DNA of 62,601 nucleotides, filler included, from Stramenopiles sp. TOSAG23-3 (Eukaryota), in assembly GCA_900128585.1 (NCBI GenBank). It is 7 parts of 7 records of this genome, joined end to end, with 100 filler letters (N's around TTAATTAATTAA, not from the genome) between each part and the next. Parts side by side here need not be neighbours in the genome. Positions count along the whole stretch, not along the records: positions 53,756 to 62,601 come from LT642978.1; 6 more parts are not named here. The stretch is one strand, 5' to 3'. The notes under the pieces were generated by a model that worked only from the letters and a program-made list of their open reading frames with translations, had not been told where the DNA came from and made no database searches. A program made the translations under genes and the position numbers. Shown piece by piece: positions 1 through 62,601 of this stretch (the stretch's first letter is position 1; the number at the start of each line of letters is the position of its first letter).

Positions 1-2
1 CT

Positions 3-2891
3 AGAGGACGAAACAAAGGCTTCCGCGTTCCGGAAAACACGTGGATGAAGGGGGAGCTCATTAGCCTGAATCGGAAACGCCTAGGGGACGAGGACCCCCA
101 TTACTATGGGGCGTTTCCAGCGTCCTGCATTGAGGTGATAAAATTTGAAGTCCCAGTCATGGAAAAGGATGAAGCGGCTGTGTACATACAGGCAATGGCA
201 AGGGGTTACGTATACAGGAAGAAAAGGGCACTGCACTGGGACGCTTCGATACCAATACAGACGTTGGTGCGGGGTTTTTTGGTACGACGTCGTATTTCCA
301 GAGGCCTTCGAGTTCGAGAAGCCGTGGCAAAAGATATGGTCGAAATTGCAAAAGAGGCAACCACGGCTCCTGCAATCTTCGAGTCGGTTTTGCTGCGGAT
401 AGGCTGCGGCCAGGAAAGCTTCCATAAACGAATCCAGTCCAAAGGAAAGGGATTTACGTTCGCAACTGGCGAAACCCCTGTCGTGAAAGACTATAGAGGC
501 CACTTCCATGAAAGTCGGCCGGCCAACAACACTGGGCCAAAGTACCAGACGAAACGTTTGGAGTACGTGATGAGTGGCATGTCCAGCGTGGACATTCTGC
601 GCCACTTTGTGGTAAAGAACAAGGTCACTGAGCGTAAATTGAAATCTGTCATGGCCAACAAGTGCCAAAGAAAGTTTCGTACTGCCGACAGGAAAAGTTG
701 GGCGTATTACTACGATGATATATGGATCGTCGTCAACTGGGTGCTGAACGGCAATCAGATGGGCAGTGTGTTGCCCAAAGAGGACTTTGAAAAAAATATT
801 ATTCCGCGGTTAGATAAAACTATGTCTGGCGCCATTACGCAAGAGAGCTTAATAAAACTCCTCTTCGACGCCGAGGGAGTCGATGAAGAAGTGCCCACCC
901 TGAAGAAAAGCTTGAAGGCTAGCGCCCATGCGCAAAAGATGTGGATAGGCCAGCACCACCCCGACGATCTTGAAATGACAAAAAAGTACGGGGATGTAAA
1001 GTACGGGAACGACTACGAAAAGCAGGTAGTCGACAACATCATGGGTAAATATGGAAAGGGGGTAAAGATGTTGTTCCAGTACGCTTGCAATGCCAATCAC
1101 CACCAAGAGTATGACACCAACATGACGTTCGAGCGGCACAAACGGGCCAGCCAGTCGTGCAGCTGGACAAATGCTCAGAATATGGCGCACGATCTTCGGC
1201 TCGTGGCCCCGCGAACAAGGGTGTACGTTCACTTGGACGAGCTCGGGATGAAGCACCACGCGATTCGGCAGCACGGCCGTGTGTGGAACCAAGATAGCGA
1301 TAGGACTCGCCAACTCCCCCATGCCCAATTCGTTCGCGTCGAGTGGATTGAAGATCGCAGCGTTGTGGGAAGCAGCAGTGTCCCTCGGTTGACAGAGGTC
1401 GGGGCGTTGCCAATAACGATCGATGAAGCGCGCAACATCTTTCGCAAGCGTGTCAAGCGGAAGATGAAGGGCAGGCACTTGGACCAGGTGAATGGCCTGG
1501 TGCGTCCCGAGGAATTGGTTTTGTATTTAATGGATCTTGCTGTAAAAGCGATGCCACGGCTGCGCCGTTGCCCCGACAACGTAGAGCGCGAAATGAGCTC
1601 CCCGGCCGCGAAAGAAGCCTACGATCTCGCATACGAGCACGAGCTGGAGGTGAACGGGGGCTACGAAGATGGCGCAGTGAAAAAGGCAGCTGCGGCGCAA
1701 AAAAGGATTGCCAAAAAACGGGTGGGAGACTTCGTTGCAGCACTGTCTCCGCAAGAGTGTTTGGAGTCGTTGATATGGCACATAAACATTGCTTCGGACG
1801 ATACCGCAGAAATACGGAGGACACTGCAAGCCTTTGGCAAAGGCACATTTGCGTATCCCGTAGGGTTTGGTATGGCGGAAGGCCCACGAGGCCGTGGCAA
1901 CACTCTCGGTGGTCCACTGCAGTACCTTGGCAAGAAGACCTACCATCAAGTGGCGAAACGGACCGTGACGAAAAACTCGCCCTCCGCGTGGATCAAGCGG
2001 GCAATCGTGAACATGGCCATGGAGTCGGGGACTGATCTAAAGTACATTTTTCAAAAGTTTGATTTGGATCGGAACGGAACACTGGAACCCCACGAAATTT
2101 GGCACCATTTTCAACAAATTTTGCCGGAAGGGCTTGGACCTAGAGAATTCAATAAGATCATACTAGCTGAGCTCTATGGTATCGACTCCGCAGAAAAGAG
2201 GCATAAATTGTCGGGGGGCGATCTTGCCCGACTGCGAGTCGACTACGAAGCCTTTGAGGATTTTGTCATGAGCTCCAAGTCTCTCACACGCACCCAAGGG
2301 GAAGTCAGTGTTGCGGCGGACAGGGGACGCCCGAAACGGACTAGAAAACAGCGAAAACAGGACATGCTACCGCCTGGACCGTACTCTCAGTCTGTGGTAA
2401 TGAAAGATGACACGATGTCCATGTCTCGATCCAGTTACCAGCAATACCAGCGATCGCAGCGAGAAAAGATTAAAAAGAAGGCCAAAATGCCAGATCGAGC
2501 GGGTCGTCAACCATCCCACACCATACAGCCGAGCCTGTCGTTGCAGACTTCAAATGCCGCACAATACAACCCTGAACCAGGGGTTCAGCAAGGAGGCAAT
2601 CCTCTCGCTCAGAATTCCCAACAGTTTAGCCTGCTGCCTGGATGGTTTGCGGCCACTGATCCAAAGACCAACATGGTGTATTACTACAACCCAGGGAGCG
2701 GAGAACGAACTTGGGATTGGAGAAAGGCCATATCTGCCGCGCCACCTGGAAAGACCCTGTACACGCCCCGGCAGACAGCTCGGAGAGATGTTCGAATGCG
2801 AAATGAGGGGCCCCAGCCTCCAGCAGGCAATAGAACCAGTGTGCACGAATCCCCCAGGGTCGTTCGGGGCAACGTTGTTGATCCCAGGTGA
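3..2891 (+). CDS. 5'-truncated multidomain protein: end of an SH3-like domain, IQ motifs, EF-hands, WW domain
   Basis: The frame is open from the contig edge (WMKGEL...GAFPASCIEVI, SH3-like). IQAMARG and IQTLVRG are IQ motifs, DLDRNGTLEPHEI is an EF loop, and LPGWFAATDPKTNMVYYYNPGSGERTW is a WW domain. Confidence 0.75.
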   Translation, partial: RGRNKGFRVPENTWMKGELISLNRKRLGDEDPHYYGAFPASCIEVIKFEVPVMEKDEAAVYIQAMARGYVYRKKRALHWDASIPIQTLVRGFLVRRRISRGLRVREAVAKDMVEIAKEATTAPAIFESVLLRIGCGQESFHKRIQSKGKGFTFATGETPVVKDYRGHFHESRPANNTGPKYQTKRLEYVMSGMSSVDILRHFVVKNKVTERKLKSVMANKCQRKFRTADRKSWAYYYDDIWIVVNWVLNGNQMGSVLPKEDFEKNIIPRLDKTMSGAITQESLIKLLFDAEGVDEEVPTLKKSLKASAHAQKMWIGQHHPDDLEMTKKYGDVKYGNDYEKQVVDNIMGKYGKGVKMLFQYACNANHHQEYDTNMTFERHKRASQSCSWTNAQNMAHDLRLVAPRTRVYVHLDELGMKHHAIRQHGRVWNQDSDRTRQLPHAQFVRVEWIEDRSVVGSSSVPRLTEVGALPITIDEARNIFRKRVKRKMKGRHLDQVNGLVRPEELVLYLMDLAVKAMPRLRRCPDNVEREMSSPAAKEAYDLAYEHELEVNGGYEDGAVKKAAAAQKRIAKKRVGDFVAALSPQECLESLIWHINIASDDTAEIRRTLQAFGKGTFAYPVGFGMAEGPRGRGNTLGGPLQYLGKKTYHQVAKRTVTKNSPSAWIKRAIVNMAMESGTDLKYIFQKFDLDRNGTLEPHEIWHHFQQILPEGLGPREFNKIILAELYGIDSAEKRHKLSGGDLARLRVDYEAFEDFVMSSKSLTRTQGEVSVAADRGRPKRTRKQRKQDMLPPGPYSQSVVMKDDTMSMSRSSYQQYQRSQREKIKKKAKMPDRAGRQPSHTIQPSLSLQTSNAAQYNPEPGVQQGGNPLAQNSQQFSLLPGWFAATDPKTNMVYYYNPGSGERTWDWRKAISAAPPGKTLYTPRQTARRDVRMRNEGPQPPAGNRTSVHESPRVVRGNVVDPR

Positions 2892-2944
2892 GAACAAAAA
2901 ACGTAAAAAACATGTGCGTCTTCTCTTTCGTCATGTAACATAAA

Positions 2945-2967
2945 AACAAGAAAATTGGCTGTTATTT
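2945..2967 (+). promoter_or_regulatory. Conserved post-stop motif AACAAGAAAATTGGCTGTTATTT (copy 1 of 8)
   Basis: Lies about 54 nt after the stop at 2891. Near-identical copies occur on other contigs. Confidence 0.6.
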
Positions 2968-3314
2968 AAGTATAAATATACCACTTTTTTCTGATGCTGT
3001 ACTCCTCTTACTACTACTATTACTATCCGATTACAAATGAAGTTCACAAATAATAGATAGTCGGTCTGCAGCTGCAGCATGCAGCAGAGTTCGTTCTCTA
3101 AATGTGAAATAAATAGGTATTTTAATATCTCGGTATATTAAGTAGCCAATTCGGTGGTGCGGTACGGTACCGGTACGGTACCTGGTACCGGTACCGAACC
3201 CGGTCGGCGTCTTGTTCCTACTTTGCAATTTGTGCGTGACTGAAATTCTTTCTGTACAAAGCCGTTTTCTTTCAGTTGAAAAGAGCGCGGCACGTTTCCC
3301 CAAAGCAGGCTCCG

Positions 3315-3866
3315 ATGTCGTCTGTTGAAGAATTCACCGTGTCCGTTTCGTCTTCTGAAGATGCAGAGGACGCTGGTGTAGTCGGCACGTTGGTGGAAAT
3401 TGTAAACATGGCTTATAGCAGGGGGGAAGAGGGGATGTGGAAAGGTAACGCTAAGAGAACAACGTTGGGCGAAATGGCAGCTCACCTCAAAAGAGGTGAA
3501 ATTCTAATTGCGCGCTCGTCGGTAGAAGTTGCCGGAAGCATTTTTGTAAACCCATTTTTTGAAGAAAATATCGGCGAGCTCGGCATGCTGTGCGTTGCCG
3601 AAAAGTTTCTCCGGAGGGGTTTAGGGAAAATGTTAGTCCATGCTGCAGAAGTCCACTGCAAATCAGTTGCAAGCTGCAAACACATGAGACTTGAGCTTTT
3701 GACTCCGGCGGCGTACATTCACCCCGTAAAAGCCTGGCTGGACAAATGGTACACCAGTATGGGGTACGTGAAAGGTACCCCAGAAAATTTTGATTTGAGT
3801 TACCCCCGAATTTCACCGCTGCTCAAGGTAGAGTGTGTGTTTACGGCGTATTTAAAGACGGTTTAG
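3315..3866 (+). CDS. GNAT-family N-acetyltransferase
   Basis: ELGMLCVAEKFLRRGLGKMLV is acetyl-CoA motif A, followed by WYTSMGY. First ATG is at 3315. Confidence 0.85.
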   Translation: MSSVEEFTVSVSSSEDAEDAGVVGTLVEIVNMAYSRGEEGMWKGNAKRTTLGEMAAHLKRGEILIARSSVEVAGSIFVNPFFEENIGELGMLCVAEKFLRRGLGKMLVHAAEVHCKSVASCKHMRLELLTPAAYIHPVKAWLDKWYTSMGYVKGTPENFDLSYPRISPLLKVECVFTAYLKTV

Positions 3867-4139
3867 ATTGTTACATTAAAAAGAAGAAAAGAAAACAGTT
3901 AAATCAGAGAGATATCGGAGGATTTTCATAAAACACGCACGGTTATTCCATTTAAAAAGTCGTAAAATTTGCATTAAAATTAAATAAAACAGCCAATAAT
4001 TTTTTGTTATATGGATTTTGTTAACTGAATTATTGGTATCCAAGGTTTTTTTCTCTTTTCTTAAAAGAGCATTCAACGAGGAAAATTATTTCGTACTCGT
4101 AAAATATAAATTTGCCCTCTCTCCCTCTCGTGCAGTCTC

Positions 4140-6494
4140 TTACCAAGCGATCGCCTTGCCGACGATGTAGTGCTGCCGTAAGTTGAACTGTGCAGGGGAT
4201 ATGATAGGGGCATCCTCTTTAGAAAGAGACTTTGTAAACGAGTTGGACGATTTTCCAACTGATGGTAACGAGCGGGACAATTTTCCACCTTTAAACGACC
4301 TGGATAATTTTCCACCTTTAAACGACCTGGACAAATTTCCAGCAATGTCCTTACAAAAGGATGCAGGATCTGGCGTGATAAGACGGTTCTCTAGGCATTC
4401 CTGGCAGACTTGAACGATTTCGTCCCTAGTCATTTCCTTGTGCAGCACCGGGTGAAAAGTTAGGCAAACATTTAAAAAGTTAACCATGTTGCTGCCTGAA
4501 ACGGAGTATGATTGTGGCCCGCGCTCACGCTTTTCATTTTTCCTCGAAATCCGCTGCCCATTGGTCCTGCCAAATACAAGCAGAACAAGACCGTACAACT
4601 GCGCCGCCCTGCGTTCATGTTGGTCTTCAATCAGCCCAATTAAATTTGCCAGCATCTCATTGGCACTAGGCCGATCTGCCGGATTCTCGGCCCACCCCTT
4701 TTGAAAAATCGCCGTCATCCCCGATGGGATCTCGGTCGGTGTTGGCAATCTCCCGCCTTCGGCGACAAACTTTAACACCTCCCCCACTCGCAACCCAGAA
4801 AAGGGGGTAGACAAAGTTAACAATTCCCAGAGGACGACCGTTAGGGAGAACACGTCGCAGGCTTCATTACCAGAGGTCTCTCGTCGGAGCACTTCCGGTG
4901 CGGCCCACTGAACAGTGCCACAAAAGCCTTTCTCGGCGCTATCCCCTTCGCTGTAAGAGGCAAGGTCCATGTCGGTCAGTTTAATAGTTACAGGTGCCAC
5001 CAAGTTTGTGCTATGGGACACAGTTCGCTTGAACAAAAAATTTGGAGATTTAATGTCACGGTGAACAATTGGCAAGTGACCTCTGCTGTCGTGAACGAAA
5101 TCCAAAGATCGAGCGCATTGTATCGCGAGAGAGAGAAACCAAGGAGTAAAGTGGCCGACTGGGGCCACCTGGCGTGTGCCGGGGTTCGACGTGTACCCGG
5201 CCTGTCTCTCCCGAATAAGGTCCATCAGGTTACCGTCGCAGAGCTCCATAACATGGCAGAGGGATGGGGGGGCAACTGAGACCCCTTTTAACTGGACAAT
5301 GTTCGGGTGCTCGCCCAGCATCCCAAGAATAGAAGCCTCCTGGAAGAACGTCTGTACAGTGGTCCGCGTGATGTCAGGCATAAAAAGCAACTTTATCGCA
5401 ACCTCCTCGTCGATCCATTTCCCGTGAAACACCCTGGCAGTCCCCCCCATTCCAATTATTTTGGACGCGGGAAGGGATAGCTCTGCGTGGTATATCGTAG
5501 TAACAAACTCTTCATCCAGGGTTTCGAGGCCCTTGTTTAGTGTCCCTATAAGGCTGGTCCTTAACTGCAGGCCTTTCAGGGGGATACGAATATCCCCCGA
5601 CATGGTACGCCCCGGCCCCTGCGAACAACAGTTTAAAGTGCACCCCGCATCCTCATCGTCGTCTTGAGGTATCCAGTATGTTGTGTCCACCAAAAAAGCG
5701 TTGTACAATGCCAGCGGCATAACAATCGCTCTTATAATACGAATTACGCCAACAGCCTGTGTTTTGCCGTGGTAGTGCATCAGTCCCGACGCGCATTCGG
5801 CAATCTCGAAGACCATGTATGGGGTCCCAAAGACGTCAAACGAAACCCTTTTCTTACGAAAGCGTGAACAAAGTTTGAACCTTGCTGCGCCCAAGAGCAG
5901 AGTCCTGATCCCGGCTAAATACGCACTAGCAATATCATGAGTGTCGGCCCATTCTAACCATTCAGGCACCTCAACAACAAGAATACTAATGATAAATATA
6001 CAAATGCTTTTTTTTAAGGCACTATAAGTTGACTTTGGACCGATACCAGCCTGCAAGAAAACGAAGAATGCAAAATCCCACGCCAGCAACTGTAGGAAAT
6101 TAAGAACTTCCCTAACACAAATCTCGACAACGGGTATGATATGTACCTGGGAAAATAGTACATAACAAACTAATTGGATGAAATAGATAGCCAATAAAAA
6201 CCTCAGAACGTAAATATATAAGGGAAGAAGGTGGGATGTTGCGACAGAAGCGTTCAAATACCGTTCTATCCCATCCATAGACATTCGCGTCGAACGAACA
6301 ACCACCCCCCTCGCCCATAATAACACGTTAATCCCCAACTGAACAACGAATATAGCCACGACGGAGATAAAAAAGAATGTATTCTTTTCATCTTTATAAT
6401 TATGATTCCCACCCATGGCAAAACGAACAAAACAATAGACGACGAAAATTAAAATGCCAAGGCTAAAATTGGGGTCGCAATAGTGCTTTCTCAA
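4140..6494 (-). CDS. Multi-pass (7TM-like) membrane protein fused to a TKL kinase and a DEP-like C-terminal domain; start uncertain
   Basis: About 7 hydrophobic segments, then GMGGTARV, VAIK, HRDIKSPN, DMD in place of DFG, and APE. The C-terminal SGSNMVNFL...TRDEIVQVCQECLENRLI resembles DEP. First in-frame ATG is at 6416. Confidence 0.8.
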   Translation of the reverse strand: MRKHYCDPNFSLGILIFVVYCFVRFAMGGNHNYKDEKNTFFFISVVAIFVVQLGINVLLWARGVVVRSTRMSMDGIERYLNASVATSHLLPLYIYVLRFLLAIYFIQLVCYVLFSQVHIIPVVEICVREVLNFLQLLAWDFAFFVFLQAGIGPKSTYSALKKSICIFIISILVVEVPEWLEWADTHDIASAYLAGIRTLLLGAARFKLCSRFRKKRVSFDVFGTPYMVFEIAECASGLMHYHGKTQAVGVIRIIRAIVMPLALYNAFLVDTTYWIPQDDDEDAGCTLNCCSQGPGRTMSGDIRIPLKGLQLRTSLIGTLNKGLETLDEEFVTTIYHAELSLPASKIIGMGGTARVFHGKWIDEEVAIKLLFMPDITRTTVQTFFQEASILGMLGEHPNIVQLKGVSVAPPSLCHVMELCDGNLMDLIRERQAGYTSNPGTRQVAPVGHFTPWFLSLAIQCARSLDFVHDSRGHLPIVHRDIKSPNFLFKRTVSHSTNLVAPVTIKLTDMDLASYSEGDSAEKGFCGTVQWAAPEVLRRETSGNEACDVFSLTVVLWELLTLSTPFSGLRVGEVLKFVAEGGRLPTPTEIPSGMTAIFQKGWAENPADRPSANEMLANLIGLIEDQHERRAAQLYGLVLLVFGRTNGQRISRKNEKRERGPQSYSVSGSNMVNFLNVCLTFHPVLHKEMTRDEIVQVCQECLENRLITPDPASFCKDIAGNLSRSFKGGKLSRSFKGGKLSRSLPSVGKSSNSFTKSLSKEDAPIISPAQFNLRQHYIVGKAIAW
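4279..4340. repeat. 27-bp in-frame tandem duplication (SRSFKGGKL x2)
   Basis: aattttccacctttaaacgacctgga is repeated directly. Confidence 0.9.
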
Positions 6495-7617
6495 AACGAC
6501 CGTGGCTTCGTTGTATCCCAGCTCGGTGCACTTTTCGCTTGTTCGAAGCTTAGTATTGCACCAGCTCGTTGGGCCTTTTCGCGTTCCTTTCTTTCAAGAG
6601 AATTTGATCGTCCAGTCGGTTGGTTCAAACCAGTACTGAAACGAACAATGTTATTAATGGATCAATCCAAGTATCCAATCGCACACTATATAATTTAGTC
6701 TTCTGTTTGTACTATTCTAATTAAAATTCTTTCTCGCCATTATAATTTACATACTCCTCTCGGTTTGTTTCATTAAAAACACACTGAACTACTAGTCTAG
6801 AAGAAAAAAATAATATATAAAAAAAAACAACAACGTACTACAACCAGATAAATTAGTCAAATAAATACAACATCTTCTAGTCGGTCTAAAACGAGGTCTA
6901 ATAGTTTATTTTTACTACTCAATTCCTACCTCGTACAACTCCTCGTACTCTAACTTTATTATATAGTAGCTATTAGGCCATCATCATAAAAGCTATTATA
7001 TCGGTACGTACATGGAGTACGTACAGTAGGAATAAGGCTGAGTGCTGAGTGAGGCAACGAGGACCAGAACAGAGAAATTATCTATTCATTCATTCGACGG
7101 TATTTACATGGTAGTACCTGTAGCAAAATTTGATGATAGTTTAGTTAGACGACTAATAATCCGGAGGAGGATCTTAGGAAAAAGTCGTAAATACGTAGAG
7201 ACTAGCTAACAACTAAATAACAAGTAAAATTAAACGACAAAAACAGATTTTTTTGTATTTTATTTATTAAAAATATATTTTTGTTCTTAGAATAAATATT
7301 TTATTTTTTTGTCCTTGCTATTACATTGCTACAGTATGTATATTCAGTTTAAATAAATTGAAGTATTATTCCAATTATATACAGTAGAGTAAAATGAATT
7401 AGTCGTTCTAAAATATATACGTACATACAACACAAAGGCCAATAATAATATTAATTGTAATTATCAGGGTTAAGATATATATATAGTTGATTGAAACAAT
7501 TACTTCCTGCTTCTTCTTCTAGCGTCAGAACTCAAAATATGTGATCAGCGCTAATTACCAATAGCTGTTTTTTCAACAAACTTTTGATGTAATTTTTCGA
7601 TCGACACTGTTCTAATT

Positions 7618-8868
7618 TTATTTACCAAAGGCCTTTTTTTTCAACCGAAAGGCTTCGTAAATTGCCCTTGCGTTTGTCTCGTGCCCTGCTCTCTGTTGGT
7701 GCAGATCATCGCCGTTCTCCGTCTTCACAGAATCGGCTTTATCGTGCAAGGCGTGATCCGGATCGTTGAAGGCTGCACATTTGGACCCACCACCACACCT
7801 CCTGATGACGTCGGCAACTGTGAACGAGTAAAACTGCTTCCCGCTGACATTCAAGCATTCTGCGTACTCCTTGTATTTACCGCCTTCTAGGTCCTTTTCG
7901 AGAAACTTTCGCATTTCCTGTCGCCTCCAGCACAGCGGGTTCTCCGCTCTGTTCACGAGTTGCATGCCTGGCGCGTTCAATAAAATGTCAGGCGCTGATC
8001 GGTACTTTCTCTTTATGCCATTGTACAACTCCCGCTCCCTTCCCTTAAAGCGTCCAAGAACTCCACGGACAGCCTCAATGTTGGCTTTCGTTGGGCAGTA
8101 CTCCAAGTAGAACATTTGCAGCCCATTCTCCAAGTCCTTCGCAGAGGCGACACGACCATTCAGCGAGGAGTCCAAGCTGACCAGCTGCCTCATGTAAGCT
8201 AACGTGTTTCGGCTATGAAGACTGCTGGCCGACAGAGGAGCTAAACAGCCAATGAAGACGGATTGCTGTTCAGGGTTTGTGAATACCCCTTTCAAGAGGA
8301 GCGTAAGCTTGGAATTCCGAAAATTTACGTGCTTTTTAGGATCAATGGTTTCGCGGACAAGCATATCAGATATGCACTGTTTCAGGGTCCCCAGGGACCA
8401 GTTGATTTCTTGCATTTCAGCAATTCGCTCTTGGGAATGGTTCCTTACGTCTCGTTTTCTTTCACTTCCGGCAAGGTCAACCAGCGTCAAAGTCCGAACG
8501 TTTCCATCGCCGCCAGTGACCCTAATGACAAAGAACGAGTGCGACCTCGAAGATTCCGGGTTGTTGATCGTAGCGTGCGTGGATCGAAGAGAAGAACCAT
8601 CTGCCAGATAAGCGAGCGCATCGCTTCCAGTCGATATGGAGTGCCAGGACAATTTATTTACATGGATGCCACCGTCCGCGCTTTCGAGGACCTCCAATTC
8701 CTGCTTTGACGCCAGCAAATCGTGCACTTTGGTGCCGCGATTTTCAAAAAATGCAACAGAAACTGTGCTATCCTTATCCTTATTGTTGCACACTTCGTGA
8801 ATGCACTTTTCCTGAATACCCGTAATGGTAAAAGTTTTCCCTGCACCGGTTTGGCCGAAAGCTATAAG
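7618..8868 (-). CDS. Kinesin motor-domain protein, 5'-truncated at the contig edge
   Basis: GQTGAGKT P-loop in frame upstream of the called ORF, plus SSRSH, LVDLAGSER and FRNSKLTLLL. Confidence 0.92.
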   Translation of the reverse strand, partial: LIAFGQTGAGKTFTITGIQEKCIHEVCNNKDKDSTVSVAFFENRGTKVHDLLASKQELEVLESADGGIHVNKLSWHSISTGSDALAYLADGSSLRSTHATINNPESSRSHSFFVIRVTGGDGNVRTLTLVDLAGSERKRDVRNHSQERIAEMQEINWSLGTLKQCISDMLVRETIDPKKHVNFRNSKLTLLLKGVFTNPEQQSVFIGCLAPLSASSLHSRNTLAYMRQLVSLDSSLNGRVASAKDLENGLQMFYLEYCPTKANIEAVRGVLGRFKGRERELYNGIKRKYRSAPDILLNAPGMQLVNRAENPLCWRRQEMRKFLEKDLEGGKYKEYAECLNVSGKQFYSFTVADVIRRCGGGSKCAAFNDPDHALHDKADSVKTENGDDLHQQRAGHETNARAIYEAFRLKKKAFGK

Positions 8869-8869
8869 G

Positions 8870-8969
8870 NNNNNNNNNNNNNNNNNNNNNNNNNNNNNNN
8901 NNNNNNNNNNNNNTTAATTAATTAANNNNNNNNNNNNNNNNNNNNNNNNNNNNNNNNNNNNNNNNNNNN
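8870..8969. other. Artificial contig linker
   Basis: N44-TTAATTAATTAA-N44, giving stops in all six frames. Confidence 0.98.
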
Positions 8970-9401
8970 TTCTTCTGCTCCCTTCGTCGATACGATGTCG
9001 TAGACGTTTTCGTTGGATTGTGAGACGGCGTAAAAGGACTTGCCGCCTTTCCCAAAGTGTGGGGAACGTGTCTTTTCTTTAGCGCTGTACAAAGGGGTTT
9101 GATCGCGGAGATTGATTACGTCCTCTGCCCCTTGAAAGTAATCGCCCAATCTCTGTTCTGCCTCGTTTTGAATACGCTCCAAATCTTCCATTTCATAATT
9201 GCCAGCAAGAACGAATGTCATTCGTGCACTGACAACAAGCACTGCAGCCTCAGGTACATACACATCCTTGTATTTGCCCCCCGTCGCCGTCCTTTTTACA
9301 TCGGAACGTTCAGTTTTCCCTGAAGACTCAACGCCATGCAAGGGGTTCTCCGTCGGTCGCCGAGGTCCACCTGCTGGGGTGTTCTTACTCCCTTCTTCCA
9401 T
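8970..9401 (-). CDS. Hypothetical protein, 3'-truncated
   Basis: ATG at 9401, with the frame open to the contig edge and coding-like composition. Confidence 0.6.
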
Positions 9402-9588
9402 CGTTTGGTACAAGTATACAGTACGATATATAAAGAAATGCTTCAAAATGATATGAAATCGAATCAACTCGTATCAAAATGAATGAACAGCTTTGGTTTT
9501 TCTAAACAATCCCGAAACATCTACTTACTTTTTCATTTCTAAATTGTAGTCGATGTAATCAAGTAATCAATCAAAAAAAAGATCAAAC

Positions 9589-9689
9589 NNNNNNNNNNNN
9601 NNNNNNNNNNNNNNNNNNNNNNNNNNNNNNNNNNNNNNNNNNNNNNNNNNNNNNNNNNNNNNNNNNNNNNNNNNNNNNNNNNNNNNNNN
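9589..9689. other. Scaffold gap (Ns without linker)
   Basis: Run of about 100 N with no TTAATTAATTAA. Confidence 0.9.
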
Positions 9690-9945
9690 ATTAATCTTTA
9701 ATCCTATGTAATGAAAATTATCGTTTATTCCAATTTAACTCATACACTTTTAACATTTACATAGCATCATTCACCGTATGTCTTGACCTTTTTAATGGAT
9801 AAATCTAAACACTATTTGTGTTTCGTATAGGAATAAGTACTTAATTTCAAAAATATGAAAATATCGTTAATCAAATTGTGGGCATATCCATTATATGAAC
9901 ATAAATAATAACTAATGATGATTTAAATGTATACCCAATCAATCA

Positions 9946-9991
9946 AAAGAAAAGAAAAGAAAAGAAAAGAAAAGAAAAGAAAAAAAGAAAA
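9946..9991. repeat. (AAAAG)n microsatellite
   Basis: Seen directly. Confidence 0.9.
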
Positions 9992-10099
9992 GTTTGTTCG
10001 ATTCGAAGCGAGCAAACAACTTGTCGTGATACATTGCAAGAATCACTCAGTTTTTTTGAGGTGCGGAGGAGTTGCTTGGTCGATCAGTCGATCGGTCCA

Positions 10100-12400
10100 A
10101 TGGCAGACTTTCAGATGACACCGTTGCGTAAGAACAAGGAGGAGCGATCAAATATACCGGGCCAGAAGAAAAATCAGCTAAGTCGCCAAGCAGAATTAGA
10201 GTTGGTAAATCAGGTTGCAGCAGAAATTACTTCGAATAATGTCATTCCAACTTCTGTGCAGTTGTCTAGGAGAGGGGTGATTGAGGCGGCAAACAAATTG
10301 TTCGTGAAGTTTGCATTTCGTCAACCCCGCCGCGGGGGTGGGAATACAAGCAAACGGCTGAAAAAAGAACTTTCCCGAGAATTTCGGAATGACATACTTC
10401 ATACGTCCCTCCAGGATTTACGACTTAAGACACGAAGGTTTTCGAAAAAAGACGAGGAGCAGGTTATTGATATAGTTCATCAACGGCTCCGCCATTTGTC
10501 CGTCAAGAGGGAGGAAGCCCCGGCGTGCCAGGCCTGGCATTGCCTTGTTGGTGTTAAGCGAACGTGCAAGCGTGGTACGTACTGGGCACGCTTGAAGCTC
10601 TTCTGTTCCACCGTTTTTGCATATTTCGATACGGTGTCTGACGTGTTTGTTCTCCTTGCCGTGACAACTTTGGTGGGTGAAGTCGAATCCAGGCGATTCT
10701 GGATTTGGTTATGTTTATGGTATATTATTGCGCCAACGATAGGGCACTCTTACTATTTGTCGTACTGCGAAGGCTGGAGAGACAGAAGTGTTGCAATAAG
10801 GATTAAAGACCTTCTGCTTAATTTGAGTTTCCTTCGCCCCTTCATTGAGCTCGTCAAATCGTGCCAAGTTTCAATCGATTTGATAGACTACGAGGAGGAG
10901 TTAAAAGACCTGGCACCGCAGGAGGAGGGCCTGCCTGAACTCATCGACGACGAGCTAAGGATTGGACTAAATGTGACTGACGACTTTAAAAGCGAATCAT
11001 TTGTTATCTTTAAGGTCTTCGAACTATGCACAGAGACAATCCCGCAAGTTTTTCTCCAGTCCTTAGTTTTGATTACAATTTGGAACAATTGGCGAACAAA
11101 TTTCCACTGGGGCATGATTGATCCAATGAACAAGGGCGAGGACTCTACTCTCTGCTCCGACCAGTCCATTTTCTTTATTTCCCTAGCGATCGGTGCCATT
11201 CAATTTGGGGTAACGTTGCAAGACCTCTTAGAGAGGGACATTCCTTTCGGGGTATTTCCGCACGTCATTGCTTTGGGAATGAGGCAGAAGTTTTGCTGTA
11301 ATGGGATGGTGTGGATGCTCATCGCAATCGTGTATTATATCGTTGATGTTGCAGCCCGATTGTTGTCTTGGATTCCATTGACCGTCATTTATGGGTTCAA
11401 AACTGGGTTTGCTGTTGTATACGCGTTCGTTCTGGCGCTGCGCTTTTTAGTCGTCTTTGTAGTATTGGCGGACTGCAAGCTGAATGGCATGGAGAATTTT
11501 AAAGCCGACCACAGGCCCTCGGTGATTACTAGAAATCATTCGAAGGAAGAGCAATATTCGGATGACATAATGCCGAAAACGCGCGAGGCGGTAGCAGGCG
11601 ACGACGATTCTAGCAGTGATTCCGATGACGAGAGAACCCCAAATATAAATATAAAAGTACGCGGGGCAAATACATCAAATAAGTTGAAACTCAGTAGGCG
11701 CTCGCGGCGAAAAAGGAACAAAGGGTTTAATGCGTCTCACTTCAACGCCATTTTGGCAGAGTCCTTGCCTTGGACAATGCTAAGCGTGTTTGTGTGCTTG
11801 CCGTTCTCCATGAGGTGGCTGCGAGAGTATTCTTTAAAGGATACCACATCGGCGAATAGCCGCTACTCGTCCCGCTACTTCATCACGATTAACATCCTGT
11901 CCGTCGTTGAAATCGTGGTAATGTGCTTTTTCTATATGCACTACACATCGAACGACAAGCTGGACTGCGCTCTTGTCGATGAAGTGCGTGCCAAAAAACT
12001 GCAGCGCATCGACCAGAACTGTGGGCAGGCCAGCATCAACACAACTTACAGGGAATGCACGGTGAAAGGCTGGGGGCAAAGTCGAAATCCCGAGTCCTTT
12101 TTCGAATTTTGGAACACAGAAGAGATGCGCGAAGCAAACGTTGGAGCCATCCAAATAGTTTTGGGGGCGAAGATTTTTCTTGCCGTTTTATTTTATTTTC
12201 TAGTCTGGGGGTACAAAGGACGACGGTGTATGATTTCCCAGGAAATTGCGGAAGAAACGGAGTTGCATTCCATTACGATGATTGGAATACAAAACCATGC
12301 GAGACAGGAATCGCAATCCTTTAGTGCCGCTAAACCCAAACGCAAGGGGTCGTCTGGGAAAAACAAGAAGAAGCTTAGCATCTTCTTCTTTTTTCTTTAA
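10100..12400 (+). CDS. XK-related-like multi-pass membrane protein
   Basis: YFDTVSDVFV and FELCTETIPQVFLQ match the XK-family D-x-x-SD and E-x-x-PQ-x-x-LQ motifs. Many TM segments. Confidence 0.6.
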   Translation: MADFQMTPLRKNKEERSNIPGQKKNQLSRQAELELVNQVAAEITSNNVIPTSVQLSRRGVIEAANKLFVKFAFRQPRRGGGNTSKRLKKELSREFRNDILHTSLQDLRLKTRRFSKKDEEQVIDIVHQRLRHLSVKREEAPACQAWHCLVGVKRTCKRGTYWARLKLFCSTVFAYFDTVSDVFVLLAVTTLVGEVESRRFWIWLCLWYIIAPTIGHSYYLSYCEGWRDRSVAIRIKDLLLNLSFLRPFIELVKSCQVSIDLIDYEEELKDLAPQEEGLPELIDDELRIGLNVTDDFKSESFVIFKVFELCTETIPQVFLQSLVLITIWNNWRTNFHWGMIDPMNKGEDSTLCSDQSIFFISLAIGAIQFGVTLQDLLERDIPFGVFPHVIALGMRQKFCCNGMVWMLIAIVYYIVDVAARLLSWIPLTVIYGFKTGFAVVYAFVLALRFLVVFVVLADCKLNGMENFKADHRPSVITRNHSKEEQYSDDIMPKTREAVAGDDDSSSDSDDERTPNINIKVRGANTSNKLKLSRRSRRKRNKGFNASHFNAILAESLPWTMLSVFVCLPFSMRWLREYSLKDTTSANSRYSSRYFITINILSVVEIVVMCFFYMHYTSNDKLDCALVDEVRAKKLQRIDQNCGQASINTTYRECTVKGWGQSRNPESFFEFWNTEEMREANVGAIQIVLGAKIFLAVLFYFLVWGYKGRRCMISQEIAEETELHSITMIGIQNHARQESQSFSAAKPKRKGSSGKNKKKLSIFFFFL

Positions 12401-12444
12401 TTTTAATTACTATAAAATAACAGCCAATTTTTCTTGTTTTTATT

Positions 12445-13281
12445 TCATAGAGCAGTACAACAGACAACGAGCCCTTCAAAAACATTTATGCCGCTGTTTA
12501 TTTGCCAGTTGGAATCTTGACCAGAACTTGGGAGAGACATACGAATACGTCCTGGAAATCGCTGACCGGCCTAGCCGTTTAGGAGTCCCAGAAGGCCTAA
12601 CGTAGTCATTCCACGGAACAATGCGGTCTGAAGCGTCGGATCAACTTGGCTGTAACTGGAACGCCACGCCATAGCCTCAGAACAGACCCTTTCCGAAACT
12701 ACCGATTTAAGTGATTCAAACAACTTCGCACTGACCCCCAGTCCAAGAGCAGCATCGTTTTAGTAAATGACACGCGATGGTGCTTTAACAGTTTCGGGCC
12801 TTAAATGTGTAGAACGCGCAGGCAGTAAAAAGCACAAGCTTAGTTCCCACATTCCCCCACTCTACCCCCCTTACGTCAAACATACACTTCCATCGCTAGT
12901 ATAGCCATGGATATCAAACACGCCGGCAAAAAGTATACCACGGGTCCGTCCCCGCACCTACCAGAAACGTTGTGGGTAAACTTCATGCCAAGCCCTACGG
13001 TGGCCCATAGCCCCAAAAAATTAAAGCAAAAGTTTCACATGTGAGTACTCACCAGACAGTTGGTCTCTATCCCAAAGTGATCGGGCGAAACATCGGCGAA
13101 GGTTCTATTGAAGCTCCGTTTGTAAAGTGTGCCCCGACAATCAAGCGATCTTCCCGTAGCGGTGTATCTTGGCCTCTTATTTGCGGAACAGAAATATAAA
13201 CACACAGCTTAATATGCTAAACACGCATAGAATTATAGTGTCGGTCTCATACATGCACAACGGGTTGTCGATGACGGACAT
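12445..13281 (-). pseudogene. Probable decayed membrane-protein gene
   Basis: GC-balanced stretch with broken hydrophobic frames (TIILCVFSILSCVFIFLF; VVYFLPACLISMAILAMEVYV; SGINVFEGLVVCCTAL*), interrupted by stops and frameshifts. It ends at the post-stop motif. Confidence 0.45.
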
Positions 13282-13819
13282 TGCAAGCACTTCCACTATT
13301 ATAACACCGACCGACAGAGTGCATAATCTCTTGCGGTACTTTTGGTACCTGAGACGAGAAGAAGAAAGAAAAAGAAGGTTTTGTTGTTGTTTGTTATTTG
13401 GGGTTTTTTTGGGGATTGTACTTTTCACCAAATCAAAATCTATTCTTGTAGTGTAAATATAATTATACCCTATTTAAAAACGTAGTTGTATTATCTTCAA
13501 CATTTTTTAATTCCAAATACAGGTAGATACCATTGATGTAACAACAAAAAAATAAATTACTATTAAATAATATTCTTCTGATGAATATGGCAGCAGCAGG
13601 AGGAGGCGTATAAATATATTATAATATAGTCAGTCGTCAGTTATTACTTTCATCTGCAACGTAAAGAGCTATTGGTTGTCCCACCAGAGGATTTGGCGAG
13701 CCATTTGTTTCGGATTGAAAAAAATTACCAGATACATTGAGATAAGCATTGAATTGGGTTTGCCTAAGAAAAATAAAAAGTCGAAGAATTGAAGCCAATA
13801 AAAATTTAACATTAATAAG

Positions 13820-15502
13820 ATGGAGACTCTCCAAGAGCCTTTCCTGCTGGAGCCCAATACAGCTCAGTCCCAAGTTCCAAACTCCAACGATCAGTCCCTT
13901 TCACAGTCGTCCAATGGAGTCCCGAAACGTGCAACTCTTATAAATAGCCTCCGAAAGACTAAATCGGAGAAAGTTTTACGAGCGGCTCGAATGAGCAGTT
14001 TTCGTGCTGAAACCAGGAAAGAAACGGGAGGCTGTGGTGTTTGGCCTGAATTTAAGCACAGGCAGCAATGGAAATTGCGAAAAGATGGAGTTACGTACGA
14101 AAATACGGGGAGGCACGAAGAGAGGAACGCTCGCTGGATGGACATTTTTTTCGACCTGGTACTTGCTGGCCAGAGTTTGCGCTGTGCCGAGTTAAGCCTG
14201 AAAAACCAGCGCGAGCCTGAATTAACTTACGATTTATGCAAGCATTGGATGTTCGTGATTGCGTCTTTCGGCAGCTGCATATCCGTTTGGGCCCACATCA
14301 CTAACCATCGAAATCGGTATCATTTGGCGAACGGGTCTTCTTGGAACACAGCAATCATCGCCTTCGTTATCGCTTTGATAGCATATGAAATTAGTGAGAT
14401 GGAACATTGCGTAGAGAAGCTCCAATGCACGAACCCCACTGGTACCTGCAACAAGTTATTTTTGACAAATGCAGTGAAGTTTTTATTTTTAGGAATGGTT
14501 TCCTTCTACACCGCAACAACTGACGCTTTAATGCGCAAATACAACCTCCTGAACGGAGCGGTCATGCTTTTTGTGTCTGCGGCATTCCTTGTTTTGTTCA
14601 ATTTAAACACCACGAATATAATTGTCTCGGTGGCTTGGGCGTCGTTGAGTTTGCTTCCATTGATTGCAATCCCTCTCGGTTCACAGTTTCTACCGGGATT
14701 AAACGAGGTGTACCAACCATTGAATACGCACTGTTTTCTAGAGCGGTTGGGTCTACTGACTATTGCGGTCTTAGCAATACTTATGGAGACGCTTTTTGCG
14801 CATTCGTGCGAGGAATGGGGGCATCTGTGCAAAAATCAAACGGTCTCTGACGATTATGGCTTGGGCTATCCGTTTGAAAAAACAAATTATAAAGTCCATA
14901 CGTTTGATATGACGACAGAAATTAAATTGGTTGTTTGCCTAATGTTTGCGCTGTTCGTTAAACTTGGGGTCTTCAACATATACACCACGTCTATCCTGGA
15001 GGAGCAGGTATCAAGATCAACGAAGTACGATATTACAAACGATGCACGGATATTTTCTGCTTTTTTACTTGCTACAGGGATTGCAATTTTGTCGAACGAA
15101 ATGAATCGAGACTCTTCTAAATGTCCAGATGACATGAACGGAAATGCGGATAAAAATTTAAATGAGTTCGGGGAAGTCATTGTGACGGTAGCAATGACCT
15201 TGTTCCATTACGCAAATACGTGGAGATCAGAAAAATGGACATGGCTGAAGACAATTGTGTTTTTTGCAGAACGTATCGGGCTGCAGTTTGGTACAAGACA
15301 GTTGGCAAGTGCGACAGATGGAGTGCTGGAAAATCAGCTTGACCCATTTTTATACGTCTTTGCTATGCTTCTTTCGTTTTGCATCGAAAAACACTTTTTG
15401 GACCTCCCAATGAACTACGGAAAAGAGCGAGATGCACAGATCCTTGTTGAAATGCTTCAGGCCGAGGAGAGTGTGACCAAGAGGACGACTTTGACGCATT
15501 GA
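13820..15502 (+). CDS. LtrA (low temperature requirement A)-like membrane protein
   Basis: ERNARWMDIFFDLV and HCFLERLGLLTIAVL match LtrA motifs. Multi-TM. Confidence 0.7.
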   Translation: METLQEPFLLEPNTAQSQVPNSNDQSLSQSSNGVPKRATLINSLRKTKSEKVLRAARMSSFRAETRKETGGCGVWPEFKHRQQWKLRKDGVTYENTGRHEERNARWMDIFFDLVLAGQSLRCAELSLKNQREPELTYDLCKHWMFVIASFGSCISVWAHITNHRNRYHLANGSSWNTAIIAFVIALIAYEISEMEHCVEKLQCTNPTGTCNKLFLTNAVKFLFLGMVSFYTATTDALMRKYNLLNGAVMLFVSAAFLVLFNLNTTNIIVSVAWASLSLLPLIAIPLGSQFLPGLNEVYQPLNTHCFLERLGLLTIAVLAILMETLFAHSCEEWGHLCKNQTVSDDYGLGYPFEKTNYKVHTFDMTTEIKLVVCLMFALFVKLGVFNIYTTSILEEQVSRSTKYDITNDARIFSAFLLATGIAILSNEMNRDSSKCPDDMNGNADKNLNEFGEVIVTVAMTLFHYANTWRSEKWTWLKTIVFFAERIGLQFGTRQLASATDGVLENQLDPFLYVFAMLLSFCIEKHFLDLPMNYGKERDAQILVEMLQAEESVTKRTTLTH

Positions 15503-15657
15503 CACATAAAAGGCGTCAATTTATTGAGATAGATCATTACAAAATAACAGCCAATTTTCTTGACGTAATTAAATTAAACATTAAATATTTTTATTCTTCT
15601 TTTGATGTTCGGTCGGTCGGTAGTTGGTTTATTTTCTTTCATTTTTATTCCCATTAA

Positions 15658-15765
15658 TTCTCCCTTCTCCTCCATCCCGCTTCTCTTCCCGTTCCCCTTC
15701 CTTCTCTTCTCTTCCTTCTCTTCCTTCTCTTCCTTCCTTCCTTCCTTCCTTCTCTTCCTTCCTTC
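15658..15765. repeat. CT-rich low-complexity tract
   Basis: Seen directly. Confidence 0.85.
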
Positions 15766-16435
15766 GCGTTCTTCGATCAACAACAACAATAAAAAAATAA
15801 TCTCACACCACATCATCCTCCTTTTATTTCTATTATTTTATTAAAATTTAAATATACTACTACTCGTACTAATATCTACTCTCTCTCGATGGTTATTCCT
15901 AGTGATGTTTAAATGGGTACTGTCGATGTGTAAGTTTGGAATGAAAAGGATTTCATTAAGGCAAGGATGTGTTATGCAATTCCTTATCTAACTCCCAATT
16001 TGAGCGTTTACTTTGTGACTAGGTCTGGGTCTCTCTTTCGCGCCCCAGCGCGCGTTTGCCTCGTCCTTGTCGTACCCCAAGTCCTTTTCCCCCGAGTCCT
16101 CGTGGGGGGGCGATGCGTACCTTGACCGAAAGCGGCTCAAGACATTCTTTGCCGTTCGGGACAAGTTACAGTTCATGGAAGCATTCGAGGAAATGAAAGT
16201 TGGCGGAAAGGTGGATAAGAACATTTGCAATCTGGCCCTTCCGCCGGGTGATTCAACAATATTTATTACCGTGTACCATTGAAAACTTGAACCATACACA
16301 AGTATACATCAATGGTATTTACGAAGGGAGCACTTCCGAAACAAAAAGATTGGTGGACACTGTATTATTTGCAAGGAGATCCGGTCAGTTTGAAAAAGAC
16401 ATGTCCATTACATACAAGCGTTGGAGAAACAACAT

Positions 16436-17827
16436 TCAAATATCGACCATCGCATTTCCCAACGTGATCCAAAGGCTACCAATAAGCGCGGCAAATCCAA
16501 CAGAACACTTGCAGCACAATTTACACCCAATGAATTTTTTCTGCTCTTTGCAGCAGCATCCAGATATGTATTGGACGTCCTTCGTCCGCTTCTCCTCTGG
16601 GAAATATTCATATGCAAACAGCAAATTGCAAAACAAACTTGAGCCCCCGCAATCTACCGGAATTCCATCGTCCACAACAGCGCACAGGGTCAAACTTATC
16701 GTTTCTGGGTCGTTTGCCTTCGCTCCGTCTTTGCCATGTCCAGTCTCCCCGCCGTCTTCCCTGCCTCCCTGTGCCCTGTATCGCGTAAAGCTGGCTTTTT
16801 CTCCCAATTCCATGCTCATCAATGCTTCTTGTACCCAGCTTGAAACGCATATTATCCCTGTGCCTACTCTTTCGTTTAACGCGTCGGCTTCGTTTTCATG
16901 TACTTCCCTTATATAAAAATTGTCGATTTCACCCGGCAGAACTGAAGTGCTATTACCGATCCTCGGTTTGACCAAGCATTCGGCGTTTTGCGGCAGTTCT
17001 TGAAACTCTTCCGCTTCGGTGAATTGGTAACCGAGGATCTCCCCCGGATTAATAGGGCTGTCGCCGTTGATCCCGAAGTACTCCGTTCGAAAGTTACGCC
17101 ACTCGTCAAATCCCGTTTTGCTACTAAATGGTTTTCGCATGTATGCTGTGTTTAATCGCCCGACAGGGTATACACTTCTACATTCCTTCTTGCGGTATAC
17201 TTCCGGCAATCCCTGTTTTATTTCCTCAAAATCCTCGTGAAGGTCTTCTGCAGGCCATTGGTATGGAACCGGGTGAAGACCTTCACCAAACGCTGCTATA
17301 GAGTTAAACTTCCTGTCATTATCTATTTTAGCATCTTCACAAAACGCTGCTATAGAGTTAAACTTCCTGTCCTTATATTTGTCAGCATCAGGGAACCACT
17401 TCCATATCCAATCTCGGTGATCCTCGCTATTGTCCCATCCCCATCTGTGTTCCATGAGCGCTGCCTCTTCCGTAGATATTAACGAATCCAGCGGTGGCAT
17501 CGTGATGATTTCTATTTCTTTTTTATTTTCAATTCTCATTTCAACTACGACTCTATTTACGTGGTGGGCGTATCCATCATCGATGCAGTCGCAACCGAAC
17601 GTTGCAGCACCGCGATCCGAATGCTGAAAGGGCCATTGCATATCCTTCTTCAGCTTCATTTCTCCTTTTTTCAAGATTCGTTTTTGAAACGGTGACGGGC
17701 GTTTAGAGCGTATTTCTTCTTCGCTTGTGCAATCGTTCGGCAGCAATTGGTCCCTCAACACCAATGCGAGAACAACAATGCCTTTGTGTTGCGAACGGTC
17801 AACAATAGCTCTCACGATCGACTTCAT
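16436..17827 (-). CDS. Hypothetical protein, probably 5'-truncated, with a weak FKBP-like segment
   Basis: 463-aa ORF at the contig edge. SSWVQEALMSMELGEKASF resembles FKBP. Contains a repeat with a 54-bp period (DRKFNSIAAF x2, 17281-17371). Confidence 0.6.
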   Translation of the reverse strand: MKSIVRAIVDRSQHKGIVVLALVLRDQLLPNDCTSEEEIRSKRPSPFQKRILKKGEMKLKKDMQWPFQHSDRGAATFGCDCIDDGYAHHVNRVVVEMRIENKKEIEIITMPPLDSLISTEEAALMEHRWGWDNSEDHRDWIWKWFPDADKYKDRKFNSIAAFCEDAKIDNDRKFNSIAAFGEGLHPVPYQWPAEDLHEDFEEIKQGLPEVYRKKECRSVYPVGRLNTAYMRKPFSSKTGFDEWRNFRTEYFGINGDSPINPGEILGYQFTEAEEFQELPQNAECLVKPRIGNSTSVLPGEIDNFYIREVHENEADALNERVGTGIICVSSWVQEALMSMELGEKASFTRYRAQGGREDGGETGHGKDGAKANDPETISLTLCAVVDDGIPVDCGGSSLFCNLLFAYEYFPEEKRTKDVQYISGCCCKEQKKFIGCKLCCKCSVGFAALIGSLWITLGNAMVDI

Positions 17828-17837
17828 CTTCCTGGCA

Positions 17838-17937
17838 NNNNNNNNNNNNNNNNNNNNNNNNNNNNNNNNNNNNNNNNNNNNTTAATTAATTAANNNNNNN
17901 NNNNNNNNNNNNNNNNNNNNNNNNNNNNNNNNNNNNN
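17838..17937. other. Artificial contig linker
   Basis: N44-TTAATTAATTAA-N44. Confidence 0.98.
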
Positions 17938-18075
17938 GTCTGTCTTGTAAATCAGTCAAGGGATTGTCATCTGTGGGTTGGGATGTCGGGGGAGGGTCGT
18001 TTGTGTCATTTTCGATCAGCGGTGCGGTAGGTGTGGTTCTATAAAAAAAGTTTAACTTACGCCGACGTAAACATA

Positions 18076-18969
18076 TTAATCGCTGTCACTATCCTCGTCA
18101 CTGGAATCGTCGTCCGAGTCTGATCCATCCTCGGAATCATCATCCTCGTCGCTTTGCTCCCTCTCTGGGGCATCAGCAAGCGTTACAAATTCATTTATTC
18201 TATACTTGGACATCAGCTTTCGTTTGTGGCCCACCTTTCTAATCCCCAATGCGTCTAAATCTCTTTCAGAGAACCCCGCGTCTGCGATAAAGTCTATGTC
18301 GTCCCATCCCTGTAGCACAAACAGGTCTATGTACTGTTCTAAGCCAATTGTTTGCAGCCATAACGCGACTTTTGTGTCCGTTTTTGCTGCATTCTCCGCC
18401 CTCTTTTCATTTATAGCATGCTGTACATCAAAGCAGTTCGATACCTTTGCAAGGTCCAAGGCAGTGTGGCCGTCGCGGTTGTGGGCCGCCAAGTCCACGC
18501 CTGCCTCCATAATCGCCTTTGCCGCTTCGACCGAACTTCCTATTGCAGCATAGTGCAGCGGCGTGTGCCCTAATCTATCGATGAGATTTGCCGAAGCGCC
18601 ATTTTCTATAAGGCATGCCACAATTTCACTATGCCCGTACCGGGCAGCAACGTGCAAGGCCCCGTACGAATCGTGCCCCTCATTAAAGTTTGGGTCGGCG
18701 CCAGCTTCCAACAGCGCATCGACTGCTGTCACGTCCCCTTCCGCGCAACTAAATTGAAGAGGTGTCCATGACACAAAACTATTGTCTAACTTTTGTTGAA
18801 GATCCCCACCCTGCTCTACCCAGGCTATCAGAGCGTCAACGTCCCCATTTCGGGCGGCAGATATGACGTGCGCAGAACCGTTATGCGGAATTGGTGGAGA
18901 TTTCGTGCCCCCCGTTTCCACTCGAAAAGCCCCAGTGGTTGAAACTTTGGGCTGATCCATGGTAGCCAT
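18076..18969 (-). CDS. Ankyrin-repeat plus SAM-domain protein
   Basis: TPLQFS, GALHVAA, TPLHYAA and TALDLA ankyrin repeats. VALWLQTIGLEQYIDLF...LDALGIRKVGHKRKL is a SAM domain. Acidic tail. Confidence 0.9.
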   Translation of the reverse strand: MATMDQPKVSTTGAFRVETGGTKSPPIPHNGSAHVISAARNGDVDALIAWVEQGGDLQQKLDNSFVSWTPLQFSCAEGDVTAVDALLEAGADPNFNEGHDSYGALHVAARYGHSEIVACLIENGASANLIDRLGHTPLHYAAIGSSVEAAKAIMEAGVDLAAHNRDGHTALDLAKVSNCFDVQHAINEKRAENAAKTDTKVALWLQTIGLEQYIDLFVLQGWDDIDFIADAGFSERDLDALGIRKVGHKRKLMSKYRINEFVTLADAPEREQSDEDDDSEDGSDSDDDSSDEDSDSD

Positions 18970-20075
18970 TTATATTTTCTCTTTACAACTATATTCTTTT
19001 ATGTGTGGTCTCCCGTTCGTTCACAGTAAAAGATACAAAATGTCAGCATGCACATAAGTTTTTGCTCTCTCATCCCTCTGCATACATATTTCACTTACCT
19101 TTTTTGAAATTCAAACATTTAATTCAAACAAAATAGACTACTTGGTTTTATTTAGTAAAAAGAGAAGAAGAAGCAGTTACAAATGAACGAACGAAGAAAA
19201 AAGAAAGAAAAGAAGAAGCAACAATGTTGTACTTTTATATATAAATAGATACGTATATTAAATAGGGATTGTATCCTTTTTCTTTTTTCAATTTTCCTAT
19301 TCTCTTGCTATAGCTTTTCATATAGTAATATTAGTGTAATGGGATTCCTAATTTTCCTTCTTCTTCTGTGTTAATTACTTCTTCCGATAATAATTAACAT
19401 CCGCTTAGCATGGCCTCTTAAAATTCTTTTTTTTTTTAATTCAAAATTTGAATTCTATAATTTAGACTACAAAGTATTCGTACTAGTCATTTCTACATAC
19501 TTCTACTGTACAGTATTTACACTCTTTTCCTATTTAAAAGCTCTTTGTTTCTTTTTCATTTTTCAACTCGATGAGTAAACAACAATGATTGAACAAATGA
19601 GAAAACAAATAATAACAACTGTGTAACATTATAAGATCAATTAACATGTAAATAGGGGGAAAGTGCTTTTTTTACCCGATTAGAGATTGATTATTAATGC
19701 CTAGAATACGATTATAATGTACTTATTTAACTATATTATATTATTACCATAGTGTATAGTTCATTTTGAAAATGCTTTTTTCCTATCTAAGTTATTTCTG
19801 CTTCTTCTTCTTCATTTTTTTGAAAATATTTATTATCTATTGTGCATTGGAATCATAATAAGACGAAAAGACGACGCCTCATCTCATACATATTTATTTA
19901 AACAGCTATATTCTCCAATGTAGTAATCGATAAATATATTATGAAATGAAGTATGAAGGCATGTACGATTTCCATTGAAAAATCAAAAAATTCATACCGT
20001 GTGCGTGTGCGAGTGTGTGCGTATGAATACGCGTGTGTGGTGCGCCTTTTTCGATATAAATATAGGTTGTTCAGT

Positions 20076-23000
20076 ATGAACGAGTATCACATTTACGAAG
20101 AGCTAGGGAAAGGGACACAATCCGTGGTTTACAAAGGTCGGAAACACAAGTCGGTCGAATATGTAGCTGTCAAGAGTGTAGAGAAGAAACAAATGGACAA
20201 AGTTTTACATGAAGTTCAAGTACTCTACCGCGTCAAACACCCTAATATTCTTCGTTTTTACAATTGGTATGAGACCAGAAATCACATATGGCTGATTCTT
20301 GAATACTGTACAGGTGGCGATTTGTTACAACTACTGACTCAAGACGCCCGAATGCCCGAGCAGGCTTTGAAAGTGCTCGGGGTGGATCTAATTTCTGGGT
20401 TACACCACCTCCATACGCTAGGGGTTCTGTACTGCGATTTGAAGCCGTCGAATGTTCTTATCGATGAGTTTGGCGTGTTGAAACTCTGCGACTTTGGTCT
20501 AGCCCGGCAGTTCCCAACATCCGAAACCGTGGAGCAGCAGGGGCCGCGGCGAGGGACGCCGTGTTACATGGCACCGGAGTTGTTCTCCGCCGACGGTGTG
20601 TACAGCACTGCATCTGATCTGTGGTCGTTGGGGTGCATTTTATACGAGCTTGCAGTTGGGACGCCCCCATTCGTGTCAAATAATTTTGAGGAACTAGTGG
20701 AAATGATAGTTTGGTCAGCAGCACCGACGTTAAGCGAGGAATTCAGTCTTCCGTTTCGGAATTTAATCGATGGGCTCCTATGCAAAGAGCCCGGTGACAG
20801 GCTAGGTTGGGATGCAGTTCTAAAGCATCCATTTTGGGATGCTCGTTTAACACCGCAACCTGCAGCGATACCTACTGAACCATTATTTTTGAAACGTCGC
20901 AAGAAGCGACAAGATTCGAGGGAGCCCGAACCCCGCCTAGTTGCCGAAAAGACCCAGTCGCGCCGCCAGATGAACACCGGCACGGCCCCGGGGTATTCGG
21001 AAAATGGAACGATACAGGTAACGTCTGGGGAGAAAGTAGAGCATCGCGCACAGGCACGTGCGGATATAATGCGCCTTTCTCGCATTGTGAGGGACAATAT
21101 TGATGCCGATGCTGGAGGAAAAGCTGCGGGCGATGGACCGGAGTCAGAACCTGTCTCCGGCAGTCACGGTCAGACGGAGAAAGAAGAGCACCCCGATGAA
21201 AATGTTTTTGACCCAATCATTTTGCCCAATCGGGACACTGAATTAGACTTTGACGATCGAAGCGAAGCAGCGTCGCACCTGCGTGATTACACAATCCCTG
21301 TAATCGCGCCCGACAAATACACCGGGAAGGACTCGGCCCCAAGGACTACTACACCTGTGAGACTTTTGGGTTCGGAAAACGGCCCTCTTGATGGTGAAAT
21401 GAACGAAAGCCGCGACGAGTCTCCAGATGCCGTTGAGGGGAGTGGGACGGCACCGGCGAGGGCCGATCAATCTGGCAAGCAAGGGGCCTCAAAGAATAAA
21501 ATGGGAAAGATGCTGCTGATGAACGAAAAAGAAAGCAACCACCACTTGCTAAAGCTTGTGCTGGCCACTACAAAAAGCTACGTTTCCCCCATCAGTGGGG
21601 ATCGCGCCATCGAAAGCATCGCCCCAATTAGACTGAAGCTTTCTGCGTTGCCATTTAAACACTATGAACTTGATGCGATTCCCAACATAAAGCAAGATCG
21701 CCTCGAAAGCCACCTGACAAAAATTTATCGAACAATGAGCGGAACGTCCCGCAGAAAACCCACTGTTGCGGAAAAGAGTAACGTTTTGAACTACGTCCAA
21801 AACCTCTGTAAATCAACAAGGGTCGCAAACATGCTTGTGAACAGCAGCATGGTGAAGTTGTTTATCAAAATGAGCAGGAAATCAGCTACCCCTTTCAATA
21901 TACGCTCAAAAATATTTCGAATTTTAGCTTCGATGTTTCGACATGCAACCTACATATCGGGGGATCTATGCAACGAGGGGGTGATGCAGTTACTCGTAGA
22001 AATGGCAAGGGACCCAAACATTGAGGTCAAAAGGGCCTCCATGTCGGCCCTGGCGGAGTTACTCTTCTATATTACCACGGAGGACAATTCTGAAAACGAC
22101 GCGTCCGATGACACTAGTCCATGGATTTTGCCAGGGTCGGTCGTATCTTTGATTGGAAAATGCTTGCGAAGGGATGGTGCGAAGGATGACGTTGTGAACC
22201 ATTATGCAACAAAACTGTTGCAAAATATCCTTATTCAGGGTAAGTCCCAACTTGTCGCGAGGTTCACGAATCTTGAAATAGCGTTGGCACTGAGAGACAC
22301 TTTGAAGCACGGCCACAACGAAGCCCATCGCCATACTGCTTTGGTGGCTTTCTCGGTATTGCTGCGCAGGAACCCGAAAGTGATACATAAAGTTGTCGAT
22401 AAGCTGACGCTGCAGACGATGACAAAAATCGTGTCGGACAGGAAGGTACGATTGCTTCAACCTGCACTGGCAATTTTAAACATCACGTTGTACCATGGAC
22501 GTAGCACGAGTACTCTAAAAAACGCGAGGAAAATACTGCAAGCCTCGTCTGGTCTGCTGCGTGCACTCATCTACCTGGCAGATCGTATGACAAAAACGGA
22601 AGGTAGTTTGGGGCAGACTTTACTTTGTATTCGGCTAATGGTGGAGGGGAATGCCCACGCGATTGCAACAATTTGCGACGGAAAATTTCTGTTAACACTG
22701 GAGCGCATAGCAGATTATGTAAAACGGAAGAAGGACAAATATGTCCACGAATGCCTTAACTCACTTTTGTCATTTTTTGCATATATATCTTCCCGCTGCC
22801 TGGATTTATTGTCTGAAAGAATTCACTCGATCCACCTGGGGATTTCGACGTTGGATCGGCCTGAGAATTCCCCTTCGCAAATCCGATACGATGTTTTCAA
22901 ATCAAGCGAAAATGTTGAGAGTGCCTTGGTTATTTTGCCCACTCTGATTCCGCTGCTAAACTCCAAGTTGCTAGTGTCTCTATTCCCACACTCGACCCTT

Positions 23001-23921
23001 GTAAAGTCTCTGTCGCGACTACTGAGGTACATCATTAATCTCAGTTCTAAAGAATGGAGCGAGTTGCAGGAGCTAATCTTTAGCATACTGGAGGTTTACA
23101 GCAAGAACCCGGAGCTTGTCGGCAACAAGGAGCAGTACGCTGACTTGTTCTGTGTGCTTCTGCCATGTATATTGCAGTGGATTGAAGCTCCAAATGGGAA
23201 CATCCGAATCCTTTCAATCAAGATTACGTACGATATTTTGACCTCTGTGTTTGAGGCAGAAAGGTACACCCGCTCTGCCGACGATTCTGGGTTATCACAG
23301 TACGTTAAAACATTTATGGTCGATGGATTGCTTCCTTTGTATAAACCCATGCTGAGACACCAAGAGCCAATACCGCAGTACGCACTTAAACTTCTTCACC
23401 GGGTACTAAGATATGACCTGACGATTGCGCGTAGTGTTTACGAGAACAAGCTTGTTGGGGAAGTTGTGCGAAGCGTACACACCCGCGGCAGCACTGGAGA
23501 GGGAACGTTTTCCATAAGCGCCCACGCCGCGAACGCGTTGGTTTATATTGTCAACTACAAGGAGACAAACATGATGGATTTGCACGAATTGGATATTGCA
23601 AATCGGATATGCAAAGCGATTTTGTCAGCTGTTAGGGAGGGTGTGGATTCGTCTTATGTGCCGCTTTTGTCCATTCTGCAATCGATTCTTGTCCACGCAT
23701 GTTCCTTGCAGAAGACGTTTAACAACGTTTCGAGTGAATATCGTGATGTTTGTGACGCATGCGAAGACTTCCTTGCCTCTGATTTTGTGGAAGCACTAAA
23801 GCAGCTCGTAAAAGTGGGACGAAAGAGCTTTGTTGATAGTGCGTTGGTGCAGGATATTGGCAAAAATTGCTTAGAATTACTGCAAGAATTGTTCGAAGGC
23901 CGCCTGGACGAGCAGATGTAA
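20076..23921 (+). CDS. ULK4: ULK4/RUNKEL-like kinase with a C-terminal HEAT/ARM region
   Basis: MNEYHIYEELGKG...VVYKGRK, FYNWYETRNHIWLILEYCTGGDL, YCDLKPSN and RGTPCYMAPELF are characteristic of ULK4/RUK. Confidence 0.9.
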   Translation: MNEYHIYEELGKGTQSVVYKGRKHKSVEYVAVKSVEKKQMDKVLHEVQVLYRVKHPNILRFYNWYETRNHIWLILEYCTGGDLLQLLTQDARMPEQALKVLGVDLISGLHHLHTLGVLYCDLKPSNVLIDEFGVLKLCDFGLARQFPTSETVEQQGPRRGTPCYMAPELFSADGVYSTASDLWSLGCILYELAVGTPPFVSNNFEELVEMIVWSAAPTLSEEFSLPFRNLIDGLLCKEPGDRLGWDAVLKHPFWDARLTPQPAAIPTEPLFLKRRKKRQDSREPEPRLVAEKTQSRRQMNTGTAPGYSENGTIQVTSGEKVEHRAQARADIMRLSRIVRDNIDADAGGKAAGDGPESEPVSGSHGQTEKEEHPDENVFDPIILPNRDTELDFDDRSEAASHLRDYTIPVIAPDKYTGKDSAPRTTTPVRLLGSENGPLDGEMNESRDESPDAVEGSGTAPARADQSGKQGASKNKMGKMLLMNEKESNHHLLKLVLATTKSYVSPISGDRAIESIAPIRLKLSALPFKHYELDAIPNIKQDRLESHLTKIYRTMSGTSRRKPTVAEKSNVLNYVQNLCKSTRVANMLVNSSMVKLFIKMSRKSATPFNIRSKIFRILASMFRHATYISGDLCNEGVMQLLVEMARDPNIEVKRASMSALAELLFYITTEDNSENDASDDTSPWILPGSVVSLIGKCLRRDGAKDDVVNHYATKLLQNILIQGKSQLVARFTNLEIALALRDTLKHGHNEAHRHTALVAFSVLLRRNPKVIHKVVDKLTLQTMTKIVSDRKVRLLQPALAILNITLYHGRSTSTLKNARKILQASSGLLRALIYLADRMTKTEGSLGQTLLCIRLMVEGNAHAIATICDGKFLLTLERIADYVKRKKDKYVHECLNSLLSFFAYISSRCLDLLSERIHSIHLGISTLDRPENSPSQIRYDVFKSSENVESALVILPTLIPLLNSKLLVSLFPHSTLVKSLSRLLRYIINLSSKEWSELQELIFSILEVYSKNPELVGNKEQYADLFCVLLPCILQWIEAPNGNIRILSIKITYDILTSVFEAERYTRSADDSGLSQYVKTFMVDGLLPLYKPMLRHQEPIPQYALKLLHRVLRYDLTIARSVYENKLVGEVVRSVHTRGSTGEGTFSISAHAANALVYIVNYKETNMMDLHELDIANRICKAILSAVREGVDSSYVPLLSILQSILVHACSLQKTFNNVSSEYRDVCDACEDFLASDFVEALKQLVKVGRKSFVDSALVQDIGKNCLELLQELFEGRLDEQM

Positions 23922-24100
23922 AAATGTCCCACAGGCGAGCATAACATCGGGGGGGCGCTTACCTAAAGAAAAGAATTTTTGTTTTTAAATCTTAAATATA
24001 AAATTAATATTTCCTTTTTCTATTCGACTACACAATGAATACGGGGGGGGGGGGGTCTCTCTCTCATTCTTACCTAAAATCTATTTACAGGGATAAATCT

Positions 24101-24781
24101 TTACATGTGTTCCTCAGAAGATTTCTGGAAGTTAGCGACCAACCCTACCATCTCTTTAAACAAGGACCGCAACTCTTCTTGTTGCTTATTTTTATCACTA
24201 AATAAGAGAGAAAACTGTGTTAGTAGACGGATACGAGGAATAGACGCATATGCATAGAGAGGATGGTCTGGAAGGGAGTTCACTTACTGCATAGCTTGTT
24301 CAGCAGCACTAACGTTTTTCTGTCCGGCTTGAAAAACTTTCGCTAGTTCCTGCCGAACAAGTTGTTCATATTCCAATTTTGCAAGAAACAATAAATGGCT
24401 ATTTTTTGTTTGTTTTGACAAGCGCTTGGGTGCTTCCTCACGAAACGTGGCATCATCCACCAGAGTGATTTTGTCCCACTCCGGTGTCTCCATGTTTTCA
24501 CAGTTTTCTATTTCCTTCAAGAGCAAGTGCTTTTCATAGAGGAGATTTTGTAGCTTAAACACGGTCTTCTCTGATGTGGACTTACTTCTTCTGGTAATTA
24601 ACTGCTCCTTCGACACCCGGAGATATACCTTCCGCACTAAAGTCTTTATACGCACCAGGCTGGAAAAACATTTCTGCAACCTCAAAGTAAATTCCGACTC
24701 TGACACATCCTGTTCTTCTACTATGGTACTGGTATCTGCCCGGAGTTTCTCCAGCTCACCAGAGAGGATACCCAACGCCAT
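24101..24781 (-). CDS. Short THOC5/FMIP-like protein; 2 exons (24781-24288, 24197-24101), 196 aa
   Basis: LQNLLYEKHLLLKEIENC and HLLFLAKLEYEQLVRQEL match the THOC5 N-terminus. The canonical intron 24198-24287 (GTAAGT...TACTAAC...TTAG) joins the exons in frame. Confidence 0.75.
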
Positions 24782-25914
24782 CTACAAACTTACGCAATAT
24801 CCAGCCCTTTGTTTTCAAGCCTATTGTACTGTAGGTTGTGAATAGAAGAAAAGAGAATTGAGACTTGTTGATATGAAATGTCGATGGGCAGTTTTTGTGT
24901 CACTTGCTTTTAAAAAAAAAAAAATGTTTCGCCTCGAATCGTTCGTTGGTCGTCATACATGCATTAACAATAATAAAAAAATAATGATGATTATTAGAAG
25001 ACACTATATTTTATTATTTTTTTAAATAATAACTAATAAGGAGGCATGCAGCAGGCAGCAGCAAAGAGGATTGGTGGTGATAAAAAAAAGGAGTAATTGC
25101 ATGCACTCTTGTTGTTGGACTTGTGCTCTTTTGAGTGTTGTGAGTCTGAGATCTAATATTTATATTTATATGAAAAACTTTAATACTACAATTATATAGG
25201 AATATTTATAATAATACAGGTTATACATATAGGTATGATAATTGATTGTCTTTCTTTCTATTGAAGTGATTTAGTCTAATTACATTCAAATAATAGATAA
25301 TTAATCTAGTGATTAGTATACGTTATAGTATGTGACAGTATACGATGGATCGAATATCCCACCAAAATCTCAAATTAGAGGTACCAAGGGAAGTAAGGAG
25401 CAATTTGAGAAAACCAAAAAAAAAAATGGAAAAATGAAGAAGAATATTTTAAAACAGCTTCTTATCATCATCAATCATCTTTTTTTTTATATTTGTTTTT
25501 TCAAGCAACGTTGAAAATATTATTATGGGAAACCAAAGCAAATAAGTGGTGTGCTGCTGTTGTAAAAAGCCATTAAATATTACTACTACCTGGTAGTAAT
25601 AATATTTTTTTTTACGAAAATGAAAGAATTTTCATATGGCGCTTGTCTTTTGAGATATATGTGTGAGTATATTACTCGTACCACGTAATATAAAATTCGT
25701 TCGAAAGGGAGTAAAGTGGTACATAACCATTTCCGTCGGGTTCATATATTAAATCATATATACTACATTTGGATAAATCTTCAACTTACGATGGGGTTTG
25801 CCCCACACTGCCATCACGAAAAATGGCAGATGTTACTGACGATTCGCACGGTTCAACCATGTGAAGCTATCTTTGCTTTGTGGGACCATCGCTTCTAACG
25901 TTTCTACGGTCAGC

Positions 25915-26308
25915 TCATCGGCGCTCAGTTGTATCGAACTCTCTTTCAAACTTCTCTCGCGCATCCTTTGCTAATACAGGGTCAACCTTTCCTGTCGTTG
26001 GGTCTGTACCCAATGGTCGTCGGAAGAGAAGAATATGGGGTTCGGGACGATGGATGGCGTAGTGAACCCAGCCTCGGCTTTGCTGCACACCAATGCCACG
26101 CCACTCTGTTTCTGATAGAAGTCTCTGTTTTGGAAGCTGCTTCGCAAGCTCACGCGGAAGGATAACATGCCTATGTAAAATTAATTGTTAGATATATGTT
26201 TTGTTTGCAAAGAAACCCTTGTATAAATTCTACTTACCTGTATTCGTTTTTGTCGTCCTGGTACTTCTCGGAGTACTCAATTCGGGAAGTAATATCACCG
26301 TGGGGCAT
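25915..26308 (-). CDS. CKS1: Cyclin-dependent kinase regulatory subunit; 2 exons (26308-26238, 26170-25915), 108 aa; missed by the ORF track
   Basis: Spliced translation is [77 protein letters not shown]. Canonical 67-nt GT-AG intron at 26171-26237. Confidence 0.96.
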
Positions 26309-26797
26309 CGTAAACAGTTGGGGGATGTATAGCTAAAAAAAAAGTGCGTCCTAATTCGGTGATTAATTAATCTGTTAAACTTGAGGTATACGGCGAGAAG
26401 AGTGCAAGAATGTCTCTCAATTTCACGCTCAATGCATACCTTGTGGTCGTTCCAGCAACATGTGAGATTGTGCAAGTCGACAAACGTCGTCAGTTCAGTT
26501 GGAGGTAATAAATAGTTATTTTCCTACTACTACAATGGAGTAGTTAGTGATTAAAAGTACCAAGCACAAGTCATGTGATAAAAAACAAATGAAAAAATTG
26601 AACTAACGTACAACGTAGTGCTGTGTCTATAATACATGGGATTGCTGGATCAGATAGCTGATATATAGAGATAGAATGAATAAGAAAATACTTTTTTTTC
26701 GAACACAAGACCAACAACATTTTATCCCAATTTATACAAATCCAAGTATAAATTATCAAATAATCATACCTATCAAATATTTTGTTTTTTATCAAGG

Positions 26798-26897
26798 NNN
26801 NNNNNNNNNNNNNNNNNNNNNNNNNNNNNNNNNNNNNNNNNTTAATTAATTAANNNNNNNNNNNNNNNNNNNNNNNNNNNNNNNNNNNNNNNNNNNN
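26798..26897. other. Artificial contig linker
   Basis: N44-TTAATTAATTAA-N44. Confidence 0.98.
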
Positions 26898-27919
26898 TGT
26901 TCCATTGTGTGTTTAATATAATTTGCTTTTGTTTGTTTTGTTTGTTTGTTGTTGTATTTTTGTTCTGTTCTTTTGTTTTCTTATTGGTTTTGGTTAGTTC
27001 TATTATAATAGTTAGTTACTTATAGGGGTTCGTTAAAACTTCAAACTACTGTTGTTTGTAAACTTGGTGGTTTAAAATGTATTAAGTATTGGTCATACGA
27101 GTCATACTTCATACCTCATTCCTCATTCATTTGTATTATTAATTTATTGGTTGTTGAAAAATTCAGCGTAAAAAAATGGAGGAATGTGTTAACTCTCAAT
27201 TTTTCATCACAAAGGAAATACAATGGCAGAAAAGGAAAGGAGGATGCTGAATGAAACGAAACGAAACGCTGCCAGCCGCACACAAACACAAAAAGACAAA
27301 AAACACAAACAACAACAACCAACAACCAACAACCCAAAACTGAACAACTGACAACTGACAACAACAATCGAAAGAAACAATTAAACCAACAACACAAAAC
27401 ACAACCTTCATTTGTTTTCCCATTTGTTTGTTTTCATTTGTTTGTTTGGGATTGTTATTTGGAATTTGGGATACGATGCAATATTTATAATGAATAATGC
27501 ATAAAATATAAATAACTTTCATCAATCCCATCAATACGTCAATGTTTTACATAAACACAGTGAAGGATAACGAACACTATTCATTCAACTACAACAACAA
27601 TACAAACTCAAATAGCCTAGCACACCATCAAGAACAAGAACAGAATCTTCTTGTAAAACTTATTATACAGGGTCATACCATAGCATTCTTTTGTTTAAAC
27701 AGCACAAAATTCCATCCTTTGAACGCAACGCTTGCACTTCCCTTTTGCTTTTCTGCTAAAGTGTGATCTGTGTTGAAACAAAAGAAATACAAGGAAGGTA
27801 ATTCCTTCCCGTTCTTAAACCTGAACTTTTTTTTGTGCACAAACTAAACTGAAACAATTAGATTCGTTAACACCGAAACAATTCCCTACCTATTAATACC
27901 CCTGTAATTTTTATTGAAC

Positions 27920-28432
27920 ATGGCAACTGTAATCGTTGAAGAAGAAGTCACGAAGGGCCAAAGAGACGTCGACAGTGTTGACATTGGCCAGCTCCGTGTT
28001 GTTGGTGGCTGCTGCTGCGGTCTCGGATCCCTGTACTGCAACGGTAAGAAATCATGTGGGTGCCAATCCAAAGGTACCGTGATATGCTGCAACGGCGAAT
28101 TCGACGCTTGCGTCCCAAGTGCGGAAGAGAAGTTGTGGTGCACGCTGTTCAACGGCGACTGCAACTGCGGCCCACCGTCGACCTGCGTCATGCTAAGCTC
28201 CCGTGTCTTTTGCTTGGACCAGCGCTGCGCCTTCCCGTGCAACGACGAAGTCCCTTGCATCGTGAACGCTCTCGGTCTGACGTGCTGCTACGCCAAGAAA
28301 TGCAAGCCAAGCTGCTGCAAAACGCTGAGTGAAATCGACCCGGACTACTCCCACACCAAAGAAATCGACTTGAGTGCCAACCAAATGGCGGTCACGTACG
28401 GTGCCCCGGAGGACGTCGAAGCAACCCGTTAA
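27920..28432 (+). CDS. Cysteine-rich hypothetical protein
   Basis: Many Cys including CCC and CC clusters. Strong C-ending codon bias. Confidence 0.75.
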   Translation: MATVIVEEEVTKGQRDVDSVDIGQLRVVGGCCCGLGSLYCNGKKSCGCQSKGTVICCNGEFDACVPSAEEKLWCTLFNGDCNCGPPSTCVMLSSRVFCLDQRCAFPCNDEVPCIVNALGLTCCYAKKCKPSCCKTLSEIDPDYSHTKEIDLSANQMAVTYGAPEDVEATR

Positions 28433-28832
28433 AAGTGGAAAGACCAACGGTGCTTCTTCCGAATGGAGTCAGGGTCAGTACCTCGTCGTAAGTTTTATCA
28501 AAGCCACACTTCGTGCAAACTTGACCGGAAGAAGATATGCAATGCGCCCGATTTAAACTGGATTGTTTTATTTAACGCAGAGCGCATTGCGTTGAAGTCG
28601 CGTCGAACTTTGGGGAGAACCGACGCAACCGGTGGTTAATCTCAACAAAATCATCATATTTTTGTTTATTTTCACAAAACTAAAATTAAACTTTACTCGG
28701 TATGATTCGACAATTAATCTGGTACGTGTGAGAATTATATAAATAAAATGTTCTCGATCTCAACCTTCATGCACTCTCGGGTGTCAAAAACGCTCGCGCC
28801 ACCACCGTCGACTCGTCTCACCCTCCCTCCCG

Positions 28833-29915
28833 CTAGCTGCACCCGGACGCGTGCTCGAAGGCTTCCCCGCTGGGCCACTTTGGCGCCGGCAACTCCGGGC
28901 GGTCCGACCTCGTGTTCAAGAGGAGCTCTTTCCCCGACTCGTACGCGAGGAACGTTGCAAACACCACGGTCAGGCTGGAAATGGCCATCCCGACCCGTTC
29001 CAAAATGTTGTGGTGGGATTCTGGGATGTACTTCAACGCTTCGGGAAGCATCAGGACAACGTCGTACAGGCCGTGGATCAGCACCGAGTAGAACATGGCC
29101 CCGCACCAGTGCCCCTTTTGGCCTCGGCGCAGGCGTTTGGCAATCCCGATCCCGATCAACACCCCGCAGGTCCCGTGCAGGGGGGTCGACATAAGGGCCC
29201 GGGCAAAGGCGATCTCGAAGGCGTCGGAAACACGGCTGGTCGGGCGAAAAATGTAGGCGGCGTTCTCCAAGCTCGCAAACCCAAGGCTGCACGCAAGCCC
29301 GACGATCACAATCCCGTACGGGGTCAGGTACCGGCCGCTCTGCCGGGCGCGGTAGTACGTGTACAGGATCTTTCCGCCCTCTTCGACGCAGGCGACGCAG
29401 ATGAACGCGACGGCAAAAACCTGGAGGACAATCTTGACGGTGTTTCGGTCGGCTGTGACCACCCCATTCTTCGGCCGTTCTGGGAATGCGGACTCGGTAA
29501 CGATCGCTTCCACAAGCGCAACCGGGAGCGCCATAAAAATCCCGGCCAAGTACGACCCAATGACCAATGGGACCGGCGCGCAGTCCCGATTCTTCCAATA
29601 ATACGCAAAGTACAAAAGCATCACCGACGGGACGATCGACGAGAGCAGAAGCCAGACGATGTACGGTCGGTGTTCCCGGGTTTGGACCCACCATGCACCC
29701 GTCAGCAATCCGACCAGCACGACGACAAGGGTAAACGTAAGGATAAACGTCAAAATTGTCTGCAGCAAGTTGTCGTCCTCCCCAGTCGTCGACCCCCCTC
29801 CCCTCGTCCGCCTCCGCCGACTTGTACTACTCCCGTCAGCGTTCTCATCCGATATTCTCCTCACAGCCCCTCCATTCTCTTCGTCCAACAACCCTTCCCG
29901 TTCACCGTTGTTCAT
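28833..29915 (-). CDS. PrsW-family intramembrane protease
   Basis: Four conserved motifs in TM context: VEEGGK, GFASLEN, PLHG and IHGLYD. Confidence 0.85.
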   Translation of the reverse strand: MNNGEREGLLDEENGGAVRRISDENADGSSTSRRRRTRGGGSTTGEDDNLLQTILTFILTFTLVVVLVGLLTGAWWVQTREHRPYIVWLLLSSIVPSVMLLYFAYYWKNRDCAPVPLVIGSYLAGIFMALPVALVEAIVTESAFPERPKNGVVTADRNTVKIVLQVFAVAFICVACVEEGGKILYTYYRARQSGRYLTPYGIVIVGLACSLGFASLENAAYIFRPTSRVSDAFEIAFARALMSTPLHGTCGVLIGIGIAKRLRRGQKGHWCGAMFYSVLIHGLYDVVLMLPEALKYIPESHHNILERVGMAISSLTVVFATFLAYESGKELLLNTRSDRPELPAPKWPSGEAFEHASGCS

Positions 29916-30781
29916 CGCCAAATCGTTTGTTTCTCCCCACCCAATTCCGTTCGTAGCACAAATCAAATATAGCGTTTATTTCTATTAACGGTGAAATGAA
30001 ATGGACCAACCGAAAGAACGAAACGGGCACCTCGACCCGTCGTTTGATATGTTGTAATAAACCGTACGTATTTTATAGAAAGAAAGACACTACCTCAAGA
30101 CCCCAAAATTCAAGTCAATCACAAACACACACAAAGGAAACTTAATAACCCTCAAACCAATTACCCCAAGTTAACGAAGCAGAACATCATCAACCACCAT
30201 TGATATCAAAAATTAAAAAAGGAGCCGCCAAACGAAGCCTTTTTTTTTGAAACAAAATTCAACTTGAAGAAAAGAAAGAAGAATAAAACAACAAAAACAA
30301 AACAAAAAAATCCTCCTTTTTTTTTTAAACTTATACACCCAACTTACATATTACATAGAAAATCGTTTAAAATATAATTGATATAATAATTGTATAAGAT
30401 AAATTATATATTGTAAAGTACATCACATTCAAAAAAATCTCGGAAAACGAATAAATTCTTCTTCTTCTTCGGTGGCGGCGGTTCGTTTTGTTGACGAAAA
30501 AAGGCAAAAGTATAAAGTGTACATAAGAGTAAAAGAAATGTGTTCAAAGAACGAGGAAGGACCGAGTCAATTAATTATTTATTTGCAACAGCAAACGGGA
30601 GAGTTGTATGAATTGTGGTAATTAATTTTTCTTTTTCTTTTCTCTCGTTGCTTTGTTCTTTCCTTCCTTCAGCTGAATTGCGTTGTAGCATTGTGGGACG
30701 AAACCGAACCGTACGTTCTAATTAACACGAGTTGAACTTTAGTTCCTTCCTTCCTTTGTTCCTTCGCCGATCCAGCACACG

Positions 30782-32335
30782 ATGCCGTTGTTGGAGGAAA
30801 AGGAGCTTGCACGTTTGGAAAAGTACCAAGACAACATATCGAACGGGTCGCTGTCTACGCGGTTGTTCCACCCATTGCTAGTCTACGTAACGTCGTTCAT
30901 TCCGGACTATGTCGCGCCGAACGTCATTTCGCTCTGCAGCGCCCTGTGCACCCTGCAAGCTGCGTTTTTGTGCTACAACCACATGGAAAACAAGCCGGTA
31001 AGCGTTAGCATCGCGTCTGGGGTGTTGATCTTTTTGTCCTGGTTGATGGACTCCGTGGACGAGATACACGCGAAGAAGATCGAGAACGACACGGTGCTTA
31101 CTACGTTTTTTGACAGCGCGTGCGCGAGCGTCAGCGCCGTGTTCTTGCCCTTTGTGATCTGCAGCATCATGGGGTTCCAAGGGGTCATGACGGTGTGGTA
31201 CCTTTGCCAAGCGTTGCAGTTGGTGATCTTGAACCACCATATATATGGGTTTTTAAACCGCAAGCTTGTGTTTTACATGCTGACCGGTCCCGGGGATTTC
31301 ATCATTGCGTTGTGCATTATGATCTTTACGCGCGCCTACTTTGGCCTGAGCGTGTTTTTGACGGCCTACCACTTCCTCTTGAACCTGACCCATTCGGCGT
31401 TCGGGGAATTCGAGCACCCGGTGTGGGACGAGTCGAACCCAGAAAAGTCTATGGAACAGGTCTCCCGGGCAATTTACAGCATCATGATGGTCGTTACGTT
31501 CGTCCGCCTGCTGATGTTCCCGGCGAAGCATTCGAGCACACGGAACGGGCTCATCTTTTGCCTGCTCTACCGGCTGGTCCCGGCCGGGATCGTCACCCTC
31601 TTCGACAGCCCTGTCGGGTTGGTGGACGCCCTGTGCGACGGGCTGTTCTTCTCGATCGTCACCTGCGACTTGATCGTCGCCAAGATGGCAGAGCGTGAGC
31701 TCCACCCGTGGATCCTGGTGTTTGCAATGTTTAGTATCTTTAGTCTCTTTGCAATCCTTTCCTCGTTCTTGCTGTACTTTGGCCTAATTCTGTCGGCGAT
31801 CTCGACCTTTACCCGGATCCCCCTCTTGAGCGTCTGCATCAACGTGTACGTCGATGGGGTGTACGACATGTGCCACTACGGCCACATGAAGAGTTACGAG
31901 CGCGCCGTCAAGCACGGCACGCGACTGTTCGTTGGGATATGCTCCGACAAGGACGTCATGGCGTACAAGCGCGCCCCGGTCATGACGACCCAGGAGCGGG
32001 CCCAAGTCGTGTCGCACTGCAAGTACGTCCACAAGGTCATCCCGAACTGCCCCGCCACGCGCGGGTCGCTTACCGAGGAATGGTTGAAGACGCACAACAT
32101 CCACATCGTTTGCCACGGGGAAGAGTACAATAGGGAGGATGACTTGTGGTACCAGCACCCCCGACGCTTAGGAATGACCCGGATCCTTCCCCGCACCTCG
32201 GGGGTCTCGACCAGCAACCTGATAAAGCGCATTCAAACGCGCTACGAGCAAGAGGGAGAGGATCGTCCAAAAGACATTTCCGAGTTTACCGCAAAGTTAA
32301 ACGCCAGCCCGACCGCAAGAAAACGAAAGAGTTGA
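30782..32335 (+). CDS. Fusion of a CEPT-like CDP-alcohol phosphotransferase domain and a choline/ethanolamine-phosphate cytidylyltransferase
   Basis: N-terminus has IPDYVAPNVIS and multiple TMs. C-terminus has VYVDGVYDMCHYGH, KRAPVMTTQER and RTSGVSTS. Confidence 0.85.
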   Translation: MPLLEEKELARLEKYQDNISNGSLSTRLFHPLLVYVTSFIPDYVAPNVISLCSALCTLQAAFLCYNHMENKPVSVSIASGVLIFLSWLMDSVDEIHAKKIENDTVLTTFFDSACASVSAVFLPFVICSIMGFQGVMTVWYLCQALQLVILNHHIYGFLNRKLVFYMLTGPGDFIIALCIMIFTRAYFGLSVFLTAYHFLLNLTHSAFGEFEHPVWDESNPEKSMEQVSRAIYSIMMVVTFVRLLMFPAKHSSTRNGLIFCLLYRLVPAGIVTLFDSPVGLVDALCDGLFFSIVTCDLIVAKMAERELHPWILVFAMFSIFSLFAILSSFLLYFGLILSAISTFTRIPLLSVCINVYVDGVYDMCHYGHMKSYERAVKHGTRLFVGICSDKDVMAYKRAPVMTTQERAQVVSHCKYVHKVIPNCPATRGSLTEEWLKTHNIHIVCHGEEYNREDDLWYQHPRRLGMTRILPRTSGVSTSNLIKRIQTRYEQEGEDRPKDISEFTAKLNASPTARKRKS

Positions 32336-33050
32336 CCAGGAAAGAGAGAACGAAGTCAAAACGTGCGGGGCGGGAGGGCGGGGCCGCGCTGGGGGCAGGG
32401 CGCGAGAAGACAGCCAGTAAACGAAAGAAAGGCAGTAAATCAAAGTTGTCGCCCATCTATGATATCATTCCCGCTTCACACACATTTTCGAAATGCCAAA
32501 ATATAATAGGATTAGGTAAAAAACCAAAATATATAGTATTAGGTAAACTTAGTATTTATTGAAAATGGCAAATACACAATTTTTTTGTTCTGGGAGAACA
32601 TTTGTATTAGCACATACTCATCAACACTCAACTTATAATACAATTCGCAAGCCATGGACGTTGCTGGTTTATCCCCCTCCTTCTTCAGACAAATGTTAAT
32701 CACAAAATCACAAACGAACGAAGCGTCAGCGCAAAAAAGAACGTTTTTTTGTTTCAAAAAAGAAGAAGAAATTTTTAAGTTAATTTGTTTTACATTATTG
32801 ATAGGTAATATTTGTAGTATAAAAACATTACAAGTACAACTTTAATAAATTCCACTTTTTTTTCAAAACAAAAAAGCAAACACGCAAAAGTAGTACAACA
32901 ATATAAAATAAAACCTGCCATTGCTGCTTGTGCGAACGTAAAGGAAAGGAAAACATATTGAAAAGTGGTAAGGGTTCGTTTCCTTTGCCATGTTCTATGT
33001 TCGTGGACGCCCGAGGCGTAGAATTGCACCGGCGCTGTTGATTTTGTACT

Positions 33051-33848
33051 ATGATGCTGGCAACCCAAAGGGAGGGCAATTACCAGGTAGAAAGCGTTGA
33101 AGATGGTGGTGCGGAGGTGGAAGTGGAACACGACTCGTCATCGTTGTCGTCCTTATTTCTTGGGTTTATAACGAAAGAAACGGGCTTGCTGTTGGCAGTG
33201 GCACGGTTTTTATCGACCGATATGATCGGGCGAATGATCTTTACGTGCAAAGAGATCCGAATGATCATTGAAGCCCCTAAGCACGATTACTTTTGGGAGC
33301 ACATTTGCAAGACCGTGTTTCAACCGCCAAGTTACCGCCTGGCCAACGCTTTGCCCGCGAACCGAAGCAGTTGGCGTTCTATATTTTTGAACCGGCCGTA
33401 TGCCAAGTTGGATGGTTTCTACGTCCAAAAGTACATGTACATTCGCCCCCGACAAGCCCCGTCGATGTGGGACGAAGTCCCCGCTGGCCACGTGTTGTAC
33501 GTACACCATTACCGCTACATTGCGTTTACCAACCGCAACGGCCAAGTCCTTTACGCGTGCTCGGCGGTGCCACCGCATAAGTTCGGCCGGGACTTTCACC
33601 CTGGTAACCGTCACGTTCGGGTAGGCCAGTACGCCGTCCGGCAGAACAAAATACAGATAGACCTTGGTCTTACGGAGAATGAAACCCTTGACGTTGTGCT
33701 GCAGACAAGTGTGAATGGGTGGCGGTTGACCACAAAAAAACATGAGATTTTGCGTACCTCCACGGACGTGTTCCAGCAGGTGCGTCAGCTCCCAAGCCTT
33801 ATCGTGGAGAAACCAGGCCAGCACTGGAACTTTCACCGTGTCTTGTAA
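33051..33848 (+). CDS. F-box only protein 9-like
   Basis: Degenerate F-box followed by WRSIFLNRPYAKLDGFYVQKYMYIR and VHHYRYIAF. Confidence 0.75.
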   Translation: MMLATQREGNYQVESVEDGGAEVEVEHDSSSLSSLFLGFITKETGLLLAVARFLSTDMIGRMIFTCKEIRMIIEAPKHDYFWEHICKTVFQPPSYRLANALPANRSSWRSIFLNRPYAKLDGFYVQKYMYIRPRQAPSMWDEVPAGHVLYVHHYRYIAFTNRNGQVLYACSAVPPHKFGRDFHPGNRHVRVGQYAVRQNKIQIDLGLTENETLDVVLQTSVNGWRLTTKKHEILRTSTDVFQQVRQLPSLIVEKPGQHWNFHRVL

Positions 33849-34213
33849 AGGGAGATGATCGCCGGGCAGGATTGATTGCGTAAGGGCGAAGGAGGGGTGC
33901 AGCGAGGACCGATATATACACACAAATTCATACCACACTCTAATGTTTTAAAAGTATACATGTTAAAATAATTTGTTTAAATCTCAGGAGCAGAGATGCC
34001 TTCGCAGTATGTTAAGTATGATATATGAAGGCGATACATTTTAATCTCGACACTTTTTAAAAATAACAGAGCCAATTTTTTGCTTTGCATTCAAATGTGT
34101 GAGCAGAAGAGAACGTTTTACCCTTAGTTTATTTGAGCACCTGAGTGAGTGAGTGCCAAATAATATATATGCCATGCCATGGTAATTGCACGCTCCATTC
34201 AGGCCATCTCCAT

Positions 34214-35176
34214 TCAGGCCATCTCGGTGGGGTCCCATCCCGTAGTAAAATGTTCGTCCATCCCATCCAAGGCCGCCATGTCCTTTTCATTGAGTCCAAA
34301 GTTGAACACGTTGGCGTTTTCTTTGATTCGCCCGGGATTCACGCTCTTTGGAAGGGCAATGTACCCGCGTTGAAGGCTCCATCGAATAAGGATCTGTGCC
34401 TCCGACTTGTTGTACTTTTTTGCCATTGCAAGAAGGACGGGGTGCCCGAACTTCTGTGCCTTTGCCAACGGCGAGTAAGCCTCGACCCGGATCGTATTGA
34501 ACGCGCAAAACTCCGCGATCTCGTCCCGAAGCAAAAATGGATGAAGTTCGATCTGGTTCACCGCGGGGGGGATCGTCCCTTGCTCCAAAACTTCTTGAAT
34601 ATGGTGCACCCCATAGTTTGACACCCCAATCGATCGTACCGTTCCCTCCCCAACCAATTCTTCCATCGCCCGCCACATTTCCATCCGTTCAGACGGGTTG
34701 TGCGGGGAGTGGATCAAGTACAGGTCAATGTACCCAATGTTCAATTTCTCCAAACTTTTCGCCGCTTCCGCCTTCGCAAAAGTGTACCCATCTTCGCCGT
34801 CCTTTAACGAAAGGTTCCAAAGTTTTGTGGTGACAAATATCTCCTCCCTGGGTATCTGCGAGTCACGAACCGCACGGCCGACGTCCTCCTCGTTCCGGTA
34901 CAACGCGGCAGTGTCAATATGCCGATATCCCATTCGAAGCGCTTGAAGCACCGCTTTGTATGTCGTCTCCCCCGGTTCGCTCTGGTAAACCCCTAACGCA
35001 AAGACAGGGATATGGTGCCCACTGTTCAATTCAACCGAACTGTCAGTGACCGTGTTACCAGGAACAGTACAACTTTTCCCGCTCGCTGCGCATTCGGTTT
35101 GAAACGACATTGCAACAGTAATAAGCAACGAAGAAGCAACGAAGAGAACGAGCAACAACTGAAGTTCAGTCCGCAT
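34214..35176 (-). CDS. Aldo-keto reductase with an N-terminal hydrophobic leader
   Basis: GYRHIDTAALYRNEEDVG, IFVTTKLW, DLYLIHSP, IGVSNY and LPKS. Leader is MRTELQLLLVLFVASSLLITVA. Confidence 0.92.
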   Translation of the reverse strand: MRTELQLLLVLFVASSLLITVAMSFQTECAASGKSCTVPGNTVTDSSVELNSGHHIPVFALGVYQSEPGETTYKAVLQALRMGYRHIDTAALYRNEEDVGRAVRDSQIPREEIFVTTKLWNLSLKDGEDGYTFAKAEAAKSLEKLNIGYIDLYLIHSPHNPSERMEMWRAMEELVGEGTVRSIGVSNYGVHHIQEVLEQGTIPPAVNQIELHPFLLRDEIAEFCAFNTIRVEAYSPLAKAQKFGHPVLLAMAKKYNKSEAQILIRWSLQRGYIALPKSVNPGRIKENANVFNFGLNEKDMAALDGMDEHFTTGWDPTEMA

Positions 35177-35563
35177 GTGAAGGAGGAGGCGTAGAACGAA
35201 CGGAAAGGAATGAGACGGGTTTCTAGAATTCAAATGGAATGAAACGATTCGTCTGTGATTGGTTGTCGCCGTTTTGGTTTGTTTTTCTTTTTTAGCGTAG
35301 AACGTAGAACATTCATTTCCATTGTTGTCCAATCCAAAAATCCGTTCTTTCAATCTTTCAATTCAATTCAATTATTCTTCGGAGGCGCCGCCGCCGAAGA
35401 AAGAAAGAAGAAGAAGAAGAAACAATTTAAAAAATAAAAAAAACAACGATAGGTAATTATGGGATGTATTTAACATATGAATAATACTGAAGTAAATGTT
35501 TAAATAGGAATTAATAGAATAAGAATAAGCTTTTAGATTTACTTTTAAGAATTAAAAAGTTAA

Positions 35564-35753
35564 TTAAATGTCGAAGTTATCCGGATCCTTTCCTTTTTCC
35601 CTCCAAACTCTTTTTAATTTGGTTTTTAATTCTTCAGATGAGATATTGGGGTTCTCATCCAAATAAAGATAACGCAATGATTGTAACGAATCATTCTCAA
35701 TTAACTCAAGAAGACATTGACAACCAACATTACCAATCTTATTATCAGACAAA
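35564..35753 (-). CDS. C-terminal fragment of a leucine-rich-repeat protein
   Basis: SDNKIGNVGCQCL...LRYLYLDENPNIS is an RI-like LRR. Truncated by the contig edge. Confidence 0.65.
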
Positions 35754-35853
35754 NNNNNNNNNNNNNNNNNNNNNNNNNNNNNNNNNNNNNNNNNNNNTTA
35801 ATTAATTAANNNNNNNNNNNNNNNNNNNNNNNNNNNNNNNNNNNNNNNNNNNN
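35754..35853. other. Artificial contig linker
   Basis: N44-TTAATTAATTAA-N44. Confidence 0.98.
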
Positions 35854-36133
35854 AGAAGAAGAAGAAAAAAGAAGAAGATAAAAGAAGAAGAAGAAGAAAG
35901 AAGAAAAAAGAAGAAGATAAAAGAAGAAGAAGAAAGAAGAAGAAGAAGAAGAAGAAAGAAGAAGAAGATAAAATGGGAAGAAGATAAAATGGGAAGAAGA
36001 TAAAATGGGAAGAAGATAAAAAGAAGAAGAAGATAAAAAGAAGAAGAAGATAAAAAAGAAGAAGATAAAAGAAGATATTAATAAAAGAAGAAGAAGAAAG
36101 AAAGAAGAAGAAAGAAAGAAGAAGAAGAGAGAA
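35854..36133. repeat. (GAA)n-rich simple repeat at contig end
   Basis: Seen directly. Confidence 0.95.
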
Positions 36134-36672
36134 GGTTTATTATCACCACCAACTTCATCATGCTATTTCAATTTAATAATTTAATTAATTTTTGTATTCA
36201 GTACACTTAAATTATTTCGAAGTCTAAATTTTCTCTTCTTCTATCTTCTCATAATATTCACGCACAAGAAAAAAATAAAATGGACGACATACACAGCATT
36301 AAAAAAAAATAAAGAAAATAGTAGAGAAGAAGAAATAATCTAAATAATAATAATAAAATAAAATTTTAATAATAATACTACAGTATAATACATACACTGT
36401 ATAATAAAAATAATAATAAAAAACGGGCTGTTGTTGTTGTTGTTTGTTATAATATTATTATTATTATACCGGTAGTAATAGTTAATATTAATAAATGTGT
36501 GTGGTGCATTGATTGAGTATGTATATGTATACGTCTATTATTCTCTCATGTTTAGGATTTTTTCTCTTTTTTATTCAAGGTAGAAGAAGAAGTAGTAGAA
36601 GGAGGTTTTCAGCACGTTTTATCTCCCTTCCCATCCTGCATATATACAGAAGGACCGAAGAGACAGACGACG

Positions 36673-38764
36673 ATGGGGAACGAAAGCTCGAAAGCCCACA
36701 CGCACGGGCTGCACTTTACTGCAAAAACGGAGCAGGACCCGAGCAACGGGCAGTTGAAAAAGGTAGCGGCAATATGCGTTGAATTTGACGGTCTGGCGTT
36801 CGTAAACAAGAAGGGGAAAATACTCTTCCGTCCCCCGTTTAAGCAAATTACCGGCTGGGGGTCGTCCAAGAACGGGAAAAAGATCAGCTTCCAGTTTGAG
36901 GGCAACAAGACGGGGACCTTCGCGGTCTCGAACGCAAAGGTGTTGGAGCGCGCCATTCTCGTTCGGCTGGACGTCTTCCGGTCGTCGGACAAGTTTGCGG
37001 CCAACACGGTGACAGACCCTAGCAAGAAGTTCCCCAAGGAGGTCATACTTCACGTCCGCAGCGAAGGTCTAGTTATATCGGACGCGACGCAGCGGGAAAA
37101 GACGCGCCTGATTGAATTCGTCATGCTGGAAGGGTGGGGGGTCCACGGGGCCCACGAGCTGGTGCTCCAAACCCGGGACAAGTCAAGGTACTGCTTCTTC
37201 ACCGAGGATGCCAGCGCCGTCGTTCGAAAGCTAGACGACGTGGCGAAGATGGTGACCCGCAGCATGACCGCCGCTGGGAAGCCCGTGCGGCACTCCGTTG
37301 TCGAAGCCTTCCACGCCGAGGACGAGGAGGTCCTCGACATTACCCCGGCGATCGTGGTGGAGAACCCGTTCGGCCCAAAGGTCTTGCCACGGAACGTGGC
37401 CTTGAGGATCCTTGATGGCCAGGGGCTGCGCATCCTTGGGGTCGGTTCGAACAAAAAGGTGACCATCCAGTTCACGTCCCTGCACCGCTTCGGTCACACG
37501 GGGGGCGGGAACATCTCGTTTGTCCTGACGGAGGCGAAGGGCGGCCATACTATCGTCGTCAGGGCGGAAAGCGAAGGGGCCGCGACGAAATTCTGTAACA
37601 GGTTGGGGGGAAAAGCTTCAAGAGGTGGCCACCGGGCAATCAAACTCGTACAACCACGCCGCGCCGCCGGTCCCCCGAGGGATCGCGCAGGTCGGGGCCA
37701 TAAAGGCCCGTCGGCTCTCGGGGTCCTCCGGCCAAGATTTGCAGAAATTGGCTGCCCTGTCCCTGGCCGGGCAGCAAATGCTCGCCGGCGCCGCGAACGC
37801 GGGCAGTGCGGTCGCCGCGGAGGTGGAAGTGGTGGACGACTTTGTCATGGAGGGGATGAGCGGACGAAATGCAGAGCTGCTGGGCCTGCCCGATAAAATC
37901 GTCCTGTGCGTCGAAACGGCAGGGCGCTTGTCGATCGTCAACCGCGAAGCCAACAAAATCTGCGCCTTCTGGAGCCTGGCCGATATTGCCGGGTGGCAGG
38001 CACTGGACGACTCGGAAATCTTGATCGTCCTTCCCCAGGGCAAAGTTACGTTCTTCGTGGAAGATGCCGAGGTGCTGGCGACGGTCCTGGAGGACGTGTG
38101 CGTGGCGTTCACCCAGTCCCTGGCCTTTGAACAAGCACAGGAAATGAGGAGGGCCTCGACCGCCAACCCTCTCCGTGCGCCGGCCGCGCCTCAGTCCCCA
38201 GCCCCCAGTGCCCCCCCGGCGGCGCAGTCCAAGTTCATACTGTTCACCATCCCCCCCAACGTAAAGGTCGGGCAGACCATTACTGTGAAGAACGCCGACG
38301 GCAATGGGACGGACATGACAGTGCGAATCCCGCCAGGGGTCACCGCAGGGCAACAGATAAAAGTTCCCCTTCCGGCCACGGCGCAGTCAAAGACCATTAA
38401 GTTTACTATTCAGAAGGGCATGAAGGCCGGTCAAAAGTTCACTGTTAAGAACCCAGACGGGAAGGACATCAGCTTCGTGCTGCCTCCTGGCTTGAAAGCA
38501 GGGGATGTCTTTGAAGTCAAGATTCCTGGAGGAGGAAGTAGTAGCGCAGAAAAGAACCCGGTCCAGTTCACGACCAGGAGGGAAGCAAGCGTGCTCACGC
38601 TGACCGTCCCGCCGCAGTTTAACATGAAAAAGGGTGACCGGCTGCAAATTAAGTACAAAGGGAAGAAAATGTTTGTCAAGATCCCACCTGGCGTTGGCCC
38701 TGGACAAAAATTTCAGTGCAACATACCAACAGAGAAGCAGATGAACCGTGCGAAAGCAGTGTGA
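36673..38764 (+). CDS. Single gene split by a 1-nt frameshift: putative myristoylated protein with PH-like repeats and C-terminal IPPG repeats
   Basis: MGNESS start and repeated I.GW..F modules in both ORFs. Deleting one G from the run at 37605-37610 gives RLGEKLQEVATG and a 696-aa protein. Confidence 0.65.
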
Positions 38765-39329
38765 GTGAAAAAATAACGGAAGGGATGATAGACACTAAAC
38801 ATAATAAATAACAACAACAAAAATTCTTCTTCTTTGGTTGTTAATAATAATGTATAACAAGTTATAAGTAATAAATAGTAAACGAAAGATTTTTTAAGTT
38901 TTTGCGATAATAAAATTCAACGTTTTTGTACTTGTAATATTTTAATCTATATAAATTGGTAGAGTAAAAATCAACTAAACCAGAGAATTACCCTTCTTCC
39001 ATCCACCGTTCTTTTTTTCTTCTTCTTCTTCTTCTCTCCTCTTCTCCTCTCCTCTTCTTCTTCTTCTTCTTCTTCTCTGAATTGTTGTGTTGTTTGTTGT
39101 GGTAGTAATAATAATATTTATTATTATTACGTTTGGTAATTCGAAGAACAGTATATAGATAGAGATTATTATTATTTATTACTATTGTTCTGGGAAAGAA
39201 GAACAGCCTACTTTCTTTTTTTAACCATAAGAGTTCTGTCTGAATAAAACATTTTGTTTCATTCTTTCTTTGTAGTGATCTTGAATTTTTTTCTCCTCTG
39301 GGTTCGCGTGCCTTGATCTCAAAAAAAGC

Positions 39330-41345
39330 ATGAGCCGCGACGACGAAGAAGGGGATATCGAAATGCAGGCCAGCCGCCGGTCGGTGCCGTCTTCATTTTT
39401 CTCCCATTCCACTGATAAACGGGCTCTTAGGGATGAAGCAATGTCAGAATTGAAATTTAAACCAGGCATATTTTTTCGCACCATAATCTACGAATCGTTT
39501 GTGTTTCCATTGCCCTTGATATTGTGCACATTGATGGAAAACTCGCATTCTGCTGCCAACCGCAGCTTTCGGTTTGGCGGATCGGGCGGCCCCTTTCTTC
39601 TTGTTCTTTGGTCTGGATTTGTATGCATGATTCTAGGTCTCCTCGACTTGTCGGACGAGGTGACAGTGTACACCGCGCTCACGTGCATTATTTGCACACT
39701 GTCGAGAGCCTTTACGTTGGCCGTCAAGTACGCGTTTTACGGAAATCTTGATATATACGGGGGGCACGGTCTCCTCAACCAGTCCTATACTCACACAGAT
39801 CGCATGCAACAGAAGTTAATGAGTGTGTTTTTCTACGCAAACGCTGTTGATTTGAACCTCCTGGCCCATGTAGAAGAAATATACGCAACTTGCCTGCGGC
39901 TGGACGTTGACTTGCAACATATGGAACTTGACCTTGGCTCGAAGGAAATCGCTCAGCAAGTATTTACGGAAATCAAAGCGATCCGCAAGTCATTGTCTGG
40001 TTGGCAAAAGGGTGTGGAGGAAAAGGTTGAGAAGCGCATGAGGAAGAAGACGCAAAAGTCGGCGAAAAAACTGGATGGGGGCACCGAGGAAAAGGTTCCA
40101 GCGGTAAACGGTCTGCCTTCAGGCTCGCACGAAGCCGTGCACTCAAAGTACGTCGTAACGGGCGCCATGGTGGTCGAAGAGGGTGCGACCGTAAGTGAGG
40201 CGGGGCACGAGGAGACGAAGGGCGGAGGCGAGCGGATCGCTCTAACAATGAACAAATACGCTGAAAATGCAGAAAAGGACTTGTTCTACAGGCTTGGAAT
40301 GCACTTCAGCAATGACGAATCTGTTCAAGAGCAGGTCGAAAGGGGCTGTGTGCCTGCGACATACATGGCAATCCTTTGTGAGCGAAGAGGGTACTACCTT
40401 GGAAATATTTGGGGCTACGAGTTCTTCGGGTGCTTCTTTGTCCTGTCGTCTTTGGTCAATCTAATCCCTGCGTTCATCCGTATCGGGATGGGCCAAGCAG
40501 CAATGGGGACAACTCACATCAGCAAATTTCTTCACGCCGGCCAATTCCTACAAATGGATTTCATGTGGTGGCTCATATTTTACTATGCCCATTCTCCTGT
40601 CCTTGCTTCCTATGGCAGGCTGCGGTTCAAGAAAAGTGTCACTAGCTTGATTTCAAGCAGTGGCATGAAGTTTGTGCTGGGGAAAGCAGCGGCCGGAAAC
40701 GAGGTTGGTAATTCTGCGCCCGCGGCTGTGGGAAACGGCATTAAAGAAAACGTTGCGTATTGTCGGCTGGATTTGACCAACGAACGGAACGTAGTGGCAT
40801 GGAATGCTATTCGCCACATGTCCCATCACTACGCTGCACCGATGCGTATGAAATTAAATATTTATGGAGTCATCTCTCTGGCTACAGTTTTTTTAATTAC
40901 TGCTATGCCCACGATCGGGGTCACCGTATTTGGCATTGGCACGTTCCCAATACCCGAACATGTCGGGAATATTGTACGGGCGCTGCTGGTTGGGTTTTCG
41001 CTGATTTTTTCCACGCTGTATGCATACTTTGTAGACTACTACGACATGCATATACGCGACGCGGTGTCTCGAAACCAGCAGCATGTCCAAGCGGAACTTG
41101 CCCATGCAAGCGCTGCCGACCAGGCTCGAATCGGCAGGCTGCGGAATTGCAATATGATGTTGACAACGACGTTGAAACAAATATCAGTGGCTCACAAAGC
41201 ACATCCTGAGAAAGTTTTGATGCTGCGGGCGGATCCAGCCGTTTGTTCGCTGATTGTTACCATTTTGAGCGCGGCGTTGATCTTCGATGTGATACGCTTG
41301 CAAAACAGTGTTGAAGGCTATCGTCAGGACAAAATCGGGGTGTAA
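39330..41345 (+). CDS. Uncharacterised multi-pass membrane protein
   Basis: 671-aa ORF with several TM clusters. Confidence 0.8.
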   Translation: MSRDDEEGDIEMQASRRSVPSSFFSHSTDKRALRDEAMSELKFKPGIFFRTIIYESFVFPLPLILCTLMENSHSAANRSFRFGGSGGPFLLVLWSGFVCMILGLLDLSDEVTVYTALTCIICTLSRAFTLAVKYAFYGNLDIYGGHGLLNQSYTHTDRMQQKLMSVFFYANAVDLNLLAHVEEIYATCLRLDVDLQHMELDLGSKEIAQQVFTEIKAIRKSLSGWQKGVEEKVEKRMRKKTQKSAKKLDGGTEEKVPAVNGLPSGSHEAVHSKYVVTGAMVVEEGATVSEAGHEETKGGGERIALTMNKYAENAEKDLFYRLGMHFSNDESVQEQVERGCVPATYMAILCERRGYYLGNIWGYEFFGCFFVLSSLVNLIPAFIRIGMGQAAMGTTHISKFLHAGQFLQMDFMWWLIFYYAHSPVLASYGRLRFKKSVTSLISSSGMKFVLGKAAAGNEVGNSAPAAVGNGIKENVAYCRLDLTNERNVVAWNAIRHMSHHYAAPMRMKLNIYGVISLATVFLITAMPTIGVTVFGIGTFPIPEHVGNIVRALLVGFSLIFSTLYAYFVDYYDMHIRDAVSRNQQHVQAELAHASAADQARIGRLRNCNMMLTTTLKQISVAHKAHPEKVLMLRADPAVCSLIVTILSAALIFDVIRLQNSVEGYRQDKIGV

Positions 41346-41440
41346 GAAAGAACGGGTGGAGGGAAGGAAGAAGAAATATGTTTTATTTATATAGGGTATA
41401 TGATATCAACATAAAAACAAAAAATTAGCTTTCATATATT

Positions 41441-41680
41441 ATAGAAACAAGAAAAATTGGCTGTTATTTTATAGTAATGTTCATGAGGAAGCTAAATTTA
41501 ATTACTTAAATAACAGCCAATTTTCTTGTTTTTATTTTATAGTAATTTAAAATTAAAGAAAAAAGAAGGTGTCAGTTCAAGAACAATATCTCCTCCTATT
41601 GCAGATCCTCCCCAAGTTCTGGTCAGCGGCATAAATGTTTTAAAGGGGCTCGTTGTCTGTGGTACTGCTCAATGAAATAA
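41441..41680. repeat. Rearranged copy of the 12383-12534 segment, including an inverted pair of the post-stop motif
   Basis: 41610-41680 is the reverse complement of 12440-12534 lacking about 23 nt. 41532-41569 matches the reverse complement of 12383-12420. Confidence 0.8.
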
Positions 41681-41875
41681 TGATCGGTATTGACTTTGAT
41701 CGTTTCGTGGTCGTATACACATACAGATCATATATATATTTTTAAAATTTTAATTCATCTCAATGTCAACAACAAATATCTTGTGAAGATACTCTTAGAG
41801 GTAAAATAAACGCGCGCTCTATCAAGAAGATAAAATGATAAAGCCAATTTTCTTGTTTTAAAAAAATCTTTCCTC

Positions 41876-43636
41876 TCAATCCTTCGCTGGGTTCCAATAC
41901 CGTAAAGCGGTGCTGTCGTATTTTCGTCCAAATTTCATACGGTTGAGATACTGTGCGGATGCCTGTTTGTTGCGCGCTTTGTTTTTTTCTTGCTGCTCCT
42001 TTGAGATAATTCTTGGGAGGCTTGAAAGGCTTGATGAATAGCTGGCCATTGCCCCGTTCTTGAACGATTGAAGTTGTTTTTCGAGTTTAGACACCGCTGA
42101 GCTGCTCAAAGCAGGGAGGGCCTGCGTCTTCTCTCTCGTTTTGGATCGTTTTCTGCGCCTTCGCTTCTTCTTTTTCTGCTTGCCCGACAACTGTGGGACA
42201 GACATGGAAATCGTCATTTTCTTCGCCTTCCATTCGTCTATGTCTTTCGTGACCCTCATCTGCATCTTCTCTAAAATGTTCTCGCGAGACTCCCCCCTCC
42301 GGCTGGGAGGCTCCTGTTCGACTTCGGGCGCTTTCTTGTTGGCCTTGGTCGTCCCTACGTTGGCCTTGCAGATGGCCGTTTTTCGCTTGTGCCAAGACTT
42401 TATCTCGTTCAAGCTGTTCACGTTCTTCGTGTCGCTCAAAAATTCGACCTGAAAATACTTTGCGCAAAAGTTTACCATCCGCTTCCCATGCTTAGGGTGG
42501 ACGCAAATGTTGTAAAAGGCGTCTGCGGGTATCTCGAACACTTCGCAGACGTTTGCGTGGGTGCAAAGGCTCGCCTGGTACGTCAGTTTGTACAGCGGTA
42601 TGTTGGTCCGCGCACCATTGGACACCTCCATCAACCCAGACGCAAACTCGTGCCTTCTAAACTGGTCTATTTCAAGGAGGGAAAATTTCGTCTTCTTCTT
42701 TCCCGCGCCGTCGGGATGTTGCATTTGCGTTGCCTCGTTCCTGACGCGGCGAAAGGACCGACATTTCCCCCGCTTGATAAGAATGACGCGGTCCACCCGG
42801 TGTCTCTCCCTGGTGATGACGGTGTTCGCTTTGTACAACACCACCTTCCACGTGTTCAAAAAGGCTTTGAGGGTTTTTACGTCTTCCTCTTCTAGTGCGA
42901 AGAACCTAAACGCGTGTTTTCCAAAACCGTTTAAGTTTTGGACTACGTCGAAACGCTCTTCGATTTGAGTTCTCAAATAGTCTTCCTTGGCCCGGTTATA
43001 GGCGTCCACGTGCACCACGGCCATGACCCCTGACTCCAGCGCAATCCCACTGGCCTTACGGTGCCACACAAAGTTCTCTGGGTCTACGAAATACGATGTC
43101 GGCCACTTTCCATCGGGCTCTAAAATGTGCGAATCAATCGATTCGCACGCGTTTTTTTCGCCCAACTCCATTATCGTTCCAGAATTCGCAACGGGTTCCA
43201 ACGGGTCGTCGTCCTCGCCGCCGTTCTCGGCGTTGTCCGTGCCGGGCCCCAGCACACTCCCGACCACCGAGTTCTTTTTTATTTTCTCTTTATTTTCTGC
43301 CATTTCAAACGGTTTGAACATACGGACTTTGCCAGAAAGGAGAAGAAACACGCTCGTTGCAATTTCCCCATTCTTGCAAATCGTTTCTCCCTTTTCCATC
43401 ATGCATATTTCAATATCCCGGGTGACTAGCTCTCTTAATTTGGGGTGGATCGATTTAAAGACGTGAAATGAGTTCAGCACGCTCGCCACCAGCCGGGACT
43501 CCTCGCCCGTCGTGTACTCCGCGCTCTTGTGCGAGATGGCGACTAACTTTTCCACAACCTTTTCATTGAACAAAGGGTTGTTCGCAGCGTAAGTGTTCAA
43601 ATTCAATCGATGCTTCCTGTGCTGCATTCCAGGCAT
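41876..43636 (-). CDS. Cyclic-nucleotide-binding domain protein (two cNMP-like domains)
   Basis: KGETICKNGEIATSVFLLLSGKV...RKAS and KANTVITRERHRVDRVILIKRGKC. Confidence 0.8.
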   Translation of the reverse strand: MPGMQHRKHRLNLNTYAANNPLFNEKVVEKLVAISHKSAEYTTGEESRLVASVLNSFHVFKSIHPKLRELVTRDIEICMMEKGETICKNGEIATSVFLLLSGKVRMFKPFEMAENKEKIKKNSVVGSVLGPGTDNAENGGEDDDPLEPVANSGTIMELGEKNACESIDSHILEPDGKWPTSYFVDPENFVWHRKASGIALESGVMAVVHVDAYNRAKEDYLRTQIEERFDVVQNLNGFGKHAFRFFALEEEDVKTLKAFLNTWKVVLYKANTVITRERHRVDRVILIKRGKCRSFRRVRNEATQMQHPDGAGKKKTKFSLLEIDQFRRHEFASGLMEVSNGARTNIPLYKLTYQASLCTHANVCEVFEIPADAFYNICVHPKHGKRMVNFCAKYFQVEFLSDTKNVNSLNEIKSWHKRKTAICKANVGTTKANKKAPEVEQEPPSRRGESRENILEKMQMRVTKDIDEWKAKKMTISMSVPQLSGKQKKKKRRRRKRSKTREKTQALPALSSSAVSKLEKQLQSFKNGAMASYSSSLSSLPRIISKEQQEKNKARNKQASAQYLNRMKFGRKYDSTALRYWNPAKD

Positions 43637-44463
43637 CGTACGATTCGCGCGTGTTTATATATATAGACGACGACGATAGATATTCAAAATCCAATCTAAC
43701 TTTTGTAAACGATATGTGATTTCATTCTTCATTCCACTATGTAATGTAGGTATCGCAGTACTGCACTCCGTCCCCGTATGTAACTATATTTTTTTATTAT
43801 TATATTATATGAGTGAGAAAGGAATGAATAATATTTTTTTATATATTTATATGAGATGAGACATCTTCTTCTTTTAGATGGATGATGACCTTCTTCTTCG
43901 TTCTTCTTTAAAAAAAGATTCCAACGTACACCTATTAGCTATTATTATTTATAGACTAGTTATAATAATAAATATAAGTAAAAAAAGAGGAAGAAGGAAT
44001 TCTTCTGTGTTTTGTTTTTGTTTTCTTCTTCTGTGATCTTCTGTCTTCTGTGAGTTGAGTTGAGTTGAGTTGAGTGACAACAATATCTACTAAAATAGGT
44101 ACGTAGGGTACGGTATTAATATTTATTATACCTTTACCTGTACGTACCAGGTATTACAATACCTGGGTACCGGTCGAAAAATTTAAATGTATTAAAACGT
44201 AACATTAAGGGATGGACCAGATAATCCATCTACAAATTAAGGATATGTGTTTATATGGATAATGATGGAAGACTCTTTTTAATGATAAGGCTATCTTATC
44301 TGTCTAAAGGGATTTAGATGAAATCATTTATTGATATTTAATTAAAACTAAATAGAATTTAAAAAGTGATGGAGTATACTTATTTTATATATACACAGCA
44401 TGTATAATTATATAGACACATATCCTTAATTGTGGTTTATCTCCAGCTCTAAATACCAGAAGT

Positions 44464-44500
44464 AAGAAGAAGAAGAAGAAGAAGAAAAAGAAAATGAAGA

Positions 44501-44531
<31 letters not shown>

Positions 44532-44706
44532 GGAAGAAGAAGAAAGAAGAAGAAAGAAGAAGAAAGAAGAAGAAAGAAGAAGAAGAAGAAGAAGAAGAAA
44601 GAAGAAGCTAGAAGAAGAAGAAGAAGAAAGAAGAAGAAGAAGAAGAAGAAGAAGAAGAAGAAGAAGAAGAAGAAAGAAGAAGAAAGAAGAAGAAAGAAGA
44701 AGAAAG
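44464..44706. repeat. (GAA)n simple repeat at contig end
   Basis: Seen directly. Confidence 0.95.
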
Positions 44707-44806
44707 NNNNNNNNNNNNNNNNNNNNNNNNNNNNNNNNNNNNNNNNNNNNTTAATTAATTAANNNNNNNNNNNNNNNNNNNNNNNNNNNNNNNNNNNNNN
44801 NNNNNN
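44707..44806. other. Artificial contig linker
   Basis: N44-TTAATTAATTAA-N44. Confidence 0.98.
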
Positions 44807-45390
44807 GTTCAATCGGTCGAACAAGAACAGTACATGCACCTCAAAACTTTCTGGAAAACAAAATCAATGTTCCGCGCTCGCCGCTCACCTGCCGCCGGCC
44901 GCTCCTCCTCTCTTTTCTTTTTTTTCTATTATTTATTATTCTTCGTCCGTCGACAACAAAAAATTAATATAATTTTTCTTCTTCTTCTTCAGGAGAGGAG
45001 GAGGAGATAATAGAGAAGAGAGTATAGTATGATGATGTGATTCCATTTTTAAGGTAATAATTTTAAATAAAGAAGAAGGTGAGATATTAATAAATATTTA
45101 TATAATATAGTCATATTAATTATTTAAATAATAATACTTTGTCTTATTTAACATATATATATATATTAATACCTTAATATTAAAGGTTTGTGGATGGATG
45201 GACGGAGAATGTGTTTTTAATTTTTTTTAGTTTGAACTTTTTATTATAGTATTAATTATCGCTGTTTACTAAAAAAATACATGGAAATACCAAGGTAGTA
45301 TTCCGGTGTCATAATATACGAGGATACTAGAAGAAGGTGCAGCAACCAAAAAGCTATAAGGGTGCTTGCTGTTGGCCCCCGCCCAAATCA

Positions 45391-47181
45391 TCAAATTTGT
45401 ACTTTGTCGGCAAAATAGAGCTGTTCTTCAATTTCTAATTCAGTTTTTCCATTGTTCCAAGGATCCATACTTGCTCCCTTTCCTGTAAGTTGTCGGTTTC
45501 TATTGTCCAATCGTGTTATTCCGAATATTCGCTGGCGCTCGGGCATGATTTTATACTCTACGGATGACGCCTTTGGCAAGACTTGGGGCGTTTTCGATGT
45601 TTTTTTGGGGGGGAGGGACCGCGGGTGGTTGTAGACAACGCCCTGCTTTTGGGAGTCGGGGTTGGGCTCTTTTCGAACCTTAGATGTCCTCTTCACGGGA
45701 GATAGACGAAGGCTACCCATTCCAAGACTTTTCGACGTTTTTCTCATGGGGGAATGCTGGGCAGGGTACAGTCCAGTATCGTTGAATGCGTCGGAAGAAA
45801 TTGCCCTGGAACTTTCTAATCGTCTTCTATGCAGTGGTGATATCTTCTCGTTGCTCGCAAAACTGAGTGTCTTCTTCACATTAAACCGCTGCATATCGTC
45901 GTACTTGTCCATCTTCTTTTTGTGCAGGACGCGTGATAGACGGTAATGTCGTTTTGGTCTTTTCTTCTGTAAACCCTGTTCTAAAATCATGTCTACGCGG
46001 GTTTTCTTTTTTTTCACGGGGCTGATGTTGAACGGGTCGTCTACCAATCCATTGCGCCCGGCGGTTTTCTTTTTCGGGTTATTCTCAAACGAATGAAAGC
46101 GAACTTTTCCCTTTGATGCTTTGACTTGGGCCTTCTGGGCAACTACACGAGTCTCTTCCTTTAACAGAATGGCGGCGACAGGCTCAGAGTACGCTAAAGA
46201 AGACTCTACGTCACGTAAAAACGTTGACCATTTCGAACGAACTTCGTTTACCCTTAAGAACTTCAGCACACTCGGCCAATTTGCCATCACCCGGCAGGCT
46301 TCGTAATGCTTGTTTTCCGCCGCTACGTCCAACGGGTTCATCCCTTCTTTGTTTGCAAGCAAAGGCTTGCCCCCAAACGAGAGGAGGCGGGCAACTATTT
46401 TTGCGTTACCCAAGTGAGCAGCCGTGTGCAATGCTGTTTCGCCGCTGTGGAGAACAGCGGCGGCTGGGTCGGAACCGTACTGCAACAAGAACTCTATGCA
46501 AGTTTCAGCTTCTATCCTTTTCACCTTTTTGGCGAAAAACGGGGCTTCAAGAAAGCAGCTCCAAGCCACGTGCAAAGGGATCTTTCCGAAAGCATTTCTA
46601 ATATTTGGATCTGCTCCAAAGTTGAGCAAAACTTTGCACATCGTTAAGTCCCCCTTTCCAGCAGCTACGTGAAGAAATGTGTTGCCCATCGGCTCATGGC
46701 AGTAGTTCAACCCATCAAAATCGTCAGGGACAGACATCAGGAACCGCTTCACCATGTCATGATTTCCTTCCTTTACCAACCGTAGCACCCGCGTTAATTC
46801 CGCTATTTCATCCTTGCTGTAGTTACTATTTCTTCCTCGCAATAGAGACTCGATTTTTTCCGATTTTTCAGTAACTACCTGCTCCAATATATCAATCTTT
46901 TTCGTCGTGACTTTTTCCTTTATTGCTGCGAAGTCCAACCCCACTTGGTGGCTCCTTTCCCCCAACGATTCTCGCTGCAATTTACTCTCTGCATCGTACT
47001 TGTTAATCTTTTTTATATTTTTTTCATGGCGCCTTATATTTCGCAATTCGCTGGTTACCCTGGTGCCAGCTATTGGACTCTTCTTGTTGTTTATTTTTCG
47101 CAACACATAGTAGTATTCTGTTGGAGAGCGCTTTTTTTCATCGCCATAGTACCATTTTAGTGCTGCAGCTGCCTCGTTCAT
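45391..47181 (-). CDS. Ankyrin-repeat protein
   Basis: GNTFLHVAA, GKIPLHVA, GETALHTAA and GMNPLDVA. Confidence 0.88.
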   Translation of the reverse strand: MNEAAAALKWYYGDEKKRSPTEYYYVLRKINNKKSPIAGTRVTSELRNIRRHEKNIKKINKYDAESKLQRESLGERSHQVGLDFAAIKEKVTTKKIDILEQVVTEKSEKIESLLRGRNSNYSKDEIAELTRVLRLVKEGNHDMVKRFLMSVPDDFDGLNYCHEPMGNTFLHVAAGKGDLTMCKVLLNFGADPNIRNAFGKIPLHVAWSCFLEAPFFAKKVKRIEAETCIEFLLQYGSDPAAAVLHSGETALHTAAHLGNAKIVARLLSFGGKPLLANKEGMNPLDVAAENKHYEACRVMANWPSVLKFLRVNEVRSKWSTFLRDVESSLAYSEPVAAILLKEETRVVAQKAQVKASKGKVRFHSFENNPKKKTAGRNGLVDDPFNISPVKKKKTRVDMILEQGLQKKRPKRHYRLSRVLHKKKMDKYDDMQRFNVKKTLSFASNEKISPLHRRRLESSRAISSDAFNDTGLYPAQHSPMRKTSKSLGMGSLRLSPVKRTSKVRKEPNPDSQKQGVVYNHPRSLPPKKTSKTPQVLPKASSVEYKIMPERQRIFGITRLDNRNRQLTGKGASMDPWNNGKTELEIEEQLYFADKVQI

Positions 47182-48051
47182 CCCGCCAGGTCGCGGTCGA
47201 CTGCCACCAGTCTGCAAGTGCTGACTGTAAAGAGGGGTTCAAACCAATTTTGAAATCTGCCTTGTTTTTTATTACCTAACTTTTGCAACCCAATGTTTTC
47301 GGCTGTAATGTAGCCTTCTTCAGGGGGGAAATAGAAACAACAAAAACTAGACGACTACGAGGATTCGAGCTGCGAAGAACAGCAACAACAAAAATTTGTA
47401 CAAGTTGAGTGATGAGATTTTCATTGTTGAATTATTTTTTTTATCGTAGTATTACTGTATTATGTTAATAATTTAATAGCTTCATAGCGTGTTGATTCAT
47501 CATGAAATTATTGTAATGTTGTCCTATATTAATTATTTTCCACGTTATTTCCTCGTCGTAGTTGTTGTATAGTTATTATAACAACCTCTTCTTATTATTA
47601 TTATTTTTTTCTCGCCTCGTCGCTCGTCATCGCTCGCGGACTTTTTTTCTTCATTCTTCTTCATCTTATTTTAATAATAAATAATTGTCCGTTTTTTCTG
47701 TACGTAGGTATAGCATGTACGGTGCCGTAGTAGTTGAGCTTTGTGGTAAATAATACTATTTCTATATTATTTATACTGCAACGGAACAGGTACGGTAGGA
47801 GGCAGTAAGTAATAAAAATAATTACGTATTTGTCATTAATATCATTTGCGAATATTGGTGAGGGGCGTAGTGTTTCCAAATGGCATCTGTGCCATTCTCA
47901 CATGCACATTCTTTGAAAAATCATTTTAGAAAAGAAGCGTATAGAGGCATCAATGTTGTTTAATGGATTTTGAATACTACGTTTTTCGTTCATGTGTGTA
48001 AGGTTTTTGTAGGTAGTAAATAGTCGTGTAGTAGTTGTTGCCGGGTGCAGC

Positions 48052-51000
48052 ATGGAGCAAACGGCAATCCAACTACCGGAAATCGTCACACCGGCAGTGA
48101 CGGATGAATATTTGGGTGGGATAGGTACAGCGCCGATATCCGTTAGTACGGATTTTTTGTTACGAAAGTCCAGCTGCGTGCACTATGGTGCCCCCTCTGT
48201 CCTTGCCAATTTTTATCATCACCCAGGAATAAACAGCGTGAGCAGTGACGACGAAGAGTCTCGCACGAAAAAACGAAAGAAGAAGAAACGAAAGAAGAGA
48301 AGAAGAAAGAAGCGAAAGAAAAACCAAGTAAAGCAGTTGAAGAGTGCTAGTCCGGCGCGCCCTGTGAGCCGACGAACAAAATTGCTTCGCTATTTTTCAC
48401 CGGATACATTACAACCAAAAGTTAGGCTGCAGCCAGCACTTAGTCCAATAAAACTTGTGGCTATGAAAACGCGAGCAGAAAAGTTAGGACAACTGTTAGT
48501 TTCAGACGTTTCGGACACTATTAACACTTCCGTCGATGCCCTCGTAAACTTTACGGAATTGTTGACCACACAGCGAAAAAACTTAACGCCCGCCACTGTA
48601 CATTTAGGATCACTCCATTCTAAGAAGCTCGTAAAGGTTCGCTATAAAAAGGAAATGGCTGCCATAATTATCCAACGCCTGTTCTCAAGAAATTTTTTAG
48701 CCCGTCAACACGCTGCGGCAGTGATTATACAATGTCGAGTTCGTGAGCACAACTGGTGCAAAGAGGTCATTCGGAACCTGCGCCACCGCCACGGACAGCG
48801 TTTTCTTAGGGGGGTATTTTTCACAATGCACGCGTTCTGTCACAGCCGTCAAGAAGCTAAGCGGATGGCGAAGAGAATTCTGAAAGGAGTTCAAGCGAAA
48901 TGTTTCATTGCATGGCAAGGCTGGACTGCTGAGGAACTTAGGATAAAGGAGGAAAAGAGAAAGAAGGCGGTCAGTCGGATTGTTAATGGGAAAATAGCCC
49001 GTTCGTTCGACGCATGGCACCACTTTGTAGTGAATAACATCAAACTGCGGCAACATGAAAAAAAGAATGCCACTAAAGCCTTATTTTTCCGGGTTAAGGC
49101 ATGGAAAAGGTGGTGCAAAGGAAATCGCGCGAGCAACATCATTCGAAGATTCTGGAGAAGTATGATGATCCCTATTGCAATGCACCGGGCATACCTGCAT
49201 CGGCAGCACAATGCTACGCAGATACAAAAGATCATGCGAGCCTTTTTGTCACGAAAGTACGTTGCCGCGCTGAAGATATTCGTAGCCGCTACAAAAATAC
49301 AAAAAACATTCCGGGGAATTTTGGGGCGGGCAAAGGCCCAAAAAGAGAGGGAGAATACCATTCTTCGAGAGGAAATTCGTTCGGTTCGGGAGGAGCACGC
49401 AGTTATGGACGTGATGGACAATGCGCAATCTATAGTTTCCGCTTTCTTAAAATCGTATCGCGGCCGGCAGACCGTCAAACGCTACGAAAAATATTTGTGG
49501 GGATTGAAGCGCGTAGACGAATCGAACGCCGACAAGGTGCTCACTAAAACGTACCAAATAAGAGGGGAAGACGAGGATGTATTGGAATTGGAAGACAATT
49601 CTATGCTTCGGGGCACCCGTGAGTTCGTGTCCGTGGCGCAAATGGTGGAGTTTGCTTACAGCGTGTTCGATCTGGTGGATGTATCTCGCCACGGGGTTTT
49701 GAACTCTAAGCATTTGGTCGAAGTAATGAAAGAAATTGGCGTTTCGGACCCTGAGTATGACGCCTCTACCGTTCGCAGGGAGCATAGTAACCGGATTCGT
49801 TTCGAGCATTTTTCGGAGTGGTTTGTTGCCAGCTACCCGCAATGGGGTGGAGAGAGCAGAAACTTTTTTTCTCGGGCCAAACATAAACTGGGGATGCATC
49901 GACGCGCTGCTGCCTACCGTGCCGTAAAACAAGCTTCTCTCGATATCGTCCGAGAAATCGCTGTGAAAACATTTCGACAGAGCAGCGCACCGAACTTCGA
50001 AGACGATGTCACCGGGCATGCGTATGGCACGTTAAGGCAGTTTAATGCCAGCCAGACGGGAAAGAAGAAAAAGAAAAGAGGGCCCTTCAACCACTTGCGC
50101 AAATTTAGCAAAGCGGGTGTAGCCAAAGCATGGCTAAATCATGAAGAGCACAGTGCGTTGCAGAAGCTGACTTCGCTGGTGCTGCACGACAAGCAGATGG
50201 AAATTCTTAGCGAGGGTGCTGGTCATCACTTTAACCTTTTGTCGTCCAACGCAGAGCTTGTGTTACGGTACAAAGACCACCGATTGTTCCACAGGAAACG
50301 ATTTGACGTAGTTCTTCCACCTCTGTACGAATCCATCGATTTGGACAGGGAACTGTTTTACGAAAGATCTGGAATTGCTGATAGTAATATTAGTCGCTCT
50401 GGGCACGTTCGTTTAACCCATGGATTGGGGCATTCGGTAATTGTGAGAGCAATAGGGAGGAATGGGCTTGTAATAAAGAGGTCTGACGCTGCGTTGCCAG
50501 AAGAAATCAACCGTCTTACCAACGCAACCATTAAGATCGGAGATCAAATTTATCTGTACGTCGATATAAAGGGAACATTGAAGCACGAATTTCTCCTGAC
50601 GTCAAGGGAGATCGAAGATAGCGACGACGATGACGACGACGATGATGCTGGTAAAGGCGGTTATATGGCACGCTTAAGGAGAAAGCATAAGAAGAAGCGC
50701 TCCCGAAAAACGGATGTGTATAAAACGAAGCGCAAAAGCAAACTGGAGAAGGGGTGGGGTAAGGTGGCTGGTTTTCAACGGCTTAAAGCGGCGGCTTCCC
50801 CGGGCAGTAAGTTCGGCGACGGCCAAGAAAAGCAAAAACAACAAGAACCTGTCGAGCCCAAGCGCGTTCTAAGCGATGTGCACAAGAAGGAGGTGAGGGC
50901 GGCTCCTGAGGAGGCCAAGGCTAAGTCCGAGGCTATGGTTCCCGAGAAGCCCCTGCGAGTCGATAACGGTAAAAAGGAGAGTCTCGCGGCCAAGGAGCTT

Positions 51001-51111
51001 CGTGCTGAAGAGCGCATTCCTAAGAAGTCTGCCAAGACCGAAGAGAAGGCCTCCAAGTCGGTTCACTTCGCTGAGCCGCTTGTGTCGTCCACATCGGATT
51101 CGGTACGTTAA
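48052..51111 (+). CDS. IQ-motif, Sfi1-like repeat and EF-hand protein
   Basis: IQ motifs AAIIIQR, ATQIQKIMRAFLSR and ATKIQKTFRGILGR. CFIAWQGW and SFDAWHHF are Sfi1-like. FDLVDVSRHGVL is EF-like. Confidence 0.75.
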   Translation: MEQTAIQLPEIVTPAVTDEYLGGIGTAPISVSTDFLLRKSSCVHYGAPSVLANFYHHPGINSVSSDDEESRTKKRKKKKRKKRRRKKRKKNQVKQLKSASPARPVSRRTKLLRYFSPDTLQPKVRLQPALSPIKLVAMKTRAEKLGQLLVSDVSDTINTSVDALVNFTELLTTQRKNLTPATVHLGSLHSKKLVKVRYKKEMAAIIIQRLFSRNFLARQHAAAVIIQCRVREHNWCKEVIRNLRHRHGQRFLRGVFFTMHAFCHSRQEAKRMAKRILKGVQAKCFIAWQGWTAEELRIKEEKRKKAVSRIVNGKIARSFDAWHHFVVNNIKLRQHEKKNATKALFFRVKAWKRWCKGNRASNIIRRFWRSMMIPIAMHRAYLHRQHNATQIQKIMRAFLSRKYVAALKIFVAATKIQKTFRGILGRAKAQKERENTILREEIRSVREEHAVMDVMDNAQSIVSAFLKSYRGRQTVKRYEKYLWGLKRVDESNADKVLTKTYQIRGEDEDVLELEDNSMLRGTREFVSVAQMVEFAYSVFDLVDVSRHGVLNSKHLVEVMKEIGVSDPEYDASTVRREHSNRIRFEHFSEWFVASYPQWGGESRNFFSRAKHKLGMHRRAAAYRAVKQASLDIVREIAVKTFRQSSAPNFEDDVTGHAYGTLRQFNASQTGKKKKKRGPFNHLRKFSKAGVAKAWLNHEEHSALQKLTSLVLHDKQMEILSEGAGHHFNLLSSNAELVLRYKDHRLFHRKRFDVVLPPLYESIDLDRELFYERSGIADSNISRSGHVRLTHGLGHSVIVRAIGRNGLVIKRSDAALPEEINRLTNATIKIGDQIYLYVDIKGTLKHEFLLTSREIEDSDDDDDDDDAGKGGYMARLRRKHKKKRSRKTDVYKTKRKSKLEKGWGKVAGFQRLKAAASPGSKFGDGQEKQKQQEPVEPKRVLSDVHKKEVRAAPEEAKAKSEAMVPEKPLRVDNGKKESLAAKELRAEERIPKKSAKTEEKASKSVHFAEPLVSSTSDSVR

Positions 51112-51243
51112 AAAGACAAAGATTTTTGCTTTCTGCAAACATAAGAATTTCTTAAGAATTATAGAGTGTACTCTCTTATAATAAAAAATAATTTCTTGAA
51201 AAATGCACGCACCTTCATCTCTCAAAATATTAAGCTTATTTTT

Positions 51244-52176
51244 TTACGAAGTACTCGTGCTTTTTTGGTCCTCTGCCTCCACGCTTCCATCAACATTGAT
51301 TCGCAACAAGCTCTGAACAGTTTCGCGACAAATAGGGCATCTATTGGTTTGTTTTCTTAATGACTCTGCACACTCGTGGCACAGGCACATATGTCGACAC
51401 GGCAATACTGTGGTGTTCCTGGGTTCGGACATGCACACTACGCACTCGTTGTCTTCCTCGTCGGCGTTGCTTGCTATGCCAAATATTTCCTGAACGTCGT
51501 ACGCGTTTTCGTGCCCTTCCACAACGATCTTTTGCTTCGTCACTTGTGCTTTATATTCAAGACTACCTCCTCCGACCTTGCTTAGTTTTGCATATGTCGT
51601 CTGAGACGACAATGACCTGCCGTTGCTGTCCTGTGACATGGAGTTCAAAGATATGACAAGGTCGTAGGTTTTATCCGACGAAAAGTCCAACGTATTAAAG
51701 TCTACTGGTTTGTTTTCAGGCAACTCTGTGGAGTACGACTGCGCGCTACTTCCCTCGCTAAAGGCGGTCTTGCCAAGTGCTATCTTCGCCGCGTAGTCCA
51801 AAGGTCTCCCACCACTGTCTAGGTCCTCTGCAGCACAAAAGTAAATGCAAACTGAGCATGGCTGGGTATTTGCGAATTCGAAAGTTACGCGATAGTGCCC
51901 ATCGCTGTCTTTGGCTTTCACCAGTTTCAAGGACGGCTTGTTCAGAGCAAAGTGGTTTCTTACGGTTGTCCTATTATGTTCAATTGGTGCTGGCCGTGCG
52001 GGCCGCTGGTTGTATTGCTGCTGTCCCTGTACAGCAAGGGCTTGGAGCATGTCCGGCGTGAATTGCGGGTCGGTGTCGCCCTCACCAAAAAGCCCGTTTC
52101 CCGCACGGTTTTGGCGACTGCTGCCACTCCCCATTCTATTGTTCCTACTGCTAGTCCGAGACCCTCGGTTTCCCAT
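51244..52176 (-). CDS. MGRN1/RNF157/LOG2-like RING E3 ligase
   Basis: MGNRGS myristoylation start, and YDVQEIFGI...ECVVCMSEPRNTTVLPCRHMCLCHECAESLRKQTNRCPICR. Confidence 0.9.
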   Translation of the reverse strand: MGNRGSRTSSRNNRMGSGSSRQNRAGNGLFGEGDTDPQFTPDMLQALAVQGQQQYNQRPARPAPIEHNRTTVRNHFALNKPSLKLVKAKDSDGHYRVTFEFANTQPCSVCIYFCAAEDLDSGGRPLDYAAKIALGKTAFSEGSSAQSYSTELPENKPVDFNTLDFSSDKTYDLVISLNSMSQDSNGRSLSSQTTYAKLSKVGGGSLEYKAQVTKQKIVVEGHENAYDVQEIFGIASNADEEDNECVVCMSEPRNTTVLPCRHMCLCHECAESLRKQTNRCPICRETVQSLLRINVDGSVEAEDQKSTSTS

Positions 52177-53083
52177 AAAAAATTACCAACCCAAACTTTC
52201 GGCCGAAAGTCTTCGTATAATTTTTTGTACAAAAGGAAATAAAACAACTTTTGTTTCCTTGCACAAATTAATATTCCTTCCGCTTTTTTTAATCTGTCCC
52301 TGTTCAACCGTTCGTTTGATTTACCAACGTGATCTCTTCTTCCTCCCTTCTTTCTTCCTTTTTTCAAAAATTAATACATAGACGACTAATCTATTTCGTA
52401 CACGACTATTTATTGCTTATTGAACGTACAATAATAATAATAATAAACATTATTATTATTATTTTGAGAATCAAGCGAACAACAAACAAAGAAGAAGAAG
52501 AAAGCAAAAGAAGAAGAAGTGTTTCTTCATTCTTCCGTTGTTGTTTTGAGTTCTTCGTCGTCGAAACGGAAAGAAAAAAAAGAGAAAAAAATATTATTAA
52601 ATTATTTCTACGTAATAATGGTGGGTCGGTCTATGTTGATGTTGATCAAATAAATAAGGACTAATGTATTAGACACTAATAAACACCGACATTAAATTAA
52701 TTTGTCGCATCTTTTAGTTTAGTATATAACTTTCCGTACTTATTGAGTAAATAATTGACTGATACTTTGTGGAATTGTGTTTTGTAATTCATCGTACTAT
52801 TAACCTTAATAATGAATATATAAATGAAGAAAAAAATGCGACGCAACAAAAAATGATGAAACATATGATTGATGATGATGATGAAATATGAAAGATCTGT
52901 CTGCCTTTTTGCAATTTAAATAGCCATTGTCAACAATGATCATTTAAGATGTAAAAAGAAAAAACGAAACGAGAAGAAGAAATTTGTTTTTAGTGAATCG
53001 TACATATATATATAATAGGGAGAGAGGTAAAGGGAAAGATAAAGATTTCGTTTCTCAAACGGGTTGAATTTGAAACTTTGACT

Positions 53084-53655
53084 ATGGCTTTTCGTATTGG
53101 TCGAAGACAAAACGATAGTGGCTACGACAAAAACGTTGGAAAGGATTTTCGATCGCTCATCATGAAAACGAGTGCGGGTTATGGCAAGCGTTCGTCTATT
53201 AAGATGCCCCACGACGAAAGCCCCGATCATCCTAGGTATATAAACGGTGTGCCATACATTGTTCCATTGCAAAGGCAAGAACCCTATCATGAGATAAACA
53301 TGTCACGAGAATCTGATATTTCATCGTTAGAATCTCGCTTAGGAAGAAGGGGGTCGCTGACCCAGCGATTCGCAATGCAGAATGAAGACAAAGAAAAAGG
53401 GTGGAACAGAGACGTACATCCAACCCGTATCCATTACTATCCGGACAAAGGGCCCATGTCCCCCAAGAAAATTCAAATATCTCGCGAGAAAAGAAAAGAA
53501 ACCCTGAGGATGTTGCCAACATCGACAGCTGGCGTGGCCAGGATCGCCACCGATGCATCGAGGGAGAGGCTACTACACGATAGAGTAATGGCATGGGAAG
53601 AACAACATTTTCTGGAGGAACTTGAGTACAAGGCTGGAATCGATCGGGCAGTTCC
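53084..53655 (+). CDS. Hypothetical protein, 3'-truncated
   Basis: ATG at 53084, with the frame open to the contig edge. Confidence 0.6.
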
Positions 53656-53755
53656 NNNNNNNNNNNNNNNNNNNNNNNNNNNNNNNNNNNNNNNNNNNNT
53701 TAATTAATTAANNNNNNNNNNNNNNNNNNNNNNNNNNNNNNNNNNNNNNNNNNNN
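53656..53755. other. Artificial contig linker
   Basis: N44-TTAATTAATTAA-N44. Confidence 0.98.
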
Positions 53756-53756
53756 T

Positions 53757-54098
53757 GTAGGGAATTGGATAATTGGTTTACCATTAGGCTTTGCATTTGC
53801 ATTCTCCAAAGGACTCTGGCATAGTATTCAGCTAGCAAGTATTACTGGGTATGAAACAGAAAATAAAACGGGAGGATTACTTGGTTTATGGTGGGGTCTT
53901 ATTATTGGATATGCTTTTGTTGGTATTGGTTTTATTGTTATTTTTCTACAAATGAATTGGAAAAAAATAGCTCGTAAAGTAAAGGAATTGAAAATGAATG
54001 AAGAATGCCTTTCTTGTCGTACAGATGATATATCTAGTCATGAAACAAAAAATCTTACTGAGATTAATATAGAACTATCAGATTTTGTAATACAATAG
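53757..54098 (+). CDS. C-terminal fragment of a MATE-family transporter; missed by the ORF track
   Basis: Manual translation gives NWIIGLPLGFAFAF...GLLGLWWGLIIG...MNWKK, matching MATE TM11-12. Confidence 0.8.
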   Translation, partial: VGNWIIGLPLGFAFAFSKGLWHSIQLASITGYETENKTGGLLGLWWGLIIGYAFVGIGFIVIFLQMNWKKIARKVKELKMNEECLSCRTDDISSHETKNLTEINIELSDFVIQ

Positions 54099-54367
54099 AG
54101 ATTAATTCGCCACAACATTAATTATAAAGTATTTTGTATTTTGTGTATTTTGTATTTGTATTTGAATAAATGTTGTTGCCGGGTACCCGTTTTTCGTTCA
54201 GTGCAAAAACAAATTCACAACTGTTGGAACACCGTTTATATACAGAATATCGTAGTAGTATATAGTTGGACATACTAACTAAGTACTTACCAAAGCTAAA
54301 TTATAACGGTATTCGCTATATTGAATATAAACCAGAGAGATAAGAACTATTCAAATATTACAGTATA

Positions 54368-55483
54368 ATGGAATGCCCTCTCCCGCCTTTAAAGTTTGAT
54401 TCTCAGCCAATGAGTGTTTCCTTTGCACCAAATAAAGATTTAGTTGCTGCATCTCTAATTACTGGTGAAGTTAAAGTCTGTAGTTACAGCAGTGAGAGTT
54501 GCAAAGAGCAATTATCATTTAATCAACATACTGGTGCTTGTCGTAGTCTAGCATATTCTGATGATGGGTCTATAATTTTTACTGGTTCATCCGATTGTTC
54601 CGTCGCTGCAACTGACGCAAGTACTGGAAAATGTGTTTGGCGAAAGGAAAAGGCCCACGATTCTGCTATCAATATAGTTTTTTCTTTACCTGAAAATCAT
54701 CAAAATACTCTTGCTACTGGCGATGAAAATGGATGCGTGAAAATATGGGACAATCGCACAAGAGAATGTACACATACGTCTACTATATCAACAGATTATA
54801 TATCAGATATGTGTTATGGTGCAGCTGCAAAGAATCAACTCCTTTACACTTCTGGTGATGGATGCTTGAGTGTTTTTAACTTAAAGAAAGGAAAGGTAGA
54901 ATACCGTTCTGATGATCAGGAAGATGAATTGCTCTCGTTGCAACTTATCAAAAATGGTAAAAAGGTCGTTTGTGGTACTCAAGGTGGAGTTCTTGTAATA
55001 TTTAGCTATGGTGATTGGTCAGATAGATCTGATGGTTTTCCAGGTCACCCACAGTCAATAGAAGCATTATTAAAGATTGATGAGGACACACTTATCACTG
55101 GAAGCAGTGATGGAATTATTCGTGCCGTCAGTGTACAACCAAATAGATTAATTGGAGTGGTTGGTGCTCATGATGATTTTCCTGTAGAACAATTGGAGTT
55201 TTCTCGTGATCAACGCACTATTGCTAGCTGCTCTCATGATAATATTATTAAACTTTGGGATGTTTCTATGTTTTTTGATAAAGAAAGTGATGAAGAAGAT
55301 GATACTATAGTAGCTTCAACAGAAGTAGTCAACAAATCAGCTGATTCTGATTTTGATTCTGATTCTGATTCTGATGCTGGTGTAGGAAAGGGTCGTAAAC
55401 GCATGATGAAAAAGAAACTGAAACCAAAAGACGCAAAGAAACTTCGACCAAATTCCATGGCAGGTTTTTTTGCTGATTTATAA
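54368..55483 (+). CDS. WDR55: WD40 repeat protein 55-like
   Basis: SDDQEDELLS, KNGKKVVCGTQGGVL, FPGHPQSI and TGSSDGIIRAV, with a C-terminal FFADL. Confidence 0.88.
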   Translation: MECPLPPLKFDSQPMSVSFAPNKDLVAASLITGEVKVCSYSSESCKEQLSFNQHTGACRSLAYSDDGSIIFTGSSDCSVAATDASTGKCVWRKEKAHDSAINIVFSLPENHQNTLATGDENGCVKIWDNRTRECTHTSTISTDYISDMCYGAAAKNQLLYTSGDGCLSVFNLKKGKVEYRSDDQEDELLSLQLIKNGKKVVCGTQGGVLVIFSYGDWSDRSDGFPGHPQSIEALLKIDEDTLITGSSDGIIRAVSVQPNRLIGVVGAHDDFPVEQLEFSRDQRTIASCSHDNIIKLWDVSMFFDKESDEEDDTIVASTEVVNKSADSDFDSDSDSDAGVGKGRKRMMKKKLKPKDAKKLRPNSMAGFFADL

Positions 55484-55554
55484 TGGCAAAAAGGTAGTTA
55501 TACATAAACAAAATATCAAATAAATTCTTTTTATATTTATATCCGCATATTTTG

Positions 55555-56889
55555 TTATAAAGTTTGTAATGTTTCAACAAGTCTAACAAATATACTTGAA
55601 CCAATAGGTATTATATTATCATTGAAATCATATTTAGGATGATGTAATGGATATGATGGTTTTTTTTTACTGAAAGATGGACATTCAAATAGTGTTGTAG
55701 CTTCATTTTCTTCTTCATTAGAACCAATCCAAATATAACAACCAGGTCTTTCGTTCAGCATAAATGCAAAATCTTCCGAGGCTGAAGTCGGTGTTGGACT
55801 GATCACTTGTTTAGCACCAACAACAGATGTAGCCACTTTGCATGCATTAATAGAAGATTCTTTATCATTGATAGTTGCAGGATTTCCATTGAGAACTTTT
55901 ATTTTTACATTAGTCCCAAATGAATCAGATATTCCTTTTGAAATATCTTTCATACGTTGAATGAGTAAATTACGAGTTTCTGGTTTGAAACATCGAATAG
56001 TTCCACGAAACTCAACTCTATCAGGAATAATATTAAAAGATCCATCACTACTATCTAATGCTGGTGCATTAAATTGTGTGACAGAAAGTACTGCACCATC
56101 ATCAGGATCAGCATTACGTGAAACAATTGTTTGTAATGCAGTAACAATATGACAGGCAGAAATTAAAGGATCTACTGCAAGATTCGGTATTGCTGCATGT
56201 GAAGACTCGCCACTAACGGAAACAATAAAATTATCTTCTGAACCCATTAAAGGACCAGATTTAATACCAACATGACCAAAAGGAAGTGTTGGCCAATTAT
56301 GGATACCATATATTTGGTCACATGGGAATCTATCAAAAAGATTATCTTTCAACATTAGAGGTGCTCCACTCCCATCTTCAGGAGACATATCCGCTGGCCA
56401 ATGTACACCTTCTTCGTTTGGTTGGAATATAAAGTTAACTGTCCCACGAAAGTTTCGAGTTTCTGCAAGATACTTTGCTGCGCCTAATAACATTGTTGTG
56501 TGACCATCGTGTCCACAAGCATGGTGCACACCTGGGTTTGAAGATATATAGGATGTACCAGTCTCTTCAGAAATGGGCAATGCATCCATATCTGCGCGGA
56601 GACCTATGGAAGAAGTACATTCTTTTCGACCACGTAACGTACCGACAACACCAGTACGTCCAATACCTGATGTAACTTCAATGCCCCATGATTTCAACTT
56701 ACTAGCGACAAGAGATGCAGTATTGTATTCTTCAAAACCAAGTTCTGGCTCACGGTGAAGACCTTGTCGTATCTCTTTAAATTCGTCCTGTTGAATCACT
56801 ATACCTTCCACCAAACCTGATAAATGAGCACAGCGACCACGTAAAAAGCGACTAGATATACGATTACTAAACGACAAAAGAGAAAACAT
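55555..56889 (-). CDS. M20 amidohydrolase (hippurate-hydrolase-like) with a putative mitochondrial presequence
   Basis: HREPELGFEE, LRADMDALP, HACGHDGH, FQPNEEG, SEDF and LHHPKYDFND. The N-terminus is Ser/Arg-rich and lacks acidic residues. Confidence 0.92.
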   Translation of the reverse strand: MFSLLSFSNRISSRFLRGRCAHLSGLVEGIVIQQDEFKEIRQGLHREPELGFEEYNTASLVASKLKSWGIEVTSGIGRTGVVGTLRGRKECTSSIGLRADMDALPISEETGTSYISSNPGVHHACGHDGHTTMLLGAAKYLAETRNFRGTVNFIFQPNEEGVHWPADMSPEDGSGAPLMLKDNLFDRFPCDQIYGIHNWPTLPFGHVGIKSGPLMGSEDNFIVSVSGESSHAAIPNLAVDPLISACHIVTALQTIVSRNADPDDGAVLSVTQFNAPALDSSDGSFNIIPDRVEFRGTIRCFKPETRNLLIQRMKDISKGISDSFGTNVKIKVLNGNPATINDKESSINACKVATSVVGAKQVISPTPTSASEDFAFMLNERPGCYIWIGSNEEENEATTLFECPSFSKKKPSYPLHHPKYDFNDNIIPIGSSIFVRLVETLQTL

Positions 56890-57305
56890 CCCAACCTAAA
56901 TGTAAGAAAAAATAAATATCTGGAGTTACCGAAGGATAACAATTATACGTCCTTTCTGAAAATACATTTCACACCGTGTCGTGTGTGATGTTGAGCCGCT
57001 TGAGTAAAAGTCTATAAGAAAACAAAATGAAACTTTATTATCTGTCCGTGGGTGTGTGGTGTGATACTTTTTCAAAGTTTTTTGGTCACTTGTGACTGGT
57101 CAATATTGAATTGATGGCCAAAAACATCAAAAAATGACAGCAAGATAAGAAAATCCAATCAAAAAAATCAAAAGTTAGGAGGTGGCACTGGTGTTTGGTC
57201 AGAAACTCAGAAACTCAGAGTGTGTTTGTTCGTCATTCAGAATAATAATATTATCAATTGACATAGCTGTGTCCAATTCCGTAATAATCATAATACATAT
57301 TCACG

Positions 57306-58246
57306 ATGGATCAAAAGAATTTAGAAATTTGGGAAGATGCTTCCATTAAGTCTACTCCAAAAATTCGTCGACGTTCGAAACGCTGTCTTGTTGATGTCAA
57401 AAATACACGCGGTGAAGATAAGAAAGGTATGAAGAGTTTGAAAAAGCAACGCAAAAATGAAATGGCTATCATGAATGCAGATAAACTGGAACGCATGCCA
57501 CTGACAGATACATCAAATCCATTATGGCTGTCACCTTTGACACGCGAACCTACAAATAACTCTTCCAGATCAAAAACTGTTCACTCTCTTCCAAAAGAAA
57601 GAGTCGGTCTTTCCAACGAACTACACACAAAACGTTTTTTGAATGTTCCAACAACGAAAACAAATGAACATGTGCCATATGTGGCTGTACATGTTGAAAA
57701 AACACATCGTGTGATATCTAAAACGCATAATTTCCCACCTCCTATGCATAAAAAGACGCATAATTTCCCACCTCCTATGCATAAAAAAACGCATAATTTC
57801 CCACCTCCTATGCATAAAAAAAAGTGTAGTGAAACACAGACTTATACACTAGTTGATAAAACTTCAAGTGCTGATGATGTACACACAGTTGTAGAGACAA
57901 GAAATACTAGTAAAATGTGTGAATCAAGATCAACATTTACTCCACCAATGTATGTTTTATATGAATTTCTAATTTAATTTTTTTTTCATACGAAATTTCG
58001 TACCTAACGATTTTTTTTTGAAATATTTTTCCAAAATACATGTGGACGTTTAAAAGTCGAATAAATACGAGGCCTCGATCGTATGCTCGTGGGGAATCTG
58101 GTTGGATTCCAAGCAAATTTGAAAAAGAAATGTTGACATCAAGTGAGTCAAAAATCGAAACTTCTGCAAGCAAAATAGCTCAGTCGTTAGATTTTAAAGT
58201 CAACTATACTATTGGAATTCCATCTATAATATGTGTAGTAAGTTAA
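57306..58246 (+). CDS. Hypothetical protein; 2 exons (57306-57949, 58042-58246), 282 aa
   Basis: Removing the 92-nt element joins ORFs 57306-57977 and 58040-58246 in frame (FTPPM|WTFKSR). Confidence 0.6.
57720..57821. repeat. 33-bp coding tandem repeat x3 (KTHNFPPPMHK)
   Basis: Seen directly. Confidence 0.95.
57950..58041 (+). mobile_element. Introner-like element / non-canonical intron, copy 1 (GT...AT, or equivalently AT...AC at 57948-58039)
   Basis: AT|GTATGTTTT...TACGAAATTTCGTA (perfect palindrome)-CCTAAC...polyT...AAAATAC|AT. Similar along its length to 61374-61464. Confidence 0.65.
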
Positions 58247-58289
58247 GTATGATAGTTTGTAATGATAACTTTATTTGTGTTTGTAATTA

Positions 58290-58409
58290 TAATTATATTT
58301 GTGTCTGATAATTATAATTATATTTGTGTCTGATAATCATGTTTGTGTCTGATAATTATATTTGTGTCTGATAATTATATTTGTGTCTGATAATTATATT
58401 TGTGTCTGA
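58290..58409. repeat. 19-bp tandem repeat, about 6 copies (TAATTATATTTGTGTCTGA), spanning the hydrolase stop codon
   Basis: Seen directly. Confidence 0.92.
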
Positions 58410-60364
58410 GAAGCTTTAATGATATTTGCTATAGTCTCTGAAGAGTAAATAAAATCACCATGTATACTATTGGGTCTCCAAACAACTTTTACTATCGATG
58501 ACAAATCTTCATTTGACTTATTTTTTATTCTACTCTTGTTTTTATATCCATCTTGTAAATATTCTCGAACATCAGCAGAAGGAACAATATTATCATCTCC
58601 ACCAAGAAAAACTGTTGTTGTTGATGATTTTGTAATTTGTTCATTCATACAATTTGACACAACATTTTTTTGTCTTTTTTGTCTTTTTTGTCTCTCATTA
58701 CCGTTTACTACAGAGTATTGTCTCTGATGTATTTCATAAAGATCCTCTAGAAATAAAACATTCTCAAACCAATCAAATTTATGGGACAAAATAGTTGCTA
58801 ATCGTTTTTCAGTTGTAAAAAAATAATGTGAAAAATATTCATATGTATTTCGAGGTTGTCTAAAAAGTACATTGATACAAACATTGTGATGATACAGTAG
58901 AAAACAGACAGGATCAATAAATACAGCTCGACAAATTCTTTCTGGTTTTGCTTTGATTAACCAGGACATAGGTATTGAACCAAATGAGTGGCCTATTGCA
59001 GATATTTTTTGATTATCATGACCATGTTTCTCAAGCATTGTCAAAACAGCAGACACTAAAGCAGCAGGAGGTAATGCATCACCTTCATCATCATTAGACA
59101 ATCGTAATGAAATCGATGAATTTTCCACTAGAAATACATCTCTTTCAACAACTCCATTATTTACTACATGTAACCCTTTGATAAGTTTTGTATAGATAGA
59201 AAATCCTATACCAAGACCATGAAAGAATATTGCTGGAGAAATTTTTATCTCATTCTTTTCAATATTGTTTTGTGTTTCAGTTGTACCAGCTTTTCTGTAC
59301 CAATAAATCATTTCAAATTCTACATTTGATACATTTTGTACAGCTGTACTTTTTATATCGGGAAGAATAGGAATAGATATCTTAACAGTTTCACGAGTAT
59401 AACCAAGCATTAATTGAAATATCATAGGCTCAATTACATATTGCATCATAAGATGAGAAAAACCATATAAAAATAAAGGTCGAGGTAAAGAATGTATAGC
59501 TTCTATACCATGTCGTATTGGACGTGAATATTTAAGAGGTGAACATGATTTTACTTGAGTTCGTTTATCATTTGTCATTGCTGAAATGATTTGATTATTC
59601 GCAATAGTCTCTGTATTGCAAAACAAGTGTTGTTTGGTCTCTTCAACACTACCAAAATCGATAGAACCAATATTTTCACTACCATTTGCAATACACTCAA
59701 TATCATCTACTACTTTTGATATCGTATTCTGTAATACACTGTCATGTACACAATGGATTCCATTTCTTGAATTACTTCGCCAATCAATTCGTATTTGGAA
59801 CAAAGTCCATGCTATAAATGATTCTATCCCAGAACGTGTAAGGCAGTCATATGATTTTCCTCCAAACCAACCTTCTAACCAAGATCTCATCTTTACAGGT
59901 GTTCCAACTGAAGAAAGCATCTTTTTCCAATATTGCATACTAACACTATATGGAAAACGTGATAATGATGAAAATCTACGAACACCTTTTGTAACATTTT
60001 TGTCCATCAAAGTGTCGTTCAGTTTTCGTTTCCACACCCAACGCTGATACACGAGGTAAAATATACACTCCAGTAAACTAAAACATTTAATGAAGGATGT
60101 AATCCCACTCGGCCATAGATTTTTGAATACATTACGCCGTGATATATTGGTTGTTTTAAATTTATATTTCTTCAACCATAAAACTAATTTGCGGACCCAA
60201 TAGAATGTCGAGAGTGGACCAACACTCTGTAAAATAACAATGACCGATTTCAATACAAAACAAGCAACAGTAGAAGATGACGTGGTTGAAATATTCTTAT
60301 GAATTCCATTATTTCTTTTAGTTACAGGAGACTCAACTCTTGCTCGATCCATAGGTGTCTGCAT
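58394..60364 (-). CDS. Alpha/beta hydrolase-fold protein
   Basis: FFHGLGIG, nucleophile elbow GHSFGS, FIDPVCF, GGDDNIV and a C-terminal HG. Confidence 0.88.
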   Translation of the reverse strand: MQTPMDRARVESPVTKRNNGIHKNISTTSSSTVACFVLKSVIVILQSVGPLSTFYWVRKLVLWLKKYKFKTTNISRRNVFKNLWPSGITSFIKCFSLLECIFYLVYQRWVWKRKLNDTLMDKNVTKGVRRFSSLSRFPYSVSMQYWKKMLSSVGTPVKMRSWLEGWFGGKSYDCLTRSGIESFIAWTLFQIRIDWRSNSRNGIHCVHDSVLQNTISKVVDDIECIANGSENIGSIDFGSVEETKQHLFCNTETIANNQIISAMTNDKRTQVKSCSPLKYSRPIRHGIEAIHSLPRPLFLYGFSHLMMQYVIEPMIFQLMLGYTRETVKISIPILPDIKSTAVQNVSNVEFEMIYWYRKAGTTETQNNIEKNEIKISPAIFFHGLGIGFSIYTKLIKGLHVVNNGVVERDVFLVENSSISLRLSNDDEGDALPPAALVSAVLTMLEKHGHDNQKISAIGHSFGSIPMSWLIKAKPERICRAVFIDPVCFLLYHHNVCINVLFRQPRNTYEYFSHYFFTTEKRLATILSHKFDWFENVLFLEDLYEIHQRQYSVVNGNERQKRQKRQKNVVSNCMNEQITKSSTTTVFLGGDDNIVPSADVREYLQDGYKNKSRIKNKSNEDLSSIVKVVWRPNSIHGDFIYSSETIANIIKASQTQI

Positions 60365-60706
60365 ACTGTTACGTTGATTACTTGTATGATCCACACACCC
60401 GTAGCTTCGAAAACTAGTAGAAGGTAGAAATAGAGGAGTCTCTGTTTTTCAAGTCAGTAAGTCGTACACACAGAAATAATAGTCGTCGTGTAGTAGTCAG
60501 TTGAGAAATTCGATTTTTCGAAACAAAATTGAAAAAATTGTGTTTTTCGTGCGCGTGCAACTTTTTTTAACGGTTGTGAAACGGTTGATCCAATATGTGT
60601 ATATATGGGTGATACTAACTAGTATTTATTGGTATTTTTCTATTCATCAGGGAAATCTTTGAAAGGTTTCGAATTGCGTTTCTACCGGTTCAACTTTCTT
60701 AGAAGC

Positions 60707-62234
60707 ATGAACCGCTATAAGGTTACAAAAAAACTTGGGGATGGCGCGTATGGTTCAGTTCTGAAAGCGGTGAATCATCAGACAGGCGAAGTTGTGGCTA
60801 TTAAAAAAATGAAGAAAAAGTTCTATACATGGGAAGAATGTATGCAATTACGGGAAGTAAAATCTCTTAAAAAATTAAACCATCCTAATATAATCAAACT
60901 AAAAGAAGTAATTCGTGAAAATGATGAGTTATTTTTTGTTTTCGAGTTCATGGAAGATAACTTGTACCAATATGCTAAATCGCGCGATAAGCATTTTCCT
61001 GAGTCTCATATACGGAGTATAATCTACCAAGTACTACAGGGATTAGCTTTTATGCACAAGCATGGTTTTTTTCATCGTGATGTAAAACCTGAAAATCTAT
61101 TAATTAGAGGAGAAACCTGTAAAATTGGTGACTATGGTCTGGCTCGAGAAATTAGATCTCGTCCTCCATTCACAGAATATGTTTCTACACGCTGGTATAG
61201 AGCTCCTGAAGTATTACTACGATCTACTACATATAATTCACCTATTGATCAATGGGCATGTGGTTGTATTCTGGCAGAATTATTTACGTTACGTCCCTTA
61301 TTTCCTGGAACTAGTGAATCTGACCAACTTTATAAGATATGTTCAGTATTTGGATCTCCAACAGAAAAGTCTTGTATGTTTTCAAAATTGAATTTCAAAT
61401 TTTTTTTTTGTACCAAATGTTGTACCTAACATCTTTTTTTTTTTAATATTTTTTCACAATACTTGGTCTGAAGGAATGCAACTAGCTGCAAAAATGAACT
61501 TTCGTTTCCCTCAATTTGTAGCAACTGATTTATCAACAATAATTCCTAATGCCTCACCTGAAGCAATTCAATTAATTGAAGATTTACTTCAGTTGAATCC
61601 AAGTAAAAGACCTTCAGCAAGTGATGCCTTGCAATACCCTTTTTTTATGATGTCAGTAAAAATATCTCGTCCGTTGTTACAAAGTGGAGAGAAGAATCTA
61701 GAAGCAATAAACTCACAATTACTTGATGAAAATAACGATACAATGGAAACCGTAGTAGGACAATGTGAAATAGATAGTAGTATCCGAAATAAAAATGTTA
61801 GTGATAAAAAAAAGATCAATGATAAAAAAATGGAAAAAACAGATAAAAATCTACAAAATAGTTTTGGAAATGATGAAAAAATGAAAAAAAAAGATAAAAA
61901 TCTACAAAATAGTTTTGGAAATGATGATGATTCTTTTAGTCATATTTTTGATGATTGTGATGAGGATGTAAATGCAAGCAGTAATTTTGGAGTTAAATCA
62001 AATGATTCTTATAGTTTTGGTGAATTAAAAGGATCTGCTTTAACAACTACATCAAGTATTAAATCTAGTTCTAAAGACTCATTTAGTTTTGAGAGAAGAA
62101 AAAGTAGTTTCGCCTCAGTTGGATTAAATTCATTTCATAACACTAAGCAAACAAGTGTTGGAACTAGTAAAAATACTTTTGGTTCACTTCAAACAAAATC
62201 ACTAGATAAACAAGGGTTTGGACGACACAGATAG
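60707..62234 (+). CDS. MAK/ICK (RCK-family) kinase; 2 exons (60707-61373, 61465-62234), 478 aa
   Basis: [43 protein letters not shown] and [15 protein letters not shown]. The joined junction reads [24 protein letters not shown]. Confidence 0.9.
61374..61464 (+). mobile_element. Introner-like element / non-canonical intron, copy 2 (GT...TT)
   Basis: TT|GTATGTTTT...GTACCAAATGTTGTACCTAAC...polyT...ACAATAC|TT. Exact removal of 91 nt restores the conserved Trp codon. Confidence 0.72.
61818..61925. repeat. 51-bp in-frame tandem duplication ([11 protein letters not shown] x2)
   Basis: Seen directly. Confidence 0.9.
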
Positions 62235-62415
62235 TATTAATAATAAAATGAATGCCGAAAAAAATATAGTCAATAAAGTAATTTATCAAGTTTTTCAATT
62301 TTGTAGACTTTTGTTATGATATCCACCATGAATTACAAAAGATTCGCTTCATACTGGTCAAATAACTGAATTACCAAAAAGCATCATCTAAATTCCTTCG
62401 GAGACTGATTCAACT

Positions 62416-62601
62416 CTATGCAGACATATCCATTCCACTTTCAACTTGTGGTGCAATGTTTCTAACCGTCTTTGAAATCACTGTTGTCACGCCGCTTTGA
62501 ATACTGAACTTACTTGGTCTATGAACATTAGCGCGTAGCTTGGAGACATCATTTGGCTTTTCGCCTCCTCTGAAGTACTCTTTAGTACCATTACGCCTTA
62601 A
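62416..62601 (-). CDS. C-terminal fragment of an unknown protein
   Basis: Frame open from the window end: LRRNGTKEYFRGG...ESGMDMSA*. Confidence 0.45.
   Translation of the reverse strand, partial: LRRNGTKEYFRGGEKPNDVSKLRANVHRPSKFSIQSGVTTVISKTVRNIAPQVESGMDMSA

Follow-up and report, generated by a model that had tools for sequence, protein, structure and literature searches.

Two unrelated genes in one stretch of protist DNA each carry a closely similar insert that begins like an intron and lacks the AG with which an intron normally ends, which raises the question of how, or whether, such inserts are removed. The window, meaning the whole stretch that was analysed (62,601 nucleotides, filler included), consists of seven unrelated pieces of ~8.85 kb with N spacers between them. 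Both inserts lie in the seventh piece, an AT-rich one (~8.8 kb) that may derive from a different source organism than the remaining pieces. The best named protein matches of this piece are stramenopile proteins, its coding share is ~75–80%, and nothing but the two inserts interrupts its genes. Its stops are standard: five of five genes end in TAA or TAG, TGA never appears as a sense codon in ~2,000 codons, and no in-frame TAA, TAG or TGA was found in its coding frames. The host of the inserts is an AT-rich, gene-dense marine protist whose best named protein matches are stramenopile. We found no snRNA genes in the window, which alone says little about the host's U12 machinery.

The reading we favour, which we hold to be about evenly balanced between right and wrong, is that the inserts belong to a transposon-derived intron family with a U2-type donor, branch site and T tract and a non-AG acceptor at a duplicated dinucleotide; splicing is putative in this reading.

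One element in two genes

The pattern GTATGTTTT-N(60-90)-AATAC has two exact matches in the window, both on the + strand, where shuffled sequence gave an expectation of 0.03 matches and two or more in none of 100 shuffles. The copies are ~78% identical by alignment column and 80.8% identical over 73 nt by blastn (E 6e-10); a repeat search paired them at 82% over 44 nt and 79% over 24 nt. Every shared block listed in the sequence-only reading, from the GTATGTTTT start to the AATAC end, is present. Blastn found no third copy in the window, its next-best match being a 16–19-nt T-run (E 0.003), and nhmmer added none among the matches listed (E at least ~47).

Both copies begin with the donor-like GTATGTTTT (GTATGT), and GTACCTAAC, with its branch-like CTAAC, occurs exactly twice in the window, once in each copy. 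Like the T tract, these two motifs are the same or well kept between the copies and lie on the sense strand of both genes, which bears out the proposal that the element brings a donor, branch point and pyrimidine tract. The putative branch A lies 34 nt (A58007) and 35 nt (A61429) before the repeat-defined end, as had been reported. The further suggestion that the 3′ site is defined by position would hold only approximately (34 versus 35 nt). AG is absent inside both copies, against 2.1 occurrences expected in copy 1 and 1.6 in copy 2.

The 2-nt direct repeats (AT..AT and TT..TT) and their extensions to ATGT and CTTG can be read directly at both copies. The inverted termini, GTAT/ATAC, are 4 nt long and imperfectly extendable in copy 1. 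The candidate transposon hallmarks of both copies, 4-nt inverted termini and direct repeats of 2 nt (up to 4 nt), are too short, and the copies too few, to assign a superfamily. The duplication had been described as specific to each site; it does differ between the copies, but its site specificity is uncertain: judged by the breakpoints of further copies, GTATG is often preceded by a T, and ATAC often followed by AT(G), across the family. Within the 4-nt repeats, which span the borders, the possible cut registers are GT..AT and GT..TT, AT..AC and TT..AC, or TA..TG in both, and all are non-GT-AG. The donor GT is present, and AG is missing from the element, the duplication and the repeat-bounded junction of both copies. 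Independent DNA contigs reproduce the acceptor regions without differences (X2 record 12, 58018–58445, for copy 1; X4 record 23, 61444–61772, for copy 2). The two copies are members of one family and have common termini, direct repeats and no AG.

Table 1. Positions of the two copies, their signals and the genes around them, counted from the first letter of the window.
Feature	Position	Strand	Basis or remark
Orphan gene split by copy 1 (ATG 57306, TAA 58244–58246)	57306–58246	+	ORF search
Left direct repeat AT, copy 1 (extends to ATGT, 57948–57951)	57948–57949	+	Sequence
Element copy 1, 90 nt, GTATGTTTT...AATAC	57950–58039	+	Exact pattern match
Donor-like GTATGTTTT, copy 1	57950–57958	+	Same in both copies
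Perfect palindrome, 14 nt, ahead of copy 1 branch motif	57989–58002		Minus-strand blastn self-match
Branch-site-like GTACCTAAC (CTAAC; A at 58007), copy 1	58000–58008	+	Exact match
T tract, 9 T, 3′ of branch-like motif, copy 1	58011–58019	+	Sequence
Right direct repeat AT, copy 1 (extends to ATGT, 58040–58043); putative 3′ end of removed stretch	58040–58041	+	
First AG 3′ of copy 1, alternative canonical acceptor	58055–58056	+	107-nt intron, in frame
MAK/ICK-like CMGC protein kinase split by copy 2 (coding 60707–61373 and 61465–62234)	60707–62234	+	Pkinase profile
Left direct repeat TT, copy 2 (extends to CTTG, 61371–61374)	61372–61373	+	Sequence
Element copy 2, 89 nt, GTATGTTTT...AATAC	61374–61462	+	Exact pattern match
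Donor-like GTATGTTTT, copy 2	61374–61382	+	Same in both copies
Branch-site-like GTACCTAAC (A at 61429), copy 2	61422–61430	+	Exact match
T tract, 11 T, 3′ of branch-like motif, copy 2	61434–61444	+	Sequence
Right direct repeat TT, copy 2 (extends to CTTG, 61462–61465); putative 3′ end of removed stretch	61463–61464	+	
First AG 3′ of copy 2	61472–61473	+	Use gives in-frame TGA (TCT-TGA)
Second AG 3′ of copy 2	61484–61485	+	In frame; use deletes conserved WSEGMQLA

The same element stands in two unrelated genes of the window, and the family is far larger than these two copies. We mapped contigs from two DNA and two RNA public runs to the 8.8-kb stretch; 4,708 and 4,183 contigs mapped from the DNA runs, and 548 and 543 from the RNA runs. 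Summed depth in the bin with copy 1 reached 747,989 and 36,192 (DNA) and 3,978 and 3,782 (RNA), against ~7 and 0–3 (DNA) and 0.4–2.6 and 0–1.7 (RNA) in the adjoining bins, and in all four runs the element exceeded its flanks by hundreds to ~100,000-fold. Contig breakpoints are concentrated at the element ends (57949, 61373 and 58041–58043). Because thousands of DNA-run contigs and hundreds of RNA-run contigs pile onto the element, the family must be very high-copy, which upholds the earlier claim of a repeated element; the gene and flank context is readable for two copies. If not removed, so dense a family would presumably be crippling in a gene-dense genome.

What the two genes say about the acceptor

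The kinase gene is the informative one. Its Pkinase match (1e-66) covers profile positions 1–210 in the first part and 227–263 in the second, and removing 91 nt leaves the frame open. In PDB alignments with CDK2/CDK3, part 1 ends one residue before a conserved Trp and part 2 restarts at that Trp. Seven of eight aligned homologues share the spacing SPT-xxx-W-x(E/D/S)G-(M/I), the eighth being gapped there, and after removal of 91 nt the kinase reads SPT-EKS-W-SEG-M, with that same spacing. Only exact 91-nt removal gives an ungapped fit to the homologues that span the site (7/7). Judged by these alignments, an intact kinase would need exactly those 91 nt removed, and homology demands excision at the repeat-bounded, non-AG junction that the sequence-only reading had proposed.

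Copy 1 interrupts an orphan gene that contains three 33-nt coding repeats and no Pfam family; its coding sequence opens at 57306, breaks off after 57949 and continues from 58042, or from 58057 should the AG serve as acceptor. Removing 92 nt restores the open frame, as claimed, and the 68-codon open frame downstream has a chance probability of ~0.002–0.004. A search of 1.84 billion representatives returned no homologue of the C-terminal 68 amino acids. The claim that this copy has no AG acceptor holds for the element and its repeat, but a GT-AG intron (57950–58056) fits equally well. Because that intron is equally in frame and a homologue is lacking, copy 1 is uninformative on the acceptor.

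As a separate observation, absent from the sequence-only reading, both genes have in-frame AGs downstream of the insert. Use of any of the first three AGs behind either copy would keep the frame (6/6), with a post hoc chance of ~0.003, which hints at occasional AG use.

These AGs bear on an unlikely alternative, in which the copies are MITE-like insertions without precise removal, and transcripts either keep them or use GTATGT as donor with the first AG further along as acceptor. The orphan gene would then suffer a net loss of five codons, with I in place of MWTFKS, and the kinase allele would encode either a truncated protein or one without the conserved W-x-E-G segment, the insertion being recent, tolerated or null. 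The in-frame AGs, first in both genes and through the first three of each, speak for it, and AG acceptors are invariable in known introners as these accounts describe them (bioRxiv 10.1101/2020.10.14.339549; PMC11282704). In the kinase, however, the first AG leads directly into a TGA stop, in a piece where TGA is never sense and five of five genes end otherwise, and the second removes a segment, WSEGMQLA, that is conserved in all seven spanning homologues. The 256 kinase codons downstream of copy 2 have remained open and conserved at 29% GC. Haplotypes with SNP differences, from one RNA run and one DNA run of other studies, also share the insertion, and we would expect a very high-copy family to be hardly tolerable unremoved in a genome that is ~80% coding.

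Transcript data also speak for this alternative. Two RNA contigs run colinearly from kinase exon 1 to ~35 nt into copy 2, unspliced (X11 record 7, 61280–61408; X8 record 31, 61253–61407), and no spliced joint at either copy is present among the 15 of 124 joints listed. Transcripts that keep the insert had been named as evidence against splicing; the 5′ junction of copy 2 is indeed kept in these two contigs, but both runs come from one sample, and DNA carry-over or pre-mRNA could account for them. The ratio of element to flank summed depth drops only ~5-fold between DNA run X4 and the RNA runs, a rough comparison because the samples differ; this ~5-fold depletion is short of the strong depletion expected for efficiently removed introns.

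Relation to known introns and routes of removal

One of the two closest known parallels is found in Amoebophrya (Syndiniales), where repeated short introner elements lie in many genes with non-GT-AG borders and RNA-seq-validated splicing, and where direct repeats of 3–5 nt over the exon/intron borders leave the cut register ambiguous, according to the description in Farhat et al. 2021 (PMC7789003). Our copies resemble these in being repeated, short and intron-like, with inverted termini, no transposase inside, and non-GT-AG borders within direct repeats (ATGT and CTTG). They differ in that the 5′ end is an invariant canonical GTATGT and that a distinct branch-like CTAAC and a T tract are present. 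The 8–20-nt inverted-repeat hairpin of Amoebophrya is likewise absent, since the termini here are 4 nt long and the copies share no predicted hairpin. That host is an alveolate, in contrast to the stramenopile-like protein matches here, and splicing in our case is putative.

Pairing-based removal has been proposed for Amoebophrya introners and for euglenid nonconventional introns, and a comparable route, precise RNA-level removal without the standard spliceosome through pairing of GUAU/AUAC and the flanks, an endonuclease-ligase or other means, is improbable here. The inverted GTAT/ATAC ends and the border repeats would suit it, as would the Amoebophrya precedent of inverted and direct repeats at non-canonical borders (PMC7789003). 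Copy 1 with its flanks folds so that the ends and the exon flanks pair (MFE −17 kcal/mol, z −2.3, with 4 of 200 shuffles doing as well), but copy 2 with its flanks does not fold in this way (z +0.7, with 149 of 200 shuffles doing as well), and the elements alone give z values of −1.5 and +0.5, respectively. A 4-nt inverted repeat with imperfect extension also compares poorly with 8–20 nt in Amoebophrya, and a spliceosome reads GTATGT, CTAAC and a T tract, all conserved here, whereas a hairpin route would have no use for them. In euglenid nonconventional introns, as outlined in PMC11282704, stable pairing close to each end, with CAG/CTG at +4–6/−8–6, draws the ends together; our copies have no CAG/CTG end motifs and no shared stable fold.

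The other close parallel is the tunicate Fritillaria borealis, with MITE-derived non-canonical introns (Henriet et al. 2019, after the review PMC11282704) and changes in U2AF and snRNA (reported in PMC13326754). In that tunicate, inverted termini and a target duplication are present, the duplicated target forms the intron 3′ end instead of AG, ends in ..AC and ..AT are common, and removal is by a modified U2 spliceosome. The 3′ ..AC/..AT is the only end that resembles our copies. Fritillaria introns start with AG at a constant exonic TAC target, whereas ours start with GTATGT after exon bases AAT and CTT and show a varying dinucleotide (AT, TT); the host there is an animal, and here a protist.

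Canonical introners of Micromonas, Aureococcus, Symbiodinium and Polarella (PMC11282704; bioRxiv 10.1101/2020.10.14.339549; PMC12130899) are non-autonomous, DNA-transposon-like elements that create introns in hundreds to thousands of copies; they bring one splice site along and recruit the second from the target duplication or the flank. Near-identical sequence in many unrelated loci is seen here also (two genes and thousands of contigs). In these descriptions, however, sites are canonical (GT/GC/GA..AG), every recruited acceptor is an AG, and insertions last only at targets that provide one, whereas here AG is missing from the element, the duplication and the next base.

U12-type introns have a donor (A/G)TATCCTT and a branch TCCTTAAC ~10–15 nt from the 3′ end. 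One register of copy 1 is AT..AC, the elements start (A/T)TGTAT, and their ..CCTAAC motif recalls the U12 branch consensus slightly. The donor GTATGTTTT departs from the U12 donor, the branch-like motif lies 32–35 nt (its A 34–35 nt) from the 3′ end, a long T tract is present, and copy 2 would read TT..AC.

Ciliate internal eliminated sequences are bounded by short 'pointer' repeats, often in hosts with reassigned stop codons. DNA-level removal of this kind, with the assembled form a germline-like version, is very improbable: short AT-rich inserts within coding sequence, and direct repeats of which one copy would stay, fit it, but DNA contigs from independent runs carry the element at both 3′ junctions, no element-free form was seen among the contigs listed, the stops are standard, the named protein matches are stramenopile and not ciliate, and the splicing-type signals would go unexplained.

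We return to a transposon-derived, spliced family as the favoured reading. Precedent for it comes from Amoebophrya (PMC7789003) and Fritillaria (PMC11282704), both of which have introns of transposon origin with ends other than GT-AG and short direct repeats at their edges. The inserts would be copies of a very abundant ~90-nt non-autonomous mobile-element family, each lying in sense orientation within a coding exon and supplying what a U2-type intron has at its start and in its middle. We infer that removal occurs at the RNA level with the spliceosome as its agent, cutting 5′ at GTATGT and 3′ some 34–35 nt past the branch A, where the 2-nt duplicate ends (...ATAC-AT or ...ATAC-TT) and no AG stands. 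Such non-AG acceptors would have to be tolerated, perhaps through altered 3′-site recognition as reported for tunicates. We know of no precedent for a U2-type second step at ..AT or ..TT. An element that sits in two genes with an intron-like start and middle and no normal end would mean either that it is removed in an unusual way or that the genes are lost.

The insert family and the piece that carries it

Two copies of a short insert lie in the window, both on the plus strand. The pattern GTATGTTTT-N(60-90)-AATAC matches the 62.6-kb window at exactly these two places, as compared with a shuffled-sequence expectation of 0.03 matches, and at least two matches arose in 0 of 100 shuffles. In the stretch whose sequence we inspected directly (57600-62601), copy 1 (in an orphan gene) and copy 2 (in a gene for a MAK/ICK-like kinase) share GTATGTTTT, TGAATTTC(T/A)AATTT and a T run at their start, TAC(G/C)AAAT..GTACCTAAC and a second T run (9 T in copy 1, 11 T in copy 2) in their middle, and AATATTTTT and a terminal AATAC at their end. 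Exact sites for GTACCTAAC number two in the window, one per copy. The copies show ~78% column identity when aligned and 80.8% over 73 nt by blastn (E 6e-10); repeat search finds one stretch of 44 nt at 82% and another of 24 nt at 79%. These measures agree with one another. Copy 1 is flanked by AT..AT and copy 2 by TT..TT, and these repeats can be lengthened to ATGT and CTTG. AG is absent from both copies, where composition predicts 2.1 (copy 1) and 1.6 (copy 2); taken alone, this absence is weak evidence. The blocks and flanks described in the sequence-only reading were all found again. Pattern and blastn searches of the whole 62.6 kb returned no third copy. Directly before the branch-like motif, copy 1 has a perfect 14-nt palindrome (TACGAAATTTCGTA), of which copy 2 has an imperfect equivalent (GTAC..GTAC).

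The window is not one locus but seven pieces of ~8.85 kb separated by spacers, and adjacent pieces need not be linked. GC content is 0.34 in the last piece, which bears both copies, and 0.42-0.47 in the other six; for coding ORFs it is 0.29-0.37 in the last piece and 0.44-0.59 elsewhere. The domains on the other six pieces are eukaryotic with a different flavour (IRS-type PTB, FBO_C, RING, aldo-keto reductase), and those 53 kb contain no copy of the element. The six may come from a different organism than the last piece, and the assembly may mix two organisms; because of this, the “same bin” needs caution as a source of genes.

The last piece is gene-dense (~75-80% coding). It carries genes for a WDR55 protein, an M20 peptidase, the orphan protein, a 684-aa alpha/beta-hydrolase-like ORF and the protein kinase, and the end of a further gene, all uninterrupted apart from the two copies. 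Its five complete genes stop at TAA (four) or TAG (one), with no in-frame stop under the standard code; TGA appears neither among the stops nor within the reading frames. The best named matches to the C-terminal part of the kinase are stramenopiles (Aphanomyces, Heterosigma, Aureococcus, Incisomonas, Mallomonas), which share with it a C-terminal FGRH motif. The WDR55 protein has matches at 44-49% in oomycetes, brown algae, plants and fungi, and a closer one, at 63%, to a single metagenome protein. Because of these kinase and WDR55 protein matches, we consider the host a eukaryote and probably a stramenopile, which is a lead and not a placement. Rfam and tRNA scans of the window gave no matches. 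Several tandem repeats lie in and between the genes of the last piece, and in X2, a DNA run, one of these arrays has one 19-nt unit fewer and is thus length-variable. Several SNPs separate the public runs, which points to several marine strains of the organism.

Coordinates of features along the window
Feature	Position	Detail
First six pieces	1-53655	
Spacers	8870-8969, 17838-17937, 26798-26897, 35754-35853, 44707-44806, 53656-53755	N44-TTAATTAATTAA-N44
Further N run	9589-9689	
Last piece	53756-62601	bears both copies
Divergent promoter region	56951-57101	reached by RNA contigs
Tandem repeat, orphan gene	57720-57822	three 33-nt units, 97% matches, each encoding KTHNFPPPMHK
Copy 1	57950-58039 (+)	90 nt; 92 nt with one direct repeat
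GT-AG alternative at copy 1	57950-58056	107 nt
Palindrome, copy 1	57989-58002	perfect, 14 nt
Branch-like A, copy 1	58007	
X2 record 12 (DNA)	58018-58445	spans acceptor region of copy 1
First three AGs after copy 1	58055, 58070, 58112	
Tandem array, orphan gene to hydrolase-like gene	58260-58409	19/25-nt units; X2 one unit fewer at 58320
X8 record 31 (RNA)	61253-61407	
X11 record 7 (RNA)	61280-61408	
Strain SNP	61354	
Copy 2	61374-61462 (+)	89 nt; 91 nt with one direct repeat
Palindrome equivalent, copy 2	61410-61425	imperfect
Branch-like A, copy 2	61429	
X4 record 23 (DNA)	61444-61772	spans acceptor region of copy 2
First three AGs after copy 2	61472, 61484, 61520	
Tandem duplication, low-complexity C-terminal tail of kinase	61818-61927	51-nt unit, 2.2 copies, 94%
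Insertion in X4 contig	62349	18 nt relative to the window, 3' region between kinase and last gene

Contigs of four public runs were aligned to the last piece. X2 is a small DNA run sharing its organism label with the run that best covers the stretch, X4 is a seawater metagenome from another study, and X8 and X11 are metatranscriptomes of one sample. In all four, contigs pile up in the bin containing copy 1, and the two bins around copy 2 are elevated too. Contig breakpoints cluster at the element ends, with joints leaving from 57949 or 61373 and loose ends at 58041-58043; a further cluster falls on the T runs inside the element. Another copy, represented by a loose-end consensus, starts with ATGTATGTTTT and has different internal spacing. 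The element is thus a high-copy, diverse family with common termini, which turns up both in RNA libraries and in DNA from independent studies. The repeated-element family proposed from two copies was therefore borne out and enlarged, its very high copy number being read from contig pile-up in two DNA and two RNA runs.

Contig pile-up on the element (summed depth is not copy number, and relatives may contribute)
Run	Type	Contigs	Summed depth, copy 1 bin	Neighbouring bins	Two bins around copy 2
X2	DNA	4,708	747,989	~7	25,534 and 10,404
X4	DNA	4,183	36,192	0-3	612 and 464
X8	RNA	548	3,978	0.4-2.6	
X11	RNA	543	3,782	0-1.7	

Judging by the breakpoints, a T ahead of GTATG and AT(G) following ATAC may be common among family members, flanks being readable for two copies. 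The 2-nt duplication, described as specific to each site, does differ between the two copies; however, it may be partly constant (NT). The core element pattern had one match in metagenome_contigs, two in genome_contigs and none in viral_contigs. The metagenome match sits in an ORF context that looks bacterial and the genome matches are in two bacterial MAGs; as family members all three were rejected as chance. Two looser patterns hit 60 and 2 loci in viral_contigs, where we estimate a similar chance expectation, and none of the 65 pattern-matched loci resembled the element by nhmmer at E<=1e-3.

Proposed removal of the insert from the kinase and the orphan gene

Kinase homology bears most directly on whether the insert is removed. 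The Pfam kinase profile is matched in two parts, positions 1-210 upstream of the insert and 227-263 downstream. In an alignment to solved structures, the first part matches CDK2 and CDK3 until just before the conserved C-lobe Trp, at which the second ORF resumes; in a CDK3 fusion chain, part 1 ends at 453 and part 2 starts at 453. Seven of the eight aligned homologues span the site, all with the spacing SPT/PN, three residues, W, x-(E/D/S)-G, (M/I)-(K/Q)-L-A, and the remaining one, an Aureococcus model, is gapped at that point. Exact removal of 91 nt gives an ungapped fit to the spacing of the seven spanning homologues. Joining a GTATGT donor to the first downstream AG (61472-73) gives TCT followed by the stop TGA, and joining it to the second (61484-85) keeps the frame and deletes WSEGMQLA. 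Because the insert has no AG and the downstream AGs give a stop or a deletion, an intact kinase, as judged from homology, would require a non-AG junction. We also considered reading TGA as Trp, which would rescue the first AG; this was rejected, since the last piece has no other in-frame TGA and nine “intronic” bases would have to encode the conserved x-E-G in frame by accident. The kinase junction is the strongest result for the sequence-only reading. The kinase itself, or a near-identical protein already spliced, was not among database proteins (best identity 69% among those of 154-490 aa, 68% among those of 30-153 aa). Between runs, one of the six SNPs in kinase exon 2 is synonymous; most lie in the low-complexity tail, and they are too few to show selection.

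The orphan gene provides weaker evidence for exact removal. Its frame stays open for 68 codons past copy 1 (chance ~0.002-0.004), but a canonical GT-AG intron is equally in frame, and a search of 1.84 billion representatives found no homologue of the C-terminal 68 aa, so copy 1 does not tell the two readings apart. The proposal that removing 92 and 91 nt restores both ORFs is thus upheld by the ungapped fit of the kinase, whereas the orphan gene is restored by a GT-AG intron as well. Similarly, the non-AG junction is demanded by kinase homology, but the orphan gene fits canonical splicing equally and no spliced joint is among those listed from the RNA runs.

RNA contigs, cut register and competing explanations

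The most likely reading in our view, at even chances, is that the inserts are transposon-derived spliceosomal introns. The donor (GTATGT, yeast-like), the branch site (CTAAC) and a T tract would all come from the element, and the AG-less 3' cut would fall at the duplicated dinucleotide that follows ATAC. Removal is argued from kinase homology, from the size of the family in a piece that is ~75-80% coding and from the sense orientation of both copies, and the spliceosome from the conserved GTATGT, CTAAC and T-tract signals. We infer the cut register and the mode of acceptor choice. The 4-nt repeats allow five registers with an identical product, among them GT..AT / GT..TT, AT..AC / TT..AC and, in both copies, TA..TG. 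If GTATGT is the donor, the end of the removed RNA lies 34 nt (copy 1) and 35 nt (copy 2) past the branch-like A. The suggestion that position defines the 3' site fits these near-equal distances, but a strict ruler would be off by one nucleotide between copies. Both acceptor regions are identical in DNA contigs of other runs, X2 for copy 1 and X4 for copy 2, and because these independent contigs agree, the missing AG is not an error of the source assembly.

The main competing explanation, which we regard as unlikely, is that the insert is not precisely removed or is spliced to downstream AGs. RNA contigs over the kinase site, one from X11 and one from X8 (same sample, with a strain SNP), run colinearly from kinase exon 1 ~35 nt into the element and end in its T run, as assemblies tend to do in repeats. 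They retain the exon-element junction and so count against the sequence-only reading, which had named insert-retaining transcripts as evidence against itself, though not decisively: RNA cover of the last piece is thin (depth 2-5) and reaches the promoter region, so DNA carry-over or pre-mRNA is possible. When scaled to the flanks, depth on the element falls only ~5-fold from X4 to the RNA runs, a rough comparison between different samples. None of the 15 joints listed, out of 124 in a ranking led by repeat-driven joints, skips 91 or 92 nt. In addition, joining the GTATGT donor to any of the three nearest AGs downstream of either copy keeps the frame (6/6), which has a post hoc probability of ~0.003 given the phases of 372 AGs in last-piece coding sequences; in the kinase, the first two of these give the stop and the deletion.

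A non-spliceosomal route of RNA removal appears more improbable still, the conserved splicing signals arguing for the spliceosome. Copy 1 with its flanks folds with termini and exon flanks paired (-17 kcal/mol, z -2.3), while copy 2 with flanks shows no such pairing (z +0.7); without flanks, z is -1.5 and +0.5. An end-joining hairpin shared by the family, as in Amoebophrya or euglenids, is thus not supported by folding of these two copies. Elimination of the elements from DNA is very improbable; the defining features of ciliate IESs, like those of U12-type introns and euglenid nonconventional introns, are absent from the element.

Relation to known introners and possible consequences for splicing

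Bursts of intron gain are chiefly explained by introners, and in nearly all known families an insertion can persist only at targets that provide AG (or GT). Canonical introners of Micromonas, Aureococcus, Symbiodinium and Polarella always end in AG (PMC11282704; bioRxiv 10.1101/2020.10.14.339549; PMC12130899); the window element lacks this defining end. More than 60% of introns in Amoebophrya are non-canonical, and a subset are introners with inverted repeats of 8-20 nt and border-overlapping direct repeats of 3-5 nt (PMC7789003). The border direct repeats match those of the window element, whereas the long inverted repeats, variable donor and host all differ. MITE-derived introns of Fritillaria (PMC11282704) end in AC or AT from the duplicated target but begin with AG, in contrast to the GT donor here, and tunicate changes in U2AF and snRNA modification were linked to such introns (PMC13326754). 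Our literature searches turned up no description of a family like this one, either in stramenopiles or in single-cell genomes, and the supplementary motif tables of PMC7789003 might contain similar motifs. If real, this would be a variant of transposon-derived non-canonical introns, canonical in all but its acceptor.

Tentatively, and leaning slightly to doubt, we picture a free-living marine protist, probably a stramenopile, with thousands of 90-nt introner copies whose donor, branch site and T tract are of canonical U2 type, and in which the duplicated target dinucleotide (AT or TT at the 3' end) acts as acceptor. Its second splicing step would proceed without an AG, at a site set by branch distance and/or the ATAC terminus. 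If true, genome-wide non-AG splicing would have arisen independently for a third time, with Amoebophrya and appendicularians as the earlier examples, and this would be the cleanest case, because the acceptor alone departs from the rule. Choice of the 3' site would be directly testable via U2AF, Slu7/Prp18/Prp22 and first-last nucleotide pairing. Gene callers restricted to GT-AG would break many genes of the organism, as in Amoebophrya. If the inserts are not removed, a compact genome would tolerate massive gene disruption, which would be unusual too. If inserts can be removed at any target dinucleotide, the AG-supply constraint on introners would be lifted, and a spliceosome would be shown to have dropped the AG rule while keeping its other signals.

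Follow-up and report, generated by a model that had tools for sequence, protein, structure and literature searches.

The closest described counterparts of the locus analyzed here are introns that originate from short mobile elements. In Micromonas pusilla, as the relevant passages of a review put it (PMC11282704, citing Huff et al., 2016), the 3-nt duplication made by the introner elements IE1 supplies a proper 3′ AG, and their splicing has been demonstrated. The introners of Amoebophrya, in the portion of the report that describes them (PMC7789003), carry inverted repeats of 8–20 nt that give a hairpin, bear no clear terminal signature and are validated by RNA-seq; the same portion states that U1 snRNA was not detected. 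All classes of introner-like elements described in the pertinent part of a preprint on Polarella and Symbiodinium end in AG, with GT, GC, or GA at the 5′ end (10.1101/2020.10.14.339549). Furthermore, the review's passages on non-canonical introns give those of Fritillaria borealis as mostly AG-AC or AG-AT, and describe the nonconventional introns of euglenids as devoid of a polypyrimidine tract and reliant on pairing of their ends (PMC11282704). Within these portions of the sources, precedents for the exact removal of transposon-derived, repeat-defined non-GT-AG introns come from Amoebophrya (PMC7789003), Fritillaria and the euglenids (PMC11282704).

The window analyzed here, 62,601 nucleotides of joined pieces from the assembly of Stramenopiles sp. 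TOSAG23-3 (GCA_900128585.1), contains a MAK/ICK-type kinase gene interrupted by 91 nt which, judging from their letters, very probably consist of a mobile element of ~88 nt together with one copy of the 3-nt target that it duplicated and thus originated by insertion. As with IE1, the insertion is a short, non-autonomous, multi-copy DNA element that is located in genes, duplicates 3 nt of its target site, contributes the 5′ splice site itself and has its 3′ boundary within the duplicated target; unlike in IE1, the duplication is TTG or ATG, without AG, and splicing is predicted (PMC11282704). Amoebophrya is likewise a marine protist whose introners show direct repeats of 3–5 nt over the exon/intron borders, ambiguous borders, non-GT-AG ends and an apparent MITE origin (PMC7789003). 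Border repeats of this length are found here, whereas inverted repeats of 8–20 nt are not; the present element has a 4-nt inverted repeat, a textbook U2-type 5′ site and branch, and a stramenopile-looking host, and its case is built from sequence. In the Polarella and Symbiodinium elements, too, the splice sites belong partly to the element and partly to the duplicated target, classes with a 3-nt duplication are included, and some cuts span the element/duplication border (10.1101/2020.10.14.339549), but here it is the 5′ site that is canonical and the 3′ site that is odd. Finally, the Fritillaria and euglenid introns are also transposon-derived, with repeat-marked non-GT-AG borders and exact removal, whereas the present element retains GTATGT, a branch motif and T tracts (PMC11282704). 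Our literature search, which covered MAST-3, gave only papers off the subject, and no published account of such introns in this group turned up in the library searched.

The interrupted kinase gene

The coordinates of the features discussed are collected in Table 1. GC3 of the open reading frames (ORFs) on the piece that carries the kinase gene is 0.14–0.26; on the other six pieces it is mostly 0.4–0.8, and falls lower in some ORFs that overlap and are likely non-coding.

Table 1. Features of the kinase locus, the second element copy and their surroundings (positions in the window)
Feature	Position	Strand	Remarks
Candidate AG introns supported by ORFs (examples)	26237->26171, 24287->24198	-	on other pieces
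Spacers N44-TTAATTAATTAA-N44	six places, the last 53656-53755		
Last of the seven joined pieces	53756..62601	.	sole DNA physically linked to the kinase gene
ORF hosting the second copy	57306..58246	+	orphan
Second element copy plus one repeat	57950..58041	+	92 nt; ATG at 57948-50 and 58040-42
Putative ordinary GT-AG intron in the 5′ leader	60457..60651	+	GTAAGT ... TACTAAC ... CAG; predicted from sequence
MAK/ICK-type kinase exon 1	60707..61373	+	ATG at 60707; 222 codons and the first base of codon 223
5′ copy of direct repeat TTG (target-site duplication)	61372..61374	+	supplies the G of GTATGT
GTATGT, 5′ splice-site consensus	61374..61379	+	identical in both element copies
91 nt whose absence gives the conserved protein	61374..61464	+	element plus one repeat copy; the earlier GT..TT intron
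Mobile-element core	61375..61462	+	88 nt, TATGT...AATAC; homology with copy at 57951-58039
T10 tract	61400-61409	+	
Branch-site-like motif TACCTAAC	61423..61430	+	branch A at 61429; identical in both copies
T11 tract after branch motif	61434..61444	+	
3′ copy of direct repeat TTG	61463..61465	+	also in metagenome contig X2 record 10
Kinase exon 2	61465..62234	+	begins with the final two bases of the Trp codon; stop TAG at 62232-34
First downstream AG	61472..61473	+	context AAG, 61471-73
Second downstream AG	61484..61485	+	context TAG, 61483-85

Exon 1 matches positions 1–210 of the 263 of the Pfam Pkinase profile (E = 1e-66) and shows 74–82% identity to 10 of the 11 homologs in the alignment; exon 2 matches positions 227–263 at 22.9 bits, which is under the cut-off. 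The catalytic domain is 67–82% identical to proteins named MAK by their sources, the nearest named relatives being CMGC/RCK/MAK of Phytophthora (82%) and MAK of Acrasis (68%) and of vertebrates (67%), whereas the best solved structures, those of CDK2, score much more weakly (197 bits). The host gene thus appears to belong to the MAK/ICK (RCK) group of CMGC kinases rather than to the CDK or MAPK kinases, and its homologs put it among the stramenopiles. Kinases of this group, of which LF4 of Chlamydomonas is an example, are characterized by a T-D-Y motif in the activation loop. The host gene shares with them the W-x-x-G-x-x-L-A-x-x-MNFRFPQ motif and the C-terminal FGRH motif, the latter common to the homologs in the alignment with the 11, but differs from them in a lineage-specific tail and in a T-E-Y loop, against T-D-Y in all 11 aligned homologs.

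Several claims about the junction had been made in a sequence-only reading of this DNA, and those that concern the letters and the protein were reproduced. Between 61374 and 61520 the only AGs are the two downstream ones, so that 61374–61471 is free of AG. As that reading had stated, cutting at the first AG (100 nt removed) creates an in-frame TGA, at codon 223, and cutting at the second (112 nt removed) keeps the frame but loses WSEGMQLA. In the latter case a single Ser takes its place, giving 471 aa. Its claim that only the join of 61373 to 61465 restores the conserved kinase also stands: removal of the 91 nt opens a frame of 478 codons, whose 478-aa product aligns colinearly with every one of the 11 homologs, the end of exon 1 (...PTEKS) and the start of exon 2 falling in adjacent columns, gapless in all 11. 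The W-x-x-G-x-x-L-A-x-x-MNF-x-FPQ segment after alpha-G (61464–61511) depends on this removal, as it is encoded only when exactly 91 nt are taken out. The conservation that it had attributed to this stretch in MAK/ICK kinases was recovered in the 11-homolog alignment, where the W, G, L, and A of WSEGMQLA are at least 90% conserved, and the exons are otherwise intact, as it had held, with an open frame colinear with the homologs as far as FGRH. Two further candidates were rejected: the other donors, GT at 61346 or 61369, break the frame with either AG by our own arithmetic, and reading the TGA of the first-AG junction as Trp is ruled out, given that Trp is encoded by TGG and that no in-frame TGA occurs in an estimated ~2,270 codons of the five ORFs of the piece.

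The use of this junction as evidence for a GT-TT intron holds only in part. Removal of 91 nt does restore the kinase, but a target duplication restores the frame on exact removal regardless of how the insertion is treated in RNA, and hence the junction alone is no proof of GT-TT splicing. Moreover, CTTG is present at both 61371–74 and 61462–65, such that five cut placements (CT..TA, TT..AC, TG..CT, GT..TT, and TA..TG) give an identical product and 'GT-TT' is a choice rather than an observation.

Anatomy of the element and its family

Two copies of the element can be read base by base, both on the same 8.8-kb piece. They are identical in 66 of 96 aligned columns, with a global alignment score of 47 compared with 6.4 ± 5.05 in 1000 dinucleotide shuffles, none of which reaches 47. 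Both show, in the same order, GTATGTTTT, GTACCTAAC, the T tracts, AATATTTTT and AATAC; the first three of these, the splice signals, are the best-conserved parts of copies that are otherwise ~31% diverged, and the distance from branch to end is 34–35 nt in both. The flanking 3-nt direct repeats are TTG/TTG in the kinase copy, where the repeat reaches 4 nt by chance, and ATG/ATG in the second, the variable first letter matching within each copy. Stop codons occur in all three frames inside the element. The clean terminal inverted repeat, GTAT/ATAC, is 4 nt long, longer pairing being imperfect, and the predicted folds of the element are no better than those of shuffles (z from +0.37 to -1.41); a structure-guided cut is thus without support.

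The host of the second copy is an orphan ORF, in which the copy is again sense-oriented; the exact-removal end of this copy likewise lacks AG. This ORF matches no Pfam family and has no relative among 1.84 billion representatives, so that its junction is not checkable by homology; its frame is open to a TAA after exact removal and equally after a cut at the first (58055–6) or second (58070–1) AG. Both copies are therefore sense-oriented in ORFs in which exact removal reopens the frame, and the chance of a downstream frame remaining open for 68 codons at such base composition is estimated at ~0.005.

These observations bear on a reading that accepts the same transposon insertion but has it spliced in the ordinary manner to a downstream exonic AG (61471–73 or 61483–85), which we consider somewhat unlikely. 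Use of the first AG would yield, through the TGA, a truncated or degraded product and use of the second the shorter kinase, with WSEGMQLA being recent exon sequence that now lies inside the new intron and is too young to have decayed; indeed, 24 nt is too short for decay to show. The first two AGs after each copy keep the frame, the first AG after the second copy leaves it open at a cost of only 5 codons, and AG use looks normal elsewhere, the ORF-supported candidate introns on the other pieces having the form GTAAGT...CTAAC...YAG. On the other side are the stop created by the first AG after the kinase copy, TGA not being a sense codon here, and the position of the second AG, which lies behind the first with its G 56 nt from the branch A (44 nt for the first) and costs the conserved W, G, L, and A. 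Moreover, in a family dependent on random exonic AGs two of every three insertions would shift the frame, yet both copies are found in ORFs.

Given that minor introns accept several non-AG ends, and that TACCTAAC is one letter from either branch consensus, a U12-type intron tolerant of odd terminal dinucleotides would be another way to account for the 3′ end. This alternative, entertained in the sequence-only reading although the signals had looked U2-like to it, a view that we share, receives no support, and we regard it as very improbable. U12-type introns begin with [AG]TATCCTT and have their branch site ~10–15 nt from the 3′ end, whereas the 5′ end here is GTATGTTT and 35 nt separate the branch A from the end required, at 61464. 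Rfam gave no match, and hence no minor snRNA, in the whole stretch, an observation of little weight for 62 kb.

The family extends beyond the window. In a seawater metagenome of 2024 (X2), 335 contigs aligned to the stretch and hundreds resemble the element, with a depth of 726–4854 only across 61341–61511 as opposed to 4.5–4.9 alongside. Thirteen X2 contigs begin to match at 61373 and have mutually unlike upstream flanks (agreement 0.44), which indicates that the T before GTATGT is a family trait and that the duplication normally supplies no AG. A pattern scan of metagenome sequence yielded 31 loci, none of which was judged by eye to belong to the element family; one of them, L002, has a similar AATAC-TTG end but a different 5′ flank and body, and was set aside. 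A scan of a viral collection gave six loci which, compared by size, have match lengths of 63 or 79 nt, the values of the non-family loci L005 and L001. Two of the viral-collection contigs are equal in size to those of L005 and L001.

Independent contigs, RNA runs and the state of the gene

Contig record 10 of X2 spans 61444–61772 with a single difference, at 61539, and record 13 of X8, an RNA run, spans 61253–61407 with a single difference, at 61354. These independent contigs carry the letters of the window at either end of the insertion and rule out an assembly error; the possibility raised in the sequence-only reading, that genomic reads would show an AG missing from the 3′ end, is accordingly not borne out. 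The suspicion that an assembly or sequencing error deleted an AG or altered the length of a T run, exceedingly improbable in our estimation, could draw on the source, apparently small amplified-DNA runs (6–18 million letters), and on the T10 and T11 runs within the segment. It is countered by the agreement of X8 and X2 (exact over 61444–61538), from another year and sample kind, by the same non-AG architecture of the second copy, and by the stops in three frames, such that no T-run indel yields a homolog-colinear coding sequence.

In the search for the spliced junction in RNA, suggested in the sequence-only reading, no junction contig of any kind was obtained from the runs X8, X10, and X12, whose coverage is thin and too low to demonstrate absence, X10 and X12 being without cover near the junction. 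The sole RNA-run contig over the donor, X8 record 13, is unspliced and extends 34 nt into the element at a depth of 5.2, which is not below the 2.4–3.7 of the exon contigs from X8; DNA carry-over is possible for this contig, and X8 coverage is patchy (14 of 30 bins). A lone X2 'joint' of 60894 to 61389 was disregarded, one of its sides being only 21 nt long. The ratio of element to exon depth (~1000 in X2 DNA, ~60–100 in X8 RNA) was likewise dropped as a sign of removal because contig depth summed across organisms is uninterpretable.

The unspliced contig fits a reading in which the insertion is not removed, or is removed unproductively, and the kinase, and perhaps the orphan ORF, was inactivated recently, the intact exons reflecting youth. 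In the contig comparison, differences between strains amount to no more than a few letters per kb, which leaves little time for decay; an estimated ~76% of the piece is ORF, so that two random insertions would both fall in sense orientation in ORFs with an estimated chance of ~14%; and the public model of the kinase locus (P0056) also fails at the junction, being wrong at the donor, where it reads on into the element. Apart from this faulty model, database searches for a spliced-transcript protein of the source organism found none. We nevertheless consider inactivation unlikely. The stretch carries the insertion, X8 shows its 5′ end and X2 its 3′ end; it is present in data of 2015, 2022, and 2024, and no empty insertion site was seen among the contigs aligned. 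The differences in the kinase domain from the contigs of other strains are three synonymous ones and a conservative Ile to Leu change, and the splice signals are the best-kept parts of the diverged copies. Furthermore, in a very large marine population a null allele of this conserved flagellar kinase would be unlikely to rise to high frequency. Taken together, the colinearity with all 11 homologs, the mostly synonymous strain differences and the lack of an empty site make the kinase gene look alive.

Removal could conceivably take place in DNA rather than RNA, as with the internal eliminated sequences of ciliates: the element is short, AT-rich, repeat-bounded and interrupts ORFs, and its exact excision restores the frame. 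We give this hardly any credence, considering that no X2 DNA contig joins 61373 to 61465, that the element is present in an RNA-run contig, that the splice signals are strand-specific and in sense orientation in both copies, and that the homologs point to stramenopiles, not ciliates.

A proposed transposon-made intron and its implications

We propose, tentatively, that the 91 nt constitute a young transposon-created intron. The ~88-nt non-autonomous element would have entered the MAK/ICK-type kinase gene at the codon for the Trp of its W-x-x-G motif and duplicated its 3-nt target TTG, whereupon its 5′ TATGT, joined to the G of the duplicated target, would have formed GTATGT, with the TACCTAAC branch motif and T tracts following further into the element. 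With all these signals on the sense strand, the U2-type spliceosome is expected to engage the element. Since the duplicated target is TTG rather than AGG, there is no AG where the protein-restoring 3′ cut must fall; the cell would still remove exactly the element and one repeat, the second step proceeding independently of AG, with the cut set by the distance from the branch or by the conserved AATAC end. We infer both splicing itself and the place of the 3′ cut, and the whole statement, including exact AG-independent removal, is in our judgment quite possible but short of probable.

The sequence data themselves show how the insertion is built, that it belongs to a family, that the conserved gene is intact and that the genomic letters are correct. 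Against exact removal stand the in-frame AGs downstream of both copies and the element's own signals, a strong, canonical 5′ site followed by a branch motif and a T tract, which would be expected to attract an ordinary AG-seeking spliceosome. Of the features of U2-type GT-AG introns, the extended GT consensus and the branch motif with a pyrimidine tract are found here, and an AG end that gives a functional product is not; of those of introners or MITE-derived introns, multiple copies, target-site duplication, location in genes, sense orientation and splice signals are all present, whereas splicing from RNA is not seen as a junction contig in the thinly covered runs.

With a little more reserve, we envisage a stramenopile-like marine protist with a family of ~90-nt introners, perhaps about a thousand copies, which combine a textbook U2-type 5′ site, branch motif and U tract with a 3′ end set by the AATAC terminus plus a non-AG duplication, and are exactly removed. 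If exact removal is true, the near-universal 3′ AG rule would be relaxed while the canonical 5′ site and branch are kept, and the requirements of the two splicing steps would be separated in a natural system. Moreover, a transposon could then seed introns nearly anywhere, beyond AG|G sites, and the locus would represent a new, independent case of transposon-driven gain of non-canonical introns outside dinoflagellates, tunicates, and euglenozoans. Gene finders bound to GT-AG will mis-call each gene with a copy of the element, and the public model of the kinase is broken at this very place. If, instead, the insertion is not removed, the locus would offer a snapshot of an active element knocking out or shortening a conserved flagellar kinase in an uncultured ocean protist.

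The kinase gene and the segment that interrupts it

The top named relatives of the kinase are of the MAK type: a Phytophthora protein that bears the name CMGC/RCK/MAK is 82% identical to it, and the MAK proteins of animals and Acrasis are 67-68% identical. Stramenopiles account for its closest unnamed relatives and for the majority of the named ones. When the kinase is aligned with 11 homologs, exon 1 ends and exon 2 begins on neighbouring columns, gapless in all 11; the kinase is intact up to the last conserved motif, and within the WSEGMQLA stretch the residues W, G, L and A have a conservation of at least 90%. Contigs of other strains differ by three synonymous changes and one Ile to Leu replacement in the kinase domain, and by four replacements and one silent change in the tail. 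Separately, the activation loop (61170-61185, plus strand) reads T-E-Y, whereas all 11 aligned homologs have T-D-Y, and the tail contains a ~15-residue tandem duplication, its unit present twice (61830-61930, plus strand).

The sequence-only reading had proposed that the two exons are joined across a GT-TT intron, and its account of the letters holds. The GTATGT donor is present; AG dinucleotides are absent from 61374-61471, and up to 61520 there are only two (61472-61473 and 61484-61485). Removal of 91 nt, joining 61373 to 61465, gives an open frame of 478 codons and is the only one of the joins to yield the conserved kinase, whereas removal of 100 nt, up to the first AG, creates an in-frame TGA at codon 223, and removal of 112 nt, up to the second, preserves the frame with one serine in place of WSEGMQLA. 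Because CTTG occurs at both borders (61371-61374 and 61462-61465), five placements of the cut produce an identical mRNA, and 'GT-TT' is simply the placement that retains a canonical GT.

An assembly error has a low probability. In a seawater metagenome of 2024 (DNA run X2), one contig (record 10) matches 61444-61772 with a sole difference at 61539, so the letters agree across 61444-61538 and a loss of an AG near the 3′ border is unsupported; a contig from an RNA run (X8, record 13) matches 61253-61407 with a sole difference at 61354. Homopolymer miscounting as the cause of the 91-nt gap is excluded, since there are stops in every frame of this segment.

The public protein model of the locus (P0056), found by protein searches and blockwise identical to the window, runs past the donor straight into the element and, compared with 60707-61426, omits two conserved kinase segments; thus, existing annotation fails at the element. 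By eye, the final residues of this model can be placed on the opposite strand near 60640-60720.

Coordinates of the kinase gene, the element copies with their repeats, and the artificial spacers
Feature	Position	Strand	Remarks
Kinase exon 1	ATG 60707 to 61373	+	translation; Pfam Pkinase profile positions 1-210
Kinase exon 2	WSEG... to TAG 62232-62234	+	frame opens inside the gap; Pfam Pkinase profile positions 227-263
GTATGT donor	61374-61379	+	read from sequence
Direct repeat TTG	61372-61374 and 61463-61465	+	brackets the kinase copy
Second copy	57950-58041	+	related to the kinase copy; same piece, same strand
Direct repeat ATG	57948-57950 and 58040-58042	+	brackets the second copy
Artificial spacers, N44-TTAATTAATTAA-N44	8870-8969, 17838-17937, 26798-26897, 35754-35853, 44707-44806, 53656-53755		between seven ~8.85-kb pieces

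A family of probable mobile elements

The second copy came to light in a scan for GTA[TA]GT with a CTAAC-type motif downstream; a profile built from the two copies found no third in the window. Both carry the series GTATGTTTT, TGAATTTC, T run, GTACCTAAC, further T run, AATATTTTT and, at the end, AATAC, with no difference in order or spacing. They are identical in 66 of 96 aligned columns, being otherwise ~31% diverged, and their global alignment score is 47 compared with 6.4 ± 5.05 in dinucleotide shuffles, none of 1000 reaching 47. The core, TATGT...AATAC, spans 88-89 nt, and the duplicated target ends with the G of GTATGT. The 3-nt repeats bear the signature of a target-site duplication, as produced by a non-autonomous DNA element of small size. 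The two copies that could be read are both in sense orientation inside ORFs, and exact removal of the second copy with one repeat reopens the frame of its orphan ORF (57306-58246) for 68 more codons. This plus-strand ORF matches no Pfam family and lacks relatives among 1.84 billion representatives; it encodes three tandem 11-residue units (KTHNFPPPMHK) and a hydrophobic C-terminal tail.

In an insertion with target duplication, deletion of the element and one repeat gives back the ancestral sequence by construction, so that the join yielding the conserved protein shows the landing site, within the codon for the Trp of the W-x-x-G motif, and not the spliceosome cut. The proposal of a GT-TT intron is thus supported in part: its boundaries exist and carry meaning, but as the scar of an insertion, which does not prove a cut site; GT-TT splicing is a hypothesis to which we give somewhat less than an even chance.

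In nature, the element is a multi-copy family: among 335 X2 contigs placed on 60600-62300, depth increases from about 4.5 to 726-4854, the rise being confined to 61341-61511. Thirteen of these contigs start matching at 61373 with mutually unlike upstream sequences, which indicates that the T before GTATGT is common to most copies and, hence, that the duplicated target is not normally AG. A pattern scan of metagenomes caught by chance a near-identical ~125-nt stretch, unrelated to the element and from some widespread organism, in seven metagenome loci (L003, L009, L013, L019, L020, L023, L026).

With regard to genomic context, the position of the last spacer implies that only 53756-62601 is physically linked to the kinase gene. 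The GC3 of ORFs is 0.14-0.26 on this last piece vs mostly 0.4-0.8 on the other six, and the seven pieces may represent different genome compartments or different organisms within the assembly. Stop codons of ORFs on the last piece are TAA (4) and TAG (1), and TGA ends 6 of 13 long ORFs on the other six; both element copies are on the AT-rich last piece and none on the remaining 53 kb. ORFs apparently spanning spacers are artefacts, the window being seven joined pieces and not one contig, and a further run of 101 N letters (9589-9689) is separate from the spacers.

Possible routes of removal

The element itself supplies a GUAUGU that fits the 5′ consensus perfectly, together with a UACCUAAC branch motif and U tracts, all on the sense strand. 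These signals are the best-conserved parts of the two diverged copies, which we take as evidence that the element would be handled as a U2-type intron, that is, as an introner. The earlier preference for U2-like over U12-type splicing is borne out: the 5′ motif is wrong for the latter, and the branch lies 35 nt from the end, so that U12-type splicing has little probability. Ciliate-style excision at the DNA level is similarly improbable, given that the signals are strand-specific and no empty-site DNA contig was seen.

We tentatively favor exact, AG-independent removal of the element with one repeat, whereby the 3′ cut would fall directly after them. This is suggested by the intact kinase with few changes in its domain, the persistence of the insertion (found in data of 2015, 2022 and 2024, with no empty site seen), the sense orientation of both copies within ORFs, and the similar distance from branch to end in the two copies (35 and 34 nt). 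Moreover, given the conserved T before GTATGT, the target supplies no AG, and if the family relied on whatever AG an exon happened to offer, two of every three insertions would shift the frame. Precedents come from Amoebophrya, where PMC7789003 describes transposon-born introns with repeat-defined non-GT-AG ends that are exactly removed, and from Fritillaria and euglenids, for which exact removal of such introns is summarised in PMC11282704. The ends of the element hardly pair (inverted termini of 4 nt, folds no better than shuffles), which gives no support to pairing as a cut guide.

Ordinary use of an AG downstream of the element is a less probable route. Downstream of each copy, the two nearest AGs are both in frame, and the first costs the orphan ORF only five codons. 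However, the first AG after the kinase copy creates a stop, and TGA does not serve as a sense codon here, as the ORFs of the last piece contain no in-frame TGAs and use TGG for Trp. Only the second AG could then give a productive mRNA, yet it is 56 nt away from the branch and its use removes conserved kinase residues.

Of 18 runs listed with part of the gene, four (one of DNA, three of RNA) were compared with the locus, and none of their contigs joins 61373 to 61465, 61474 or 61486; the RNA junction anticipated from the sequence was thus not recovered in the three thinly covered RNA runs. The sole RNA-run contig over the donor, X8 record 13, runs on unspliced through 34 nt of the element; its depth, 5.2, is not below that of the exon contigs of X8 (2.4-3.7). 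The X8 coverage is thin (14 of 30 bins, none at 61512-61625) and carry-over of DNA may have occurred, so this result weighs only mildly against splicing. Protein database searches found no protein from a spliced transcript of this organism. We consider it rather unlikely that the kinase gene is a recent casualty in which productive removal of the element does not take place.

Relation to known introners

The architecture of the element is of the introner type. The closest match is Micromonas IE1, whose 5′ site comes from the element and whose 3′ site lies in a 3-nt duplication (PMC11282704), and dinoflagellate introner classes with 3-4-nt duplications are similar (bioRxiv 10.1101/2020.10.14.339549); compared with both, the kinase element lacks the 3′ AG. 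Unlike the non-canonical introns of Amoebophrya, Fritillaria and euglenids, it retains a 5′ site, a branch motif and a U tract of textbook form and has almost no terminal inverted repeat. The literature searched, which covered introners with target-site duplications and non-canonical introns in stramenopiles, uncultured ones and MAST-3 included, describes no such element from this group, although supplements of the cited papers may list families. We file the element as a variant form of putative transposon-derived intron. The 5′ leader of the kinase gene (60457-60651, plus strand) contains a likely ordinary intron (GTAAGT ... TACTAAC ... CAG); if it is real, one canonical and one non-AG intron would coexist within a single kinase gene.
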